64,000 nucleotides of DNA from Candidatus Binatia bacterium (GTDB lineage Bacteria; Desulfobacterota; Binatia; HRBIN30): positions 128,001 through 192,000 of the forward strand of contig JBBRSP010000006.1 of assembly GCA_038245295.1 (NCBI GenBank), given 5' to 3'. The notes under the pieces were generated by a model. It worked only from the letters and a program-made list of their open reading frames with translations. It searched no databases and had not been told where the DNA came from. The translations under genes and the position numbers were made by a program. Below, piece after piece: positions 1 to 64,000 of this stretch (the first letter of the stretch is position 1; each line of letters starts with the position of its first letter).

Positions 1-30
1 ACGTCAGTTTAGCGACAAAGGGGAGGTGAA

Positions 31-1734
31 ATGGCCGATCTAACTGGTGGTCAGGTCTTAGCGCGCTGCCTCGCCGCGGAAGGCGTGCGCTTCGTCTTTG
101 GTTTGCCGTCGCCCGAGATTGATCCGTTCCTGGCGGCCCTTGATGACGCCGGGATTCGACTCGTCCCCTTTCGCCACGAAGCGGCTGGCGCTCATATGGC
201 GGAGGGGCTGTACAAGACAACCGGACAAGTCGCCGCCGTCATCGGCAACCCTGGCCCTGGATCGGCCAACCTCCTGGCAGGCGTCATCACAGCGCGTCAC
301 GAGGGTGTACCACTCATCGCCATCACCTCGCAGCATCGCCTCGGGCTGGTCTACCCGTCGACACCGTCGACCTTCCAAGGGCAGGACCAGCTCGACATCT
401 ATAAGCCAGCGGTGAAATGGGGCGCGCCGATCTTCGCCTGGGAGCGCATCGCCGAAGTCACGCGTATGGCGTTCCGTGAGATGTGGACCGGCCGCCCCGG
501 CCCGGTGCAACTCGAGATCCCGGCCCCGGTGTTGTATGCCACGGGCGCCGATTCGGCCGTCCGATTCCCGCCGCCGAGCTCTTACCGGCCCTCGCTCCCG
601 CAAGCTTCGGAAGCGCAGCTCAGCCAACTGGCGGACATGCTGGCTTCGGCCAAGCGGCCGCTGGTGATCGCCGGTTCCGGCACCGACCGTGCCGGCGCCA
701 GCCCCGTGGTCATGAGTCTCGTCGAGCGCCTTGGTTGTCCGGTGGTGAGCTCGATGTCCGGACGCGCCGTGGTCCCGCTCGATCATCCCAACTGGCTCTA
801 CGGCATCGGCGCCGGCGGTGATCTGGCCAAGCGCGAGGCTGACGTCGTGCTCGTCGTCGGTTCGCGTCTCGGCAACCTCGACCTGCCATTCGACAAATAC
901 TGGGGCGATCCGGCGGAGCAGCAGGTGGTGCAGATCGATGTCGATCCGCGTCATATCGGTGTCACACGACCGCTGGCCCTCGGCATCATCGCCGACGCCA
1001 AGTCGACGATCGAGCAGCTAACCCAACGCCTCGACAAGCACACCGTCGCGGCCAGCTCGCGGGAATTCCTGCAACGCTGCCGTGAGGCCGGCGACACCTG
1101 GGGGAAGGGACAGCAGAGCGTCGTCGAAGCGTGGGACGGCCCCGGTCTACATCCGGCACAAGTGATGCGTGCCATTGGGACGACGTTCGGACGCGACGCG
1201 ATCTACGCCACCGACGGCGGATTCACCTCGCTCTGGGCACACTGGTTCCTGCCCCCGACGCAGCCGCGTTCGTATCTCAACATCCTCGAGCTCGGTATGC
1301 TCGGCACCGGCATTCCATCGGCCATCGGCGCCAAGTTGGGCAATCCCGACCGCCCGGTGGTCTGTGTGACCGGCGACGGTGCGGCCGGTTTCCACTTCAT
1401 GGAGATGCAGTCGGCGGTGCGCGAGGGCGTCAAGCTCGTGACCATCGTCTTCGCCGAGGGATCGTGGACGATGGAGGAACCGAACGAGCAGATGCTTTAT
1501 GGCAAGACGTTTGGCACCACGATGGGCACCGTGCGCTGGGACATCGTCGCGCAAGGCCTCGGCTGCGAAGGGATCTACGCCGAACGCCTCGCCGACGTGG
1601 AAACGGCGCTCCAACACGCGCAGCGCAGCGAACGTCCAACGGTGATTTGCGTCAAGACCGACCGCCTCGCCAACATGAGCGTCGCCCCAGAAGCGGCGAT
1701 GCGCTTCGCCGAGGTCTATCAGGGTCCGATGTAA
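31..1734 (+). CDS. thiamine pyrophosphate-binding protein (acetolactate synthase-like family)
   Basis: N-terminal RHE catalytic Glu and GPG motif, C-terminal GDGA motif; strong RBS GGAGGTG upstream. Confidence 0.9.
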   Translation: MADLTGGQVLARCLAAEGVRFVFGLPSPEIDPFLAALDDAGIRLVPFRHEAAGAHMAEGLYKTTGQVAAVIGNPGPGSANLLAGVITARHEGVPLIAITSQHRLGLVYPSTPSTFQGQDQLDIYKPAVKWGAPIFAWERIAEVTRMAFREMWTGRPGPVQLEIPAPVLYATGADSAVRFPPPSSYRPSLPQASEAQLSQLADMLASAKRPLVIAGSGTDRAGASPVVMSLVERLGCPVVSSMSGRAVVPLDHPNWLYGIGAGGDLAKREADVVLVVGSRLGNLDLPFDKYWGDPAEQQVVQIDVDPRHIGVTRPLALGIIADAKSTIEQLTQRLDKHTVAASSREFLQRCREAGDTWGKGQQSVVEAWDGPGLHPAQVMRAIGTTFGRDAIYATDGGFTSLWAHWFLPPTQPRSYLNILELGMLGTGIPSAIGAKLGNPDRPVVCVTGDGAAGFHFMEMQSAVREGVKLVTIVFAEGSWTMEEPNEQMLYGKTFGTTMGTVRWDIVAQGLGCEGIYAERLADVETALQHAQRSERPTVICVKTDRLANMSVAPEAAMRFAEVYQGPM

Positions 1735-1804
1735 GCACGCGCCAGCGCGCCCCCTGCCTTCCGCCGCTGCCCGCGCCCTAGCCGGGCTGAGGCGGAAGGC
1801 TCCT

Positions 1805-2890
1805 TCACCAACGATGTAGAAACTCCTCGGCCCAACCGATCAGGTTGGTCACCCGCATCTCCTGCCCGTCGAAGCGGATCGTTCCGTCCCAGCGACCGAA
1901 GGCGCAGACACCGCCGCTGCGCAGCACGCCGAGATTGACGAGCGGCTGGTGCGCGACAATCGGCGTCAAGGTCAGGTCGATCGCGCCGGAATGCGCCGCA
2001 CGGACGCGCCACGGCTGCTTCCAGTTCGTTGCATCGTAGCGCCAGACGAGATCTTCCATGATCTTGTAGAGTCGGCCGTCGATCAGCAGACCGTTCTCGT
2101 TGACGCCCGTACCGGTGGTCCACTTGCCGCCGATGTTGATGCCGACCAGTCGCCCGTCCTGCACGCCACTCGCGACACCCCAGTTCCAGAACGAATGATA
2201 GGGCCACACGCCGCGGCCGAAGTCCTGCACTCCGTGACACTCCGACGGATTCATCTCGTAGCGCCGCGTCCCAACCGTCACCGATCCTTCACACGGCAGA
2301 GTGTTGTGCTTCGAGTTGAGCTGGAAGCGGTCCCTGGTCCACGGCACGACAATGTTGAGGCTCTCGTGCCCGGGCTGACGACGAACGACGAAATCCGCAA
2401 CGACGCTTTCACCGGTGGTCGTCGTGCCGACGAAGTCGACTTTCATGTCACCGCGGTCATTCACGTTGGCATACTCGAGGCCGCGATGCTGGAAGCGCAC
2501 CGTTTGCTCGACATGCTCGGGCAACGGCATCGAGCCAGGCCAAACCGGCGCTCGCGCTTCGATTGATTGGCCGGTGTCGAAGTCGGTGAAGGTCATGGCG
2601 CAGAAAGCGGCATAGTCGATGTCGGCGAGTGTCACGGAAAATACGAACCGCGGGCTCATCCAATTCCAGAAGTTCCAGCGCTTCTTGCGCAGCCAGTGGC
2701 CGCTGAGATTGGCCCGGATCAACGGCAAGCGCGACCAACCCACTGCTGCCGGATTGAGATGGCCGCCCGCCTCACATAAGTCGGCGGGCTGTGTCACTTC
2801 GGGCTCGGTATACGCTTGAGGATAGGTCTCCGACCGCATTCGGTGGGTCACCACAGGCATGAATTCCGGTAGTATCGTGTTGCTTGCCAT
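1805..2890 (-). CDS. DUF2804-like hypothetical protein
   Basis: G.LNP.AVGWSR, KKRWNFW and DFGRGVWPY..FWNW motifs; ATG at 2890 overlaps the upstream stop (TGATG). Confidence 0.7.
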   Translation of the reverse strand: MASNTILPEFMPVVTHRMRSETYPQAYTEPEVTQPADLCEAGGHLNPAAVGWSRLPLIRANLSGHWLRKKRWNFWNWMSPRFVFSVTLADIDYAAFCAMTFTDFDTGQSIEARAPVWPGSMPLPEHVEQTVRFQHRGLEYANVNDRGDMKVDFVGTTTTGESVVADFVVRRQPGHESLNIVVPWTRDRFQLNSKHNTLPCEGSVTVGTRRYEMNPSECHGVQDFGRGVWPYHSFWNWGVASGVQDGRLVGINIGGKWTTGTGVNENGLLIDGRLYKIMEDLVWRYDATNWKQPWRVRAAHSGAIDLTLTPIVAHQPLVNLGVLRSGGVCAFGRWDGTIRFDGQEMRVTNLIGWAEEFLHRW

Positions 2891-3344
2891 CAACGGCTCC
2901 CCCCATCGTCTGACTTGCCGTTCGCCTCGTAGTGGTACGAGGACTCGTCGGTCCGCACCATGGCGGTCTTCACATCGAGCTCCGGTTGGAGGACCAAGAT
3001 GGTTGCGCGCTCATAAGACCGGTTACTTGCCAGCACCATTCTACCGAGCTGATCGGGCGGCGCCAGACGCTGCAGCCACATGCGCTTGTCGCGATACGCC
3101 GCACTGGCGGCGCGGATCTCGAGGGGCACACTTTTCATCGGCGTGTCGACAGCGGCGCCAGGTTCGCGCACCAGGATTCCGATGCCCGGCGCGATGCGCG
3201 GCGAGGCGAGGCGTACATACCCCATCCCCCGAGCTTCCACGAGGAAACGCCGAATCGCGACACCAACTCAATTTGCGCCAACGGCCACAAGGTGAAGGCG
3301 ATGAGCCCGCCGTACAGGAGTTGCTTCTTCTGCGTCAGGGTCAA
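2890..3344 (-). pseudogene. small membrane protein interrupted by a 5-bp duplication frameshift
   Basis: TTG start overlaps the upstream stop; ..WKLGGWGMYASPR continues in another frame as SPRIAPGIG..; GCGAG is repeated at 3201-3210 and removing one copy gives a 149-aa ORF. Confidence 0.65.
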
Positions 3345-4213
3345 TGCAACTCCATGGCCGGTAATATGCCGATCCGTACGAGAATGATCACGACGCACGC
3401 GACGGCGACGATCGGTACGAAGCGACGATTCGCATCCGTCGTCAGGAACATCAGCGACAGACTGACGAACAGCATGCCGAAGAAGACCTCGCGCGCCGCC
3501 ACCTCGATAGCGAGGACAAAGGCAATGCCGGCAAACACCGTCAATGTGCGCAGCCGGGGAACCAGCAAGGCTACAGCCATGGTGATCTCCAAGATCCACA
3601 CGAGGTTGGAGACGAGAAGGAAGAGCGGGGGCGCGACGAGATAGGGGCCCGAGCCGTCCATTCCACTATACGACAAGATTCGTTGTAGTTCGTCGCGCGG
3701 CAGGAACAGCCCAAAGATCGCTCGAAACCGCGGCTCCATGAGAAGAAACGCCGGCATCAGGCCACTGGTGTAGTAGCCGTGAACGAGCTTTTGAATCCCG
3801 GCGAAGAACATGATCACACAGGTTACCCAGCGAATGCCGCGAATCAGCAGACGTTGCTCCTCCTGCTCGGTAGGGTCGAGCAAGGCACAGAGGCCGCACA
3901 AGAAGATCTCGAGGTAACCGTGGTTGGGGGTGAGCGGAAAGCTGTTCCAGGCCGTGAAGGCGATTGTGAGCGCAAGTGCCACGAATCCCTGGCGACGGAA
4001 TCGGCTCGACAAGGCGACGAGGCCGCAAAGGGTCGAAAGGACGAGGCCGATGATCCGGAACGTCTGTGTGGCAGGCCAGGTTTGGAAGGCAATCGACCAA
4101 CACTCTCCGGCGCTGACCAGGACCAGCACGACTTCAAACGCACGAATCCTCGAGGTCCACGCGCTTGCGTCGACGTCATCGAGGAATGCGAGATGTTGAT
4201 CGAGCCAGTTCAT
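3341..4213 (-). CDS. multi-pass membrane protein (HTTM-like)
   Basis: Several hydrophobic helices; NH and AG.QKL motifs reminiscent of HTTM proteins. Confidence 0.6.
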   Translation of the reverse strand: MNWLDQHLAFLDDVDASAWTSRIRAFEVVLVLVSAGECWSIAFQTWPATQTFRIIGLVLSTLCGLVALSSRFRRQGFVALALTIAFTAWNSFPLTPNHGYLEIFLCGLCALLDPTEQEEQRLLIRGIRWVTCVIMFFAGIQKLVHGYYTSGLMPAFLLMEPRFRAIFGLFLPRDELQRILSYSGMDGSGPYLVAPPLFLLVSNLVWILEITMAVALLVPRLRTLTVFAGIAFVLAIEVAAREVFFGMLFVSLSLMFLTTDANRRFVPIVAVACVVIILVRIGILPAMELH

Positions 4214-4309
4214 CAGCCGCTCAGATGAAACGCCGGCCGCCCGATGTCAACGTCACCCCCCTCGCCCAAGCCCACACCCACGCCGCCGCCTGTCACGGCG
4301 CGAAACATC

Positions 4310-6049
4310 TCACGCGCCACTCGACCGCGGCGCCGACGGCCGGCGCACCAATCGAGCGGTAACGATCAGCGCAACCCCGAACACGCCAAGCGCCAGGAAC
4401 AACGTCGCGGGCTCGGAGTGCCGAAAGTCGTCGACGACCAGCTTGAGGCCGACGATGCCGTGCATCAAATTGATCAGCCATGCCGACACAATAGTAGGTT
4501 CGCGATACCGGATCATCGCCAAGAGAAGTGTCGCCGCGGCAAGCACCACGGTTCGCAGCGTCGCCAACACGCCGGCGTTGGCAGGTGTTCCGGCGACCGA
4601 CGGGGCCAGCATCACGACGACAATTGCGCTGGCCTCGAGAGTAAAGAGGAGCAGCACACAGGCATGGGACAGCCGCGTCACCTCGGAAGCATCGACTCTC
4701 GGCGGGCGCGTACCGACGACCAGAGCCCCAGTCACCAGCAACGCCAGCCACACCGGCAGACCCACAGCCAACCACTCACTCGCCGGCGCAACCACAAACG
4801 CGGCGCCCACGAGAGCCAATAATCCAGACGCCGCCGCCATCGCAAAGGCGTAGACGAAAGCATGAAAGAGAAGGGTTGCTTGGGGCAATCGTCCAGCCAA
4901 CCACGCGACCGCTAGTGCGGCCACGGCGAAGAAGATGGCCGCTACCGGACCGGGTAGCATCGCGATGCTGCCGACCAGGGCGCACACGAGTCCGAAGCTG
5001 GCGTAGAAATGGAAATTGGCGGCATACCCACCGCCGCTTCGCCGGCATGCCAACGCAGCGCCATAACTAACCAGAGCAAGCGCGAAGCTGCCCACACCCA
5101 CAACCGCAACACCCACCTCGCTGTAGTGCGAAACCAGAACCGCCCCGATCAGCCCGATTGCCGTCACCGCTGCCGTCTGCACGATTTCAAAAGGATCCAC
5201 GCTGCGCTGCCGCAAACGTGTCTGCAGCGCGAACGAACCGAGGTAGGCGCCAAGCAGGCCAAACTGGATGAGGATCACCGTCATCGGTGGTGAAGAGGAA
5301 TCGCCACTGAGGGTTCGTTGCACCAGACTAGCGACCACCGCATCCGCGAGAAGTGCCGGCAGCCAAGCGAGCCACGGCCATCGCCGCCAATATCCAACCC
5401 AAAGCGTCGCCACACCAACCAACGCCAAGGCAATCGACAGGGGAACAAACTGTTGTGTTACGACCAAGAGCGCCACCGCCAGGCACAGTGCGCTCGTCAT
5501 CGCCAACGTCGCCACCGCTGCCAGGTCGGCGCGCGCCGCAACACCGAGCGTCAAACTCGTCAACAACACTACGGTCGCCGCAGCGACATTGGGAGACAAG
5601 AGTTCAAAGCGGGTGGCCGATTCCCAGACCAACGGAAAGGCGATGATCACTGCGGCACAACCATGGAAGAGTGCACTGAGGCGTTGTTGTCGCGCGCCGC
5701 GATCGGCGGCGATCAACCAGAGGAGCGCGTAAGCAAAGCCTATGATGACACCGACCCCACGCGCCACCTGACCGGAGTCAGTCACCGCGCGCAGAAGAAA
5801 TGCGCCGCCCAATACCAGGAAGGTACGGCCGACGAACGCCAGATAAGCATTTGAATCGGCCGCGGCCTCAGAACTCTCGACAGTCTCTATCGGTGCGAAA
5901 GGCTGCGTAGAGACGGCGACACCGGAGTCCCCGCCGACCGGTGTCGGTGACTCCCGACTGGCGGCAGTGCCGGTCCGCGCGAGCAACTCGGTAACGATTT
6001 GCTCCAATCGCTCGACCCTGTCCTCAAGGCGGGCGGACTCGTTGTCCAT
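4310..6049 (-). CDS. large integral membrane protein (DUF2339-like)
   Basis: N-terminal coiled coil (LEDRVERLEQ), then many TM helices; start chosen at MDNES. Confidence 0.65.
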   Translation of the reverse strand: MDNESARLEDRVERLEQIVTELLARTGTAASRESPTPVGGDSGVAVSTQPFAPIETVESSEAAADSNAYLAFVGRTFLVLGGAFLLRAVTDSGQVARGVGVIIGFAYALLWLIAADRGARQQRLSALFHGCAAVIIAFPLVWESATRFELLSPNVAAATVVLLTSLTLGVAARADLAAVATLAMTSALCLAVALLVVTQQFVPLSIALALVGVATLWVGYWRRWPWLAWLPALLADAVVASLVQRTLSGDSSSPPMTVILIQFGLLGAYLGSFALQTRLRQRSVDPFEIVQTAAVTAIGLIGAVLVSHYSEVGVAVVGVGSFALALVSYGAALACRRSGGGYAANFHFYASFGLVCALVGSIAMLPGPVAAIFFAVAALAVAWLAGRLPQATLLFHAFVYAFAMAAASGLLALVGAAFVVAPASEWLAVGLPVWLALLVTGALVVGTRPPRVDASEVTRLSHACVLLLFTLEASAIVVVMLAPSVAGTPANAGVLATLRTVVLAAATLLLAMIRYREPTIVSAWLINLMHGIVGLKLVVDDFRHSEPATLFLALGVFGVALIVTARLVRRPSAPRSSGA

Positions 6050-6245
6050 GATCGCCGCTCCTGCTCGCTCTGACCCAATCAACGTCAGTCGCAAGTCCGG
6101 TGCCGTCATTGCGGACGCCAGAGAACATGCACCGCGCACGCTGCGAGCATCAGCTTCCGGAAGGAGCGCCAGCCTTGTTCCAGCGGCTGGGAAGCGAGTT
6201 CCCCGATACGGTGATTAGCGGGCCCCTCGTGCACCCCGATGGGCT

Positions 6246-6261
6246 TGGCAAGGGCCTTGCA
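6246..6261 (+). promoter_or_regulatory. sigma54 (-24/-12) promoter
   Basis: TGGCAAGGGCCTTGCA: GG and GC separated by exactly 10 nt, just upstream of RBS AAGGAG (6276-6281). Confidence 0.6.
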
Positions 6262-6289
6262 CATTCAAAGCAACAAAGGAGTCGTGACT

Positions 6290-7048
6290 GTGAACGACCT
6301 CGATGGCGGCAAACCAGACGAACGGACGCAGACGGATCCTGAGTTCACGATGCCTCAGTCGCGGGCGCTAATCCCGATGCTGGTTGTCGCGGCTCTGGCG
6401 GTCTTGGTGATCCTTCTAAACATTACGGGCGCAAAGCCGGTGCTCGCGCCGGTCGGAACAGCGGCCGATCGCGCCTTCAGCCCAAAAGACTTTGCCGCGG
6501 TGTTCGAGGAGCAGGCGCGCATCGCCGCCTCGAGCCGCGAGGGCAAGGACGGCCTGTTCCCCGTGCCACCACCGCCCTTCAACGAGGATCTCTACCCATG
6601 CTCGACCTGTCACGACGAGAAGATGGAGGTCAACCGAGAGCGACGCGAGTTGTCGTTCCACGATGACATCGTTCTCCATCACGACGAGGCCAACCGTTGG
6701 TGCCTGGACTGTCACGACGGTAGCAACCGTGACCGGCTGCATCTGGCCGGCGGCACGCTGCTGCCATTCGAGGAATCCTACAAACTTTGCGGCCAATGCC
6801 ACGGCACACAATTCCGCGACTGGCGCGCCGGCATTCACGGCAAACGCACCGGGCACTGGAACGGCGACAAGCAGTATCTGTTGTGCGTCAATTGTCACAA
6901 CCCGCACAGCCCCCACTTCGCGCCGATCAAACCACTGCCGCCTCCGGTGCGCCCGCAGTTCCTCCGCTCCGCACACGCGGCCGTTGCCGATGCCGCGCCG
7001 TCCGACGCGATCACCAAGGAGTCCTCTGATGGCCGAACGATGCACTGA
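6290..7048 (+). CDS. membrane-anchored tetraheme cytochrome c
   Basis: Four CxxCH motifs (CSTCH, CLDCH, CGQCH, CVNCH), N-terminal hydrophobic helix, GTG start after AAGGAG. Confidence 0.85.
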   Translation: MNDLDGGKPDERTQTDPEFTMPQSRALIPMLVVAALAVLVILLNITGAKPVLAPVGTAADRAFSPKDFAAVFEEQARIAASSREGKDGLFPVPPPPFNEDLYPCSTCHDEKMEVNRERRELSFHDDIVLHHDEANRWCLDCHDGSNRDRLHLAGGTLLPFEESYKLCGQCHGTQFRDWRAGIHGKRTGHWNGDKQYLLCVNCHNPHSPHFAPIKPLPPPVRPQFLRSAHAAVADAAPSDAITKESSDGRTMH

Positions 7049-7967
7049 CAACGCCACGACCCCCGAGGAAGAAAAGTTCCTCGACGCGACCAAGCTCGGT
7101 CGGCGCGACTTCCTCACGGCGCTCGGCGTGACCGCCGCCGGTTATCTGACCGGCTGTTCGGCGGAAAGCCGCGAGGCTTTCTTTGCGAAACGCTTTCTTG
7201 AACTGTCCCCCAGCGAGCTCGACCTACGACTGAAGCGCCTGCGTGACTCGGCCGCCGTGAAATACGGCGCAACGGTGGATGTCTCGGCAACGCCGGCGCA
7301 ACCGGGCGTTCTGTTCGGGTATGCACTCGACCTGTCGCGTTGTGTCGGTTGTCGTCGTTGTGTCTATGCCTGCGTCAAGGAAAACAACCAGTCGCGTGAC
7401 CCGCAGATCCAATGGATTCGCGTCCTCGAGATGGAGAAGGAGAAGGGCATCGATCTCGAGCACGCCAACCCATACTACAACCCCGACACGGTTCCCGATC
7501 CGGAGCACTTCTACCTGCCGGTCTCCTGTCAGCAGTGTCGCACACCGCAGTGCACACAGGTGTGTCCGGTTGGAGCAACCTGGCAGGAACCCGACGGCAT
7601 CGTCGTCATCGACTACGACTGGTGCATCGGCTGCCGCTGCTGCATGTCGGCGTGCCCCTACGGAGCGCGGCATTTCAACTGGAGCGAACCAACGATCTCG
7701 CCGGAAGAAGTGAATCCGAAGATGCACGCCCTCGGCAATCGCATGCGACCGCGCGGCGTCGTCGAGAAGTGTACGTTCTGCGTACAGCGAGTCCGTGAAG
7801 GGCTCTATCCCGCCTGTGTCGAGATTTGTCCCGTCGGCGCGCGTAAATTCGGCAATCTGCTCGACCCCGAGGGCGAGGTCTCACGCGTGCTGCGCGACAA
7901 ACGTGTCTTCGTGCTCAAGGCGGAGCTCAAGACCGATCCGAAGTTCTTCTACTTTTACGGCCTGTAG
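7029..7967 (+). CDS. Tat-exported 4Fe-4S dicluster protein (NrfC/DsrO/TtrB family)
   Basis: GRRDFL twin-arginine motif; CVGCRRCVYAC, CQQC..PQC..VCP, CIGCRCCMSACP and KCTFC..PACVEICP motifs; ATG after AAGGAG. Confidence 0.9.
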   Translation: MAERCTDNATTPEEEKFLDATKLGRRDFLTALGVTAAGYLTGCSAESREAFFAKRFLELSPSELDLRLKRLRDSAAVKYGATVDVSATPAQPGVLFGYALDLSRCVGCRRCVYACVKENNQSRDPQIQWIRVLEMEKEKGIDLEHANPYYNPDTVPDPEHFYLPVSCQQCRTPQCTQVCPVGATWQEPDGIVVIDYDWCIGCRCCMSACPYGARHFNWSEPTISPEEVNPKMHALGNRMRPRGVVEKCTFCVQRVREGLYPACVEICPVGARKFGNLLDPEGEVSRVLRDKRVFVLKAELKTDPKFFYFYGL

Positions 7968-7975
7968 GAGTGACC

Positions 7976-9211
7976 ATGCGATCCAACAACCTCTTGATCA
8001 CCGCGGTTCGCCTGCTGCTGCGTGGCGGCAAAGCCTACTGGACCTGGATTGCAATTCTGACGACACTGATCATCTGGGGCGTCATGGCCTATGTCGATCA
8101 ACTCACCGATGGTTTGATCGTCACCAACATGCGCGACCAGGTGTCATGGGCCTTCTACATCGGCAACTTCACGTTCCTGGTCGGCGTCGCCGCTGCGGCC
8201 GTGGTGCTGGTGATCCCGGCGTACGTTTATCACTGGAAGCCGATCAAGGAGATCGCCATCCTCGGCGAGATCTTGGCAATCAGCGCCATCATCATGTGCC
8301 TGCTGTTCGTCGTCGTCGACATGGGACACCCGGAGCGCGCCTGGCACCTGATCCCCGGCGTCGGCCACATGAACTTTCCCAAATCGATGCTCGCCTGGGA
8401 TGTCCTGGTGCTGACCCTCTACTTGACGTTGAACTCCTTCATCGTCGGACACATCCTCTATCGCGGCATTCAGGGACGGGCGTACAACTCATCGCTCATC
8501 GTCCCGCTGGTTCTGTTTTCAATTCCCGCCGCCGTCGGCATCCATACGGTCACGGCATTCCTCTACGCCGGCCTGCCGGGTCGCCCCTATTGGAATGCAT
8601 CAATTCTGGCGCCGCGCTTCATCTGCTCGGCCTTCTGCTCCGGCCCCGCCATCATGTTGATCCTCTTCCAGATCCTGCAGCGCACAACGAACATCGCGAT
8701 CAAAGAGGAAGCGATCTCCAAGGTGGCCGAGTTGATGGCGTACGCCATGTTCATCAACCTGTTTCTGCTCGGCGCCGAGGTGTTCAAGGAATACTATTCG
8801 GCCACCGAACATCTGGTGCACCTGCAGTACTTGTTCAACGGCCTCGGCAACCAGCGCGCCCTTGTCCCCTTTGGTTGGGCCTCGGTCATCTGCGGCATAG
8901 CGGCGTTCCTGATCTTCTTGTTTCCGCAGACACGTCGTAATGTCGTCACCCTCAACCTGGGATGTCTGCTCATCTATGCCAGCGTCTACATCGAAAAGGG
9001 CATGGGGTTGGTTATCCCGGCGTTCACGCCGGACGTCCTCGGCGAGGTCTACGTGTACATCCCAACCTTTCACGAATTGCGTATCGGCGCCGGGATCTTC
9101 TCGATCGGATTCCTGGTATTCACGCTGCTCTGTAAGGTCGCCGTGCCGATTCTCACCGGTGAATTTGCCAACGCTGCCCGGCCACTGACCCAGGGAACGG
9201 CGGCATCGTGA
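7976..9211 (+). CDS. NrfD/PsrC/DsrP-family membrane anchor subunit
   Basis: W..YI.NF.F.VG, DMG.PER and RPYW motifs, about 10 TM helices, follows the Fe-S subunit. Confidence 0.88.
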   Translation: MRSNNLLITAVRLLLRGGKAYWTWIAILTTLIIWGVMAYVDQLTDGLIVTNMRDQVSWAFYIGNFTFLVGVAAAAVVLVIPAYVYHWKPIKEIAILGEILAISAIIMCLLFVVVDMGHPERAWHLIPGVGHMNFPKSMLAWDVLVLTLYLTLNSFIVGHILYRGIQGRAYNSSLIVPLVLFSIPAAVGIHTVTAFLYAGLPGRPYWNASILAPRFICSAFCSGPAIMLILFQILQRTTNIAIKEEAISKVAELMAYAMFINLFLLGAEVFKEYYSATEHLVHLQYLFNGLGNQRALVPFGWASVICGIAAFLIFLFPQTRRNVVTLNLGCLLIYASVYIEKGMGLVIPAFTPDVLGEVYVYIPTFHELRIGAGIFSIGFLVFTLLCKVAVPILTGEFANAARPLTQGTAAS

Positions 9212-9255
9212 TCATGGTCCTTACAATGGGTTAGTCTCCTTCGTCGGGACGACAG

Positions 9256-9295
9256 AAAGGGCGGACACCTTTCGGTGCCCGCCCTTTGATTTGAT
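9256..9295. terminator. intrinsic terminator hairpin between convergent genes
   Basis: AAAGGGCGGACACC-TTTC-GGTGCCCGCCCTTT followed by a T-rich tract. Confidence 0.75.
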
Positions 9296-9318
9296 TTAAG
9301 CGACTGAAGACGCAGGGC

Positions 9319-10665
9319 TCAGAGGCCACCCCCCTTACCACCACCACCACCACCACCACCACCGCCGCCGCCGCCGCCACTGACGGAGCATGGATTGACC
9401 AGCGGACACACGCCGACGCCGGCACTCACGCCACCGCCAGCCGTACACGCATCCTGCGTGCGATCCTGACACTCGAGCTCACCGCTCGGGCTGGGCAGGC
9501 AACACATGACGTCGGGGTTCGGCGGTAGAACCGTGGCACAGGTGTCGGCAGCACACACGCCAATGCCCTTGTTCACACCACCAGAGCCCGCGCAGTCGGC
9601 TTCGGTACGATCCTCACACTCGATCTCGCTACCGGCCGGGTTTGGCAAACAGCACATCACGGGCGGATTCGGTGGGGCGATGTCGGCACACGTGGTTGGA
9701 TCGCACGCGGCAACAATTCCGGTCTTCACCACACCACCGCCGTCGACGCAGGCCGTCGCCGAGCGATCTTCACATTCGACCTCGGTGCCGGCGGCGTTCG
9801 GAAGACAACAAATGCCGTGCCCCGTGGACGGCGGCAACACACCGCAAGGATTCGGCGAACACGCGCCAGCGCCCTTGTTGATGCCACCGAGTGTCGTGCA
9901 CTCGGCAACGGTATGCGATTCGCACGCCCAGACGTAGTACGCAGCTACACAACACTGCACGTCTTCACTCGGGTCCTGCGGAACACTCGTGGTACATGGA
10001 TTTAGATCGCAGGAGGCCGCCGCGACAAGGGAGCCGCCGCCAGCAAGACACTCGGTCTGGGTCTTGTTCGAACACTGCGGTCCAAGCTCGTTGGGGGAAC
10101 AACAAACGACGCTGATGGCCGGAGGCGGCGTCGCACCGCAGGGGTTGGGTAGACACGATGCAGCCGCAGAGACTATGCCGCCGCGCGCCGCGCATTCGTC
10201 GGTGGTCCGATCTTCGCACTTCGGACCGTGATCGTCCGGCACACAACACGCCACGTCGGTATCGTCACCCATCGTCGGCAGGTTCCCCGCCAACACCTTG
10301 TTACCGCTGGCACCGCGTAGCTCGATGGCCTGGCCGCGCGGATCGAAGCCGAGCAACAAGTCGGCGCGGCGCGGCACGCTGCTGAACTTCGCGTTGATGC
10401 GGCCGCGGCCATTGGAGTGCAAGGTTGCGACCTTGATGCCGCCGACCACCAAGTCGTAGTCGGCATCGATATCGAGTTTCTGTAGGCGAACCTGGAATGT
10501 CCCGGTCGATCCATCGCGCACGTGCACCGTGGCCTTGCCACGCGCATCCGGCGATTCGGTGGATGCTGCCAGAACCACCTTTGAGCTCAGACGCCGGGCG
10601 TGAACCGGTACCGCCAGAAGCGCGGTCAGACAAAGGATGGACAGTAGGGCGAGTCGATTCTTCAT
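9319..10665 (-). CDS. secreted cysteine-rich repeat protein with poly-Gly tail
   Basis: Signal peptide; six CC..C..C..GG..C..C repeats; 14 consecutive Gly near the C-terminus; RBS AGGAGG. Confidence 0.8.
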   Translation of the reverse strand: MKNRLALLSILCLTALLAVPVHARRLSSKVVLAASTESPDARGKATVHVRDGSTGTFQVRLQKLDIDADYDLVVGGIKVATLHSNGRGRINAKFSSVPRRADLLLGFDPRGQAIELRGASGNKVLAGNLPTMGDDTDVACCVPDDHGPKCEDRTTDECAARGGIVSAAASCLPNPCGATPPPAISVVCCSPNELGPQCSNKTQTECLAGGGSLVAAASCDLNPCTTSVPQDPSEDVQCCVAAYYVWACESHTVAECTTLGGINKGAGACSPNPCGVLPPSTGHGICCLPNAAGTEVECEDRSATACVDGGGVVKTGIVAACDPTTCADIAPPNPPVMCCLPNPAGSEIECEDRTEADCAGSGGVNKGIGVCAADTCATVLPPNPDVMCCLPSPSGELECQDRTQDACTAGGGVSAGVGVCPLVNPCSVSGGGGGGGGGGGGGGKGGGL

Positions 10666-10868
10666 GGGTTCCTCCTAGATGGCGTCTTGAGCGACGACAC
10701 AGGGGAACAGTGCAATGGCCATACCAAAGTCGATTTGGGACCGGCTACGCCATCCACGGAGTCGATTCGGGCCCCTTTGGGGCAGATGCCCCAGCGATTT
10801 GGGTTGGATGGCCCGAAGACCGCCATCGGCTCTGGTGCGCGCGGAAGGTTTCGCATAGGTAGGCGCGC

Positions 10869-12221
10869 ATGCGCATAACTGTCGTGGCCTTGCTCGCTTT
10901 GTTGACGCTTGCTGCCGGCTGTGGGGACGACGGCGAGGGAACTCCTGTCGCCGCAGGTCCGTGTGGTCCGAACCCCGCGCTCGCCAAACAACGCGACGCC
11001 TGTGAGTTCGCACCGGGTGCCCCGGCGGAACAGACCATCGGCGAGTGCACCGGGAACAAGATCCCGATCGAACACGTCGTCATCATCATGCAGGAGAACC
11101 GTTCGTTCGATCAGTACTTCGGTCACCTGCGCGGTCATGGTCAGGACGATATCGACGTGGCCCCTGCCGCCGCCACAAATCCCGACCCGTCGGGCGCCGC
11201 CGTCCCATGGCATCACGAGAGCGCCTATTGCGTCGAGGACACCGACCACGGTTGGAGCGCCAGCCATGAGCAGTGGAATAACGGCAGAAACGACGGCTTT
11301 GCCACCAGCAACGCCAGCTCGGGAGATCCCACAGGGCAACGCGCCCTCGGCTACTACGAGCAGTCGGATCTGCCATTCTACTACGACCTCGCCTCAACGT
11401 TCGCGATGTCGGATCGTTACTTCTGTTCGCTCCTCGGTCCTACCTATCCGAACCGCTACTACCTGGCGGCCGGAACGTCCTTCGGTATCGTGACCACGAG
11501 CCTTACAAAGCTCGCCCCGCGCGGTACGGCGAACATCTACCGTTCACTCAATGCCAAGGGCATCACCTGGAAGTCCTACTACGCCAGCCTACCGAGCCTG
11601 TTTCTGTTCCCGGACTTGCAGACCACGCAGAACGATCATCTCTTCCCGATCGAACAGTTCGCCAAGGACGCGGCCGACGGCACCCTGCCGCAGGTCTCCT
11701 TCGTCGAAGCCGGTTTCTCCGAGCAAGCGTTCATCGAGACCGACGAACATCCGCCGGCGGACATGCAACTCGGTCAACATTGGGTGTGGGATCAGGTGAC
11801 GGCACTGACCAAGAGCCCACTCTGGGAAAAGTCAGCGCTGTTCCTCACCTACGACGAGCATGGCGGACTCTACGATCACGTGTCGCCGCCGGCAGCTTGC
11901 GTGCCGGACGGCACTCCGCCGAAGCAAAATCCGGAGCTCGGCGGCTTTGATCGCCTCGGCTTCCGCGTGCCGCTCATCGTCGTCTCGCCATGGGCCCGCC
12001 GCCACTATGTCTCACACGAGGTCCACAGCCACACATCGATCCTGCGCTTCCTCGAAGCGAAGTTCGATCTGCCGGCGCTCACCAAACGCGACGCCAACTC
12101 CGACGCGATGCTCGATCTTTTCGACTTCGACTCGCCGCCGCGCCTGCAGGTTCCGCAGTTCGCCGAGCCACCGGTCGACGCGGCGCAACTCAATCAGTGC
12201 CGAGCGGAGTTTCCGGGCTAG
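10869..12221 (+). CDS. phospholipase C/phosphoesterase family lipoprotein
   Basis: Lipobox LAAGC; IEHVVIIMQENRSFD.YFG, GPTYPNR, DEHPP, YDEHGG.YDHV and GFRVP motifs. Confidence 0.9.
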   Translation: MRITVVALLALLTLAAGCGDDGEGTPVAAGPCGPNPALAKQRDACEFAPGAPAEQTIGECTGNKIPIEHVVIIMQENRSFDQYFGHLRGHGQDDIDVAPAAATNPDPSGAAVPWHHESAYCVEDTDHGWSASHEQWNNGRNDGFATSNASSGDPTGQRALGYYEQSDLPFYYDLASTFAMSDRYFCSLLGPTYPNRYYLAAGTSFGIVTTSLTKLAPRGTANIYRSLNAKGITWKSYYASLPSLFLFPDLQTTQNDHLFPIEQFAKDAADGTLPQVSFVEAGFSEQAFIETDEHPPADMQLGQHWVWDQVTALTKSPLWEKSALFLTYDEHGGLYDHVSPPAACVPDGTPPKQNPELGGFDRLGFRVPLIVVSPWARRHYVSHEVHSHTSILRFLEAKFDLPALTKRDANSDAMLDLFDFDSPPRLQVPQFAEPPVDAAQLNQCRAEFPG

Positions 12222-12233
12222 CGGCTGACTGTA

Positions 12234-12293
12234 CCGCAGGACTGCGCCTACCGCGCTGAATACGGGGCGGTAGGCGCAGGCTTCAGCCTGCGG
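12234..12293. repeat. GTAG-type REP doublet
   Basis: CTGCGCCTACCGC ... GCGGTAGGCGCAGGCTTCAGCCTGCGG between convergent genes; same unit as 36421-36495. Confidence 0.7.
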
Positions 12294-12315
12294 CGTGTGA
12301 TGAGTCTCCGCCGAA

Positions 12316-15300
12316 TCAAACCACCTGCACCTCACGCTGCTCGAACAAGTGATCGAGCCATAACGACGTGAGCTTCTCCGCCGCCGAGTTCTGCCGCAGC
12401 CGCTCGTGCAGGAATCGGAAGTCGACGCTGTCGAGCAGTTGGTCCTGATTGGCGCAGCTGAAGACGAGTTGCTCCTTGCCGGTTGCCGGGTCGACCTGCC
12501 GCTGCAGACATTGTGAGCAAACTTCCTTCAGCATGCATTGCATCGGCGAGTTGATGGAACCGATGGCGACATGTTCGGTCTTCAGAAGATCGCTCAGCAC
12601 TGCGTGACGGGCCAGCCGCACCGCGTCCATCATCCGATCCGAGCCGATGCAAATGACACGTTGCACTTCCTGCAACCGCAGCGGCTGATCGCCGAGTTTT
12701 CCGTGCCCATAGGCTTCCATCGCCTGCACGATGTTCATGACGACACTGCGGTCCTGCGGCCGATGCGTCTCGATCGGCTGCCCTTCGTCGACGCTCCAAA
12801 CGACGATGTCGCACGCATCCTCAATGGCGCGGCGCTTGACCAGATCACCGGCGCGTTTGTAACCGGCGAAATAGATGACATGGTTGTTGTTGGCCTTCAT
12901 CGCCGCGGCAATGGAGAACAACACCGCATTGCCTAGCCCGCCGCCGGCCAACAGAACCGTTTCGCCTTGCGGGATCTCGGTCGGCACACCGGTCGGCCCC
13001 ATCAACACGATTTCCTCGCCCGGCTCCAGCATTGAGCACAAACGCGACGAGCCGCCCATTTCGAGAACGATGAGCGAGATGAGACCGCGTTCCTTGTCGG
13101 TCCACGCCCCCGTCAGCGCCAGCCCTTCCATCGTCAAGCGGATGCCTTCGACGACATCCGCCGCACCTTCGTAATTCTGCACGCGATAGAACTGGCCGGG
13201 TTGGAAATTGCGCGTCGCCATCGGCGCCCGCACGATGACTTCGACGATGCGATCGGCCAGACGAATCGCGTCGACCACGACGGCGCGTAGGCCGTCGTCG
13301 AGCACTTCGGCAAAACGCACCCAGGCGTTCTCGCGCTCGGCTTGCTCAGCCAGGTCCTGCTGCGCTACTTCCTTTTCGAAGAGACGGGCGATCTCCGGGT
13401 AGCCCCAGCGCGCCGACGCCATGGCTTTGACGACGTTGCCGGCGAACACCGGATGGGCATCACCGTAAAACGTCACGAAGCGGCCACTGCGCTCATAAGA
13501 GGTAAAGAAGCCGACGCCGTCGCCGCTGACCGGCTGTAAGCGCCTCTCCCCGTCGGCCGTTTCCTCGACGACGTGCATCGCGAAACACGAGCGCTTCTGA
13601 TCGAGGACAAACGTGCCAGGATGTTCCTTCTCGTAGACAACGTTGGGGCTGGTCCCCGCTGCAACCACCACAGCGCGCGCCGGCAGATCGACAATCTCGC
13701 CGGTATCGCGCCACTTGCCGTCGGCAACCGCCTGGCGTGTACAGCGCACGGTTTCGATGTGGCCGTTGTCGTCCAACACACAGGCGTTCGGACTCATACA
13801 CTCGACGAAGCCGATGCCTTCCTCGAGAGCCTTGATGACCTCTTCGTGATTGAGCCGGTATGCCGGCGAGTCTTGCAAACGTTTGCGATACGCAATCGTC
13901 ACGCCGCCCCACGAACGCACGAGACGCGCGAAGTCGGGCGAACGGCCGGCGGCGTTGGCGGCCGCACGCTCGGCTTGCACGAGACGCCCATGATCGAGCC
14001 AGGTGCGAATCGCCTTGGCTTCCTCGGCGTCGAGCTTGGCCCAGATCGCGTCCTCGCCGATGCGGCGTTTGAGACGCTCGAAGCGCTCCAGCGTCTTCTC
14101 AACCTCAACGACGTAGTAGGCCTGCAACTCGGTGGCCGTGTCGATCGCTGTCAAGCCGCCGCCGATGACGATCGCCGGCAACTCGATCTGCAGGTTGGTG
14201 AGCGAGTTCTTGCGGTAGGCGCCCTGCCCTTGCAGCGCCATGAGGAAGTCCGACGCCATCCGCATGCCACGGGCCAGATTGTTCTGCATCGGCACGATGG
14301 TCGGGCGACCGGCACCCGCCGTGATGGCAACGTGATCGAAGCCGAAATGCCAGGCGTCCTCAACACCGATGGTGCCGCCAAAACGTACGCCGTCGAGCAA
14401 CCGGAATTTCTTACGGCGCATCAGCAGGATGTAATTGATGTCGAGGAAGTTCTTGTCCCAACGTACCGTGATGCCGTACTCGGCGACACCACCGAAGCCG
14501 AGCGTCGGTCGTTGCGACAGCGGGCCAACGATATCTTCGACGTCACGGATCGGCCGCGGCACGCGCCGTTTGGCGCCGCGTAGGTGGGGCGCCAGTGGCT
14601 CGACCTTCAAACCTTCGATGCCGACGACACCGAAGCCTTCGTTCAACAGATGCTGCGCCAGCGTGTAGCCGGCCGGCCCCATACCGGCGATCAGGACGTT
14701 CTTGCCGTTGTAGCGCAGCGGATACGGACGCCGCGCGTTGATCGGGTTCCAGCGCGTAAGCAGCGAAACGATCTCAAAGCCATACGGGAGATGCAGTACT
14801 TCGGTCAGAATCCCGGTCTCGATTTGCGGGATGTTCACCGGCTCCTGCTTCTGGAAGATGCACGACTTCATGCAATCGTTGCAGATGCGATGGCCCGTGC
14901 CGGCCAGCATCGGGTTGTCGATCATGATCATCGCCAGCGCGCCGATCGGATGCCCCTCGCGGTAGAGTTGGATCATCTCGGAGATCTTTTCGTCGAGCGG
15001 GCAACCATTGAGCTTGATGCCGAGCGGGTTCTTCTGCACCTCGCCGCTCTTGTCGTGCAGTCCTGTCGAGCACGAATCCTTGGCGCGGTCGTGACACGTT
15101 AAGCAATAATGCGACTCGCGCAGATTCTCGCGCCGCCCGTTGCGCGGATCGGTGAGATCGAAGCCGTCGCGGTGACGACGATGCTCCGGCGGCCCCATGA
15201 ACAGCTCGGGAAGATCAGGACGCGGCCGCACCCGCGGCACCAGTTCGTCGAAGTCGAGCTTCTGCGGCACTTGAAAACAGGCCAGCTTCTTGCGCCGATC

Positions 15301-15939
15301 GGCGAGCGCCGGGTGAAAGCCGAGCACACGCACCCAGGCTTCGACGGTTGCGAGCTGCGCGAGGGCTGCGGGTAGGTCTGCCGAGTCGGCGTTGCTCGCG
15401 GTGCGTTGCTGCAGCAGGGTCGTCACCGTCGCCAGTTCGCGTTCCGGATCACCGATGAGCGCCGCATCGGGCATCACAGCGTCGACAACCTGGCGGTAGC
15501 TGAACTCAACTTCGACCGGATCCATGCGCGCGACTTCCGCGGCAAGCGGTGGCGCCTTGAGGATGCGGCGCTCGATGAAGTTGCGCTTCCACTCGAAGAC
15601 GACCTCGTCGCCGCGCACCTTGGCGCACAACTCGGCATACTCCGACTCGATATGAAACAGGCGCGCGATGAAGTCGCTGAGATACGGCGACACCTTGAGG
15701 AGAACTTCCGATGCTTGCAGCGCCGGCCAGCCCTCTCCCTTCTCACCGCGCAAGCGCGCGAAATCATCGGCGAGCGCCGGATCGGCGGCGCGCAGCTCGG
15801 AGAGGAAGGCGCTGTCGAGTGCTTCGAGACGACGCACACGATTGAGATCGGCGAATTTGAAGCCGGGAACACCGAGCTGGAGATTCCAGGCGCGTGCTTC
15901 TTGGCGCGGATGATTGTCGGGCAAATGCGTCAGGGCCAT
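12316..15939 (-). CDS. fused FAD-dependent oxidoreductase (GltD/NfnB-like N-terminus plus FNR/PyrK/NfnA-like C-terminus)
   Basis: CLTCH..C..GCP and RICNDC..SC Fe-S motifs; GMGPAG and GGGLTAIDT dinucleotide motifs; FQPGQF, GGGLG and MQCMLKEVCSQC..C [2Fe-2S] motif. Confidence 0.85.
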   Translation of the reverse strand: MALTHLPDNHPRQEARAWNLQLGVPGFKFADLNRVRRLEALDSAFLSELRAADPALADDFARLRGEKGEGWPALQASEVLLKVSPYLSDFIARLFHIESEYAELCAKVRGDEVVFEWKRNFIERRILKAPPLAAEVARMDPVEVEFSYRQVVDAVMPDAALIGDPERELATVTTLLQQRTASNADSADLPAALAQLATVEAWVRVLGFHPALADRRKKLACFQVPQKLDFDELVPRVRPRPDLPELFMGPPEHRRHRDGFDLTDPRNGRRENLRESHYCLTCHDRAKDSCSTGLHDKSGEVQKNPLGIKLNGCPLDEKISEMIQLYREGHPIGALAMIMIDNPMLAGTGHRICNDCMKSCIFQKQEPVNIPQIETGILTEVLHLPYGFEIVSLLTRWNPINARRPYPLRYNGKNVLIAGMGPAGYTLAQHLLNEGFGVVGIEGLKVEPLAPHLRGAKRRVPRPIRDVEDIVGPLSQRPTLGFGGVAEYGITVRWDKNFLDINYILLMRRKKFRLLDGVRFGGTIGVEDAWHFGFDHVAITAGAGRPTIVPMQNNLARGMRMASDFLMALQGQGAYRKNSLTNLQIELPAIVIGGGLTAIDTATELQAYYVVEVEKTLERFERLKRRIGEDAIWAKLDAEEAKAIRTWLDHGRLVQAERAAANAAGRSPDFARLVRSWGGVTIAYRKRLQDSPAYRLNHEEVIKALEEGIGFVECMSPNACVLDDNGHIETVRCTRQAVADGKWRDTGEIVDLPARAVVVAAGTSPNVVYEKEHPGTFVLDQKRSCFAMHVVEETADGERRLQPVSGDGVGFFTSYERSGRFVTFYGDAHPVFAGNVVKAMASARWGYPEIARLFEKEVAQQDLAEQAERENAWVRFAEVLDDGLRAVVVDAIRLADRIVEVIVRAPMATRNFQPGQFYRVQNYEGAADVVEGIRLTMEGLALTGAWTDKERGLISLIVLEMGGSSRLCSMLEPGEEIVLMGPTGVPTEIPQGETVLLAGGGLGNAVLFSIAAAMKANNNHVIYFAGYKRAGDLVKRRAIEDACDIVVWSVDEGQPIETHRPQDRSVVMNIVQAMEAYGHGKLGDQPLRLQEVQRVICIGSDRMMDAVRLARHAVLSDLLKTEHVAIGSINSPMQCMLKEVCSQCLQRQVDPATGKEQLVFSCANQDQLLDSVDFRFLHERLRQNSAAEKLTSLWLDHLFEQREVQVV

Positions 15940-16182
15940 GCGACCACCTCAGCCGCCAATCGTGCCCCAAAGCCCTCCACCGCGCTAGGTGCGGCGTGGC
16001 TAATGCTGCGTGTGTGCGCCGGTTATCGCGGTCTCTCTGCTTTTGTTGCGGGCCGGTTGGGTCGCGGCGGCCGAGTCGGGCGGGGCGCTGCACGTAAACT
16101 TCGGCGATCAACCGACGCTCAGTTCGCCGCAGCCTGAAGCCTGCGGGGGTGGTCCAACGCGAATTGTCCTCACCGGACAAAA

Positions 16183-16254
16183 ATGACGCGAACGTCATAA
16201 TTTGATTGACCCAAGATTGGCAGGCGCGTAGAGAATGTGACGCACACGTCATAT
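16183..16254 (+). promoter_or_regulatory. two palindromic operators flanking a sigma70-like promoter
   Basis: TGACG-CGAA-CGTCA (16184-16197) and TGACG-CACA-CGTCA (16238-16251) around TTGACC (16206-16211). Confidence 0.65.
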
Positions 16255-16276
16255 TTCAAACAAGGAGACCGCCGCC

Positions 16277-17488
16277 ATGGGACTCACCGAAATCGACATC
16301 GACCTGGGCGAAGAAGAACGTTCGATCCAAGCGACGGTCCACCAGTTCGCGGCGGACGTCATGCGACCCGCCGGGCGTCAGCTCGACCGCATGGCGAATC
16401 CCGCCGACGTTACCGCGCGCAGCTCGGTCTTGTGGGACGTCTTCGAAAAGTATCGCGGCCTCGGACTCGAGGCGCTCAACACCGACCCGGCTCTCGCCGG
16501 CACAGCGAAGCTGGCACGCATTCACGCGCTGGTGCAGGAAGAGCTCGGCTGGGGTGATGCCGGCCTCGCCATCAGCCTGGCGGTCACCGGCTTTCCGGCG
16601 ATGTTCGCGCGCCTGGTTGGTCGACCGGAACTGATCGAACGCTTCGCGGCGCCCGGTAGTCGCGAGATCGGCTGCTGGGCGATCACCGAGCCCAACCACG
16701 GCAGCGATGTGCTCGGCTTCAATCAGTCGTTCTTCACCGACACCAAGATCCACGCCGACTGCATCGCCACCAAAGACGGCGACGACTACGTGATCCGCGG
16801 CCAGAAGGCGGCCTGGGTTTCGAACGGCACCATCGCCACGGTGGCTGCGTTGTTCTGCAACCTCGATCCGGCGCACGGCCTGCGCGACGGCGGCGTCGCC
16901 CTGGTTCCACTCGGCTTACCCGGCGTCTCACGTGGTGCGCCGCTCGACAAGCTCGGCCAACGCGCCCTCAACCAGGGTGAGATCTTCTTCGACGATGTAC
17001 GGATCCCGGCGAGTTACATGATCATCGGCGCCGAGGCCTATCAGATGGTGGTCGAGATGGTTCTAACGATGGCCAACGCGCACATGGGTGTCACCTTCGT
17101 CGGCGTCGCGCGCGCCGCCTTCGAACACGCCCTCGCCTACGCGCACGAACGGGTACAGGGCGGCGCGCCGATCGCCCGCCACCAGGCGGTGAAGATGAAG
17201 CTGTTCCGCATGTTCCAGCAGACCGAGGCGGCGCGATCCCTGGCGCGACGCGTCTTCCTCTACAACGCCACCCAGAGTCCGCCGCTTCTCGAATACTCGA
17301 TCGCCTCGAAGACGTTCTGCACGCAGACCGCCTTCGATGTAGCCAACACCGCCGTGCAGGTCTTCGGCGGCAACGGCCTGAGCCGCGAATACCCGGTCGA
17401 GAAGCTGCTGCGCGACGCGCGCGCCTCGCTCATCGAAGATGGCTGCAACGACATGCTGTCGCTGGTCGGCGCCGACAAGCTGCATTGA
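16277..17488 (+). CDS. acyl-CoA dehydrogenase family protein
   Basis: AITEP..GSD, G.K.WVSNG, KLGQR and Q.FGG.G..EYPVEKLLRDA motifs. Confidence 0.93.
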   Translation: MGLTEIDIDLGEEERSIQATVHQFAADVMRPAGRQLDRMANPADVTARSSVLWDVFEKYRGLGLEALNTDPALAGTAKLARIHALVQEELGWGDAGLAISLAVTGFPAMFARLVGRPELIERFAAPGSREIGCWAITEPNHGSDVLGFNQSFFTDTKIHADCIATKDGDDYVIRGQKAAWVSNGTIATVAALFCNLDPAHGLRDGGVALVPLGLPGVSRGAPLDKLGQRALNQGEIFFDDVRIPASYMIIGAEAYQMVVEMVLTMANAHMGVTFVGVARAAFEHALAYAHERVQGGAPIARHQAVKMKLFRMFQQTEAARSLARRVFLYNATQSPPLLEYSIASKTFCTQTAFDVANTAVQVFGGNGLSREYPVEKLLRDARASLIEDGCNDMLSLVGADKLH

Positions 17489-17545
17489 TCGCCCCGCCAT
17501 GCATCGTGCCGCGATGCTCCGCCGGGTTTGAAGGGAGAAGCTGCC

Positions 17546-18334
17546 ATGGAATTGAGAGAAGTCATCGGTCGCCGCCGTTCGATCCGTTTCCTATTGCCGT
17601 ACAAGCCCGTCGAGCCGGAGAAGATCCAGCGCATGCTCGAGGCGGCGCGCATCGCCTCACACTGGGGCAACGTGCAGAGCCTGCGCGCCCTCGTCGTGTT
17701 CCGCGACAGGGCGCCAGCCGCCACACTCGACGCTCTGCAAGCGCCGATTGCCGGCTTTCAGATCCGTTTGGCCCCGGTAGTCATCGTCTGGTACGTCGAA
17801 ACCGCCGCCGTCGATGAGCAATCCGACCGTCTGCGCGAGTTGCTCAAGGCCGGCGCCCTCGGCTTCGGCGCCGACAAGGAGAAGGCGCTCGAGACGCAGC
17901 TCATCCCGATCTTCGAAAGCATCCGCGAGACTCTCAAGCAGCCCGGTCTCAACGAAGTCGACTGCGGTCAGGGTATCGCGCAAGCGACGCTGATGGCGTT
18001 CGAGCAGGGTCTGGGGACCTGCTGCCTCGGCACGCCGTACGGCGACACGATTCGCCAGGGGCTCGGCATTCCCGACACCTGCCGCGTCTTGCTGCTGCAG
18101 ACCGTTGGTTATCCGGCTGAAAGCCCCGAGGCCGGCGGCCAACGCCCGCGCCAACCGTTCGAGAAAATCTTTCAGATGAACACCTACGACACACCCTTCC
18201 CGCGCGCCGCCGACGTCGTCGCCGAGCTCGAGGAGGACAACCTGCTGCAAGCGGCAGCGCCGCTGGCATGGCGCGAGGCCGAGCTCGAGTATCTGCGCAC
18301 CGCTCTCGGCATCAAGGGGCACGGGTTGCTGTGA
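17546..18334 (+). CDS. nitroreductase family protein
   Basis: RRRSIRF, A..A...GN.Q, A.EQGLGTC and VGYP motifs. Confidence 0.88.
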   Translation: MELREVIGRRRSIRFLLPYKPVEPEKIQRMLEAARIASHWGNVQSLRALVVFRDRAPAATLDALQAPIAGFQIRLAPVVIVWYVETAAVDEQSDRLRELLKAGALGFGADKEKALETQLIPIFESIRETLKQPGLNEVDCGQGIAQATLMAFEQGLGTCCLGTPYGDTIRQGLGIPDTCRVLLLQTVGYPAESPEAGGQRPRQPFEKIFQMNTYDTPFPRAADVVAELEEDNLLQAAAPLAWREAELEYLRTALGIKGHGLL

Positions 18335-18362
18335 GCCCGCGAGGATCGAGGAGGAACCTACC

Positions 18363-19595
18363 ATGAAACAAAGCGCCATCGTCGCCGGAGTCGGCATGAC
18401 CCACTTCGGCAAACATCTGGAGCTCGGGCTCAAGGCCATTGGCGCCGAAGCCGTCCGCCTCGCGGTCGCCGATGCCGGCATCACCCTGGACGACATCGAG
18501 ATGGCCTACGTCGGCAATGCCGCGGCAGGTCTCGTCACCGGCCAGGAGTGTATTCGCGGCCAGGTCATCCTGCGCAGCCTCGGCCTCGGCAAGATTCCCG
18601 TCGTCAATGTCGAGAACGCCTGCGCCAGCGGCTCAACCGCCTTCCATCAAGCGGCGGCGATGATCACTGCCGGCGCCTGCGACGTGGCGCTCGCCCTCGG
18701 CGTCGAGAAACTCTACAGCGAAGATCGCCGCAAGAGCTTCGCCGCCTTCTCCGGCGCCGTCGACGTCGAGTTCATGCAGGCAATCATGGAAAGCTTGCAG
18801 AACAACGCCGGGGCCAGCGGCGCTAGCGCCGGCGCTTCGGGAGCCGGCGAGAAGCGCTCGATGTTCATGGACATCTATGCCGCCGTCGCGCGCTCGCACA
18901 TGCAACGTTACGGTACCACCGTCGAGCAGTTCGCCATGGTATCGGCGAAGAACTCCTTTCACGGCAGCATGAACCCGCGCGCCCAGTTCCGCGAGGCGCT
19001 CACCGTCGAACAGGTCTTGGCATCGCCCATGATCGCCGAGCCGCTGACGCGGCCGATGTGCTCGCCGATCGGCGACGGCGCCGCCGCCGTCATTCTGGTG
19101 AGTACCAAGAAGGCACGCGAGCTCGGCATCACCAAGCCCGTTCACGTCGTGTCGACCGTGCTCGTCTCCGGTTGGGATCACGCCCCCGACGACGATGGCG
19201 CCGGCGAAGTCAGCTCGCGACAAGCCTATGACGAAGCCGGCGTCGGTCCGGCCGACCTCAATGTCGTCGAGTTACACGATGCCTCCGCCCCCGGAGAGAT
19301 TCTGGCCTACGAGTATCTCGGCCTGTGCCCCAAGGGGGAAGGCGGCCGGCTGGTCCAGGACGGCGCTACCAAACTCGGCGGCCGCCAGCCGGTCAACACC
19401 TCCGGCGGCCTGCTGCGCAAGGGACATCCGGTCGGCGCCACCGGCGTCGCCCAGATCGTCGAACTCACCGAACAATTGCAGGGACGCTCCGGACCACGCC
19501 AGGTGCAAGGTGCGCGTGTCGGCCTGGCGCAAAATGGCGGCGGCAATATCGGCCTCGATGTCGCCGCCATGTGTGTTTCGGTTCTCCAGATCTGA
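18363..19595 (+). CDS. thiolase family protein (SCP-x type)
   Basis: NACASG, DGAAA, ELHDA and NTSGGLL.KGHP.GATG motifs. Confidence 0.92.
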   Translation: MKQSAIVAGVGMTHFGKHLELGLKAIGAEAVRLAVADAGITLDDIEMAYVGNAAAGLVTGQECIRGQVILRSLGLGKIPVVNVENACASGSTAFHQAAAMITAGACDVALALGVEKLYSEDRRKSFAAFSGAVDVEFMQAIMESLQNNAGASGASAGASGAGEKRSMFMDIYAAVARSHMQRYGTTVEQFAMVSAKNSFHGSMNPRAQFREALTVEQVLASPMIAEPLTRPMCSPIGDGAAAVILVSTKKARELGITKPVHVVSTVLVSGWDHAPDDDGAGEVSSRQAYDEAGVGPADLNVVELHDASAPGEILAYEYLGLCPKGEGGRLVQDGATKLGGRQPVNTSGGLLRKGHPVGATGVAQIVELTEQLQGRSGPRQVQGARVGLAQNGGGNIGLDVAAMCVSVLQI

Positions 19596-19608
19596 CGAGG
19601 AGACAAAC

Positions 19609-21228
19609 ATGCGCGAGCCGAACCCGATGATTCTCGCCGACCTCATCCGCGCCAAGGCGGCCAGCCGAGCGGATTTTGCGATCCTGACCTTCGAGCACCT
19701 GAGTCTCGACAACGAAGCGACGCCGGATGAACTGCGCACCTACGCCGATCTGTCGCGCAACGCCGACCGCATCGCCGCGGCCCTCGTTGCGTTCGGCATG
19801 CGGCGTGGCGATCGCTTCGGCCTGATGATGCGCAATCACCCCGAATACGTCGAGACAATGATCGCCGCATCGATCACCGGCTGTGTCATGGTGCCGATCG
19901 ATCCGCGCACACGCGGCGACAAACTCGCCTTCCTGCTGCGCAACGCCGGCTGCCGCGGCATCGTCTGCGCCGACTATTGCCTCGACTACGTCGCCGCGGT
20001 GCGCTCGCAATGCCCGAGTCTCCAATGGACACTGGCTCTCGAGACCGGCGAAGGCGTTCCGGCAACAACCGTCGCGAACACGCCGCAGACAAATTCGTTG
20101 CGGTTGGTCCTGGCACAGCCGGCCGCGCCGATGGAAGTCCGCCTCGAGTCCGGTAGCGACCCACTGCAGATCGTCTACACCTCCGGCACCACCGGCGACC
20201 CCAAAGGCGTCGTCTTTCCGAACGAACGTTTCGGCGCCATGGCGATGCTCGGTATTCTGGCCGGCTACCAGGCCGGTGATCGCCCCTACACAGGGCTGTC
20301 GCTGACGCACGGCAACGCCCAGGCCGTCACGTTGGCACCGTCTCTAATGATGGAGCTGGGTGCCGTGTTCAGCCGCAAGTTCACCAAGTCGCGACTGTGG
20401 GACGTCTGTCGCCGCCACGGCTGCACCGTCTTTTCCCTGCTCGGCGGCATGGCGACGGCGATTTACAGCGAGCCACCGCGTCCGAACGACGCCGACAATC
20501 CGGTACGCTTCGTCACCAGCGCCGGCATGCCGGCCGGAATCTGGGAAGCCTTCGAGAAGCGTTTCGACGTGCGCGTTCTCGAATGGTACGCTGCCGTCGA
20601 AGGTGGCATGGCGATCCGACCGATCGGCGAAGGGCCAATCGGATCGTTCGGCAAACCACCGCCTGGCATGGAGATGAAGATCCTCGACGAAAACGACCAC
20701 GAGTGTGCGCCCGGCGTCATGGGCGAGATCTGCTCGCGCCCGCTCGGCGCCAAGGCGAGCGTCGAGTATTACCAGAACGAACATGCCTCGGCGGAGAAGA
20801 CCCGCGGTGGCTGGCTACGCAGCGGCGACATCGGCCATACCGACGAGAACGGCTGGCTGTTTTTCGATTTCCGCAAAGGCGGCGGCATCCGGCGCAACGG
20901 CGATTTCATCAATCCCGGCTTCGTCGAGAAGGCGATCGCCGAACATCCATCGGTGAGTGATGTGTTTGTCTACGGCGTGCCGGGCACGTCAGGCGCACCA
21001 GGAGAGAAAGATGTCGTTGCTGCGGTAGTCCCGGTGGATCGCGCCAGATTCGATGCGGCCGCGCTGCTGGCGTTTTGCCGGCAATCCCTCGAGCCCAACT
21101 TCGTGCCGGCGTATATCCAGGTCGTCGACGAGATCCCCAAGACCGCCTCGGAGAAACCACAGGAACGTTTCCTCTCGCAAGCGTTCGCACCCGACGCCGA
21201 CGGCGTCTTCAAGGATCGTGCGGCATGA
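19609..21228 (+). CDS. AMP-binding acyl-CoA ligase (CaiC-like)
   Basis: YTSGTTGDPKG, GWLRSGD and PKTASEK motifs; ATG after GAGGAG. Confidence 0.92.
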   Translation: MREPNPMILADLIRAKAASRADFAILTFEHLSLDNEATPDELRTYADLSRNADRIAAALVAFGMRRGDRFGLMMRNHPEYVETMIAASITGCVMVPIDPRTRGDKLAFLLRNAGCRGIVCADYCLDYVAAVRSQCPSLQWTLALETGEGVPATTVANTPQTNSLRLVLAQPAAPMEVRLESGSDPLQIVYTSGTTGDPKGVVFPNERFGAMAMLGILAGYQAGDRPYTGLSLTHGNAQAVTLAPSLMMELGAVFSRKFTKSRLWDVCRRHGCTVFSLLGGMATAIYSEPPRPNDADNPVRFVTSAGMPAGIWEAFEKRFDVRVLEWYAAVEGGMAIRPIGEGPIGSFGKPPPGMEMKILDENDHECAPGVMGEICSRPLGAKASVEYYQNEHASAEKTRGGWLRSGDIGHTDENGWLFFDFRKGGGIRRNGDFINPGFVEKAIAEHPSVSDVFVYGVPGTSGAPGEKDVVAAVVPVDRARFDAAALLAFCRQSLEPNFVPAYIQVVDEIPKTASEKPQERFLSQAFAPDADGVFKDRAA

Positions 21229-21971
21229 AAGCAAAACGCGGCGGATCGGCATCGACGAAGCAGAGTCAACGAGCGCCGCGCCAGGTTCGGCCTCGGCAAG
21301 CCATCGAGTCCGCGCCGCGCCCCAAGCTCTCTATTGAGGGCGACAAACCACCCACCGAGTTGCCCAAACGTGAAAGCAACGCCCTACGCAATCGCGCCGC
21401 CATCTTGTCGGCGGCACGGGCCGTGTTCGGCGAGCTCGGCTTCGGCGCGGCGACGATCCGCGACATCATTCGGCGCACGCATTTGGCGTCGGGCACCTTC
21501 TACAATTACTTCCCCGACAAAGAGTCGGTCCTGCGCGCCATCCTCGAAGATTTCACGGAGCGCGTGCGGGCCCGCGTGCACGAGACACGTATGGAAGCGC
21601 GCACCATCGAGGAGCTGCTGCGCACCTCGTTCCTCACGTGTTTCCAGCTCTACGCCGAGGAGCAGACGCTCCTTGAGATGATGGCGCGCAACGCCGGCGA
21701 GCTGACCTTGCTTGGATCGGCAGGCATCCTCGAGCCGGCGGTGGAAGAATTGGTCGCCGACCTGCGCACCAAACAGAAGGAAGGCGTCATCCCGTCGATC
21801 GATCATGAACGTCTGGCGCGCGCCGCCGTGGCGCTGACCGCCGAGCTTGGACTCCACATGCTCGACCGCAAACCGTTCGACGTCGAAGGAACCACCGAGT
21901 TCGCAACCCAGCTCATGCTCGGCGGCATCGAGCGACTCGTCGGCAAATCACTGGGCGACGACGATGCTTGA
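21225..21971 (+). CDS. TetR/AcrR family transcriptional regulator
   Basis: IL.AAR.VF...GF..ATIRDI....LASGTFYNYFPDKE HTH; ATGA overlap with the upstream gene. Confidence 0.92.
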   Translation: MKAKRGGSASTKQSQRAPRQVRPRQAIESAPRPKLSIEGDKPPTELPKRESNALRNRAAILSAARAVFGELGFGAATIRDIIRRTHLASGTFYNYFPDKESVLRAILEDFTERVRARVHETRMEARTIEELLRTSFLTCFQLYAEEQTLLEMMARNAGELTLLGSAGILEPAVEELVADLRTKQKEGVIPSIDHERLARAAVALTAELGLHMLDRKPFDVEGTTEFATQLMLGGIERLVGKSLGDDDA

Positions 21972-23004
21972 TATCCTTGCCAGCAACCACACATTCTCTG
22001 AGCCGCGCCGCGCGCCGATCCTGGAAGTCTCGACGCCGTTGATCACGGTGATCAGCGGCGGCCTCGGCGGCGCGCGTCTGGCGCTGATTCTGCAAGCCGC
22101 CGGCGTCGAGCGCGACTGCTGCTTCATCACCAACGTCGCCGACGACTGTGAAGCCGATGGCTTACTCGTCTGCCCCGATACCGATGCCGTGCTCTACGCC
22201 CTCGGCGGCATCTTCGATGAAGAACGCGGCTGGGGCATTCGCGGCGACGTCTTCCCGGCGTGCGACGCGGCGACGAACGGTTGGTTCCATGTTGGCGAGA
22301 GAGATCATGCTCACCATCGCGAGCGCGACCGCTTGCTCCTCCAGGGGCTGTCCCTCACCAGCTCCACGGCGCGCCTGGCCACTCGTCTTGGAATCACGGC
22401 GCAAGTGTTACCGGCGACCGACGACCGACTGCGCACCCATGTGCGCACGCCCCAGGGAGTGTTGGCCTGGCAAGAGTGGTTGGTGCGCGAGCACGCCGCG
22501 CCGCCGGTTGTAGCCGTCAAGTATTGCGGCGCCGCCGACGCTAGCCCTGGCCCTGGAGTGATTGCCGCCATCCGCGACGCGGCGCTGCTCATCATCGCCG
22601 CGTCCAGCCCGGTGGCATCAATCGAACCGACACTTGCCCTGCCGGGAGTGCTCTCCGCGATTCGCGCCCGTCACCGGCCAACCGTGGCGCTGAGCCCGGT
22701 GGTACGTCGCCGACCACCAACCATCGAACGCGACACGCGCCGCACCGCCGCACGGGCCGCCCTGCTGGCCAGTGCCGGTATCGAACACGATCCGGTCGCC
22801 GTCGCCCGCCACTACGCGGGCCTCATCGACGCCTACGTTCTCGATGAAGCCGACCAGGCCGACAGCGATGCGGTGTCCCAGCTCGGCATCAGACCGTTGA
22901 TCGCCCCGACAATTGACCTGCGCGATGGCCCCCGCCTCGCCGCGACACTACTCGCCCTACTGCCGCCCGCGTCGGAGGTAAGCGTCTGGCAAGGCGTAGG
23001 ATGA
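21964..23004 (+). CDS. cofD: 2-phospho-L-lactate transferase CofD/FbiA family
   Basis: SGGLGGARL, NVADD, VCPDTD.VLY.L.G, GWG..GD, WF.VG.RD and S.P..SI motifs. Confidence 0.8.
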   Translation: MLDILASNHTFSEPRRAPILEVSTPLITVISGGLGGARLALILQAAGVERDCCFITNVADDCEADGLLVCPDTDAVLYALGGIFDEERGWGIRGDVFPACDAATNGWFHVGERDHAHHRERDRLLLQGLSLTSSTARLATRLGITAQVLPATDDRLRTHVRTPQGVLAWQEWLVREHAAPPVVAVKYCGAADASPGPGVIAAIRDAALLIIAASSPVASIEPTLALPGVLSAIRARHRPTVALSPVVRRRPPTIERDTRRTAARAALLASAGIEHDPVAVARHYAGLIDAYVLDEADQADSDAVSQLGIRPLIAPTIDLRDGPRLAATLLALLPPASEVSVWQGVG

Positions 23005-23068
23005 GGGACCTTGGTCAATCAAATCCAGCATCCGCAGGCCCCGCAGGCTGATTTAGCTGGAGCGCTGC

Positions 23069-23902
23069 TCAGCAGCGGCGCGACCGCCGCAGCCCCACCA
23101 GCAGCAACGCCGCCCCAAGCACACCACTACCGACAAACGACAGGGCCGGGGCATGCTGCGCCGGGAACAACTGGAAGGCAAGATCGGCAACGTCATCGGC
23201 GTCGTCGCCGGGATCGATCACCTGCGTATCGAACGTCGTCGGATCGATGCGCACGATCTGGCGGCCATCACACTCCGTGGCAAACAGCGTCCCGTCGCTC
23301 GGCCGCACCGCCAAGCCATCCAAACAAGGAGCTGTGATGGCGACGGAATCGATCGTCGCACCGGTAAAGGGATCAATCGTCCAGAGCGTACTGCCATCGT
23401 TCTCGACTAGATAGAATGTACCGTCTGGTGCGAAGGCGATGCCACCTTTGCCTTGCCCAGGATCGCCAACCAGCGTCGCCACCGCCGTTTGCTTGTTGAT
23501 CGTGTAAATCACACCGCTGCTCGTGATGCCGAACAGGGCATTCGTCGATGGCTGGATCGCCAGGTCGACAATCCGAATGTCGCCAGGCGTGGTAACTTGA
23601 ATGACGCCCACATCCTGAAGCAACGTGCCGGTCGTCGGGCTGATCTCAATCAGACGGGTTCCGACGGTTAGGGAGACACTGCCCCACAATCGCCCATCGG
23701 TTCCGAAGGCGATGCCGCTCAAACCCTGGCCGTTGACCGCGGTCGGGTCGCCGAGCACCGTCAGAACACCGGTGGTCTGGTCGACAATACCAAACTGACC
23801 GCTCTGCTGGCCGCTGCCGCCGCCATACATATTCACAGCCAGCACCGGCACTGCCGTCATCGCCAGCACCGTCATCGTCAACCACGTCGTCCGCAGTCGC
23901 AT
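23069..23902 (-). CDS. secreted beta-propeller-like protein with C-terminal sorting-type tail
   Basis: Signal peptide; repeated L/IAF..G.L ... ID..TG blades; ends APALS-hydrophobic helix-RRSRR. Confidence 0.7.
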   Translation of the reverse strand: MRLRTTWLTMTVLAMTAVPVLAVNMYGGGSGQQSGQFGIVDQTTGVLTVLGDPTAVNGQGLSGIAFGTDGRLWGSVSLTVGTRLIEISPTTGTLLQDVGVIQVTTPGDIRIVDLAIQPSTNALFGITSSGVIYTINKQTAVATLVGDPGQGKGGIAFAPDGTFYLVENDGSTLWTIDPFTGATIDSVAITAPCLDGLAVRPSDGTLFATECDGRQIVRIDPTTFDTQVIDPGDDADDVADLAFQLFPAQHAPALSFVGSGVLGAALLLVGLRRSRRC

Positions 23903-24139
23903 AGACCCTCCCCGACCCTGAGCCTGTCTCGTCCGAATGCCCCCGAGGGACTGCAGGCTTCTACCAGCTCGCAAAACCACATGCGAGCGCAAAGGCGTCG
24001 GATCGCTACGCCCAACCCCCGACCCACCACCCCCGACCACCCCGATTGAAAGTCCGCCGTGTCAAAACTCCGCCGTTGACTCACGCCACATTTGGGTACG
24101 TATTCAGAGCTGCGCATTCGCCCGTGAAGGAGTCTGACC

Positions 24140-25240
24140 ATGTCTAGCCTGCGCCACGTCCTTTCAATGTCGTTGATTGCTGCCGCGTTTATCTTCGCGG
24201 CGCGGCCGGCGCAGGCGCACTTCATCCTGGTAACTCCCGACTCCTGGATGTCGCAAAACGGCTTTGGACTACCCGAGAAGCTCGGACCATGTGGCGACGA
24301 AGGCGGCGGAACAGCAACCGGCCTGGTCACTCCGTATCATCCCGGCGACACCGTGACGGTGACGATCAACGAGGTCATCCCGCATCCGGGCCACTATCGT
24401 GTCGCGTTATCCACCAACGACCGCAGTGAGCTACCCGGCGAGCCGCAGGTGACTCCAAGCGGCGGTGATCCGTGCGCCAGCGCCGTGATCCAGGATCCCC
24501 CCGTCTTTCCCATCCTCGCCGACAACCTGCTGCCACACTCGCAAGCGTTCTCGTCGCCGCAAACGTTTACCGTCACCTTGCCCACCAATATCACGTGCAC
24601 CCACTGCACTCTGCAGGTGCTCGAGTTCATGTCGAGTCATGGCGCGCCGTGTTTCTATCATCACTGTGCGGACATCTCGATTCAGGGAGAGCCGGTGGCA
24701 ACGCCGACCATCACGCCAACGGCAGCCCCGACCGCTACTGCCCCACCGGCCGCAGACTGCGGTGCCGTCACCGCGCCCAAGCTGAGCATCGGCAAGTTGA
24801 ACACGCCGCCCGGCGACGAGACGCTCCACGTTCAGGGAGCACTGAACCTGCCCTTCCCATTCAATCCGCCGCTCGATCCGCTCACCAACGGTGTCCGCCT
24901 GCTCGTCGACGACGCGGCAGGCTCGGTCCTCGATGTGACAATTCCTGGCGGCCCGGGTTGGACCCTGAAGCACAGCGGCACGCGCTGGGCCTATCGCAGC
25001 AAGAGTGCGACGCCGCCGGGCGGCATCTCGATGATCGTCATCCGCGACCGGTCGAACACGACACCGGGCATGGTGACGTTCGCCGTGCGCGGCAAGGCCG
25101 CTTCCGCAGCTGTCGCGGCTAGCGATCTACCGGCAACGGCCCGGCTCATCCTGACGCCGCCGCCGGGTCAACAGTGCGGCCAGGCAATGTTCGCAACCTG
25201 CGGCTTCAACGCGGCGGGCAGCCGACTCATGTGCAAGTGA
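24140..25240 (+). CDS. SCE4755-like polysaccharide monooxygenase-like secreted protein
   Basis: His immediately after the signal cleavage (AQA|HF); K.GPCG, E.IPHPGHYR, C..CTLQV and YHHCAD motifs; PT linker and C-terminal beta domain. Confidence 0.78.
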   Translation: MSSLRHVLSMSLIAAAFIFAARPAQAHFILVTPDSWMSQNGFGLPEKLGPCGDEGGGTATGLVTPYHPGDTVTVTINEVIPHPGHYRVALSTNDRSELPGEPQVTPSGGDPCASAVIQDPPVFPILADNLLPHSQAFSSPQTFTVTLPTNITCTHCTLQVLEFMSSHGAPCFYHHCADISIQGEPVATPTITPTAAPTATAPPAADCGAVTAPKLSIGKLNTPPGDETLHVQGALNLPFPFNPPLDPLTNGVRLLVDDAAGSVLDVTIPGGPGWTLKHSGTRWAYRSKSATPPGGISMIVIRDRSNTTPGMVTFAVRGKAASAAVAASDLPATARLILTPPPGQQCGQAMFATCGFNAAGSRLMCK

Positions 25241-25343
25241 GGCGGCTTGGCCCTGTGGCGCGGCTCGCTTAGGTAGGATCGAGACCGCTCGAGGATAGAC
25301 TGGCGGGGCAACCCGGGGGGCGACCAACACCAACGTGTCTCGC

Positions 25344-26630
25344 ATGGATATCGCCATCATCGGTGGGGGAGCGGCCGGAATGGTAACGGCCTGGCTCCTA
25401 GACGCCGCACACGACGTGACGGTCCTCGAGCGCGAGGCCGTACTCGGTGGCCACGTTCGTACTCTCGGCGGTAACGTGCACGCTCCGCACATTCCTGCCG
25501 GCGTGCGCCTCGACGCCGGTGTCATCGAGTTCGATCGGCGGCACTTCCCACGCTTCCATGCGCTCATGGGCGAGCTCGGTGTCGCGATGGCCGAGGTGCC
25601 GGCCACCTCGGGACTATTTCTCGCCGACGGGTCGGCCTGGCACGCGCCGGAGCGGCTCAAACGCGAGTACCGTGGCCGCTTGCGGCGCGGCCTCGAAATC
25701 ACACGGCACCTGCCGCTCGCCGTAGCCCGGCGGCGCTTCCTGGCGCGAGTGGCTGATGTTCCGGCGTCCGTGCTCATCGAGCGCTCAGTCGACGATTTTC
25801 TCGACGATGACGTCTTCGGGACCTGGCTCAAGATGTTGCTGCTGTATGCGTACTCGATTCCCTACGAGCACGTCGGACGCATCGGGGCGGCGCTCGCCAT
25901 CCCGATGCTGCGCCGTTTCGTTCATACCAGCGAGTGGACGCGCGTTGTCGGCGGTGTCTGGACCTACTTCGAGCGGATCTGCGCCAGCCTGCGTGGTCGG
26001 GTCCGCACTGGCGTCGCGGTTCAACGCGTCACGCGCAGCGCGGACGGCGTCGAACTGACCGTTGCCGGCGAGGGGCCTCGACCGTACGGAGCCGTCGTGT
26101 TTGCGACCACCCCCGAACAAGTACTGGCACTGCTCGGCGATGCGACCGAAGACGAGCGACGACGCTTCTCGGCGTGGCGTCCCAACCATGTACGCACGCT
26201 CACCCATACCGACACGGGAATCTACACCCGACGGAAGATCGCGTACCGCTCAGAATTCGATCTCTTCGTGACCACGAGCGGCGCGCACGGCTACAACGCC
26301 TATCTCAATCGTCTGTGCGGCCTCGCCGAGGACGTCCCACCGCACTACAGTCTGGCCTTGGGTATCGATGACGAGATCGCCCCCCGCCAGATCGTTCACG
26401 AGCAAGCCCACAGCACGCCGGGATACAGTCGCGAAGCCCTCCACCCGCGCGCCGAAGTGATCGCCGCCAACGGCGAGCGGCGGACGTGGTTTGCCGGCGC
26501 CTGGCTCGACGACGGCCTGCATGAAGGTGCGGTCGTCTCCGCCGAACGCGTCGCCTTGGGGCTCGGAGGTCGTGCGATTGGCTCGGGGCTCAGCTGCGCT
26601 CCGGATCCTGAGGTACCGAGTCTCCGCTGA
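25344..26630 (+). CDS. FAD-dependent oxidoreductase (amine-oxidase-like)
   Basis: IAIIGGGAAG, E....LGGH.RT and FAGAW..DGLHEGAV.S motifs. Confidence 0.85.
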   Translation: MDIAIIGGGAAGMVTAWLLDAAHDVTVLEREAVLGGHVRTLGGNVHAPHIPAGVRLDAGVIEFDRRHFPRFHALMGELGVAMAEVPATSGLFLADGSAWHAPERLKREYRGRLRRGLEITRHLPLAVARRRFLARVADVPASVLIERSVDDFLDDDVFGTWLKMLLLYAYSIPYEHVGRIGAALAIPMLRRFVHTSEWTRVVGGVWTYFERICASLRGRVRTGVAVQRVTRSADGVELTVAGEGPRPYGAVVFATTPEQVLALLGDATEDERRRFSAWRPNHVRTLTHTDTGIYTRRKIAYRSEFDLFVTTSGAHGYNAYLNRLCGLAEDVPPHYSLALGIDDEIAPRQIVHEQAHSTPGYSREALHPRAEVIAANGERRTWFAGAWLDDGLHEGAVVSAERVALGLGGRAIGSGLSCAPDPEVPSLR

Positions 26631-28173
26631 GGTGTTCGTAGAGTCGGCATCCGGTCCAGATCGTACCGGCGAAACCGGCGAAGCCGGACGACGCATTGCA
26701 GAAGTGGAACCCGGCTAGCGAGCTGCGATGGTCGAGGCGTCCAGGTCCGATGTTCGCCGGTGTCATCGCCGAGCCGTAGGAATTGCCGGCCGGGCTCAAG
26801 CAGTAGCGTTCGTTGGTGGTCGGACTGCCGGTCATCTTGAAGCAGAGGTGTTGGCGGAGGTTCGGGACGTAGCGGCGCTCCAAGACGTCGAGCATGGCGT
26901 CGAACACTTCTTGCTTCTTCTGCCTATAGGAGCTGGCATTGGCGATCTTCAGGTGGTGGAAGCGGTCGTAACCCGCGACCGTCAGGAGCTCGAGGATCTG
27001 CGTGCCGGCCGGGCAATCGCTGCCGTCGGCCGTCAGCAGCGACGGCACCGTCACCGCGAAGCTTGGCCGCGAGTAGTCGCCACGGTCGTGCATGGCCCGG
27101 AAGGCCTCGTTGAGATCTGGGTGCTCGGTATGGAACAGGTTGGATCGCCCGAAGCCGTAGTCGCGCAGATCAATACCCTCGACGGCGCAGTAAGCCATGA
27201 AGTTGGACGCCGAATACTCGTAGGAGAGCCGGCGCCGCAGCGTCGCCGAGAAGCGATCGAGGCCGATCATTTCGGCAGCGCGTCGTGGGTCCATGTTGCA
27301 GATCGTGTCAGGGGCGCGATGTTCCTCGAAACGCCCGGTCGATTCCCCGCTCTCGAGCACCTCCTCGGTACGCGCGCCGAGCACCCGTCGGTCCCGCTCC
27401 AAGAACGCCGTGACGCGGGCGCCGAGCCGCACCTCCCCACCCGCGTTCTGGATGACCCGGACGAGCGAGTCGATGACATGCTCGAAATGATGCCTCGGGT
27501 AGTAGGCGCCGCGGACGTACCCGGCGAACAGCATGACCCACGCGAAGAAGGACAGCTCCGCCGGCGGCAGCATGAAATCGGGCCATTGGAGGGCCAGTAG
27601 AGTCTGCGCTTCTGGCGGCAGCGCGAAGCGTTCGAAGACGTTCTGCAACGTCGCGTGACGGTAACGCATGAGGCGGCGGAGTCGTGGCAGCCGCGCCAGC
27701 AGCGTGATCGCGCCGCCGCGATGGGGAAGCGCGTCGAGCTCCTGCTCGGTGAGCCGTATCTCTTCGACGAAATCGGCCAGGCGTCCGGCGGCATGGGGGA
27801 AGAGGTCGCCCAGTCGGCGCGCCAGCTCCGGATAGCTGCCGGGTACGTCAAGGGACCAGCCTGGCATCCGCATGCGATCGAAGCCGTTGCGGTCGTACTC
27901 CTCGAAGGTCACGTCACGCTCGAGGCCGAGCTTGCGGAGGAAGTTGTGAACGGTGCGTCCGGGGCCGCAATTCCACACATAGTGAAACTGCGCATTGAAG
28001 CGGTACTGCCTGCCGGCGTTGCCGAACGCGAAGGTGTGCCCGTAGCCGCCGGCTTGATGATGGGCCTCGATCACGCGCACGCGTCGGCCCGCTTGGGCCA
28101 TCAGCGCGCCGCAGGCAAGGCCAGCAAGCCCGCTGCCGACAACCAGGAAATCAGGCGTGTCGTGACTCGACAT
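26590..28173 (-). CDS. phytoene desaturase/carotenoid oxidoreductase family protein
   Basis: VVGSGLAGL, E.H...GGY.HTF and SP.T.ERY...G..YG motifs. Confidence 0.85.
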   Translation of the reverse strand: MSSHDTPDFLVVGSGLAGLACGALMAQAGRRVRVIEAHHQAGGYGHTFAFGNAGRQYRFNAQFHYVWNCGPGRTVHNFLRKLGLERDVTFEEYDRNGFDRMRMPGWSLDVPGSYPELARRLGDLFPHAAGRLADFVEEIRLTEQELDALPHRGGAITLLARLPRLRRLMRYRHATLQNVFERFALPPEAQTLLALQWPDFMLPPAELSFFAWVMLFAGYVRGAYYPRHHFEHVIDSLVRVIQNAGGEVRLGARVTAFLERDRRVLGARTEEVLESGESTGRFEEHRAPDTICNMDPRRAAEMIGLDRFSATLRRRLSYEYSASNFMAYCAVEGIDLRDYGFGRSNLFHTEHPDLNEAFRAMHDRGDYSRPSFAVTVPSLLTADGSDCPAGTQILELLTVAGYDRFHHLKIANASSYRQKKQEVFDAMLDVLERRYVPNLRQHLCFKMTGSPTTNERYCLSPAGNSYGSAMTPANIGPGRLDHRSSLAGFHFCNASSGFAGFAGTIWTGCRLYEHLSGDSVPQDPERS

Positions 28174-28620
28174 CTTTATGAACCCGCGAGTCCTGCCGCG
28201 CCGGCATCGGTCGTAACGAACGCCACGCGCATGACCCGGCGCCAGGGCAGCGGGGGTGGGAGGGGTAGTGCGGTAGGTTTGGATTCATGATGTTGGCATA
28301 AGAGCCCGATTTCTTCGTAAGGCGCATAACCTGAACGTATCAGACGATCTTGCAAAGCTCGAATGATCGGCGGTCGACGCGTATACGAGTTGGATAAAGT
28401 CTCCGTCAATCGCTTCTCGGCGGCGTGGCGGCTCAGCGAGCCCGTGGCCGCCGCTGGCCCGCGTCCCCCCCCCCCGCATTGACTGCCCGGTCGGCAAGAG
28501 TGTACCGCCGTCCCCTGAACGGACGTGGAGGTCCGAGCCGGTGGCGAACCACTTGGTCCAACCGGTCGATTCGATATCGGTACACAGCGCCGCGGTGTCG
28601 GCGCCGAACAAGGAGGCACG

Positions 28621-29775
28621 ATGCGCATAGGCATCCTCACCGGTGGCGGCGACGTCCCCGGCCTGAACCCGTGCATCAAAGCGGTCGTCAACCGCGCCGC
28701 CGAGAGCGGCTGGGAGGTCGTCGGCATACGCAAGGGTTGGGCCGGCCTTTTGCACTACAACCCGGACCATCCCGGCTCCGCCGACGAGTGGCTGATGCCG
28801 CTCGACCCGGCCGTAGTGCGGACCATCGACCGCTCGGGCGGGACACACCTGCACACATCGCGCACGAACCCGCAGAAGGTGAGCGAGGCCGATCTGCCGG
28901 TCTTCTTGAAGGATCGCTATTCGTTCCGGGACAAGAGCCGTGTCGACTGCACCGATCACACCCTGCGCGTCATCGAGAGCCTCGGGATCGACGCGCTCGT
29001 ACCCATCGGCGGCGACGATACGCTGTCGTTTGCCGTGCGCCTGCATCAGGAAGGCGTCCGCGTCGTCGGCGTACCCAAGACCATGGACAACGATGTCTTC
29101 GGCACCGACTACTGCATCGGTTTCAGCACCGCGGTCACCCGCAGTGTCGATTTCCTGCACGCGCTACGCACGCCGTCGGGAAGCCATGAACGCATCGCCG
29201 TGGTCGAGCTGTTCGGCCGCAACAGCGGCGAGACGGCGCTCATCTCGGCCTATCTCGCCGACGTGGACCGTGCCCTCATCAGCGAGGTGGCCTTCGACAT
29301 CGAGAAGCTGGCCAAGCTGGTCCTCGAGGATCGCGCCCGCAACCCAAGCAACTACGCCATTGTCGTGGTATCCGAGGGCGCCACGATGATCGGCGGCCAG
29401 ACCATCGAGTACGGCCAAGAGGATGCCTACGGTCACAAAAAGCTCGGCGGCATCGGGCAGGTCGTGGGCGCCGCACTGAAGCAGATCACGAACGTCGACA
29501 TCGTCAACCAGCAGCTGGCGTACCTCATGCGAGCCGGGGCCCCGGATTCGCTCGACCGGATGGTGGCCACGTCCTATGGCAACCTCGCTGTCCAACAGCT
29601 GGAGCGTGGGCATGCCGGGGTAATGGTGGCCCTGCAGAACGGCGTGTATACGACCGTGCCGGTCGACACATGCATCTCGGGCACCAAGCGGGTCGATGTC
29701 GCCGAACTCTATAATGCCGAAGAGTACAAGCCGCGCGTGTCGCATCTGCTCGGCAAGCCTATGTTCCTTTACTAG
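28621..29775 (+). CDS. pfkA: 6-phosphofructokinase
   Basis: [33 protein letters not shown] and VELFGR motifs; RBS AAGGAGG. Confidence 0.93.
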
Positions 29776-29795
29776 GACGGGTGTGGGTGCACGCG

Positions 29796-31205
29796 TCAAC
29801 CCGCGCGTCGTTGCCGTTCGGCCGCGGCGTCGAGCAGGAGGCGCAACTCATCGTGCATCCCCTCGGTGATCGCATGCGGATCGGAGACCTGCTCGTGACA
29901 CGCGAGGAGGGCGCAGTACATGCGATCGCCGTAGCTCCAGACCGTGAGGTTGAGCCCGATTCCCTCCGACAGCGGTCCCACCGAGTAGAGCTCCACCAGC
30001 TTCGCACCGCTCCAGTAAAGCGGCACGCGCGGCCCGGGCACGTTCGACACCACGAGGTTGGACGGCGACGGATAGAAGTCGGCGAGGCGAAAGTAGGAGT
30101 GAAGCCGCTTCACCCATGTGTAAGGAAGCGGCGGCAGGTACTCCATCCACTCGCCCGCCGTCTGCCGTCCGATGACCTCGAGCTCGCGCTTCGCCTCCAT
30201 GGTGACGGCGCGGGTGGCCAGAAGGCGCTCGACGGGATCGGCGAGGTCGATGCGCAGCGCCGTCTGGAAGTACGCGACACGATTGCCGAACAAACGGGGC
30301 GCACCGCCACCCTGGTCGGCGCCCACCGGGATACTCGCAACCAGCGGCCGGCCCGTGAGCAGGCCGCGCCCGTCAAGCCAGCGCCGAAGCGAGCCGCCGC
30401 AGAGCGCCAGGACAATGTCGTTGAGCGTTACTCCAAACGCTTCCTTTACGCGCTTGCAGTCGTCGAGCGCCAGCGATGTCGTGGCGAAGACCCGGCGTGC
30501 CCGCAACGCGTTGTTGAAGGGCGTATGCGGTGTGTCGTAGCCGATCGGCACGGCGATCTCGGCGGCGCGCCGTGCGGCGATCAGTTGCCGCAGACCGCGG
30601 CTCGTGCGCGCCACCATGCGCGGCAGGCGAAACAGCAGGCGGATGTGGTCGACGGCCGCATCGCGCAGCAGACGCCCGGCCGACGGGACGGCATCGGGCT
30701 GCCATGGTTGGTCGGGAGACGACGGGTGCTCGGCGGCACTGAATACCGCCGTGTTCTGGATCAGCGCCGCGGCAGCCGTACCGTCGGCCATCGCATGGTG
30801 CATCTTGAGCACGGCCGCCTGGCGGCCTCCCTCGAGTCCCTCGAGCAACCACAGCTCCCACAGCGGATGCGAACGATCGAGCGAATGACTGGCGATCTCG
30901 GAGATCATCTGGTCGAGCTGGCGCGGGCCGCCCGGGAAAGGCACACCGGCGCGCCGGATGTGGTGGTCGAGATCGAAGTCGGGATCCTCGATCCACACCG
31001 GGTGGTGCAGTCGCAGCGGCACCCACACGAGGCGCCGCCGCAGCAGTGGCATCAGGTGCAGGTGCCGCGCCATGCCTTCCTTGATTTCGGCATAGCTCTG
31101 CGCCGGCACCGGCGGCTCGTAGATGGCTACCTTGAGAGTGTGCTGCTGTGTCGTGGGCGTCTCACGATAGAGGAAAAACGCGTCCTGCCCCGACAACCGT
31201 TGCAT
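29796..31205 (-). CDS. wax ester synthase/diacylglycerol acyltransferase (WS/DGAT)
   Basis: RLS..DA.FL..E, PLWE, catalytic HHAMADG and SNVPGP motifs. Confidence 0.92.
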   Translation of the reverse strand: MQRLSGQDAFFLYRETPTTQQHTLKVAIYEPPVPAQSYAEIKEGMARHLHLMPLLRRRLVWVPLRLHHPVWIEDPDFDLDHHIRRAGVPFPGGPRQLDQMISEIASHSLDRSHPLWELWLLEGLEGGRQAAVLKMHHAMADGTAAAALIQNTAVFSAAEHPSSPDQPWQPDAVPSAGRLLRDAAVDHIRLLFRLPRMVARTSRGLRQLIAARRAAEIAVPIGYDTPHTPFNNALRARRVFATTSLALDDCKRVKEAFGVTLNDIVLALCGGSLRRWLDGRGLLTGRPLVASIPVGADQGGGAPRLFGNRVAYFQTALRIDLADPVERLLATRAVTMEAKRELEVIGRQTAGEWMEYLPPLPYTWVKRLHSYFRLADFYPSPSNLVVSNVPGPRVPLYWSGAKLVELYSVGPLSEGIGLNLTVWSYGDRMYCALLACHEQVSDPHAITEGMHDELRLLLDAAAERQRRAG

Positions 31206-31444
31206 CACGCCCCCGCCGCCCCGAGCCCGAGGCCAAGCTTCCCCTCTCCCAGCTCGAATGGGTCCTGATCACCTGGGAGAGGGTTAGGGTGAGGGCCCGC
31301 CTGTGGAACCGTCAGCAAACCTCCGCGCACCCTCACCCCGGCCCTCTCCCGCCGTCGCCGCTTCCGTCCGATGCGAGCGAGGGGGTGCTGGCTCTTCATC
31401 ACGTATAAGCGACCGCTGTTCATCACGCCCCCGCCGCCCCGAGC
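31203..31444. repeat. BoxC/REP-like insert flanked by a 24-bp direct repeat
   Basis: CATCACGCCCCCGCCGCCCCGAGC at 31203-31226 and 31421-31444; internal GGGAGAGGGTTAGGGTGAGGG and CCCTCACCCCGGCCCTCTCCC inverted units. Confidence 0.8.
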
Positions 31445-33048
31445 GCCTGCTGCGCGACATCGCGCGCCCAGCGGTAATCCGCCTTGCCGGCCGGTGAGCG
31501 CGACATCTGGTCGACACAGATGATATGACGCGGCACCTTGTAGGCGGCGAGCCGCGCGCCGCAGTGGCGTCGCACGTTGTCCAGATCGAGCACGCCGCCG
31601 GCGCGTGACTGGACAACCGCCACAACCTGCTCGCCCCAGCGTCGATCCGCCACTCCAACGACTACGGCATCCACAACGTCGGGGTGAGCCTTCAGCGCCG
31701 CTTCGACTTCCTCGGGAAACACTTTCTCTCCGCCGGTATTGATGCACAACGAGCCGCGCCCCAGCAGACGGATTGTCCCATCGGGCTCGACCGTGGCGAG
31801 ATCTCCCGGCAGGGCCCAGCGTTGCCCATCCAACTCGACGAACGTGGCCGCCGACTTCGCCGCGTCCTTGTAGTAACCAAGCGGCACATGGCCGCGGCGC
31901 GCCAGGTGACCCACCTGCCCCGAGCCCGCTGTCACCGGTTGCAGCGCGTCGTCGAGAACCGCCGTCTCATCACTGATGCGAAACAGCGGCCCCCCTCCGT
32001 CCGCCGCCGCCCCCGCGTCGGCGTTGCGGCCGAGCTGCCCGGTCTCCGAAGCACCAAGCCCGTCGATGATGAGCCGCCCGGGCAGTAACGCCGCCAGGCT
32101 TGCCTTCGTGGTCGGCGAGAACAGCGCGCCACCCGAGGCGATGGCCAGCAGCGACGAGATGTCGGCATCGGCGCGGCGCGCCGCGAACGCGTCGATCAGC
32201 GGCACGGCCATCGCGTCGCCGACGATCACCAGGAGGTTCACCTTCTCACGCGCCAACAACTCCCAGATCGCCTCGGCGTCGAAGGCGCCGCCGCGAGCCA
32301 GGACAAGTGTGCCGCCGGAAAAGAACTCGTGGAAGGCGAGCCACTGCGCCGCCGCGTGGATGAAAGGCGCCGCCGGGAACGCGACCATCGACATGCCGAG
32401 CAAGCGGCCCGGAAGCTCTTCGGGTGAGCTGATGACCATGCCCATCTGCGCCGGGTCGCCGCCGCCCATCGCCGCGAAGAAGATGTCCTCGTGGCGCCAC
32501 ACCACGCCCTTCGGCCGACCCGTCGTGCCACCCGTGTAGACGATGTAGAGGTCGTCACCGCTGCGCGGCGCGAAGTCGCGGCGCGGCGATGCGCCGGCCA
32601 GGGCCGCCTCGTAATTGACAGCATTGTCGATCCCGACCACCGCGTCGCTGCCGTCGTCGACGACCACGACGTGCTTCAACCGCGGCACCTCGGATACGAC
32701 CGGCGCGACGTTCGGCGCGAAGGCTCGATGCACGACGAGTCCGACGAGGTCGGCGTCATCAAAGACGTACCGCAGCTCGTCGGCGACGTAGCGGTAGTTT
32801 ACGTTGATCGGCACCGCTCTCACCTTGTACGCCGCGAGCATGCCTTCCAGGTACTCGGTGCCGTTGTGCAACATCAGCCCGATGTGATCGCCGGCGCCGA
32901 TGCCGAGACTCAGAAAGTGCTGCGCCAGTCGATTGATACGTTCGTCGAGCTGGCGATACGTCAGCCGCCGCTCCGCTGCGACAATCGCCTCACGGTCCGG
33001 AACCGTGTCGACGATGCTCTCGAAGAGGTCGGCAAGGTTGTAGGTCAT
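31423..33048 (-). CDS. acyl-CoA synthetase (FadD19-like)
   Basis: MTYNLADLFE start; YTGGTTGRPKGV.W, INTGGEKVFPEEVE and RSPAGKADY motifs. Confidence 0.92.
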   Translation of the reverse strand: MTYNLADLFESIVDTVPDREAIVAAERRLTYRQLDERINRLAQHFLSLGIGAGDHIGLMLHNGTEYLEGMLAAYKVRAVPINVNYRYVADELRYVFDDADLVGLVVHRAFAPNVAPVVSEVPRLKHVVVVDDGSDAVVGIDNAVNYEAALAGASPRRDFAPRSGDDLYIVYTGGTTGRPKGVVWRHEDIFFAAMGGGDPAQMGMVISSPEELPGRLLGMSMVAFPAAPFIHAAAQWLAFHEFFSGGTLVLARGGAFDAEAIWELLAREKVNLLVIVGDAMAVPLIDAFAARRADADISSLLAIASGGALFSPTTKASLAALLPGRLIIDGLGASETGQLGRNADAGAAADGGGPLFRISDETAVLDDALQPVTAGSGQVGHLARRGHVPLGYYKDAAKSAATFVELDGQRWALPGDLATVEPDGTIRLLGRGSLCINTGGEKVFPEEVEAALKAHPDVVDAVVVGVADRRWGEQVVAVVQSRAGGVLDLDNVRRHCGARLAAYKVPRHIICVDQMSRSPAGKADYRWARDVAQQALGAAGA

Positions 33049-34484
33049 TCGTCGGTCGCCCCACGCTGCTCGGCCAACACACGCAACTCGGTGACCGCGG
33101 CGCCGAACCCCTCCGCCAGATCCCACACGTCGGGCACCGTATCGCGGGCCGCGACGACACCAAAGTCGAGCCGCCCCATGTTGGACAGCACCGTGATGTT
33201 GAGACCAACACCGTCGGCCACCGGCCCCATCGGGAAGGTGGCGAGCACCTGGGCGCCAGCGAAGTAAAGCGGGATCGGCGCGCCACGCATGTTCGAGACG
33301 ACGCAGTTCCACGGCAGCGTCAGGCGGTCGGCGAGCTTGAGCGATGTGAACAGTTGCGCCGCCGCATGGACCATCGGGCCGGGAGCCCAATCGAGCCAGC
33401 CGATCATGATTTCCGGATGTGATGCCTCGAACGCCCGCTTCGCCAGCTCGGTCTCTTCCTGAACCCGTCGCACGATATCGGCCGGATCGGCGAGATGGGT
33501 CGGCAGGTGCACCGTCATGACCGACACTTTGTTCGAGAACTGCCGCAGCTCGGCGTCGGACTTCACCGAAACCGGCACCGCACACGTAAGCGGCTGCACC
33601 GGCAGCGCGTTACGCGCCTCAAGATAACGCCGCAGCGCCAGCGTACACGCCGCCAGCACGGCATCATTGATCGTCACACCGAAGGCGTTCTTGACGAGCT
33701 TGAGATCATCGAGCGGCGCGCTGCCGAAGGCGACGCAGCGATCCGTGCCGGCCGAGCGGCTCCACGGGGTGGTCGGTGAGTCGGGGAAGAGAGAGGCGAC
33801 GCCTCCGGCCCACACGTTTTCTAAAAAGCTGACGGCACTGGACCGCGCCAGCTCCACCAGGTCGCGCGGATCGCGTCGGTTGGCGAGTGAGCTGCTCAGC
33901 AACTCCCAACCCGACGGCAACGGCCCCGGGTGGAAGGGCGGCGCCGGCGGGCTGCTGGCACCGGCTTCGAAGTCGAGCAGATTCGCCATCTGGCTGGCGC
34001 CCGAGGCTCCGTCGATCATGCAGTGATGCAGCTTGGTGACAACCGCCCGGCGCCCGTCCTCGAGACCATCGACGAGCCACATCTCCCACAGCGGTTTGCT
34101 GCGATCGAGGGGTTTGACGGCGATCTCCTCGACGACTTCGGCAAGCTCGCGCATCGTTCCGGGGCGCCGCGCCACGGTGCGGAATACGTGGTCTTCGACG
34201 CGGAAGTCAGGGTCGTCGGCGAGGACAGGGCTGCCGAGGCTGAACGGCACCTCGAGCAAGCGCTGGCGGAACGGCGGCATCAGATGGATGCGCTTCTTCA
34301 CGTGGCTGATGATGTGCGCGCGGTTGAAGTGGCCGCCCGGGACGGTGGCCGGATCGAGGATCAGCGTGCCCAGCGTGTGCATGAGCATCGTCGGTGTCTC
34401 GGCGTGGACGAAGATGGCGTCCTCTCCGGAGAGACGTCGCGGTTCGCTCGGAGTCGATGCCTGGGATCTTGAGCGGGAAGCCAT
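33045..34484 (-). CDS. wax ester synthase/diacylglycerol acyltransferase (WS/DGAT)
   Basis: RLSG.DA.F...E, PLWE and HHCMIDG motifs. Confidence 0.92.
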   Translation of the reverse strand: MASRSRSQASTPSEPRRLSGEDAIFVHAETPTMLMHTLGTLILDPATVPGGHFNRAHIISHVKKRIHLMPPFRQRLLEVPFSLGSPVLADDPDFRVEDHVFRTVARRPGTMRELAEVVEEIAVKPLDRSKPLWEMWLVDGLEDGRRAVVTKLHHCMIDGASGASQMANLLDFEAGASSPPAPPFHPGPLPSGWELLSSSLANRRDPRDLVELARSSAVSFLENVWAGGVASLFPDSPTTPWSRSAGTDRCVAFGSAPLDDLKLVKNAFGVTINDAVLAACTLALRRYLEARNALPVQPLTCAVPVSVKSDAELRQFSNKVSVMTVHLPTHLADPADIVRRVQEETELAKRAFEASHPEIMIGWLDWAPGPMVHAAAQLFTSLKLADRLTLPWNCVVSNMRGAPIPLYFAGAQVLATFPMGPVADGVGLNITVLSNMGRLDFGVVAARDTVPDVWDLAEGFGAAVTELRVLAEQRGATDE

Positions 34485-34496
34485 GGGTCGTTCTCC

Positions 34497-35423
34497 TTAG
34501 GGCGCGGCAGCGGCGCACGCGGCGGCGCCTTCGGTTGGCAACACATCCGCAAGACACGGCGCCGCCTCGAACTTGCTGTGGCGAGTCGCTGACGCGGAAG
34601 AGCGTTTCCGTGGAGCGAGTTGGGCGAGCACAGCGGCGGCCATCGCCGTCTCGAAGCAAAGGTGGTGGCGGCCGTTCATGAAGTGCCCGGAGCACGCGAC
34701 CTTCACCTGGTGCGCCTGCGGCAGAACATCGGCCACGGCGGCGGCGTGACGGCTCGGGATCAACGCGTCGAGCTCGCCCCAGACGAAGGTCGACGGGATG
34801 CTCACCTGGGCCAGGCGTGTCCATGTGCCGTCGCGTCCGAAGGCGGGGTCGAGCCCCATCTCACGCGCCGCCGAAAGGAAGTGTGTGCGTGTGGCCGGAC
34901 ACGAAAGGTAGTAGGCGACGCGCACGCTGGCGCGCGCCAGCCAGTCGTTTTGGAGCTCCGGACGCGCGTCGAGCATTGACGAGATGCGCTGCAACAGCGG
35001 CCAGGCCCATTCAAGTGGAATTCGTTCCAGAGCCTTTGGGTTCATCCACCGCACAGCCGGCTGCGCCCAAGACGGCTCCCGTGCGGGCAGGAACGGCGCC
35101 ACCATGACGAGGCCGCGGAAGACGCGTGGTTCACGTAGGACGGCTTCCAGGGCGACGCGCCCGCCCATCGACATGCCGAGAATGACCGGACGCGTCTTGA
35201 GACGGCGCGCCAGCTCGATCACCGGCGTCGCCATGAGTGCCGCTGTGAGCGGCGCGTCGGGTCCGGGCGTGCGACCAAAGCCCGGCAGATCGGCGGCAAT
35301 CGTGTGCACGCCGCGCCGCGCCAGCAGGCGCCCAACGCCGCCGAAGGCGGTCGATTCGAGGCATAGCGGATGGAGCATGATCACCGGGCGCCCCTTGCCC
35401 CACTCCTGGGTGAACAGTGTCAT
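34497..35423 (-). CDS. alpha/beta hydrolase
   Basis: DLPGFG, GMSMGG nucleophile elbow, WG..D and catalytic His (SGH). Confidence 0.88.
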   Translation of the reverse strand: MTLFTQEWGKGRPVIMLHPLCLESTAFGGVGRLLARRGVHTIAADLPGFGRTPGPDAPLTAALMATPVIELARRLKTRPVILGMSMGGRVALEAVLREPRVFRGLVMVAPFLPAREPSWAQPAVRWMNPKALERIPLEWAWPLLQRISSMLDARPELQNDWLARASVRVAYYLSCPATRTHFLSAAREMGLDPAFGRDGTWTRLAQVSIPSTFVWGELDALIPSRHAAAVADVLPQAHQVKVACSGHFMNGRHHLCFETAMAAAVLAQLAPRKRSSASATRHSKFEAAPCLADVLPTEGAAACAAAAP

Positions 35424-36340
35424 ACCGCCACCTCCCGCGCCGTGGTGCGCACGAAGTTGGCGACGAGAAGCGGCCAGGCGCGCACGTCGTCGAGGGTTTC
35501 GGCGACGTGCATGTCGGAGCGCGGCAACAACTCGCTGAGTCGCGCCGCGGTCGACACCGGGTGCGTCGGATCGCCGCGCCAGGCAAGGATGAGCGCCGGC
35601 ATGTGCAGTTGGGCGAGCTTAGTCGGGTCGGGCAGATCAGAGTCGGCAGCACCGCGCATGGCCGTCATCACCGCGTCCGCGTCGGCGTGCGCCAGGGATT
35701 CGACCAGGGCGCCCTGGAGGGAAGCGACCGGGCTGTTGCGGCCGGGGCCGGGCAGCGAGGCGAGGAGGCGGAACGGCGTCAGTCCGGTCCAACCGACCAA
35801 AGTACTGGCAACGCGGTAGAAGGCCGCCTGCCGCGGCCGCGTCTCCCAGGCTGTGGGCGGAGCGACAAGCACCAGACCGGAAACACGTTTGGGTGCCGCC
35901 ACCGCCGCATGCAGCGCCGTGGCGCAGCCCATGGAGACGCCGCCGAGGACGGCATGCGGCGCGGCGAACGCATCGAGGAGCCCGAGCATGTCGAGAGCCA
36001 ACTCGGGCCAGCGCAAGTGGGAAGGATCAGAGTCGAGTGCCGAGCGCCCGTGCGAGCGTGCATCGTAACGGATGAGTCGCGCATGCGCCGCAACCGCCGA
36101 CCAGTCGAGGAGCCGCACCGCGTCTTCCTGCGCCATGCTGCTGAGGAGGCCATGAGCCCAGACAAAAACGCGCCCCTTGTCGGCAGCGATTTTGCCCCCG
36201 GACTGACGCGTCGCCAATTCGACGCCGCGCACGGTTGCCCGGCCAATACGTTGTGGCTTCTGGCGCGTCGATTTTCGGAGCGCGCGATTCAATACGCCCA
36301 TACTGTGCAAAGCACGTGGCCGGCCAGGAAGGGTTAGCAC
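35420..36340 (-). CDS. alpha/beta hydrolase
   Basis: HG, YDARSHG and GVSMG motifs; true start may be downstream (about 36301). Confidence 0.82.
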   Translation of the reverse strand: MLTLPGRPRALHSMGVLNRALRKSTRQKPQRIGRATVRGVELATRQSGGKIAADKGRVFVWAHGLLSSMAQEDAVRLLDWSAVAAHARLIRYDARSHGRSALDSDPSHLRWPELALDMLGLLDAFAAPHAVLGGVSMGCATALHAAVAAPKRVSGLVLVAPPTAWETRPRQAAFYRVASTLVGWTGLTPFRLLASLPGPGRNSPVASLQGALVESLAHADADAVMTAMRGAADSDLPDPTKLAQLHMPALILAWRGDPTHPVSTAARLSELLPRSDMHVAETLDDVRAWPLLVANFVRTTAREVAV

Positions 36341-36420
36341 CGCCGCCGGTGCGCCGGGCTGCGCGGCTTTGTCAGGAATCAGAACCCCGGACGTCCGCGT
36401 TGCTAGATGCCGGAATACGT

Positions 36421-36495
36421 CGCAGGCTAAAGCCTGCGCCTACCGGTTCGATTCCACCTGCATAGGAGCTTGGTAGGCGCAGGCTTTAGCCTGCG
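36421..36495. repeat. GTAG-type REP doublet (perfect 24-bp inverted repeat)
   Basis: CGCAGGCTAAAGCCTGCGCCTACC (36421-36444) and its exact reverse complement (36472-36495). Confidence 0.85.
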
Positions 36496-36538
36496 GTCAG
36501 CTGAGCATCGGTCGACTCACCTTCAGTTACGGCACCCA

Positions 36539-37300
36539 CTATTGCATCGGCGCCGCGACAGTCTCGGCGGTCGGCCCAAACTCCCGCGCATCACGATTGG
36601 CGGCGGCGTAACACAACAGCACCTTTTTACCGGCTGGGATCGTCACTCCCCGCAGATCGACATCGCCCGTCGCCGTGCGCGCCAGGTTTTGCACCGGCGA
36701 GGTCAGGCGCAGTAGCTCTTCGACGGCGCCGGGGATGAGCTCGCGGTTACGCACCAGCTTGGCGCGCTGCTGCGGATGTTCGGTGAGCAGACAACAGGCG
36801 CCCGACAACATCCCGGCGATGGTATCGTTGCCACCGGTGATCATCGTGAAGGCGAAGCCGAGAATACGCGCGATCGACACGGTGTCTTCGCCCAGCCGCG
36901 TCAGATCGGAGACGATATCGTCGCCCGGTGTGATGCGCCGCCGCTGCACCAGGCCGGCAAAGTAGCCAAGCAACTCGGCGAACGGTTCGCGCGCAATGCG
37001 CGGATCACCACCGGCCGCCGCCTGCACGATCGCTTCGGTCCAACGATCAAACAAAGCACGATCTTCCTCCGGCACGCCGAGGTAGTGAGCGACGACATAA
37101 CTCGGCAGCGGCTTGAACAGTTCGGCGACAATGTCGGCCGCGCCGACGGCGCGCATCGCCTCGATGCGGTTGATGACGAAGCGCCGCACCGCAGGCTCGA
37201 TCGTCGCCACCTTGCGCGGCGACAGATCTCTGGTGACCAGGCGCCGGAACTCTGTGTGCTGCGGCGGATCGAGAAACACCATCGGCACCGCGGCGCCAAG
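36539..37300 (-). pseudogene. cytochrome P450 fragment
   Basis: DPP.H...RR, GGNDT (I-helix), EELLR and AANRD motifs present; N-terminus and heme-binding FG.G.H.C motif absent. Confidence 0.8.
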
Positions 37301-37380
37301 CGCCGGCCACGGTCGATACACACGGTCACATGCTCGCGGCTCCCGTTGGCTCGGCCGGCAATCCAGCATAAAGGAACGCC

Positions 37381-37782
37381 ATGGATTCCTCGAAAGCAAC
37401 CAACCTCTTCCTGCTCATCCTCGGCGTCATCTTCCTACCCTATGGGGTGTACTGCTTCTTCGCCCCCGGCTTCCTCGCCGAAGCAGCCGGCGTCGCCGGC
37501 ACGACGCCAACCGGGCTGACCGAGATTCGCGCCATGTATGGCGGCTTGCAGAGCGGTTTCGGACTGCTGCTCCTCGCCGCCGCGCGCGACCCGCGCCTGT
37601 CTCTCGCCGGACTCGCAGCCATCGCCTTCGTCCTCCCAGGTCTCGCCTCGGCACGCCTGCTCGGCGTCGTCTTTGAAGGCGGCCTGTCGGGTTACACCAT
37701 CGGCGCGCTGATCCTGGAAATCAGCTCGAGCGCAATCTCATTGACCCTGCTCCGCGCACGTCTCAGCTCGACGCGGCTGTAG
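37381..37782 (+). CDS. DUF4345-like small membrane protein
   Basis: Four TM helices, EIRAMYGGL motif, RBS AAGGA. Confidence 0.75.
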   Translation: MDSSKATNLFLLILGVIFLPYGVYCFFAPGFLAEAAGVAGTTPTGLTEIRAMYGGLQSGFGLLLLAAARDPRLSLAGLAAIAFVLPGLASARLLGVVFEGGLSGYTIGALILEISSSAISLTLLRARLSSTRL

Positions 37783-37876
37783 TCTCAACCCTCCTGTGTA
37801 ACATGAGCTGGTGAGAGCAAGCCGCCCCCCTCTCCCAGCTCAACAGAATCGGCGACCTCCGGGAAAGGGTCGGGGG

Positions 37877-38184
37877 CAATGTCGTTAAGTTAGCGAGAGA
37901 AGTGCGTCGTCCCGGCCTCCGAGTCTGTCGACTTTCTCTGATTCATCGTTTGAAACAGCGCAAACACCCCCGTCATACCGGCGAAAGCCGGTATCTCCCC
38001 AGCATTCTTGGCCTTCCACTCGAGGAGATCCCGGCTTTCGCCGGGATGACGTTGCTTCATTTTGGTTTTACGACAGTCTCTTTCGCCGGAATGACGTTGC
38101 TTCATTTCAGTTTATCGACAGTCTCCGCCGCCGGGATGACGAGGCTCCGCATTGGCCCTCACCCTCGCTAACTTAACGACATTG
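37877..38184. mobile_element. MITE/non-autonomous IS4-family-like remnant
   Basis: Perfect 21-bp terminal inverted repeats CAATGTCGTTAAGTTAGCGAG (37877-37897 and 38164-38184); no transposase; imperfect flanking repeat GGGTCGGGGG/GGGTCCGGGT. Confidence 0.7.
37906..38141. repeat. composite CGTC-type REP element, copy 1
   Basis: GTCATACCGGCGAAAGCCGGTATCTC and GAGATCCCGGCTTTCGCCGGGATGAC units; near-identical to 42448-42637. Confidence 0.8.
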
Positions 38185-38268
38185 GGGTCCGGGTGGGGGC
38201 AGCTCTGCGGATCCATCCAGCACATGGAACCCCAGTAATCGCCTGTTCCGGCCCCGCGCCGCCCGAGC

Positions 38269-38680
38269 TCACGCCACCAACCGATACACCGGAGGATACT
38301 CCCCCGGCACCACCTTCATCCGCCCCTGCTCGACGAACGATCGCAGCAACCTGTCGAGCACGGCGACGAGCGGCGCGTCGCCGTGCAACTCAAAGGGGCC
38401 GTTCTCCTCGATGGCACGAATGCCATTCTCCTTGACGTTGCCGGCGACGATCCCCCAGAACGCTCGACGCAGTGTTGCCAGCGCGTGCGGCGGCTTTGGC
38501 ATTGTCGATGTCACTGCCCGAGTTGAGCACCGCCAGCGTACACTTGCGAAACAGCGAGGACAGGCCGCCCTGCCCCGAATCGAGCAGCTTGGCGACCTCG
38601 GCCTGCGACAGATTTTCGAGACTACCCTGCGGCGTGACCCGCGCGTCAACCGCTTCCGGAAGAAGGATACTGGCTTCCAC
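38269..38680 (-). pseudogene. ppnN: nucleotide 5'-monophosphate nucleosidase PpnN (YgdH) remnant with large internal deletion
   Basis: N-terminal P.GSLE.LSQ.EV..LFRKC.LAVLNSGS..DN joined out of frame (about 38495) to C-terminal LRRAF.GIVAGNVK..GIRAIE..GPF..LL.SFV.Q.RMK. Confidence 0.8.
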
Positions 38681-38808
38681 GCAAGCAACATGCTCCCAGG
38701 AAGAGGCGCGGCGCAACTGCCGAACATCGGCCATCGGGCCTTATGCTCCGTCTCCCGCATCGGGCCGAAAAGCTTCCCTTCGATAGCCGGCTGTGGCAGC
38801 ACGTACCG

Positions 38809-41550
38809 GTGCGATTTCTTACCTACCAAGATCTCGATATCGGTCCTTTTGCGACCAAGCTGGACAAGGTGCGCAGCGCCATTGAGCGCGACGATTTCCG
38901 GTCGGCGGATGTGAAGAAGCTGGTTGGCTCTGGTTACTACCGAGCCAAGCTCGATGACGCCTCGCGTTTGCTGCTGTCCTTCGTTCAGTTTCGCGGCGAA
39001 ACCGCTTGCCTGGCGCTCGAGGTCATTGCGCACCATGCGTACGACAAGTCTCGTTTTCTGCGCGGCGCCAGCGTAGATGAGACGTCACTGACCGACGTCC
39101 AGACCGCGGACAAGCTCGAGGCGGCGCCGATCCGCCATCTCCATACGACCCGCAGCACCTTTCACCATTTGGATAAGCCGCTGTCCTTCGACGACGCGCA
39201 GGCGGAGGTGTTGCAACATCCGTTGCCGCTGGTCTTGGTGGGCTCGGCTGGGAGCGGCAAGACGGCGCTCATGGTGCAGCGCCTGCGCACTGAGCCAGGG
39301 CGGGTTGCGTACATCACCGAGTCCTCCTGGTTGGCGCGGCTGGCGCGTGAGCTCTACGTCGCCTGCGGCTTCGATCCGGGCGAACAGGAAGCCGACTTCC
39401 TCAGCTACCAGCAGCTGCTCGAGACGGTGGAAGTTCCGAAGGGACGACCCGTGTTGTTCCGCGACTTCGCCGCCTTCTTCCAGCGGCATCGCCAGAAGAT
39501 CCGCTTTGCCGACGCACACCAATGCTTCGAGGAACTGCGCGGTGTCATCACCGCCGAGGCCGAGGGACCTCTGTCGACGCAAGCCTATCTACAGCTGGGT
39601 GTTCGCCAGAGCATTTTTGCGCCAGAGCAGCGCCAACTATTGTACCCGCTTTTTGAGGCGTGGCGCGCCTGGCTTTTGGCGAACGAGCTCTACGAGCCCA
39701 ATCTGGTGGCACACGCCTGCCTCGAGCGCATGACGGCGAGCTACGACTTCGTGGCGATCGACGAGGTGCAAGATCTGACCAATATCCAACTCACCCTGGT
39801 ACTACGCTCGCTGAAGCCTGGGGCGCGCTTCATCGTGGCGGGCGACGCCAACCAGGTCGTCCACCCGAACTTTTTTGCCTGGGCGAAGGTCAAGAGTCTC
39901 TTCTGGCGCGGCGCCGGGTTCGACGAAGCTCGTGACGTCTCCGTGTTGTCGATGAGCTACCGCAACAGCAATGCCGTAACCGCCGTGGCCAACCGGGTCC
40001 TCAAACTCAAACACGCGCGCTTTGGATCCGTCGATCGCGAGAGCACGGCATTGATGAAAAGCGCCGACAGTGTCGAGGGCGACGTTGCTTGCTTCGCCAC
40101 ATCGAGCCCTGCCGTCGCCGAGCTCGATGCGAAAACGAGCCGTTCGACCAAAGTGGCGGTTGTTGTGTTGCGTGATGAGCACAAGGCCGAGGCACGCGCG
40201 CGGTTTCGCACGCCGTTGGTCTTCTCGGTCGTCGAGACCAAGGGCCTCGAGTACGACAGCGTCATCCTGTTCCGCCTGATCGCCTGCGAGCGCCAGACCT
40301 TCGCCGCGTTATGCGAAAACGTCAGTACGGCGGACCTGCAGATCGAGGAGCTCGCGTATCGCCGCGCCCGCGACAAGAGCGACCGATCGCTGGAGGTATA
40401 CAAGTTCTTCGTCAACGCGCTGTACGTGGCGCTGACGCGTTCGGTCGAGAACGTGTATCTCGTTGAGGATGACCCCGAGCATCCTCTGCTGCGGCTTCTC
40501 GCCATTCGGCAGGAAGGCAGCACGGCAACGGTTCAGGCGCGGGCGGCGTCCATCGACGAATGGCAGCGTGAGGTGCACCGTCTGGAGCAACACGGAAAGC
40601 AGGAGCAAGCCGAAGCCATCCGGACCAAGGTGTTGCACCTAGCGCCCGTGCCCTGGAAGGTGCTGGAGGGGGAAACACTTGCACAGCTCGAGAAGGTGGC
40701 TCTCGCTCCGGGAAGTGTTTCATCGAAAGCCCGCCAGCAACTGCTCGACTTTGCGCTCTTTCATGTTGAAGACAATCTCGTCCTCAAGCTGCGCCCCGGC
40801 GACATGGATCACGTGGTCGATTGTCACAGGCTTCGGGCGCCGGTAAGGCGGCGCATGCTCGATGGCTTCGAAGCACGACACTTCAAGGGCGTACTGGACA
40901 AATGCGCCCACCACGGCGTTGATTTTCGCAATCCGCATAACCTGACGCCGCTCATGCTCGCGGCGGCCGCGGGCAATTGGCCACTCGTCGAGGCGCTGCT
41001 GGAAAGAGGTGCCAACCGCGATGCGCGCGACCACCTCGGACGCGCGGCGCTGCATTGGGCGATCGAGCGCGCCTACGACACTGCCGACTTTACGACCGGA
41101 GACTTTGGCCGTATCTATGATGCCCTGGCCGTGCCCTCGGTCGATTTACAGGTCGACGGAAGATTGATGCAGGTGGGACGCGAGCAGGGCGAGTACTTCG
41201 TGATGCAGGCATGTATCACCAACTACTCGCGTATCTTCGCGAGTGCCTGGTTCCGCCTGTACGGATTTTGTACCGCCCTCCTCATGCGCGACGCGTTCGA
41301 GCGTTTCCCCGAAGTCGTGGTGCGCGCGGCGCGGCGCAAACGCACATACCTGAATCACCTCTTCGCCCGAAACGAACGGGACGGATCGTACAAGCCGAAT
41401 CGCAAACTCTGGGTGCGAGCACGGCAAGGTTACTACATGTTCAATCCGGAGGTCAGTCTGAAGGTGCAGCAACGCGACGGCAGCGAAGCTTGGCTGCCCC
41501 TCCCCACTCTGGTTGGCCACGCGTGGTTGCAAAGCCACTCCTCACCGTGA
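38809..41550 (+). CDS. UvrD-like SF1 helicase with ankyrin repeats and a RelE-like N-terminus
   Basis: GSAGSGKT, IDEVQD, GDANQ, SYRN, KGLEYD and LYVALTR motifs; TPLMLAA and ALHWA ankyrin motifs; GTG start. Confidence 0.82.
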   Translation: MRFLTYQDLDIGPFATKLDKVRSAIERDDFRSADVKKLVGSGYYRAKLDDASRLLLSFVQFRGETACLALEVIAHHAYDKSRFLRGASVDETSLTDVQTADKLEAAPIRHLHTTRSTFHHLDKPLSFDDAQAEVLQHPLPLVLVGSAGSGKTALMVQRLRTEPGRVAYITESSWLARLARELYVACGFDPGEQEADFLSYQQLLETVEVPKGRPVLFRDFAAFFQRHRQKIRFADAHQCFEELRGVITAEAEGPLSTQAYLQLGVRQSIFAPEQRQLLYPLFEAWRAWLLANELYEPNLVAHACLERMTASYDFVAIDEVQDLTNIQLTLVLRSLKPGARFIVAGDANQVVHPNFFAWAKVKSLFWRGAGFDEARDVSVLSMSYRNSNAVTAVANRVLKLKHARFGSVDRESTALMKSADSVEGDVACFATSSPAVAELDAKTSRSTKVAVVVLRDEHKAEARARFRTPLVFSVVETKGLEYDSVILFRLIACERQTFAALCENVSTADLQIEELAYRRARDKSDRSLEVYKFFVNALYVALTRSVENVYLVEDDPEHPLLRLLAIRQEGSTATVQARAASIDEWQREVHRLEQHGKQEQAEAIRTKVLHLAPVPWKVLEGETLAQLEKVALAPGSVSSKARQQLLDFALFHVEDNLVLKLRPGDMDHVVDCHRLRAPVRRRMLDGFEARHFKGVLDKCAHHGVDFRNPHNLTPLMLAAAAGNWPLVEALLERGANRDARDHLGRAALHWAIERAYDTADFTTGDFGRIYDALAVPSVDLQVDGRLMQVGREQGEYFVMQACITNYSRIFASAWFRLYGFCTALLMRDAFERFPEVVVRAARRKRTYLNHLFARNERDGSYKPNRKLWVRARQGYYMFNPEVSLKVQQRDGSEAWLPLPTLVGHAWLQSHSSP

Positions 41551-41672
41551 CAATCTCCGGCGGCGGCGCCGGGTCTGGCGGGAATGTACGATCGAGACAG
41601 CAGGCAGCAGGAAAAAGCGGGACTCCTGTCTTTTGCCTACTGCCTCTCGCAGGTGGTCTTCGGTTTCCGGCT

Positions 41673-42335
41673 TCACCCGAACAACAGCGGGTGAAACCAA
41701 CGCAGCACGACGGTGACACCGATGGCGATCATCAATCGCAGCGCGCCAACTTCTTGCAGAGCCTTGCCAATGCCACCTCTGGTGAAGGGCAGGAACGGCG
41801 TGGCTTTCACGTACGCGTCGTAACCCTGCAAGCCGGCGGCGAGCTTGCGTTGATCCTGATGTCGGCAACCGACGATGGCGAACAGCGGCAGACCACCGAA
41901 GAAGGCAACGTCCGAGGCGAAACCATTGGGGACCATGTGCAATAGACCGAGCAAGCCGAAGCCCATGAATAACGGATGACGCGTGATGCGGGCGACGCCG
42001 CGCACGTCCATCGTGCCGCCGGTCATCGACGCCGGGCTCGGCTGCAGCAGGCCAAGCACCGCTAGCGACATCGCGATACCGATCAGCAAGTAAAGAAGCC
42101 CCTGCGTGCCCGGCCCGATCGGCACAGCCCAAAGCACGGGCCCGCTGTGTTTATGCCCCAGGTAGACCCTGACGAGCGGAACGAAGAAGGCGAGCGAGAT
42201 CAGCGAGTAGACTCCAAGAAAGGCGCGCTCACCGAGACGATCGACCAGCACGGCGCGCCAGCGGATACTCGACAAACCAATATGCGTCGCCGCAAACCCT
42301 AGCCACAGCAAGACGATCACGAGGGTGGCGTTCAT
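41673..42335 (-). CDS. NnrU family membrane protein
   Basis: F...H..L, Y.LISL, RITRHP, D.RK and T..LPF motifs. Confidence 0.85.
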   Translation of the reverse strand: MNATLVIVLLWLGFAATHIGLSSIRWRAVLVDRLGERAFLGVYSLISLAFFVPLVRVYLGHKHSGPVLWAVPIGPGTQGLLYLLIGIAMSLAVLGLLQPSPASMTGGTMDVRGVARITRHPLFMGFGLLGLLHMVPNGFASDVAFFGGLPLFAIVGCRHQDQRKLAAGLQGYDAYVKATPFLPFTRGGIGKALQEVGALRLMIAIGVTVVLRWFHPLLFG

Positions 42336-42447
42336 GAAGCCTCCGTTTCACCGCCAGCATTCCCCCAGGAACAGCCACGGCGCAACCGTCGCTACATTGG
42401 GCGGTGCGCGAAGATTTTCTAGGTACCGCATTTTGTCACCCTGACAT

Positions 42448-42637
42448 GTCATCCCGGCGAAGGAGACTGTCGATTTTCTCTGATTCATCGTTTGAAACAG
42501 CGCAAACACCCCCGTCATACCGGCGAAAGCCGGTATCTCCCCAGCATTTCCGGCCTTCCACTCGAGGAGATCCCGGCTTTCGCCGGGATGACGTTGCTTC
42601 ATTTCAGTTTATCGACAGTCTCTTCCGCCGGAATGAC
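42448..42637. repeat. composite CGTC-type REP element, copy 2
   Basis: Outer inverted arms GTCATCCCGGCGAAGGAGACTGTCGA / TCGACAGTCTCTTCCGCCGGAATGAC enclosing an inner REP doublet. Confidence 0.8.
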
Positions 42638-42720
42638 GGAGGTAGGGCTCGTTGGCCTGAGTTGGTTCGGGCTGGAAGATGACGGCAACGGTTTCGCGCC
42701 GCTGGTGTTGGGACCAGACC

Positions 42721-43494
42721 CTACCGAGCTGGGTACCGGCCCCGGAAGAGACACACCACCTGCCGCAACCGATCGTCTAGGCGGGCGATCGCCTCGCGTT
42801 CGATCTCCGCCGGCACGCCGCCGTAGAATGCCTCGGCCACCGATCCGGTGATGCAGGTCAGCGTGTCGCTGTCGCCGCCCAGCGAGATGCCTAGGCGGAT
42901 GGCGTCCTCGAAGTCGGTAGACTCCAGGAACGCCGTCAGCGCCTCGGGCACCGTCTTCTGGCAGGTCTCGTTGAACGTGTACTTCGGACGGATCTCATCG
43001 CAGGAGCGCGACAGATCGTAGCCGGTATAGTCGATGACCCACTGACGAATCTCCGCTTTGCCGGCGTCATGGCGGCCCATAAAGATCGACCCGGCAACGG
43101 CCTGGGCGCCCTTGATGCCTTCCGGGTGATCGTGCGTCACAGCCGTGTAGAAGCGCGCCTGCTCCAGCGTCTCGCCGAGTGTCGCATAGGCCCAGCCTAC
43201 CGGGCTCACCCGCATGGCCGCGCCGTTGCCGAAGCTGTGGTACGGTCCCATCGATGGATCACCAAGCCAGCGCCGGAACATGCCGCCGTAGCCGGCGTCG
43301 GGGTAGCGCCGCCCGTAGGCGCGCATCAACGCCGCATAGTCTGCCTGCTCGAGAATGGCCTGCGCCAGCGCGATCGTCAGGACACTGTCGTCCGTGAAGA
43401 AACTGCGCTCGGTGAACAGCGGAAAATCCTTGGAGCGGTGATTGTTCCACTCGTACACAGAACCAACGATGTCGCCGACCAGAGCTCCCAGCAT
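42721..43494 (-). CDS. ADP-ribosylglycohydrolase family protein
   Basis: MLGA..GDI.GS.YE, FTDD, S.GNGAAMR, TH.HP and GGDSDT motifs. Confidence 0.92.
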   Translation of the reverse strand: MLGALVGDIVGSVYEWNNHRSKDFPLFTERSFFTDDSVLTIALAQAILEQADYAALMRAYGRRYPDAGYGGMFRRWLGDPSMGPYHSFGNGAAMRVSPVGWAYATLGETLEQARFYTAVTHDHPEGIKGAQAVAGSIFMGRHDAGKAEIRQWVIDYTGYDLSRSCDEIRPKYTFNETCQKTVPEALTAFLESTDFEDAIRLGISLGGDSDTLTCITGSVAEAFYGGVPAEIEREAIARLDDRLRQVVCLFRGRYPAR

Positions 43495-43588
43495 CGGGAA
43501 ACGGTACCACATCGCGGCGCCTTTGCCCTGCCTCCTGACGCAACAGTCGTGGAGGCGGCAGATAGATGAGACTTCACCAACCGCTCTT

Positions 43589-43746
43589 TGCCACGGATGG
43601 ACACGGATGCACACAGATGAAGGCCCGTCGGGCCTGCGATGCTGGCGATGTCTGTTTACAAGCCATCGGTGTTCATCCCATTCATCTGTGGCAATAGGCC
43701 TGCGTTGGGTTGCGGGCAAAGCCCGCCTCGTGTCCTCCGTGGTGAA
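43589..43746. repeat. CACAGATG/CACGGA-type intergenic palindromic repeats
   Basis: GCCACGGATGGACACGGATGCACACAGATG ... CATCGGTGTTCATCCCATTCATCTGTGGC, plus a CGTGTCCTCCGTGGTG unit. Confidence 0.55.
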
Positions 43747-43885
43747 ACAACCGCGGCGGTGCCTACCTGGGGAAAGTTGGACGGGGCACAACCGTTCTTT
43801 GTTGAGAAATTTCCTTGAGACCGGGTACGTTCGTGGCTAACTTAGAAGGCAGCGCTCGCAAGTGGCGCCGGTTCTTTCACAGTAT

Positions 43886-44260
43886 GGGGGCGCACTGGTT
43901 TCGACGGGGGTCTGGAAGGTTGCGGTTGCGTGCATGGGATCCTGGGTACCATTCAAAACCCCAGGGCTGCTTAACTGCAGACAATAATTTCGCACTCGCT
44001 GCTTAAGAGCAACGACGTTTCACCGGTCCGAGCCTGTAGGCCTGGCTGAAGCGACGCAAATCAGGATAAGCGGTGACCGGTGCTCGGGGGTCACTGACGA
44101 AAAATCACGAGCTGGCTCAACGGAATCTTGCCGTAAAAGCCCTCCATAGCCTCGGCGACGGAGGGTGGGAGTCCGGTGAGTAAGATTAAATCACGGAACT
44201 ACGCACGTAGACACTGTAGCTAACCGCCTTCGGACGGGGGTTCGATTCCCCCCGCCTCCA
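43886..44260 (+). ncRNA. ssrA: transfer-messenger RNA (tmRNA)
   Basis: 5' GGGGGCG..GGTTTCGAC pairs with 3' CGCCTCCA (G3-U alanine identity pair); T-arm GGGGG-TTCGATT-CCCCC; tag frame 43977-44006 = ADNNFALAA-stop after TTAACT. Confidence 0.96.
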
Positions 44261-45604
44261 TTTCCCTAACCCCTTAACTCTCTTGGGGTTTCTCTCATCC
44301 GAATGCCCCTTGGGGCCTATTTCGGGGCCTATTGTCTCGGGTTGGTCCTGCCCAAGGAAGTTCATCAACGATCGGCCATGCCCGCGACGCAGGCCCGGCA
44401 TCCAGTTGCGATAGTGACGGAAGATCATCTCTTCGGAGGTGCCGCACACCTGCGCAATCCAACCCGGGTCTTCGCCGGCGGACAAGGCCAGCGTGATGAA
44501 CGTGTCGCGGATATTGTACTGACCCCGGCCAATGACGCCGATGCTCGAAAGCGTGGGATGCCAGACGCGTTTGGCGAGCCATTCTTGCGAGAGCGGGCGA
44601 CCTTGCGAGTCCGTAAACACGTAGCCATGTAGTCCGTGGTCCAGACTGTCTTGGCGGCGGCGTTCCAACATCTCGAACAGTGCTGGATCGTAATCACACA
44701 CGACCTCGCGCTCTCCTGTCTTTGGCGCGGCTTCGAGGCCACCCAGTCGCGGCGAGCGTCCCTGGCGCAGCTCGACCACCTGACGCGCCGGAGACAACCA
44801 ATCGAAACGGAGTGCGACAATTTCGTTCGACCTCCATCCGGTGCGGAACCACATGTAGTACAGATCGCGGAGGGTCTGGCCACTCACGAACGCTTTGCCG
44901 CGCATGTCCACTTGTGGCGGCAGGTAATTGAGGAACTGTTGCACTTCCTCGACCGCCAGCGGCTTGCTCTGTTTCCGCAGATGCTTCGTGAACCGTCTGG
45001 CGCTCGCAAGCTTCGGCACCGGGTTGCTTGCGATGAGCTGTTCCTCGACCGCATCCTGCATCGCCTTGTGCAGGAGTCCCATGTGGTTGAGCACGGTCTT
45101 ACCGCTCAGCTTCGCATCCGTAAGCGAACGCTTGAAGTCCAAGCACGCCGAGGATGTGATCTCGGAGACCAACAACTCAGCCATGCGAAACTTCGGGTTC
45201 TTGAGCCACGCCTTGATGACCGAGCCCTCGTGCAACCATGTTGTCGGATGCAGATCCGCTTCAGGCATCAGCGTATTGTCCGGCCGAAATGGTGAACGAC
45301 GGGCGTACCATTTCTCGAACCACGCTCGCAGCGTGAGCTGCTTTCCGTGAGTTCCCACGCCGCCCGTAGGATAGAAGACACAGAGTTTCGTCCCGTTTGG
45401 GAACCAGGCCCTATAGTCAAACCGCTCGGCCTCGATCTCGGCATTGATCAGCTGAAGATGCACCGTCCACTTCTTCCGATACTCGGCAGTGTCGGGATCG
45501 GTGATGTACTCCTTGCAGCGTACGCCGCGCCACGTAAAGCTGAGGTAGAGATGACCGTGCTTTGCCCCGACGCCACTGCGGTTGCGGCGAACCCCTCTAG
45601 CCAT
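44186..45604 (-). CDS. tyrosine integrase with arm-DNA-binding N-terminal domain
   Basis: L.FTWRGVRCKE arm-binding domain; TGWRSNE (R), PKT (K), YNIRDTF and RHY (Y); 3' end reads antisense into ssrA. Confidence 0.9.
   Translation of the reverse strand: MARGVRRNRSGVGAKHGHLYLSFTWRGVRCKEYITDPDTAEYRKKWTVHLQLINAEIEAERFDYRAWFPNGTKLCVFYPTGGVGTHGKQLTLRAWFEKWYARRSPFRPDNTLMPEADLHPTTWLHEGSVIKAWLKNPKFRMAELLVSEITSSACLDFKRSLTDAKLSGKTVLNHMGLLHKAMQDAVEEQLIASNPVPKLASARRFTKHLRKQSKPLAVEEVQQFLNYLPPQVDMRGKAFVSGQTLRDLYYMWFRTGWRSNEIVALRFDWLSPARQVVELRQGRSPRLGGLEAAPKTGEREVVCDYDPALFEMLERRRQDSLDHGLHGYVFTDSQGRPLSQEWLAKRVWHPTLSSIGVIGRGQYNIRDTFITLALSAGEDPGWIAQVCGTSEEMIFRHYRNWMPGLRRGHGRSLMNFLGQDQPETIGPEIGPKGHSDERNPKRVKGLGKWRRGESNPRPKAVSYSVYVRSSVI
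44312..44333. promoter_or_regulatory. putative integrase arm-type binding sites
   Basis: GGGGCCTATT direct repeat at 44312 and 44324, about 50 bp inside the att junction. Confidence 0.5.
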
Positions 45605-46052
45605 GGCTTCGCCCTCGGCGATGAAACGGCGCAACAGTTGTCGACGGCGCTGACGGTTCAGGTGTCTGCCGTAGCCACGCCTGGATCGCTGACCAGAAGA
45701 ACAGCAACTTCCTTCCCTTTCGCGCATAGTGCTCTCCTTGGCGAAGCTGGCCCGAAGAGACGATGGCGCGAAGCGTGCTCTCGCCCAACTTGATGCGTTC
45801 TGCCAGCTCGGCCAGCGTGAGGCACTCGTCAGGCCCAGACTGCGGCGTCGCGTTCAGGAGACGCGCCGCAAGTAAAGTCTGGATTGTCGCAAGCTCGGTC
45901 ATGAGCACTGGAATAGTCTCTCTCGATGCGTCCGTCACCACATCTTTCAGCGATTCAAGAAAGCTGGCGCTGATCGCTCCGCCGGTACGCGGATTGTCGC
46001 GCTGCGAGTCTGCGGAAGCGTCGGAGCTATGTGGTCGGATTGTCGAGTTCAT
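45597..46052 (-). CDS. excisionase-like HTH protein
   Basis: LTLAELAERIKLGESTLR..G.L..K.GRKLLF winged HTH; overlaps the integrase start. Confidence 0.75.
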   Translation of the reverse strand: MNSTIRPHSSDASADSQRDNPRTGGAISASFLESLKDVVTDASRETIPVLMTELATIQTLLAARLLNATPQSGPDECLTLAELAERIKLGESTLRAIVSSGQLRQGEHYARKGRKLLFFWSAIQAWLRQTPEPSAPSTTVAPFHRRGRSHG

Positions 46053-46960
46053 CGGGATGGTGAGGGCAATAGCCGCGCATCGGGCGGACCTTTGCCCCTT
46101 GTGCTGCGGACGTTTTCTCCCGGCGTCCCTTCCTTACTGTAGGGAAGTCCGGCGAGCTCTCGTAAGGAATGCGGCACCGCGCTCGCGGCCGCTCGCCAGA
46201 TCGCTCCCGTGGGGTCGCTCGTCACATCGTGCAGCGAGGCAAACCACACCGGGAGGGACGCGCGCACGTGAGCCACTCGCGCCCGGTAGCGTTCAAGCCA
46301 GACGGGATCGTGTCCAACGACGAGGACGATTTCCGGTGTGTCGCTCGGCTGCCAGTGGCTCGCCGTATAGCCGTATACCTTCTTCAAGAACCGCTGCGGT
46401 GTTCTCGTCTGATGTTCGACCTCGAGAGCGAACGTTGCGTGGACCTGATCGTCCCAGCCTACATCGAAGTGCGCGTCGGGAACGATTCGTCGAAGGCGCG
46501 GCGTGCGCAGTTCCCAGTCAGACCGCCACGACAGGATCGCTCCGCCGGTTGCATCGAGCCCCCGCGCCAGGTGCACGCGGACCGTGTTGATCGCGAGGAG
46601 GTGCTCCAGGTTTCGGTCGAGGCCCCGTGGGACGCGGTAGCGCTCATCGGCCGCTCCTTCATTTGCGAGAACCAGTCGTCCCGAGTTCGCTAGACTATAG
46701 ACGTTGTCTCCCGAGAGGCTGCGTACCCACACGCGCACAAGGCCTGCGTTGAGCAATCGGCGCAGGCACTTGTTCGTCGCGGATCGCGTGCCGAAGCACA
46801 TGGTCTGGATCTGCGTCGTTGTGAGGAAGCGCATCTTCGCCAGTGCTTCGAGGAGCCACTGATCACGATCGGTCAGGCGCACACGCGCCGCGTTTGCTCG
46901 CTTGAGTGTGCGGCGAGTGCGGCAGCACTTTGACAGCAAAGCAATCGGTGTCTCGATCAT
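46049..46960 (-). CDS. replication-relaxation (Replic_Relax) family protein
   Basis: LTDRD..LL..L...RFLTT.QI wHTH, H.LAIN and PD......ALEVE nuclease-like motifs; ATGA overlaps at both ends. Confidence 0.8.
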   Translation of the reverse strand: MIETPIALLSKCCRTRRTLKRANAARVRLTDRDQWLLEALAKMRFLTTTQIQTMCFGTRSATNKCLRRLLNAGLVRVWVRSLSGDNVYSLANSGRLVLANEGAADERYRVPRGLDRNLEHLLAINTVRVHLARGLDATGGAILSWRSDWELRTPRLRRIVPDAHFDVGWDDQVHATFALEVEHQTRTPQRFLKKVYGYTASHWQPSDTPEIVLVVGHDPVWLERYRARVAHVRASLPVWFASLHDVTSDPTGAIWRAAASAVPHSLRELAGLPYSKEGTPGENVRSTRGKGPPDARLLPSPSR

Positions 46961-47280
46961 ACGCTCTGCACCGGGTTCTTGAGACCAACCCCGCATACCT
47001 GGCACGGAATGAAGGGCGGAGCGGCGCCGCAGACGGCGCAGCGCGTGAACGCAAAGCCATCAAACACGTATCGACAACGCCCGCATTCGAAACGACCGAC
47101 CAGACTAACTGGCGAACCGCATCCGAAGCAGGGCAACGCGTCCCGACGGGTCAGCACAACCGCGCCAGCGAGTTGCTTGGTCCAGCGGTAAAGACGACTC
47201 GCCACGCCGAATGGTAGCAGCACCGCCCAAAGGGCGAGCCGGATGGTCAGCAAGAGCGAGCGGAACATCAGATCTTCCAT
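46957..47280 (-). CDS. small membrane-anchored zinc-ribbon protein (four CxxC)
   Basis: Hydrophobic N-terminus then CFGC, CGRC, CAVC, CQVC; start and stop overlap both neighbours. Confidence 0.72.
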   Translation of the reverse strand: MEDLMFRSLLLTIRLALWAVLLPFGVASRLYRWTKQLAGAVVLTRRDALPCFGCGSPVSLVGRFECGRCRYVFDGFAFTRCAVCGAAPPFIPCQVCGVGLKNPVQSV

Positions 47281-48887
47281 CAGCCGAGTCGTGGCCTTCC
47301 CCGCCGAGTTGGCGGAACGGGCTCTTGAGACACGACGACGATCGGCGGCCGAACAAGTTCCCGGAGGCGAGCTTTCCGCGCGGTGAGTTGGCGACGCAAC
47401 ACTTCTCTCGGGACGGCGAAACCGCCGTGGTCGATCCCCTGTTCCCTGATGAACGCGTCGAGCCGGTTCGCGGAGATCCCGATCCGCTCGTGTGGGGGCA
47501 CGAAGTCCGCGACTCGAACTTGGACTGCACGGTATGGTTTGCGACGATCGTACCAGTAGCACATGCGGTTCGGCAGCCGCTGTAGTTTCTCCATCAAGTG
47601 ACGGCGCATTTCGCTGCGACTGGGAACCTCCCCTGAGCGGCGCAGGGCGCTTCCCACCATTTCCGGGTCGACGTCGGGAAGGAAGTCACCGAAGAATTCG
47701 GCGTTCCGCCCCGACGTCCGAAACAGCGCCATGAGGTCGCAGTTCGCAAGCATCGTCTCCCGGAGCGCCGGCGGCACTTGCGAGAAGTTGTGCATGACGA
47801 GTGCCAGGTGCACACCGAAGCTCCGAAGCGTCGTGAGTGCCGTCGCGAAGCGGTCGGCCAGCGCCGGGGCGGCGAGCAGGTGGAAGAATTCATCGAGGAC
47901 GACGAGGTACGGACGATGTTTGCCTTCCGAGGCATAGGCCGCCTGGAACAACAGCTGAAGCAGCAGGCTGCCGAGCAAAGCCACCACCTCTTCTGGAATG
48001 CCGGCACCTTTGCCGAGAAATACGAGCAAAGGATCACCTCGTGAGATGACGTCGCTCAGATCGATGAGATCGTCCGCCCCGAGCATGAGGCGGACGTTCT
48101 CGGCGAGCAGCAATGCCTGCAGCCGAGCGGTGAGCGCATGCTTCGACGTCTCCGGGAGAATCGCGTACGTCCGAAAGAAGAACTCCTTCAGGCGTTGGTC
48201 CGCCGACCGCTCGACGAGCACACCGCGCAGCACGTCATCTTCCAGGACGGCAGGCGCCTCGACGAGCGACAGACCGGCCTCGGTGAGGAGCATCACCAAG
48301 TGACGGAGGATGTTCTCCATATGAATACTAAGCGAGGCCTCAAAGAGACGCGCGAATGCCAGGGTGACGTCGTAGGCCTGCACTTCGGCCGTCGATCCGG
48401 ATGGTACCCGGCAGATGTTCAAAGGCGGCAGCGCATCGCTGAATGGGTTGATGATCGCGAGTCGCTCAATGAAGGTGGTGCGATCCCCTGGGTTCATCTC
48501 CCACGCGATTGCGGCAGCTGACTGCAACACCATGTGAAAGAATCCCGACTTGCAATCGACGACGCCGATCGGTCGTCGTACCGAGAGTGCCCAGTCGACG
48601 CACGACGTAACGAAGGTCGTCTTGCCAGTACCGGTCCCACCCTGAACGAGCCAGTGCGCGGCGAAATCATCCGGGCTGAGTCGTAGACGCACCATTTTAC
48701 CGGCCGCGTCGCCCGCCGTGCCAATCTGCAGCGCAAGCTCTTTATCCTGACTAGTTGTAACAAAAGCGTCGTAGTCACCGACGGCTTCGCGAAACACCCG
48801 GGCGCTCGCCCTTGCCACCTCGGCTCGTGCCTTCTGGCGATCACGCGCATGGCCGCGCGCGACTTGAATCCAACGCTCAAGTGCCAT
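47280..48887 (-). CDS. VirD4/TraD-like coupling ATPase (HerA-FtsK superfamily)
   Basis: H.LV.GGTGTGKT (Walker A), VVDCK, VVLDEF (Walker B) and RSFGVHL..HN.SQ motifs. Confidence 0.82.
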   Translation of the reverse strand: MALERWIQVARGHARDRQKARAEVARASARVFREAVGDYDAFVTTSQDKELALQIGTAGDAAGKMVRLRLSPDDFAAHWLVQGGTGTGKTTFVTSCVDWALSVRRPIGVVDCKSGFFHMVLQSAAAIAWEMNPGDRTTFIERLAIINPFSDALPPLNICRVPSGSTAEVQAYDVTLAFARLFEASLSIHMENILRHLVMLLTEAGLSLVEAPAVLEDDVLRGVLVERSADQRLKEFFFRTYAILPETSKHALTARLQALLLAENVRLMLGADDLIDLSDVISRGDPLLVFLGKGAGIPEEVVALLGSLLLQLLFQAAYASEGKHRPYLVVLDEFFHLLAAPALADRFATALTTLRSFGVHLALVMHNFSQVPPALRETMLANCDLMALFRTSGRNAEFFGDFLPDVDPEMVGSALRRSGEVPSRSEMRRHLMEKLQRLPNRMCYWYDRRKPYRAVQVRVADFVPPHERIGISANRLDAFIREQGIDHGGFAVPREVLRRQLTARKARLRELVRPPIVVVSQEPVPPTRRGRPRLG

Positions 48888-48895
48888 CTCGATCC

Positions 48896-49186
48896 TCAGT
48901 GGTCGCGCTGCTCATGTCGCCGTTCGGCAATCCCCGCCGGCCGACGCACCGGTGGAATGCGGAGCGGCTGTTCATCCTCGATCTCCACATGCCCATGCCG
49001 CCGTATGGTCATCCCCGCACCCAGGCATACCGCTACGATTCCCACGAGCAAGAGCCACGGCAGCACGACACTGATGACTAGAACGATTGCCTGGAAGGCG
49101 CAGCACATGAGCGGCTGCACGATGAGCAGCGCCACCACAAGCTCGACCAGCGTGTCCATCGATGCCCGGCCGCGCTCATCGTTCAT
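48896..49186 (-). CDS. small two-TM membrane protein
   Basis: Long hydrophobic stretch then basic tail; ATGA overlap with the JAB-E1 stop. Confidence 0.65.
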   Translation of the reverse strand: MNDERGRASMDTLVELVVALLIVQPLMCCAFQAIVLVISVVLPWLLLVGIVAVCLGAGMTIRRHGHVEIEDEQPLRIPPVRRPAGIAERRHEQRDH

Positions 49187-50625
49187 CCGGAGGCGCCTTC
49201 CGCGTGGCCGACATCATCCAGACCAGGGATGACCGGTGGTAACTCACTCCTGCTCATGCGGTTCGGGCGCCAGGTCGGAACAAGATCACCCAGACCCAGC
49301 CGTCCTTCTGCGCTGCAGTGCAAACACCCCTTTGTTTCCGGCACGGTGATTGAGAAGATCTCCCCTTCGAGTTCGCGATAGACGAGGTACGGCCGCGGGT
49401 TCCGGTAGGGGGCGACGAGGTTGTGCAGCTCTGCCACAGCAAGCGAGGCCACCACACCGTTTAGGTGGTACACCGCGGGCGCAGCTACTCCGGTCAAGTA
49501 TCCGCGTTGCGTCAGAAGCGCCCGCTCCTCTGGTCGTGCCAGATCTTGTGCTGCACGCGTCGCGTCAAGCACACCTGCGCAGAGCAGGCACCACGCTCCC
49601 AGGGGCGGCACCACGACTTCGCCGCTGATATCGTCAAAGCGTCCGTCGTCGCCCACGCTGAGGTTGACCCCAGCGTGCAGAATCGGAATCAGATATTGCG
49701 CGGCCAAGGCGTTGAGCACGAGACGGGAAGCATCGTTGTCCGTGGCAGCGATCAAGACATCGCAACCACTGAGCGCCCTGAGCGAGCGCTCCGTGAACAC
49801 GGTACAACGCAGCGCCTTGATTTCCGCATCGTCGTCGATGCTGCGAATGTTTCGCGCCGCCACATCGACCTTGGCGATTTCTTCGGTCGCATCGGAGAGC
49901 GTGGTCGCGAGCAGTCGATTGAGGTTGCTGACTTCGACAATGTCCGGATCGACCAGCACCCAATCCCGCACCCCGAGTCGGGTGAGCTCCTCAACAATGA
50001 CACTGCCAATGCCACCCACGCCGACAATTCCCACGCGCAGCGCTCGCATCCGCGCCTGAAACCCTCTCCCAAAAGCGCCGATCTGCCGATCGAACCGAGC
50101 GGCGTCGACCGCTGACAAGCCCGCATCCCCATCGAACATCAGCATCGCTCCATCGAAGGACGGCGACGGAATTCGAACCGGCCTCGCTTCGTCATCGCGC
50201 ACCTCCCAAATGCGTGTGGCTGTGCTCGATGGATTGACGACGACCGAACCGTAAACCGTTTCAGGCAGGCGCTCCGCGAGGTAGGCAGCCATTACGAGTT
50301 CGTTTTGATCATCGATACACGAGAAATCGACGTGCGGGCCGTCACCGGGGTGCGAGTGGAAGTCGACCTGCGACAAACCCTCTTGGGCGGCCAGTTGCAG
50401 GACGTGCTGCTGCACCTCGGGTCGCAGGGTCAGACCGCCCGCCGATTGATGACTGAATGCCTCAGGCGGCATGAGTACGAGGTGACGTCCCAGAAGCCTC
50501 AGTTGTGTGCCTGTGCGGTGCAGGCCGCAGAGTACGATAGCCATTTGCTCACGCTCTCGATCGTGGAGCAGGTGCGTGCGGAGTTCTCCTCCCATGGTTG
50601 GTGGAAGGACGATTCGATAGTTCAT
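49183..50625 (-). CDS. JAB peptidase-ThiF/E1 adenylyltransferase fusion
   Basis: JAB: E...HSHP....FS..D; E1: RFDRQ, GVGGIGS, DPD.VE.SNLNR, K, TDN..SR, CLLC and CLHC. Confidence 0.9.
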   Translation of the reverse strand: MNYRIVLPPTMGGELRTHLLHDREREQMAIVLCGLHRTGTQLRLLGRHLVLMPPEAFSHQSAGGLTLRPEVQQHVLQLAAQEGLSQVDFHSHPGDGPHVDFSCIDDQNELVMAAYLAERLPETVYGSVVVNPSSTATRIWEVRDDEARPVRIPSPSFDGAMLMFDGDAGLSAVDAARFDRQIGAFGRGFQARMRALRVGIVGVGGIGSVIVEELTRLGVRDWVLVDPDIVEVSNLNRLLATTLSDATEEIAKVDVAARNIRSIDDDAEIKALRCTVFTERSLRALSGCDVLIAATDNDASRLVLNALAAQYLIPILHAGVNLSVGDDGRFDDISGEVVVPPLGAWCLLCAGVLDATRAAQDLARPEERALLTQRGYLTGVAAPAVYHLNGVVASLAVAELHNLVAPYRNPRPYLVYRELEGEIFSITVPETKGCLHCSAEGRLGLGDLVPTWRPNRMSRSELPPVIPGLDDVGHAEGASG

Positions 50626-50636
50626 GACGGATGTCC

Positions 50637-51188
50637 TCAATTGTCGTTGGTCAACACGTCGCGCACGAGCGACAAGAAGGTCCACAGATTGTCGGAATCG
50701 CGGAAGTCGGCCGATGGCTGCCAACCGCCATCGTCAGGAGCCTTCGGCCAGACGCAATACCAGTGCCAACCTGCTGCCAGAAGATCGGGCGCACCATGAA
50801 ATGCGGAGCTGGTGAGATGTGGATCACCCCCGCCGTCGGCCAGAGGAAATTTCCTGTCGAGATAGAAACCGAGTGGCGGTGAGATCGGGTAGGTCTGTGG
50901 GAACACGACTAAGAGCTGCGCCCAGCGGTGCTGCCAGCGTTCCGGGAGCGCGAACTGTTGGATGCGAAGCCAATCGCCGTTCGCTTCGTCGAAGTCGACG
51001 CCACCGCGATCGCTGAAACGCGGCGCGATCATCAGGACCTCGTTCTGAATGCGCGTTGTGCGATCGTCGAACCCCGAGGGGCCAACGGCAGCCCGGCGCG
51101 CTGGCGCTCTGTCGGGCGTCACGTCGATCGCCGTATCATGGCCGTCTGGTATGAACAGTGCCTCAAGGACTCGGACGAATGTGCTCAT
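50637..51188 (-). CDS. prokaryotic E2/UBC-like protein
   Basis: W..I..F.LP..W..LL..P..YP..PP.GFY UBC-like pattern, WHWYC and DNL.TFL; lies between the Ubl and JAB-E1 genes. Confidence 0.78.
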   Translation of the reverse strand: MSTFVRVLEALFIPDGHDTAIDVTPDRAPARRAAVGPSGFDDRTTRIQNEVLMIAPRFSDRGGVDFDEANGDWLRIQQFALPERWQHRWAQLLVVFPQTYPISPPLGFYLDRKFPLADGGGDPHLTSSAFHGAPDLLAAGWHWYCVWPKAPDDGGWQPSADFRDSDNLWTFLSLVRDVLTNDN

Positions 51189-51412
51189 GAAAACCTCCCC
51201 CTGGCCTGCCCTTTGACCCGCGCCGGCGCATCGAGAAATACGTCCCCGTCGTTGATCGGAACTCTGCTGCCCTTCGGGATCATGAAGTTGCCTTCTCGCG
51301 TTCGGCGCATGAGATTGCGCTTGCCGTCGATGTTGCCGATCCGACGGATATCCGCATCGGAGGCTGACTCCGGCAAATTCACCTGACGACCGTTGATGAT
51401 TGCTGCTGCCAT
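51185..51412 (-). CDS. ubiquitin-like (beta-grasp) protein, 75 aa
   Basis: IINGRQV..DGDVF..RVKG pattern, RBS AAGGGAG, position upstream of E2 and JAB-E1. Confidence 0.72.
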   Translation of the reverse strand: MAAAIINGRQVNLPESASDADIRRIGNIDGKRNLMRRTREGNFMIPKGSRVPINDGDVFLDAPARVKGQARGRFS

Positions 51413-51452
51413 TTTGTGTTCTCCCTTTTTGTGTTGTGCTGCTGTTGAAGGA

Positions 51453-51662
51453 CTATCGGTTCCGCCCGCGGCGCTTCGGCGCGCCGCCGAAGAGTTGCTT
51501 GGCAACCTCATGGCCCAGCCCGCCAAGCTGTCGCGTCGCTTCGCCCTTGAAGCCTCGCAGTTGCCACTCGGCCTCGCGGCCAAAGCCGCGGAGCTGCCGA
51601 CTCGCTTCACGACGGATTTGGCGAACGAGCCCGCTCCGTCTGTCATCGCCTCGCTTTGCCAT
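51453..51662 (-). CDS. small basic protein with four 11-residue repeats
   Basis: Strong RBS AGAGGAGGA; repeats REASRQLRGFG / REAEWQLRGFK / GEATRQLGGLG / HEVAKQLFGGA. Confidence 0.68.
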   Translation of the reverse strand: MAKRGDDRRSGLVRQIRREASRQLRGFGREAEWQLRGFKGEATRQLGGLGHEVAKQLFGGAPKRRGRNR

Positions 51663-51808
51663 TCTTGTCCTCCTCTCTTGTTTTTTGATCGGTCATGGCT
51701 CGCGTCGAAGCGCCGTACAGAACGCCTCACGTGTGACCGGATCCTAGAGCGGATTGAGAAAAGGGGTACGGTAACGACGGGGCTACGGAGAGGGATACTG
51801 AGGATAGG

Positions 51809-52678
51809 TCAAACGACCGCGAGGACGCGGCAGATTTGGCGAACGACGTCGGTGGCAATCGCGCTTTGGGCGTGCAGCAACTGGGACTCGGAGAAAGGGT
51901 AAGAGCTGGCCCACAGGACTTCTTGTTTCTTTGTGTCGGTCAACTCGACGTCGAGTCGAGCGACATCACCGTGCGCGCGAAGGATACCGATGAGCACGGC
52001 ACAGACTTCGTCGGCGCGAACGTCGCGCTGTCGGTTCTCAGCTTTACTGTGAGCTGCAATCTCGAGAACAGTGGCCAGATCCGCAGAAACAACTCGCAGT
52101 CCGCGGACGCTGGAAAGCTGCGCGAGAATGGTCGCACGAAAGCCGCCGGCCAAATCTGCGCCGAGTCGTTCACCTGTGGCCGCTTGGAATGCAGGCATGA
52201 GTAGACAGTGGTTGAACGAGACGCCAGCCGACTCGGCCCGCACGAGCTCGCGCCAGTCCACTCGCCACCCGACCCGCACGCTCAACACGTCGGCAAGTTT
52301 TACCAGCGAGCCACTCGTCGCTCGACCCCCGCTGCGCCACTTCTTGATCGTGCCTTCCGAAAGAAGCCGGCTCTCGAGCGCCAGTCCAGGTTCGTAGAGG
52401 TCGATGATTTTCAAGCCGGCCTGTCGGCAGAGCGTCTTGAGCTTGGGGTAGTCAACGGAGTAGCCGCGGCGATGCTCATCGTTTGCTGTTGTGGTGGCAC
52501 GCGATATCGCGCGCCCTCCGCCGCTCTTACCTTGTCGTGGTCGTGAAGATCGGGCAAGACGTCGTGTAGCCGCTCCCACCACGGTGGTTACTGGCGATAC
52601 CGGATCAGGAGCGACGAACCCTCGCGTTTCGTGCCGACGCTGCGCCGGCTCGGCTCCTTCTGATGCACGACGGTTCAT
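51809..52678 (-). CDS. XRE-like HTH fused to a TolB-N-like domain
   Basis: LSEGTIKKW.SG....L.KLA.VL HTH; P.F..LA.G...LS...GLRV.S..V.L.D....LW..Y..Q..IA pattern; start uncertain. Confidence 0.6.
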   Translation of the reverse strand: MNRRASEGAEPAQRRHETRGFVAPDPVSPVTTVVGAATRRLARSSRPRQGKSGGGRAISRATTTANDEHRRGYSVDYPKLKTLCRQAGLKIIDLYEPGLALESRLLSEGTIKKWRSGGRATSGSLVKLADVLSVRVGWRVDWRELVRAESAGVSFNHCLLMPAFQAATGERLGADLAGGFRATILAQLSSVRGLRVVSADLATVLEIAAHSKAENRQRDVRADEVCAVLIGILRAHGDVARLDVELTDTKKQEVLWASSYPFSESQLLHAQSAIATDVVRQICRVLAVV

Positions 52679-53763
52679 TGCCTGGCCTCCTTCCGAGGGC
52701 GAGTACTTTGACGGCGAGACGTTTGTCTCCTCGTGGAGGATTTTGGGGTCTTTCCTCTAGGTGACGAGACAGGGGCGATATGAGGGGCCTTCGGAACATC
52801 GCCAACGTCTGGAACCGCGGCGATTTCATCTATGCTCGACGGCGGTAGCAAGGTGACCTCTTCCTTAATGCCAGGACGCAGCCGTTCGGCGAGTTGCAAC
52901 CTGCGGCGAAACCATATGCGGTAGTCGGCTGACGACGCTCGCGGTATCGCGTCCACGCCACTCGCGACGAGCCACCCGTGGGCAGCTGCGAGTGTGGCAT
53001 TGAACTCCTCGATCAGTCCGTCGACCGGATCGTGTCGATCCAGCGGAAAGCCGCTCGTCTCGATTTCTTGCAGCAGCTCATCGCCAATCGGCAACAGGCG
53101 GTGAGTTGCGAATTGGACGAACCGGAGGGGCTCACCCACGGCGTGTGGGAGCAAGTATGAAACGAGTCGGAAATTCGCGTCGACAGCGTGCGGGACTTCA
53201 CCTAGCGCGAGCGCTGTCAGATAGTGGTAGCGACGACATTCGTTCCACAGGAGAAACGCATAGGCGGCCTGCTCGTTCGGCAAGAGCCCTTGAATTAGTA
53301 CGCCAGCCGCCGCCAACCGAAGAGCGGATTGGAGGTGGCGATCCAGTTGATCGCTGTACGCGACGACAACGATCCTTCTCTCCGGAAAAAACAGGGCGCC
53401 CATGCGCTCGGCTTCCTTTAGCGATCGCACAATTAGTTTGGATGGACCCATCCACGTCCACAAGCGATAGCGGCGATCACGGGTTTCAAAGAGGAGCGGA
53501 AGGTAGCGCACCTTCCGCGTCGAGCGCTGTTCGAGACGTCGCTCCTGTCGCAGAGCCTCTAGGCCGATCTTTCCGCCACCGTGAGCGCGGACAAATTCCG
53601 ACCGGTAGACTTTCTTGTACGCCGCCGAGTGACGCCGTCCCAAGCCGCGTTTAGTCACAAGCCTCTTCCTCTTCCTCTTCTCACCGCTTTCTGTTGATAC
53701 CGGTCGGCGCGCTTCACGGGGTGAGGCGGGCGGTGGGTTATGTTTGTTGTCGTCCATCGTCAT
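52675..53763 (-). CDS. hypothetical protein
   Basis: 362-aa ORF whose stop overlaps the next ATG; basic termini; no motif recognised. Confidence 0.55.
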   Translation of the reverse strand: MTMDDNKHNPPPASPREARRPVSTESGEKRKRKRLVTKRGLGRRHSAAYKKVYRSEFVRAHGGGKIGLEALRQERRLEQRSTRKVRYLPLLFETRDRRYRLWTWMGPSKLIVRSLKEAERMGALFFPERRIVVVAYSDQLDRHLQSALRLAAAGVLIQGLLPNEQAAYAFLLWNECRRYHYLTALALGEVPHAVDANFRLVSYLLPHAVGEPLRFVQFATHRLLPIGDELLQEIETSGFPLDRHDPVDGLIEEFNATLAAAHGWLVASGVDAIPRASSADYRIWFRRRLQLAERLRPGIKEEVTLLPPSSIDEIAAVPDVGDVPKAPHIAPVSSPRGKTPKSSTRRQTSRRQSTRPRKEARQ

Positions 53764-53941
53764 TCAGGGAAGCCGTCGAGTGCTTCACCATTCCTCTACT
53801 CGACAAACTACAGCACGCGCGCATCGCGTTCGACGGCCAGAACCGGTTGGACCGACACAACGCGACCCTTGTCGGCGTGACGAAACAAGCGGCGCTACAG
53901 GTCTTCCTGAAGCGCCGCTTTCGTATTGCTGCCCAAGGTCG

Positions 53942-54484
53942 TCACCTCCGCGATGCAGGGTGTCGTATGGGGAGGGAATGGTTGCCGTCAGCTGAATAGT
54001 AGTAAGTAAGGGCGAAAGAGACGGCATCGAAAATCGCCATCCGTTGGTCCTCGCTCATCCAGAGCTTGCGAATCGGCGGCACCGATACCGCTAAGGCAGG
54101 GAGATGTTCCGCAACGGTGCGGGCCATCCGGTCTTTGTTCGGTCGCTCTTCCCCTTTGAACATCTCGCGGACTTCCCGCGCCGAGACGATGTGAAGGTCA
54201 AGGCCAAGGTGGATGACGAGCCGCGAGATTCCTCGAATCAAGGCACGCGCGCGTCGTCGACGCCGACAGCTTGAGTCCGCGCAATTCTCAACGATGACGA
54301 TGTCCGGTTGGTACTGCTGAATGAGCTGGGTCACCTTCTGGAGTGCCACTCGTCGCGTACCACCACGGCTTCGACTCAGACCCCAATCTACAAGGTCACC
54401 CGGGCCTTCAAGGATTGCATACCCAAAACCACGCGAGAACGGATCCACCCCTAAGACCCGGCGCGTCATGCGCTCGCGTCTCAT
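53942..54484 (-). CDS. RuvC-like (RNase H fold) nuclease/resolvase
   Basis: VLGVDP..RGFGYA.L, IVIVE, K and FDA motifs. Confidence 0.7.
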   Translation of the reverse strand: MRRERMTRRVLGVDPFSRGFGYAILEGPGDLVDWGLSRSRGGTRRVALQKVTQLIQQYQPDIVIVENCADSSCRRRRRARALIRGISRLVIHLGLDLHIVSAREVREMFKGEERPNKDRMARTVAEHLPALAVSVPPIRKLWMSEDQRMAIFDAVSFALTYYYSADGNHSLPIRHPASRR

Positions 54485-54846
54485 ACCGATGCATCGTTAT
54501 CGGTCTGATGCGCTCCTGCTGCGTTGGCGATCGCCGAAAGCGTCTCCAGTTTGCGCTGGTGTAGCGGACCGCCATGGCTGGTGGACAGACGTTGCACGAG
54601 CGCGTGCACACGTTGAATGACGTCGCTCGTGGCCCGCTCATGTGCGCCCGCAAAGAGCCGCTCCAGCGGTAGACGAAAAATGATGGCGCACGCAAACATC
54701 GTGGCGACGTTTGGGTGGCGTACGAATCGCTCGTAGCGCGATACTTTGCTGCCATGTTGGCAGCCGAGCAGGAAGGAAACCTCAGCCTGAGACAGGCCTG
54801 CCTCCCTCCGCGCTGCCCGAATGTAGTTCGGGAGCTTCTGAGGCAT
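54481..54846 (-). CDS. XRE family HTH transcriptional regulator
   Basis: IRAARREAGLSQAEVSFLLG....VSRYE...RHP motif. Confidence 0.85.
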   Translation of the reverse strand: MPQKLPNYIRAARREAGLSQAEVSFLLGCQHGSKVSRYERFVRHPNVATMFACAIIFRLPLERLFAGAHERATSDVIQRVHALVQRLSTSHGGPLHQRKLETLSAIANAAGAHQTDNDASV

Positions 54847-54981
54847 AGGTTCTACTTTTAGAAACTGTCGCCGCAGGGATGCGGCGACAAATGAATAATC
54901 TTTTCATTGTACGATGGCCGCCAGCCTTGTTGGAGGATATCCGTTGTGCCGTCAGCGGCAACTTGCAACGAGAGCCTGAAC

Positions 54982-55014
54982 GAAAAAGAAGGCAAGCGGG
55001 GATGCTTGCCTTCT
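54982..55014 (-). terminator. intrinsic terminator after the DUF932-like gene
   Basis: 11-bp stem AGAAGGCAAGC/GCTTGCCTTCT followed by a T-run on the minus strand. Confidence 0.7.
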
Positions 55015-55019
55015 GTGCT

Positions 55020-55961
55020 TTAGTTGAGCGCCGCAGTCAGGAGCGATCCGCCGAAGCGTTCCATCTCGATGCGTCGCAGCGGTGCCAATGTTTGGGCCGC
55101 TCCGGTAAAGGCGTTGATGATCCCGAACCGATTCGCCTCGGGGTCGCCAATGTAGCGTGCCATGATTTCATCGGTGAGCTTCTGGCTCATCTTGCGCTCT
55201 TCGGCGATATTCCGGATGACGTCGAACGGATCAGCGATGGGCTCCTCCCTGGTCTTCAGGAATGCGTCGAGCACCTGGCTTGCTACCACGAAGCCGTCGC
55301 CAATCGCCTCGGCCATGCGGCGGGTGAGTTCGTTTGCCGTGAAGTGGATGTGCGCGTGCCGAAAGGCTTTCTCCTCGGCCACCACCAGGTCGTTCGTGCA
55401 TGCTTTGCGGAACACGAACGGCTCGACCGACACGCTTCCCATGCCGACCTCGGAATTGCCAATCATGATGCCAGCCTTCAGGCCACTGGTGGGCTCGACC
55501 AACTCCTCGGAGACGATCTTTAAGAAGCAGTGGGTCTCTTCGAGCACAAACGACTTGATCCGAAGGGTGTCGCTTCTGAGCAGCTCTTCCACCGTCTCGG
55601 CGATCTGCCGGTTGTCGAAAGCGACGTACTCGCCGGAGAGGAAGGCGCGCACGTGAGCGGCTTTGCCGCGCAAGAGAAAAGCTCGTTCACTCATTCGTGA
55701 GAAGTCGAAGTTCGCTACCTTGGCTCTCATGTCGTTCGGCAGCCGCCGGTAGTACGCCACCGGGATACTGAGGCGTTCGCACATTTGACTCGTTGCGAGA
55801 TCCGAGAGCGTCAAAGATTCCGGCGCAGGTCCTCCATTCTTCGCCAAGAGATCGCCGCGCTCACCGATCCAGAGCTGCGGGGTGGGCATCTTGCGATCCC
55901 ATTTTCCGACGTCGTCAGCGGAGATCCGCGTGGCAACGTCATTCCAGGTTACTCGGTCCAT
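55020..55961 (-). CDS. DUF932-like mobile-element protein
   Basis: Q...RL.IP..YY, RAFLS..Y...DN, G..I.NSEVG, F...CTN and N.F...NA.T..AQ motifs; RBS AAGGAGG. Confidence 0.65.
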   Translation of the reverse strand: MDRVTWNDVATRISADDVGKWDRKMPTPQLWIGERGDLLAKNGGPAPESLTLSDLATSQMCERLSIPVAYYRRLPNDMRAKVANFDFSRMSERAFLLRGKAAHVRAFLSGEYVAFDNRQIAETVEELLRSDTLRIKSFVLEETHCFLKIVSEELVEPTSGLKAGIMIGNSEVGMGSVSVEPFVFRKACTNDLVVAEEKAFRHAHIHFTANELTRRMAEAIGDGFVVASQVLDAFLKTREEPIADPFDVIRNIAEERKMSQKLTDEIMARYIGDPEANRFGIINAFTGAAQTLAPLRRIEMERFGGSLLTAALN

Positions 55962-56283
55962 TGTTCTTTCCTCCTTTATTTGAACGATCTGGAGGGAAGC
56001 GTACGGCGAACGATGGATGCGTTGAAGAATGGTCCTTTTGCCGCTCGGGATCATGCCGCTTCTCTTGGCAAGTGAGGAGGTTGAGACACGAAGAGACAGG
56101 GAATTCTCGGCTGCTCACTTGTTGTCCTGTTGAACGGACATCCGCGTCTGAACCGTCCGCCTGGGCAGACAAGCCGTGCTGCGCCCTTGTCCATCAAACA
56201 ATAACCGCCACCGAACTACACAGGCGTAATTCTTGCTTCTAACGGAAGTCAAATTCTGGCTCGAATTAAAGGGGGCAAATTAA

Positions 56284-56766
56284 ATGTGGGCAAGACTGGC
56301 AGCGGTTATCTACTTCTTCTTGTCGCAAATCGGCGGGGGCGGGAGCCTACCTGCACAGAGCGGCATCGTCCTGAGCTGTGCGGGCGCCACGTGCACCCCG
56401 ACATCTACGCGCACACGAACGCCAACACGGACCCGGACACCGACCCCAACATGCACGGAAACACCGACGCCGATCGCAGAACCGGTGGTACACGCTGACA
56501 TCGCGTGCTGGAAAACAGGCGTTCAGTGCTACGCCTGCAACCGGGGCCCGGACGACGCAACGATTCACGGTTTCGTTACGCCCGCGACAATGCCGGCGAG
56601 CCCCGACTTCTCGATCTCGTGTGGCAGTACGCTTTTCGTTTGGGCGGCGGATGGCGCCTCGGATCCGGCATCTGTCACCTGCCTCGTTTCAGTGGTGGGG
56701 AATGGACCGAAGAACATCAGTTGCGGAACGGTGCCGGTATCCTCCTGCGACTGTCTTGCGCCGTGA
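56284..56766 (+). CDS. small secreted Cys-rich protein with Pro/Thr linker
   Basis: Hydrophobic N-terminus, TPT repeats, multiple Cys, RBS AAGGGGG. Confidence 0.5.
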   Translation: MWARLAAVIYFFLSQIGGGGSLPAQSGIVLSCAGATCTPTSTRTRTPTRTRTPTPTCTETPTPIAEPVVHADIACWKTGVQCYACNRGPDDATIHGFVTPATMPASPDFSISCGSTLFVWAADGASDPASVTCLVSVVGNGPKNISCGTVPVSSCDCLAP

Positions 56767-56960
56767 CCATCAGAACTATCTCGTTGGGAAGCACACACTC
56801 ACCGGCTCGCAAGAGCCGGTGAGGACTGCTCCGAACGAGACGCGTCGACAGACCATCGATCGGGAACGGTCGGACCCTGAAGTCGTGTCGCCGGTCTCAA
56901 TTCCAAAGTAGCAGGAACGAGTCTACTACTTTGGAAAGCGCAAGGCTTTGCCAAAGCGGT

Positions 56961-57118
56961 GGACATTGGGTGACTTCAGGTGACTTTGGGTGACATTGAC
57001 CGGGCGGTGTCGACGGCACACCACGCAGCATCCCGAGCTGCCGCGCTGATTCGTCGAGCCTCGGTGGCCACCTCTCCGCTTCCCATCCTGAAGTCACCCA
57101 AAGTCACCTAACGTCACC
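56961..57118. repeat. inverted iteron arrays, putative replication origin
   Basis: Three GGTGAC with 10-bp period (56969-56998) and three GTCACC with 10-bp period (57093-57118). Confidence 0.65.
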
Positions 57119-58458
57119 TGGTCGTCAGTTGGTGCTCGCTGCTCCGCGCCTTCGGCCAGGCCGTACTTCTCGCGCAGGCGCTGGAGCTTTGGGAAGTCTT
57201 CGAGGGCGATGACGTAGCTTCCTTGAACTCGTTGCGGCTTGAGACCAAGGCGCTTTCGTAGAATGCCGCCGATCCACTTGTTCGTCACCTTGCGCTCGTA
57301 TTCGTCACCAAAGCGTTCCGTAAACTCGGTCGTGATCTCTTTGACAGAAAGACGCGACTCGGCGCTGAGAAGCAACAGTTCATTGATGACGTCGACCACT
57401 TGCGCCTCGGTGCTCATCCCTCGCTCGGAAACGGTATCGTGCTGATAGCGGTGCGCGAGCTCCGTGATTTCCAGACGAACGGCCGCATCGTCGATGATGC
57501 TGAGCAAAGGCACGAAGACCTGATTGAGACGCGGTTCGAGGCTCCGGTCGACGAACGCTTCGTTCGGACGGCATCGGGGTAAAGTCCGGAAACGGAACAG
57601 CAGGAGCTTGTTCCGCAGCGCACGTGCTTCATTCTCAAATGCTTCGGGAAGGCTGATCGGAATGTCCTCGCGCAACGGACGTTGCCCCATGTCTTCGGTC
57701 AGGCAGCGACTCTCAAGAGCGTTGTCTTCAAAGAAGCCGCGGGTAGCGATAATCTTCGGCCCAAACACCGCATAGGCGCGCGGGTTGAATTCGCCCTTGC
57801 CGTTCGCCTCGCTCCTGAGCACGGGGAAGCCCCGGCCGTTCCCGTTGTTGAGGATCTTGACGACTTCAGCCTTCGCGTCGGTCTGGCGCCAATCGCTCTC
57901 GTCGACGACGAGAGTGCCGCGAAAGGTGTCGATCAGCCGAAAGATTGGCGAGACGGTTGAGGCGCCACTGGCGAAGATTGGTTTGTAGCAGAGCGATCCG
58001 ACGGTCAGGAGAAACCGGCTTTTGCCGCTGCCGGCGTCACCGCGGACGCGAAGGTATGGCAGCTCGTTGAACCGATCGTAGACCCACGTGAAGAGGATGT
58101 AGTAGCTCGCGATCTGTTCATAGATCGGGCTCAGATCAACGTAGCGATGCAGAAACGCCTGGAGTTCGTGGATCAAGTCAGACTCTGCACCGTACTCCTC
58201 GGGCGCAGACGGAAACATCACGACGCGATGTTTCACGAGGTTGTTGCTGGCGGCGTAGGGCACGAGAGTCTCGGAGGCACTGAGTTCAACGCGGGGCTGT
58301 TCGTGCCACGTGCCGTCGTTCCACACGGCGAAGGACGTCGAGACCTTCTCAGGGTCGTAGACCATTTCCACGACTCGCCCATCGGCAAGCACCGCAGATA
58401 CGGCCGGGACGCCGCGCGAGGTGGTCGGCTCTTGTTTGTCAAGCTGCTTCTCGTCCAT
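57094..58458 (-). CDS. primase-associated P-loop ATPase/helicase
   Basis: PYL..RGDAGSGKS (Walker A), VVDESD (Walker B), FGPK..A and L.SRC motifs; directly follows the primase. Confidence 0.75.
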   Translation of the reverse strand: MDEKQLDKQEPTTSRGVPAVSAVLADGRVVEMVYDPEKVSTSFAVWNDGTWHEQPRVELSASETLVPYAASNNLVKHRVVMFPSAPEEYGAESDLIHELQAFLHRYVDLSPIYEQIASYYILFTWVYDRFNELPYLRVRGDAGSGKSRFLLTVGSLCYKPIFASGASTVSPIFRLIDTFRGTLVVDESDWRQTDAKAEVVKILNNGNGRGFPVLRSEANGKGEFNPRAYAVFGPKIIATRGFFEDNALESRCLTEDMGQRPLREDIPISLPEAFENEARALRNKLLLFRFRTLPRCRPNEAFVDRSLEPRLNQVFVPLLSIIDDAAVRLEITELAHRYQHDTVSERGMSTEAQVVDVINELLLLSAESRLSVKEITTEFTERFGDEYERKVTNKWIGGILRKRLGLKPQRVQGSYVIALEDFPKLQRLREKYGLAEGAEQRAPTDDQVTLGDFG

Positions 58459-59518
58459 CGGTTTGAGAGTGAAGGTTTTCCAAAAACTCAAGCGCTTTCA
58501 GGAACGGTAACCGCTCGACGGCGATCACGAACGTGATCACGTCACCGTACCGGCCGCAGCCGTAGCAGCGGAACCGACCGGCCTCGGGGTACACCATGAG
58601 CGAGGGGTAGTGGTCTTCGTGGAAGGGGCACCGGCCACGCAGACTCGCGCCGGACGGGCGCAGTTGGATGTAGCGCTCGATCAGATCGCCAATGGGAACC
58701 GCCGCCTTTACGTCAGCAACGCGACGACTCACTTCGTTGAAGGGACGCGAAAGACCAGACGACGGTATCACCGGTAGGGTCACGGGAAGCACGGGTACCG
58801 GCGTCGCTCGCTCAAGGAGCCCGAGAAAGTCTTCGCGCGTGTGTTGAAGTCGCACGAAGAAGTCGGTGATGTCACCGGCCGGACCCACCTCGTCGGGTAA
58901 CTGGACGATTTTTGCATGTGGCAGGAATTGGCCGACGCGCAGCGCTCCAGCCCGGCCGGCGCCGTCGAGATCAAAGCAGAGGTAGATCTCCGGAATTGGT
59001 GCGAGATCATCAACCCACTCGGTACGGAGGGTACCCGCGCCACCGGTCGACGTCACGGCCGCGAAGCCGTGCGACTCCAAGACCAGTCGATCGAACTCGC
59101 CTTCGCAAATGATGAGGCGGCACGGTTTCGCGAGCACACGCTCCCAACCGTAGAGTTCTACTGACCCGCCGCGCGACGTCAGCATTTTTGGATCGTCGTT
59201 GCTGCCTTCCGGATCCCTCGCCAGTTTGAAGCAAACCACTTCGTCCAAGCGGTTGCGGATCGGAATCGTAATGCGCCGACCGTTCCAACCGAGCTGATGG
59301 AGTGTGATCACCTCGTCCGCGATACCGCGCGCCACAAGATACGTGCGAATGCGGTCGGGCAGCGCTTCGTGGTACCGAATGGCTTGGGCGCGAAGGTCGT
59401 CATGCATGATTCGCACGGTACGACAGTCTACTACGTGGCCGAAGGCGGCGCGGTATGGCGACAACGGCAAGTCGGCCAGTCTTCGGTGCATTGAGGACGA
59501 CGCGTAGGATGGACGCAT
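58439..59518 (-). CDS. DNA primase-like protein (Toprim plus C-terminal CHC2 zinc finger)
   Basis: YL..RGI, ICEGEFD, CFD.D.AG and DITDF motifs; CPFHED..PS...F.CYGC at the C-terminus; start uncertain (59407 possible). Confidence 0.82.
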   Translation of the reverse strand: MRPSYASSSMHRRLADLPLSPYRAAFGHVVDCRTVRIMHDDLRAQAIRYHEALPDRIRTYLVARGIADEVITLHQLGWNGRRITIPIRNRLDEVVCFKLARDPEGSNDDPKMLTSRGGSVELYGWERVLAKPCRLIICEGEFDRLVLESHGFAAVTSTGGAGTLRTEWVDDLAPIPEIYLCFDLDGAGRAGALRVGQFLPHAKIVQLPDEVGPAGDITDFFVRLQHTREDFLGLLERATPVPVLPVTLPVIPSSGLSRPFNEVSRRVADVKAAVPIGDLIERYIQLRPSGASLRGRCPFHEDHYPSLMVYPEAGRFRCYGCGRYGDVITFVIAVERLPFLKALEFLENLHSQTDGREAA

Positions 59519-59688
59519 GTCTACTCGCTTGCCTTACATTTCACGTCTTGAAGCGTGTCTTGAACCCCCAATCCCTGAGCGCTCAGCCGGGGTGCGATCT
59601 GGTCAACTTGCGCGAGTGGGTGGTACCCTGTGGGTACCCACGGGTGGCGGGCTAGCCTCCTCCCGGTGTTGCTCATCGACAACTTAAT

Positions 59689-59916
59689 ATGGCGGTTGAA
59701 CGACGCGAACTGACTTCGCTCCGTCATCTCCTCACCCTAGGAGAGGTGGCGGAGTTTCTGCGCATCTCAAAAACCAGCGTCTATCGGCTCGTCGATCGGC
59801 GCGAACTTTCCTGCTGCCGTGTCGGTCGCAGCCTCAGGTTCACGATCCACGATGTAGATACCTACTTGCGTAGTCAACGCATCGGACCAACTGCCGCTGA
59901 TCAAGACAACCTATGA
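59689..59916 (+). CDS. excisionase family HTH protein
   Basis: LLTL.EVAEFLRISKTSVYRL....L...RVGRSLRF motif. Confidence 0.88.
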   Translation: MAVERRELTSLRHLLTLGEVAEFLRISKTSVYRLVDRRELSCCRVGRSLRFTIHDVDTYLRSQRIGPTAADQDNL

Positions 59917-61100
59917 GCGCACGGAAAATAGGACACTCCTGGTGGGTGGATTTCCGACACGCTCACCAGAGAATTAGAAAACGAAGTCCAGACAACAGTC
60001 GCGCTGGCGCTGCGGTATTCGAGGCGACGCTGCGCGGTCGCTTGGCTCGCGGAGAACCGCTGTTTCCAGCGGTGCACCGACCCCAGCCAAAGCCGCGCTT
60101 CGAAGTGTTCGCCTGGCACTGGTACGACGTCTATGTGAAGACCAACAACAAGCCGTCCGAGCAGCGGACGAAGCGAATAGTCCTCCGAAGGCACCTCGTA
60201 CCGTGTTTTGGGAAGTCCGCTCTCGACGCGATCACGGCGCTCCACATCGAGCAATTCAAGGCGTCGCAACTTAAGTCGGGCCTTGCCCCAAAGACTGTCA
60301 ACAACTCCCTAGCGATCCTTGGAAAATGCCTTCGAACCGCAGAAGAATGGGGCGAGGTTGTTCGCATGCCCAAGATCAAGCCGTTGCAGGTGCCGCCGCA
60401 GAAGTTCGACTTCCTGTCGGTCGAAGAAGCGAATCGGCTCATCCGCGCAGGGAACGATCCTCAGTGGCGAGCGATGGTCGTAGTCGCACTTCGAACCGGT
60501 CTCCGGCTCGGCGAGCTACTCGCGCTCGATTGGACAGATATCGATCTGGAAGCCTCGAGACTCACGGTACGGCGGTCGGTCTTCGGGAACCAGTTCGTTT
60601 CGCCGAAGAGCAACCGCATCCGGCACATTCCGCTCACAGATCAGACGCTACGGGTGCTCTGCGCGATCAAACAACCGGCCGGTCTTGTTTTCAAGCGCCG
60701 CGGTCCCGGACCTCTGAATCGTAAGACCCCAGCAAGAGTGATTTCGCTCCTTTGCACCGCAGCGGGCATTCGCCAAATCGGATGGCACGTCCTCCGACAT
60801 ACATTCGCCAGTCACCTGGCGATGGGCGGCGTTAGCATGAAGGCAATTCAGGAACTGCTTGGCCATTCAGACATTCGAACGACGATGCGCTACGCCCATC
60901 TGACTCCATCGATACTGCAGGACGCAGTGCGCGTTCTCGAGTCCGAGCCGACGCCAGCGGACACGCTTGTTGGGCAACCGGCGGGCAACGCTTTTGTAGC
61001 CGCCGTGGAGGACAAACAAAAACACCCCAGTATACGGGGCGTTTCTGCGGAATTTGTTGGCTCGGGAGGTGGGATTCGAAACGCCGGGCACGACGTTTGA
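59913..61100 (+). CDS. tyrosine integrase (second)
   Basis: TGLRLGEL, PKS, HVLRHTFAS, LLGH and RYAH: complete catalytic set. Confidence 0.95.
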   Translation: MSARKIGHSWWVDFRHAHQRIRKRSPDNSRAGAAVFEATLRGRLARGEPLFPAVHRPQPKPRFEVFAWHWYDVYVKTNNKPSEQRTKRIVLRRHLVPCFGKSALDAITALHIEQFKASQLKSGLAPKTVNNSLAILGKCLRTAEEWGEVVRMPKIKPLQVPPQKFDFLSVEEANRLIRAGNDPQWRAMVVVALRTGLRLGELLALDWTDIDLEASRLTVRRSVFGNQFVSPKSNRIRHIPLTDQTLRVLCAIKQPAGLVFKRRGPGPLNRKTPARVISLLCTAAGIRQIGWHVLRHTFASHLAMGGVSMKAIQELLGHSDIRTTMRYAHLTPSILQDAVRVLESEPTPADTLVGQPAGNAFVAAVEDKQKHPSIRGVSAEFVGSGGGIRNAGHDV

Positions 61101-61219
61101 GAAGTACTGCAAATCAACAACTATCGCGGTACGACATAGGTGATCATCATTTGCAGTGATCTGCACATGGAACACCCTGTCGCCACCATTTGTCACCTCG
61201 TGGGCAACAGATGGGCAAC
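60971..61219. other. attP-like site: tRNA 3'-end core with arm-type repeats on both sides
   Basis: Minus-strand TTCGAATCCCACCTCCCGAGCCA (61058-61080); GGGCAAC pairs 11 bp apart at 60972/60983 and 61202/61213. Confidence 0.7.
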
Positions 61220-61292
61220 ACATCTGGGAGGGTGACGAATGCGGAATGCAAAGGGCGGAGCTACGGCTCCGTTCTTTGCATTCCGCGACGGA

Positions 61293-63998
61293 TTACGAGT
61301 GCTCGCCCGCTGAGGCGTCACCAATTGCTTGCCCCCAACGAAGACGGTATCGGCGTTCGCGTTCCAGAAATGCACGCTCACCACCTTCGAGGATATCGCA
61401 AACAAGCCGGCGAATTGTCGGGTGCTCCAGCGATCCGCTTCGATACGACATCGTTGGCAGGCCACCTGTTGGACTGGACGTGACCGCCGCAACGATCACT
61501 TGGTCGACGTCGGCGTTGACGACAAGGTTCGCGTTGTGGGTGACGATGATCACCTGTCGCCGCTTCCGAGCTTGGCGAAAGTGGGGCACCAACTCCCGGA
61601 ACACGGAGTTCGGATCAAGGTTTTCTTCGGGTTGGTCGATGATCAATGGGCGTCGATCATGATGGTCGACCGCCAAATACAGAAGCAGGAGAACGATTCC
61701 GCGCGTTCCGGGCGATAGTTGCTCAATCGGCACACCGTCGTATTCAATACTGTAGCGAACTCGCAGATGATGGGTTCCGTAGAGCCATGCCCCGACTTGC
61801 TGGTTCCATCGAGGGCGGTTCTCGGTTGCAATAGTGCCGGGTCTGCCGGCAACGATGTCCTTACCGAAGTGCTCCCGAAAACCTTCTATCGCGCGCGCAA
61901 CCTCTTCAGACGTGCCGCCCCGCCACGGTTTGAGCAGGTACATTTGTGCATGATTGGCGAGGGAACCTTGTCCTCGGAACTCTCCGGCATTTCGGAGGTC
62001 GAGCAACTGTTCTCCCTCCGATGCCCACGAGACGATATCAACTGAGCGCTGGACGACGAACTTGAGCTTGCTTAGTGCACCCGTGGATTGATGAAAGGAG
62101 GCCGCCAGCGGGAGATAGAGGGTACGCAGCGCCTCCTCTTCTTCGACAAATGTGTCGACGACGCTGGTATACGTCTCCTTCCGTAGATCCAGTAGGGTTC
62201 GACGCCGCATGTCCGCCCCTTCGGCATGTTTAATCTCCTCGTGCAGCCGACCAAGCTTGAGATCGTTCTCGTTCACAGCTCGTTGGAGGATGTCGAAGGT
62301 TCTCTGCTTCCCAGCGTCGGCGCCTACGTCTTTCTTGAGCTGATCTCGATGTCGGCGGAGGACGATCACCGGCCAGTCTACCGTCGGTGGCAGTGTCTCG
62401 TTGACGACGAGACCAGGCTTGCCATTGATCAGGGAATCAATGGTTTGATCAAGTTCTTGTAGTTTCTTCGTAAGCAAAGCCGCCACGTCACCCTTGAACA
62501 CCATCTGAAACAAGTCCCAATCGGCCAACTCAAGACCGGCCGCGTTGAACCGACGTCGCATCTCCGACACTCGCGACGGCTCGTTCGCAAGAATGCGTTG
62601 CGTTTCTGCACGAAGGTCGTCCGCTGACTTCCTTCGTAGCCGCAAGTTCTCCACCTGCGCTTCCGCGGCTCGACATACTGTCTCGACGCGGGACAGCTCT
62701 CGGCCTCGCTCCTGCATTCCCTTTGGGAGGATCTGGCCTAGTTGTTTGCGGTCACTCTCCAGCTGCTTCTCCAAAACGACACATGCCTTCTTCTGGTCCG
62801 GTAACCGGTCCTTCAGCGACTCCTCACGGGCAACCTCATCGGAGATCCTGTCAATTGCTTTCTGGAGTTCACCGCGTCGCTCCCTGATAGGATTGACCGC
62901 GGTGTCGACGAGTTGATCAAACGACTCCGCTTCTAGACGGTCCGTAGGATCAGTCTCCAAGAAGACGAGTCGTTCCATTTCCTTCCGAAGCTCACTCGCC
63001 AGACCGGCCGAGGAGCACAGTTCCTCTACAAAGTGTTGCGACAAATACCGCGCGTTTTCGTCTTGGAGATCGTCGGTCTGCCAGGGAGGACCCAACGCTT
63101 TGGCCGCCGATGTCTCTCCGGAATACCACGTCAGTTGTACCTGTTCCTCGAGGAGTTGCTCTGCTGCGCGGTACAAGAACGACGACGCACCGGGTGAGTT
63201 CGTCATGGCACCGGCGCCGACGGCGATGATATCCGCGAGGGCTGTCTTCCCCGATCCACGAGGGCCGATGATCGCGATCATTCCTTGGTTGAGATCAAGT
63301 GACTTGTTTTCGATCCATGGAGCACCGAAAATTTCCACGCGTGAAATGCATGACGAAGACGGCGGTGGAGTCGGCGGCTCTGCCCCTATCCAGACACGTT
63401 CCTCGGGCTCAAGAACCGCTTGACGCAACGCCTCGAAGGACAGGTCTCCCTTGATCCAGCAAAACCGATCTTGAGCTGGAGCAGCAACCAGGTCGAGTCG
63501 ATGGGCGTCCGACCCATGGAGACACGGCTTCAGGCTTCCGAAGGTTTCCTCGATCCAGGCAGGAGGACTTCCCTCCTTCTGGCCGAGCCAAAACGTTCGC
63601 TCGCTCGGAGTCCCGGCAAAGATGACGTGCGCGGTACGTAGGATCTCCTGGCGAAACGAGGCGAACGAATCGTCATGTTGAATGCCAGCCGTTCCATCAG
63701 TGGAACTCGCGCAGGCAGCGATCAAGCAGTTTTGCTGTAGCCAGTCGTCGCTTCGGAAGACTTGTTTTAGCTGCGCCAGCGAGACCTTGAATTGATTCGC
63801 GCCTTCACTCACGGCCGTCGCCCCGCTCACTCCTGGAATGTGTTTCTTGCCAAGTCTTGCCAGATCATCTCGAACGCAGGCGAAGGTTTCGCCGTCAACT
63901 TCAATGGTGAATCGACGAAGAGTGCGTTCGATACGCTCTTCGTGGTCGGAATCGAATGGTGAGAAGAGGAGATGGAGGTTGATGCCTGGTCCCTTCTC
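61293..63998 (-). CDS. PHP domain-ABC/SMC-like ATPase (TrlF/Ppl-like), 5'-partial
   Basis: INLHLLF and HGSDAH (PHP); GPRGSGKT, YLSQ, coiled coil, LSPG, IIDQPEENLD and VTHN; frame open to the window edge. Confidence 0.85.
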   Translation of the reverse strand, partial: EKGPGINLHLLFSPFDSDHEERIERTLRRFTIEVDGETFACVRDDLARLGKKHIPGVSGATAVSEGANQFKVSLAQLKQVFRSDDWLQQNCLIAACASSTDGTAGIQHDDSFASFRQEILRTAHVIFAGTPSERTFWLGQKEGSPPAWIEETFGSLKPCLHGSDAHRLDLVAAPAQDRFCWIKGDLSFEALRQAVLEPEERVWIGAEPPTPPPSSSCISRVEIFGAPWIENKSLDLNQGMIAIIGPRGSGKTALADIIAVGAGAMTNSPGASSFLYRAAEQLLEEQVQLTWYSGETSAAKALGPPWQTDDLQDENARYLSQHFVEELCSSAGLASELRKEMERLVFLETDPTDRLEAESFDQLVDTAVNPIRERRGELQKAIDRISDEVAREESLKDRLPDQKKACVVLEKQLESDRKQLGQILPKGMQERGRELSRVETVCRAAEAQVENLRLRRKSADDLRAETQRILANEPSRVSEMRRRFNAAGLELADWDLFQMVFKGDVAALLTKKLQELDQTIDSLINGKPGLVVNETLPPTVDWPVIVLRRHRDQLKKDVGADAGKQRTFDILQRAVNENDLKLGRLHEEIKHAEGADMRRRTLLDLRKETYTSVVDTFVEEEEALRTLYLPLAASFHQSTGALSKLKFVVQRSVDIVSWASEGEQLLDLRNAGEFRGQGSLANHAQMYLLKPWRGGTSEEVARAIEGFREHFGKDIVAGRPGTIATENRPRWNQQVGAWLYGTHHLRVRYSIEYDGVPIEQLSPGTRGIVLLLLYLAVDHHDRRPLIIDQPEENLDPNSVFRELVPHFRQARKRRQVIIVTHNANLVVNADVDQVIVAAVTSSPTGGLPTMSYRSGSLEHPTIRRLVCDILEGGERAFLERERRYRLRWGQAIGDASAGEHS

Positions 63999-64000
63999 AG

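Follow-up and report, generated by a model that had tools for sequence, protein, structure and literature searches.

A Bub-related ubiquitin-like conjugation cassette ahead of the mobilisation genes of a tmRNA-integrated bacterial island

The Type I Bub system is presented as working wholly through oxyesters (bioRxiv 10.1101/2024.11.21.623953), and Bub and Bil are treated as known or likely antiphage systems (bioRxiv 10.1101/2024.11.21.623953; bioRxiv 10.1101/2023.09.26.559546). Among the JAB-E1 operons of type 6e, some clusters are reported to ride on conjugative elements (Iyer, Burroughs and Aravind 2006, PMC1779556). Here we analyzed a 64,000-nucleotide stretch of a Candidatus Binatia genome (the window), in which a ubiquitin-like (Ubl) conjugation cassette precedes mobilisation and integration genes. 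By sequence, this cassette is related to Type I Bub but has a different E2 catalytic residue. The initial annotation knew of no described system with this architecture, and our literature searches gave none either, although subscription journals and bioRxiv supplements (Bub operon table) may list such loci. The features of the region are as follows, in window coordinates.

43886..44260, + strand: tmRNA gene, tag ADNNFALAA, the integration site (ARAGORN; Rfam RF00023, 154 bits)
44238..44260, + strand: att core of 23 bp at the 3' end of the tmRNA; an identical copy lies at G000:C6:224296-224318
44186..45604, - strand: tyrosine integrase, 472 aa (Arm-DNA-bind_2, 48 bits; Phage_int_SAM_5, 27 bits)
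45597..46052, - strand: excisionase-like HTH protein (xis), 151 aa (HTH_17, 27.9 bits; TIGR01764, E 5e-4, under cut-off)
46049..46960, - strand: Replic_Relax (MobC-type) relaxase, 303 aa (PF13814, 65.3 bits; NF041423 weak)
46957..47280, - strand: Zn protein encoded in the core, 107 aa, with four CxxC pairs behind a hydrophobic N-terminus; follows the ATPase in 36/38 loci
47280..48887, - strand: VirB4/VirD4(TrwB)/HerA-superfamily ATPase, 535 aa (Walker A at 83; model pLDDT 90.9)
48896..49186, - strand: membrane protein, 96 aa, Pro/Arg-rich tail; core gene, precedes the ATPase in 30/33 loci
49183..50625, - strand: JAB peptidase-E1 fusion of 480 aa, homologous to BubCD (closest PDB entry from Citrobacter, E 1e-38)
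50637..51188, - strand: E2 of Pfam family E, 183 aa, Cys145 at the BubB catalytic Ser position (top fold match BubB 9eae; hhalign 98.5%)
51185..51412, - strand: single-domain Ubl, 75 aa, of which 68 make up the domain, with KG at its end, and 7 the tail (sequence comparison)
51453..51662, - strand: amphipathic 11-residue-repeat peptide, 69 aa (homologues in L002, L073 and L062)
51809-52678: upstream co-directional ORF, 146 bp before the peptide
52675-53763: upstream co-directional ORF

All ten ORFs from peptide to integrase lie on the - strand, and the computed junctions matched exactly the ten genes and nine junctions first annotated. On the cassette side these are 40 bp (peptide-Ubl), ATGA (Ubl-E2), 11 bp (E2-JAB/E1) and ATGA (JAB/E1-membrane protein), followed on the core side by 8 bp (membrane protein-ATPase), TGATG (ATPase-Zn protein), ATGA (Zn protein-relaxase and again relaxase-xis) and an 8-bp overlap (xis-integrase). 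Such junctions suggest that the run is co-transcribed. The initial annotation had also put the cassette at the head of the operon; it does precede the core, but two further co-directional ORFs lie upstream, so the operon may start before the peptide. A scan of 44000-53000 found no sigma-70-like promoter (1.2 in shuffles), and terminator-like matches in the operon region were at chance level (9 vs 6.7 +/- 2.9 in shuffles). In contigs of two DNA runs of one study, the operon region was found on one 24-kb contig, with no informative joint.

The operon forms the tmRNA end of a 52-kb island bounded by the two att copies, the second of which lies outside the window. The integrase ORF runs through the att core into the tmRNA, the only RNA family found at the region. 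Relatives use other integration sites (tRNA-Val, Ser, Pro, Leu and Gly), and some carry a serine recombinase (L063, L075). The relaxase was downstream of the ATPase in all ten loci with at least 3.5 kb of flank. As first noted, mating-pair genes were absent, here among the operon genes and 26 further island ORFs, a set that does not include every small ORF; VirB4-type PF03135 and TrbI PF03743 likewise had no match in the host genome (96.6% complete). With an integrase, att repeats and a relaxase present and no T4SS of its own found, the island fits a MobC-type integrative mobilizable element, whose transfer, for want of mating-pair genes, would depend on a helper. No conserved oriT-like motif was seen upstream of the peptide in four aligned regions. 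The eight Cys of the Zn protein were invariant in 18/18 sequences, and its Atlas matches were unnamed clusters only. A role of this protein as E3 was set aside, as it is present whatever the slot content.

A neighbourhood search showed that the linkage between cassette and core recurs in other genomes and metagenomes. The ATPase profile, built from the window's closest homologues, gave 54 ATPase loci, of which 26 had no readable upstream gene and 28 could be read. JAB/E1 genes occupied the slot ahead of the core in 9 of these 28 loci, vs none of 23 other Replic_Relax loci. Against the 17 control loci with at least 3.9 kb upstream, the Fisher p value was 0.009, which is descriptive only, kin not being independent. 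The nine genes belong to four distant E1 lineages (26-30% identity). Two of the nine loci (L061, L073) are the window's nearest kin, and their removal left 7/26, still with four lineages. The other 19 slots had no JAB/E1, 16 of them being VWA-type, and nearly all 28 readable loci had in the slot either a JAB/E1 cassette (9) or VWA-type and membrane arrays (18), with nothing recognizable there as a restriction, Abi or toxin-antitoxin system. Genome searches returned few close cores, with 5/401 (class), 2/52 (order), 4/401 (phylum) and 3/351 (another phylum), and most of these were distant ATPases.

On a 22-row ATPase tree, which excludes short rows and the frameshifted L111 (the context count excludes L060, E1-only and weak), we counted six switches between cassette and no cassette. 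Indeed, L069 (cassette) was sister to L070 and L066 (VWA), L080 (cassette) was sister to L081 (VWA), and the ATPases with a window-type cassette did not form one clade (AU p 2e-8). A necessary role of Ubl conjugation was therefore not supported: the core does not require it, because 19/28 slots hold other genes and are interleaved with the cassette loci, as sisters, on this tree. The cassette also lies beside more distant ATPase/relaxase pairs (L001, L003, L009, L013, L038, L055). In the window, it is inserted between the core-linked peptide and the membrane gene; in L062, a homologue of the peptide directly precedes the ATPase with no JAB/E1 there, indicating that the peptide travels with the ATPase subclade and not with the cassette. 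Some properties of the slot count against a conflict module. A slot for ordinary defence cargo should have varied contents, whereas few kinds occur here, and the same slot has received four distant E1 lineages found at none of the 23 other Replic_Relax loci. The window's E1 subclade stays with such ATPases (8/8 rows) despite a change of partner (26% identity in L001), and the recognizable defence-type genes of the island (TrlF/Ppl-like ATPase, SIR2-TPR, helicase-nuclease) lie outside the slot.

The window's lineage keeps all catalytic residues of the cassette. The JAB-E1 protein matches ThiF at 121 bits and Prok-JAB at 20.3 bits (under the cut-off of 25), and it bears E26/H90/H92/D105, R237, the Zn-site Cys and crossover-loop Tyr376. 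The JAB site, R237 and the Zn-site Cys were invariant in 51/51 sequences, and the JAB site also in 16/16 when four BubCD were included. Tyr376 aligns with the RGY of BubCD and is invariant, being Tyr in the same 16/16 set, while Cys occurred in the crossover region (350-390) of just 2/51 rows. The E2 scored 29.3 bits against Prok-E2_E (cut-off 25); its WHWYCVW aligns with BubB WQRWSRH, the BubB Asp being replaced by Gly, and the Cys was found in 53/53 locus E2s and 140/145 representatives covering that column. The Ubl itself had no Pfam match and its profile matched no solved structure, but among its relatives there are sub-threshold matches to ThiS-like (E 8.8e-5) and Multi_ubiq (E 0.015), and hhalign of the Ubl profile against two BubA gave 24.9% and 0.4%. 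All 52 iterative matches end the domain in KG except two frameshifted pieces, with K67 and G68 invariant in 20/20 aligned. Ubl and E2 are separate genes in the window and fused in many relatives. For Ubl, E2 and JAB-E1, dN/dS was approximately 0.08-0.15 (window vs L002/L073), below the core genes, which indicates that the function of the cassette is kept under purifying selection; together with the near-saturated dS, it points to long co-residence of cassette and core.

The wider family comprises 237 clusters at 50% identity (E up to 1e-10). Forty of 59 JAB-E1 relatives were in CRISPR loci (Cas1/2/4, RT, Cas6, Cas10, Cmr, CARF) without ATPase or relaxase, and a NYN nuclease adjoined the cassette in 36 of the 40 relatives with enough flank. 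NYN and Cas queries gave no tblastn match in the host genome, and comparison with these relatives indicates that the window's lineage has lost its usual NYN partner. Neither viral contigs nor PLSDB plasmids matched the ATPase. For JAB-E1, viral contigs gave generic ThiF matches alone (47 loci) and PLSDB plasmids matches of 28-34% only; of five that were inspected, four proved to be Bub operons and the fifth an NYN/CRISPR locus.

We favor, with modest confidence, the reading that the cassette is an exchangeable conflict module co-expressed with the mobilisation genes, because its family is found mostly in CRISPR loci, its E2 relatives occur in fusions with TIR, EAD8/EAD9 and RRM domains but with no ATPase or relaxase (150 representatives), the slots are exchangeable, the function is kept, and Bub and Bil are described as known or likely antiphage systems. 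The membrane protein, VirB4/VirD4-type ATPase, Zn protein, MobC-type relaxase, xis and integrase would be the fixed core of the 52-kb element, and the position ahead of them an exchangeable slot, here filled by a Bub-related conjugation cassette. The cassette has the residues for a relay proposed by analogy with BubCD: the JAB domain would trim the 7-residue Ubl tail and expose Gly68, an E1 dimer would adenylate the Ubl and take it up as a Tyr376 oxyester, and the Ubl would pass to E2 Cys145 as a thioester before the E2 attaches it to target lysines without an E3. Since the lineage has lost the NYN nuclease yet keeps all catalytic residues, the tagged protein is probably, as in Bil, one that the cassette itself does not encode. 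The cassette may defend the element and its host against phages or rival elements, or serve in counter-defence on arrival; it would be expressed with the mobilisation genes and be dispensable for excision or transfer.

The cassette could also be an optional direct regulator that tags the ATPase, the relaxase, xis/integrase or a helper machine and tunes excision or transfer, which we consider unlikely. The repeated recruitment of E1/JAB would then be convergence, with VWA-type membrane proteins doing a comparable adaptor job elsewhere. Such a role fits the tight translational coupling along the whole run, the placement between the core-linked peptide and the membrane gene, the enrichment of JAB/E1 over the controls with its six changes on the tree, the occurrence beside more distant ATPase/relaxase pairs and the loss of NYN. 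However, near-identical cores occur without a cassette, the same chemistry is found at CRISPR loci that show no ATPase, and no E2-ATPase or E2-relaxase fusion was present among the 150 E2 representatives. Moreover, motif and position were the only grounds for assigning E2 and Ubl in the three other cassette types, the candidates of L069, L080 and L106 having no confirmation by profile comparison, Pfam, NCBIfam or PADLOC. It is rather unlikely that Ubl conjugation was recruited by convergence to control a mobilisation machine that is pore-less and so far undescribed, with JAB/E1 systems of four distant lineages entering its slot six or more times since it pays to tag the ATPase, relaxase or a helper apparatus, and that the window does so by a mixed Tyr-oxyester to Cys-thioester relay that no pathway has yet been shown to use.

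We find it very doubtful that the core is a minimal secretion or DNA-export device, made of a VirB3-like membrane protein, a VirB4-like ATPase and, in most relatives, a multi-pass VWA protein as channel or contact part, with the second, TrwB-like island ATPase as coupling protein, from which cassette elements would be derived as satellites that engage or disarm a complete relative. The VirB4 C-domain was indeed the top VIA match of the ATPase model (Z 26.9, 340 aligned, rmsd 3.2), with DndH (25.3) and TrwB (23.9, 382 aligned, rmsd 4.1) following, and hydropathy gave the ATPase no N-terminal membrane segment. A second island ATPase (G000:C6:211705-212970) exceeds the TrwB_AAD_bind cut-off (48 bits), with similar ones near the core in L088, L066 and L065, and the VWA-type c25 protein combines several hydrophobic segments with a C-terminal part that resembles VWA. 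Foldseek, on the other hand, put DndH and then TrwB above VirB4, none of 16 membrane proteins, which share no common Pfam family, matched VirB3 or PrgI, and similar ATPases of ~400 aa are present at control loci without the core. A whole VirB4 is far longer than the core ATPase, which also counts against such a device. The ATPase, first annotated as VirD4-like, does belong to that superfamily, but the name VirD4 is unproven: TrwB_AAD_bind, TraG-D_C and T4SS-DNA_transf all match below their Pfam cut-offs, NCBIfam models likewise, and the fold suits VirB4 at least equally. Finally, it is highly improbable that the slot is a mere insertion hot spot behind the operon promoter, with an enrichment reflecting cassettes that circulate in soil/sediment lineages and the window-like seeding of the ATPase profile, for which the two nearest-kin loci, the 26/54 unreadable loci, the frequent swaps and the varying integrase and target site would speak, but against which stand the 7/26 remaining from four E1 lineages, the long co-residence and the narrow slot content.

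As a family pairing a Tyr-type E1 with a Cys-type E2, these cassettes allow a test of whether a thioester can be loaded from a Tyr oxyester, and they bear on how the Ser version of the E2 arose. A cassette without NYN in a small defined operon also gives a short list of candidate targets for Bub-like tagging. Tagging of the transfer machine would make this cassette an instance of ubiquitin-like control over horizontal gene transfer; with a role in defence, it would be a CRISPR-independent form of a CRISPR-linked module and mark an uncharacterized element family with a specialized swappable slot.

Among known systems, Type II CBASS Cap2/Cap3 differs in that the E2 is a separate gene here, PADLOC E1-E2 models match the E1 part only, and no operon gene matched a CD-NTase. 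PADLOC 2.0 has no model for the window's Ubl or E2, and at E 0.01 all ten genes were without a match to PRTRC models (ThiF, ParB, proteins A-F). The IME_Class_8 elements of streptococci, which have their own VirD4 and a MobC/PF13814 relaxase, share a compact coupling-type ATPase, a PF13814 relaxase, an integrase and the absence of a T4SS, but they use a serine instead of a tyrosine integrase, lack the extra membrane and Zn genes and may differ from the window in ATPase class; the accessible part of their description does not mention ubiquitin-like genes (PMC5357655). Operon 6e resembles the window in its N-terminal JAB-E1 fusion, its Ubl and, sometimes, a stand-alone E2-like gene, whereas its E2s are described as without Cys and the source, in its available part, describes no tie to a relaxase core operon; L069 resembles type 6d in gene content, judged by eye (PMC1779556). 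Bil, as partly described, likewise has a Ubl, a Cys-type E2, a JAB and an E1 with no E3, and is a model for direct tagging of foreign proteins, but its JAB is separate and its E1 multidomain (IAD-AAD-CYS) with a catalytic Cys, whereas here the JAB is fused to a single ThiF-domain E1 (bioRxiv 10.1101/2023.09.26.559546). Type I Bub (6E.1, BubAB-BubCD-BubE), in the portion of the account available, has the same JAB and adenylation residues and crossover Tyr as our JAB-E1, a BubB fold matching our E2, a Ubl ending, like ours, in Gly, which in the window would need trimming, and a BubAB fusion like the Ubl-E2 fusion of many relatives (bioRxiv 10.1101/2024.11.21.623953). It differs in the Ser-x-His and Asp of BubB, where our E2 has a Cys at the Ser position, and our family has a short distinct Ubl, NYN as usual partner and CRISPR loci or the mobilisation core as context. 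BubE (DUF6527, PF20137) was not found in the genome (96.6% complete) nor in 150 loci scanned with a local profile that recovers 3/3 left-out and 3/3 in-place BubE. A previously listed gene set, given as a 6D legend and a table row without chemistry, has the same gene classes as the CRISPR-locus NYN-Ubl-E2-JAB/E1 cassette, and by gene classes alone the two are probably the same family. The window's version differs from that set in being free of NYN and CRISPR genes and in lying ahead of an ATPase, a relaxase, xis and an integrase.

Our recomputation agreed exactly with the ten ORFs and nine junction lengths that the initial annotation had reported for the operon, and the gene overlaps suggest that it is co-transcribed; scans for promoters and terminators gave no signal beyond chance level. 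Its terminal gene, an integrase, overlaps the 3' terminus of a tmRNA gene (ARAGORN, Rfam). Since this tmRNA end recurs as a 23-bp copy 52 kb farther on in the contig, the operon forms one end of a 52-kb island. Related loci terminate likewise in tRNA genes (tRNA-Val, Ser, Pro, Leu, Gly, Phe) in 7 of the 14 loci scanned, a locus fetched twice being counted once. The integrase, whose end inside the tmRNA gene spans 44186-44260, would have a different C-terminus in its two states (472 aa integrated versus 456 aa excised), a possible directionality switch. At the other end of the operon, the amphipathic 11-residue-repeat peptide (51453-51662) follows one ATPase subclade (also in the related loci L002, L073 and L062) and not the cassette; we take it to be reminiscent of lipid-binding 11-mer repeats. 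Further genes of the island, at 57094-63830 and, on the host contig, G000:C6:192000-224300, encode a second tyrosine integrase (59913-61100), a Toprim/CHC2 primase-like protein, a TrlF/Ppl-like ATPase, an HTH protein paired with an IrrE-like peptidase, a helicase-nuclease, a SIR2-TPR protein and a 5-hmdU kinase-like domain; the island may be composite. Beyond it, 38743-43512 encodes an ADP-ribosylglycohydrolase and a UvrD-like helicase of 935 aa that carries ankyrin repeats.

The link between the cassette (Ubl, E2 and JAB-E1) and the core that follows it, from membrane protein to integrase, held elsewhere: homologous cassettes adjoin the core in other loci, and more kinds of cassette are linked to it than expected. 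As a control, we examined 26 strong Replic_Relax matches in 401 genomes of the class. Three of these loci carried the cassette (the window's own, G270:C60 and G271:C120), all with the Zn gene, and the other 23 had no E1, JAB, E2, Ubl, membrane or Zn match, 17 of them with at least 3.9 kb upstream. An ATPase-seeded search, biased by its seeding towards kin of the window, returned 54 metagenome loci, roughly half of them unreadable. The membrane gene preceded the ATPase in 30 of 33 loci, the Zn gene followed it in 36 of 38, and the relaxase lay downstream in all 10 loci with enough flank. The gene in the slot directly ahead of the membrane gene was readable in 28 of the 54 loci (six by eye from C-terminal tails), and the contents were nearly all JAB/E1 cassettes or VWA-type membrane proteins.

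Slot contents in the readable ATPase loci
Window-type cassette (L061, L072, L073, L088, L111): 5/28
Other JAB/E1 types (L080 and L114; L069; L106): 4/28
Multi-pass protein with VWA-like end: 12/28
Other VWA proteins (L062, with weak NYN; L081; L096; L108): 4/28
AAA+/DUF2997/radical-SAM array: 2/28
Methyltransferase: 1/28

The commonest occupant, a multi-pass protein of ~550 aa with a VWA-like C-terminal part (L063, L066, L075, L086, L091; e.g. L075:997-2652), belongs to unnamed Atlas clusters, mostly from Acidobacteriota. The four slot E1 types share 26-30% identity with each other, and their ThiF and JAB domains match families, the JAB mostly under cut-off. The three further types (L069:7454-9717, L080:7366-9662, L106:18-1795) include small genes with the Cys motifs HWICF, YLCLH and FYICW, alongside candidates for a Ubl that ends in Gly; E2 and Ubl are putative assignments here, made by motif and position, and these cassettes are possibly systems not yet described. 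A second variable slot, empty in the window, lies between the Zn gene and the relaxase in L066, L069 and L072 and holds small genes (DUF6878, DUF6915, methyltransferases).

A 22-row ATPase tree required six switches between cassette and no cassette, with the cassette-bearing L069 and L080 sister to the VWA-bearing L070 and L081. A single clade for carriers of the window-type cassette was rejected (p-AU 2e-8), and a 32-row quick tree agreed. The cassette is dispensable for the core, any coupling to transfer would be at most optional, and direct control of the core by the cassette appears unlikely, albeit the most serious of the alternatives.

Profile searches with the JAB-E1 gave 59 genome loci, leaving out a weak E1-only match (L060). 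Within the stored flank, Cas genes or an array were present in 40/59, a VirB4/VirD4-type ATPase or Replic_Relax in 8/59, and neither in 11/59; Pfam identifies a HerA-like ATPase in one of these 11, L018. A published listing (PMC10910872) gives a module made up of the same classes of genes as CRISPR-linked. A NYN nuclease gene adjoined the cassette in 36 of 40 loci with at least 2.5 kb upstream, and was absent at the window, L002, L005, L072, L073 and L088. In an E1-domain FastTree of 68 rows, the window fell in a starred 8-row clade whose every row is ATPase-linked, nested in a 21-row group whose other members are three ATPase-linked rows and ten from Chloroflexota, eight of the latter in CRISPR loci. 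A third type of context was seen in L019 (651-17669) and L018, with the cassette amid VWA, VWA-caspase, cold-shock and Hsp70-like genes, and in L013 (11492-12166) a weak bacterial HORMA and cold-shock-domain protein lies between cassette and ATPase module. Cys-type E2 relatives were also found fused to RRM and helical-repeat proteins of ~1,130 aa and to TIR and EAD8/EAD9 domains (P0290, P0291, P0300, P0305, P0276, P0303). The CRISPR habitat of the family and the fusions to TIR, EAD8/EAD9 and RRM point to conflict, and we lean, by a modest degree, towards the cassette being an accessory conflict module within an exchangeable slot.

The core ATPase has a confident predicted model with a VirB4/TrwB/HerA fold (DndH and TrwB come first in Foldseek, the VirB4 C-domain in VIA) and, by hydropathy, no N-terminal membrane segment. 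The island contains another ATPase, TrwB-like and 421 aa long (G000:C6:211705-212970), which exceeds the TrwB_AAD_bind cut-off and is neighboured by a PD-(D/E)XK gene; comparable pairs, with DUF932, were seen in L066, L069 and L088. An ATPase over this cut-off also occurs near several related cores, so the core ATPase and this second one are both candidates for the coupling protein. No mating-pair genes were recognized in the island, and two families (PF03135, PF03743) had no match in the genome. Streptococcal IME_Class_8 is known to combine coupling protein, MobC and integrase in one run that lacks a T4SS (PMC5357655). That the element has a minimal export device of its own, with satellites, is improbable.

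Purifying selection acts on Ubl, E2 and JAB-E1 (dN/dS ~0.08-0.15; dS is close to saturation), which in this comparison are better conserved than the core genes. Mere hitch-hiking of the cassette is improbable. The closest solved relative of the JAB-E1 is BubCD from Citrobacter (E 1e-38). The JAB residues E26, H90, H92 and D105 of the window's protein, its adenylation Arg237 and its Tyr376 were invariant in 51/51 close homologues, and Tyr376 was also kept in 16/16 rows of an alignment with four BubCD, where it matches Tyr370, the Bub E1 nucleophile; the crossover region had a Cys in only 2 of the 51 rows. The Ubl domain terminates in an invariant KG, followed in the window by seven residues, a tail that would give the JAB domain a role in trimming. 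The reaction could then proceed from JAB trimming through adenylation, a Tyr oxyester and a Cys thioester to a target lysine.

For the E2, the predicted model (pLDDT 84.6) had BubB (9eae) as top Foldseek match, and profile alignment with BubB gave a probability of 98.5%. The Bub active site is Ser333-His335-Asp299, whereas the window motif WHWYCVW aligns Cys145 with the catalytic Ser and the BubB Asp is replaced. This Cys was present in 53/53 E2s from the loci and in 140 of the 145 representatives covering the column among the best 150. The Bub study, the source for both active sites, places bubE in all Bub operons (bioRxiv 10.1101/2024.11.21.623953). BubE was found neither in the host genome nor in the loci scanned, by a search that recovered control BubE genes. 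In the open-access literature searched, we found neither this joining of cassette and core nor a Cys-type E2 paired with a Tyr-type E1 described. The arrangement is real and conserved; judged by its residues, the cassette would operate at its E1 step as Type I Bub does, yet it departs from two defining Bub features, the E2 Ser site and bubE, and is a novel variant among Bub-like systems.
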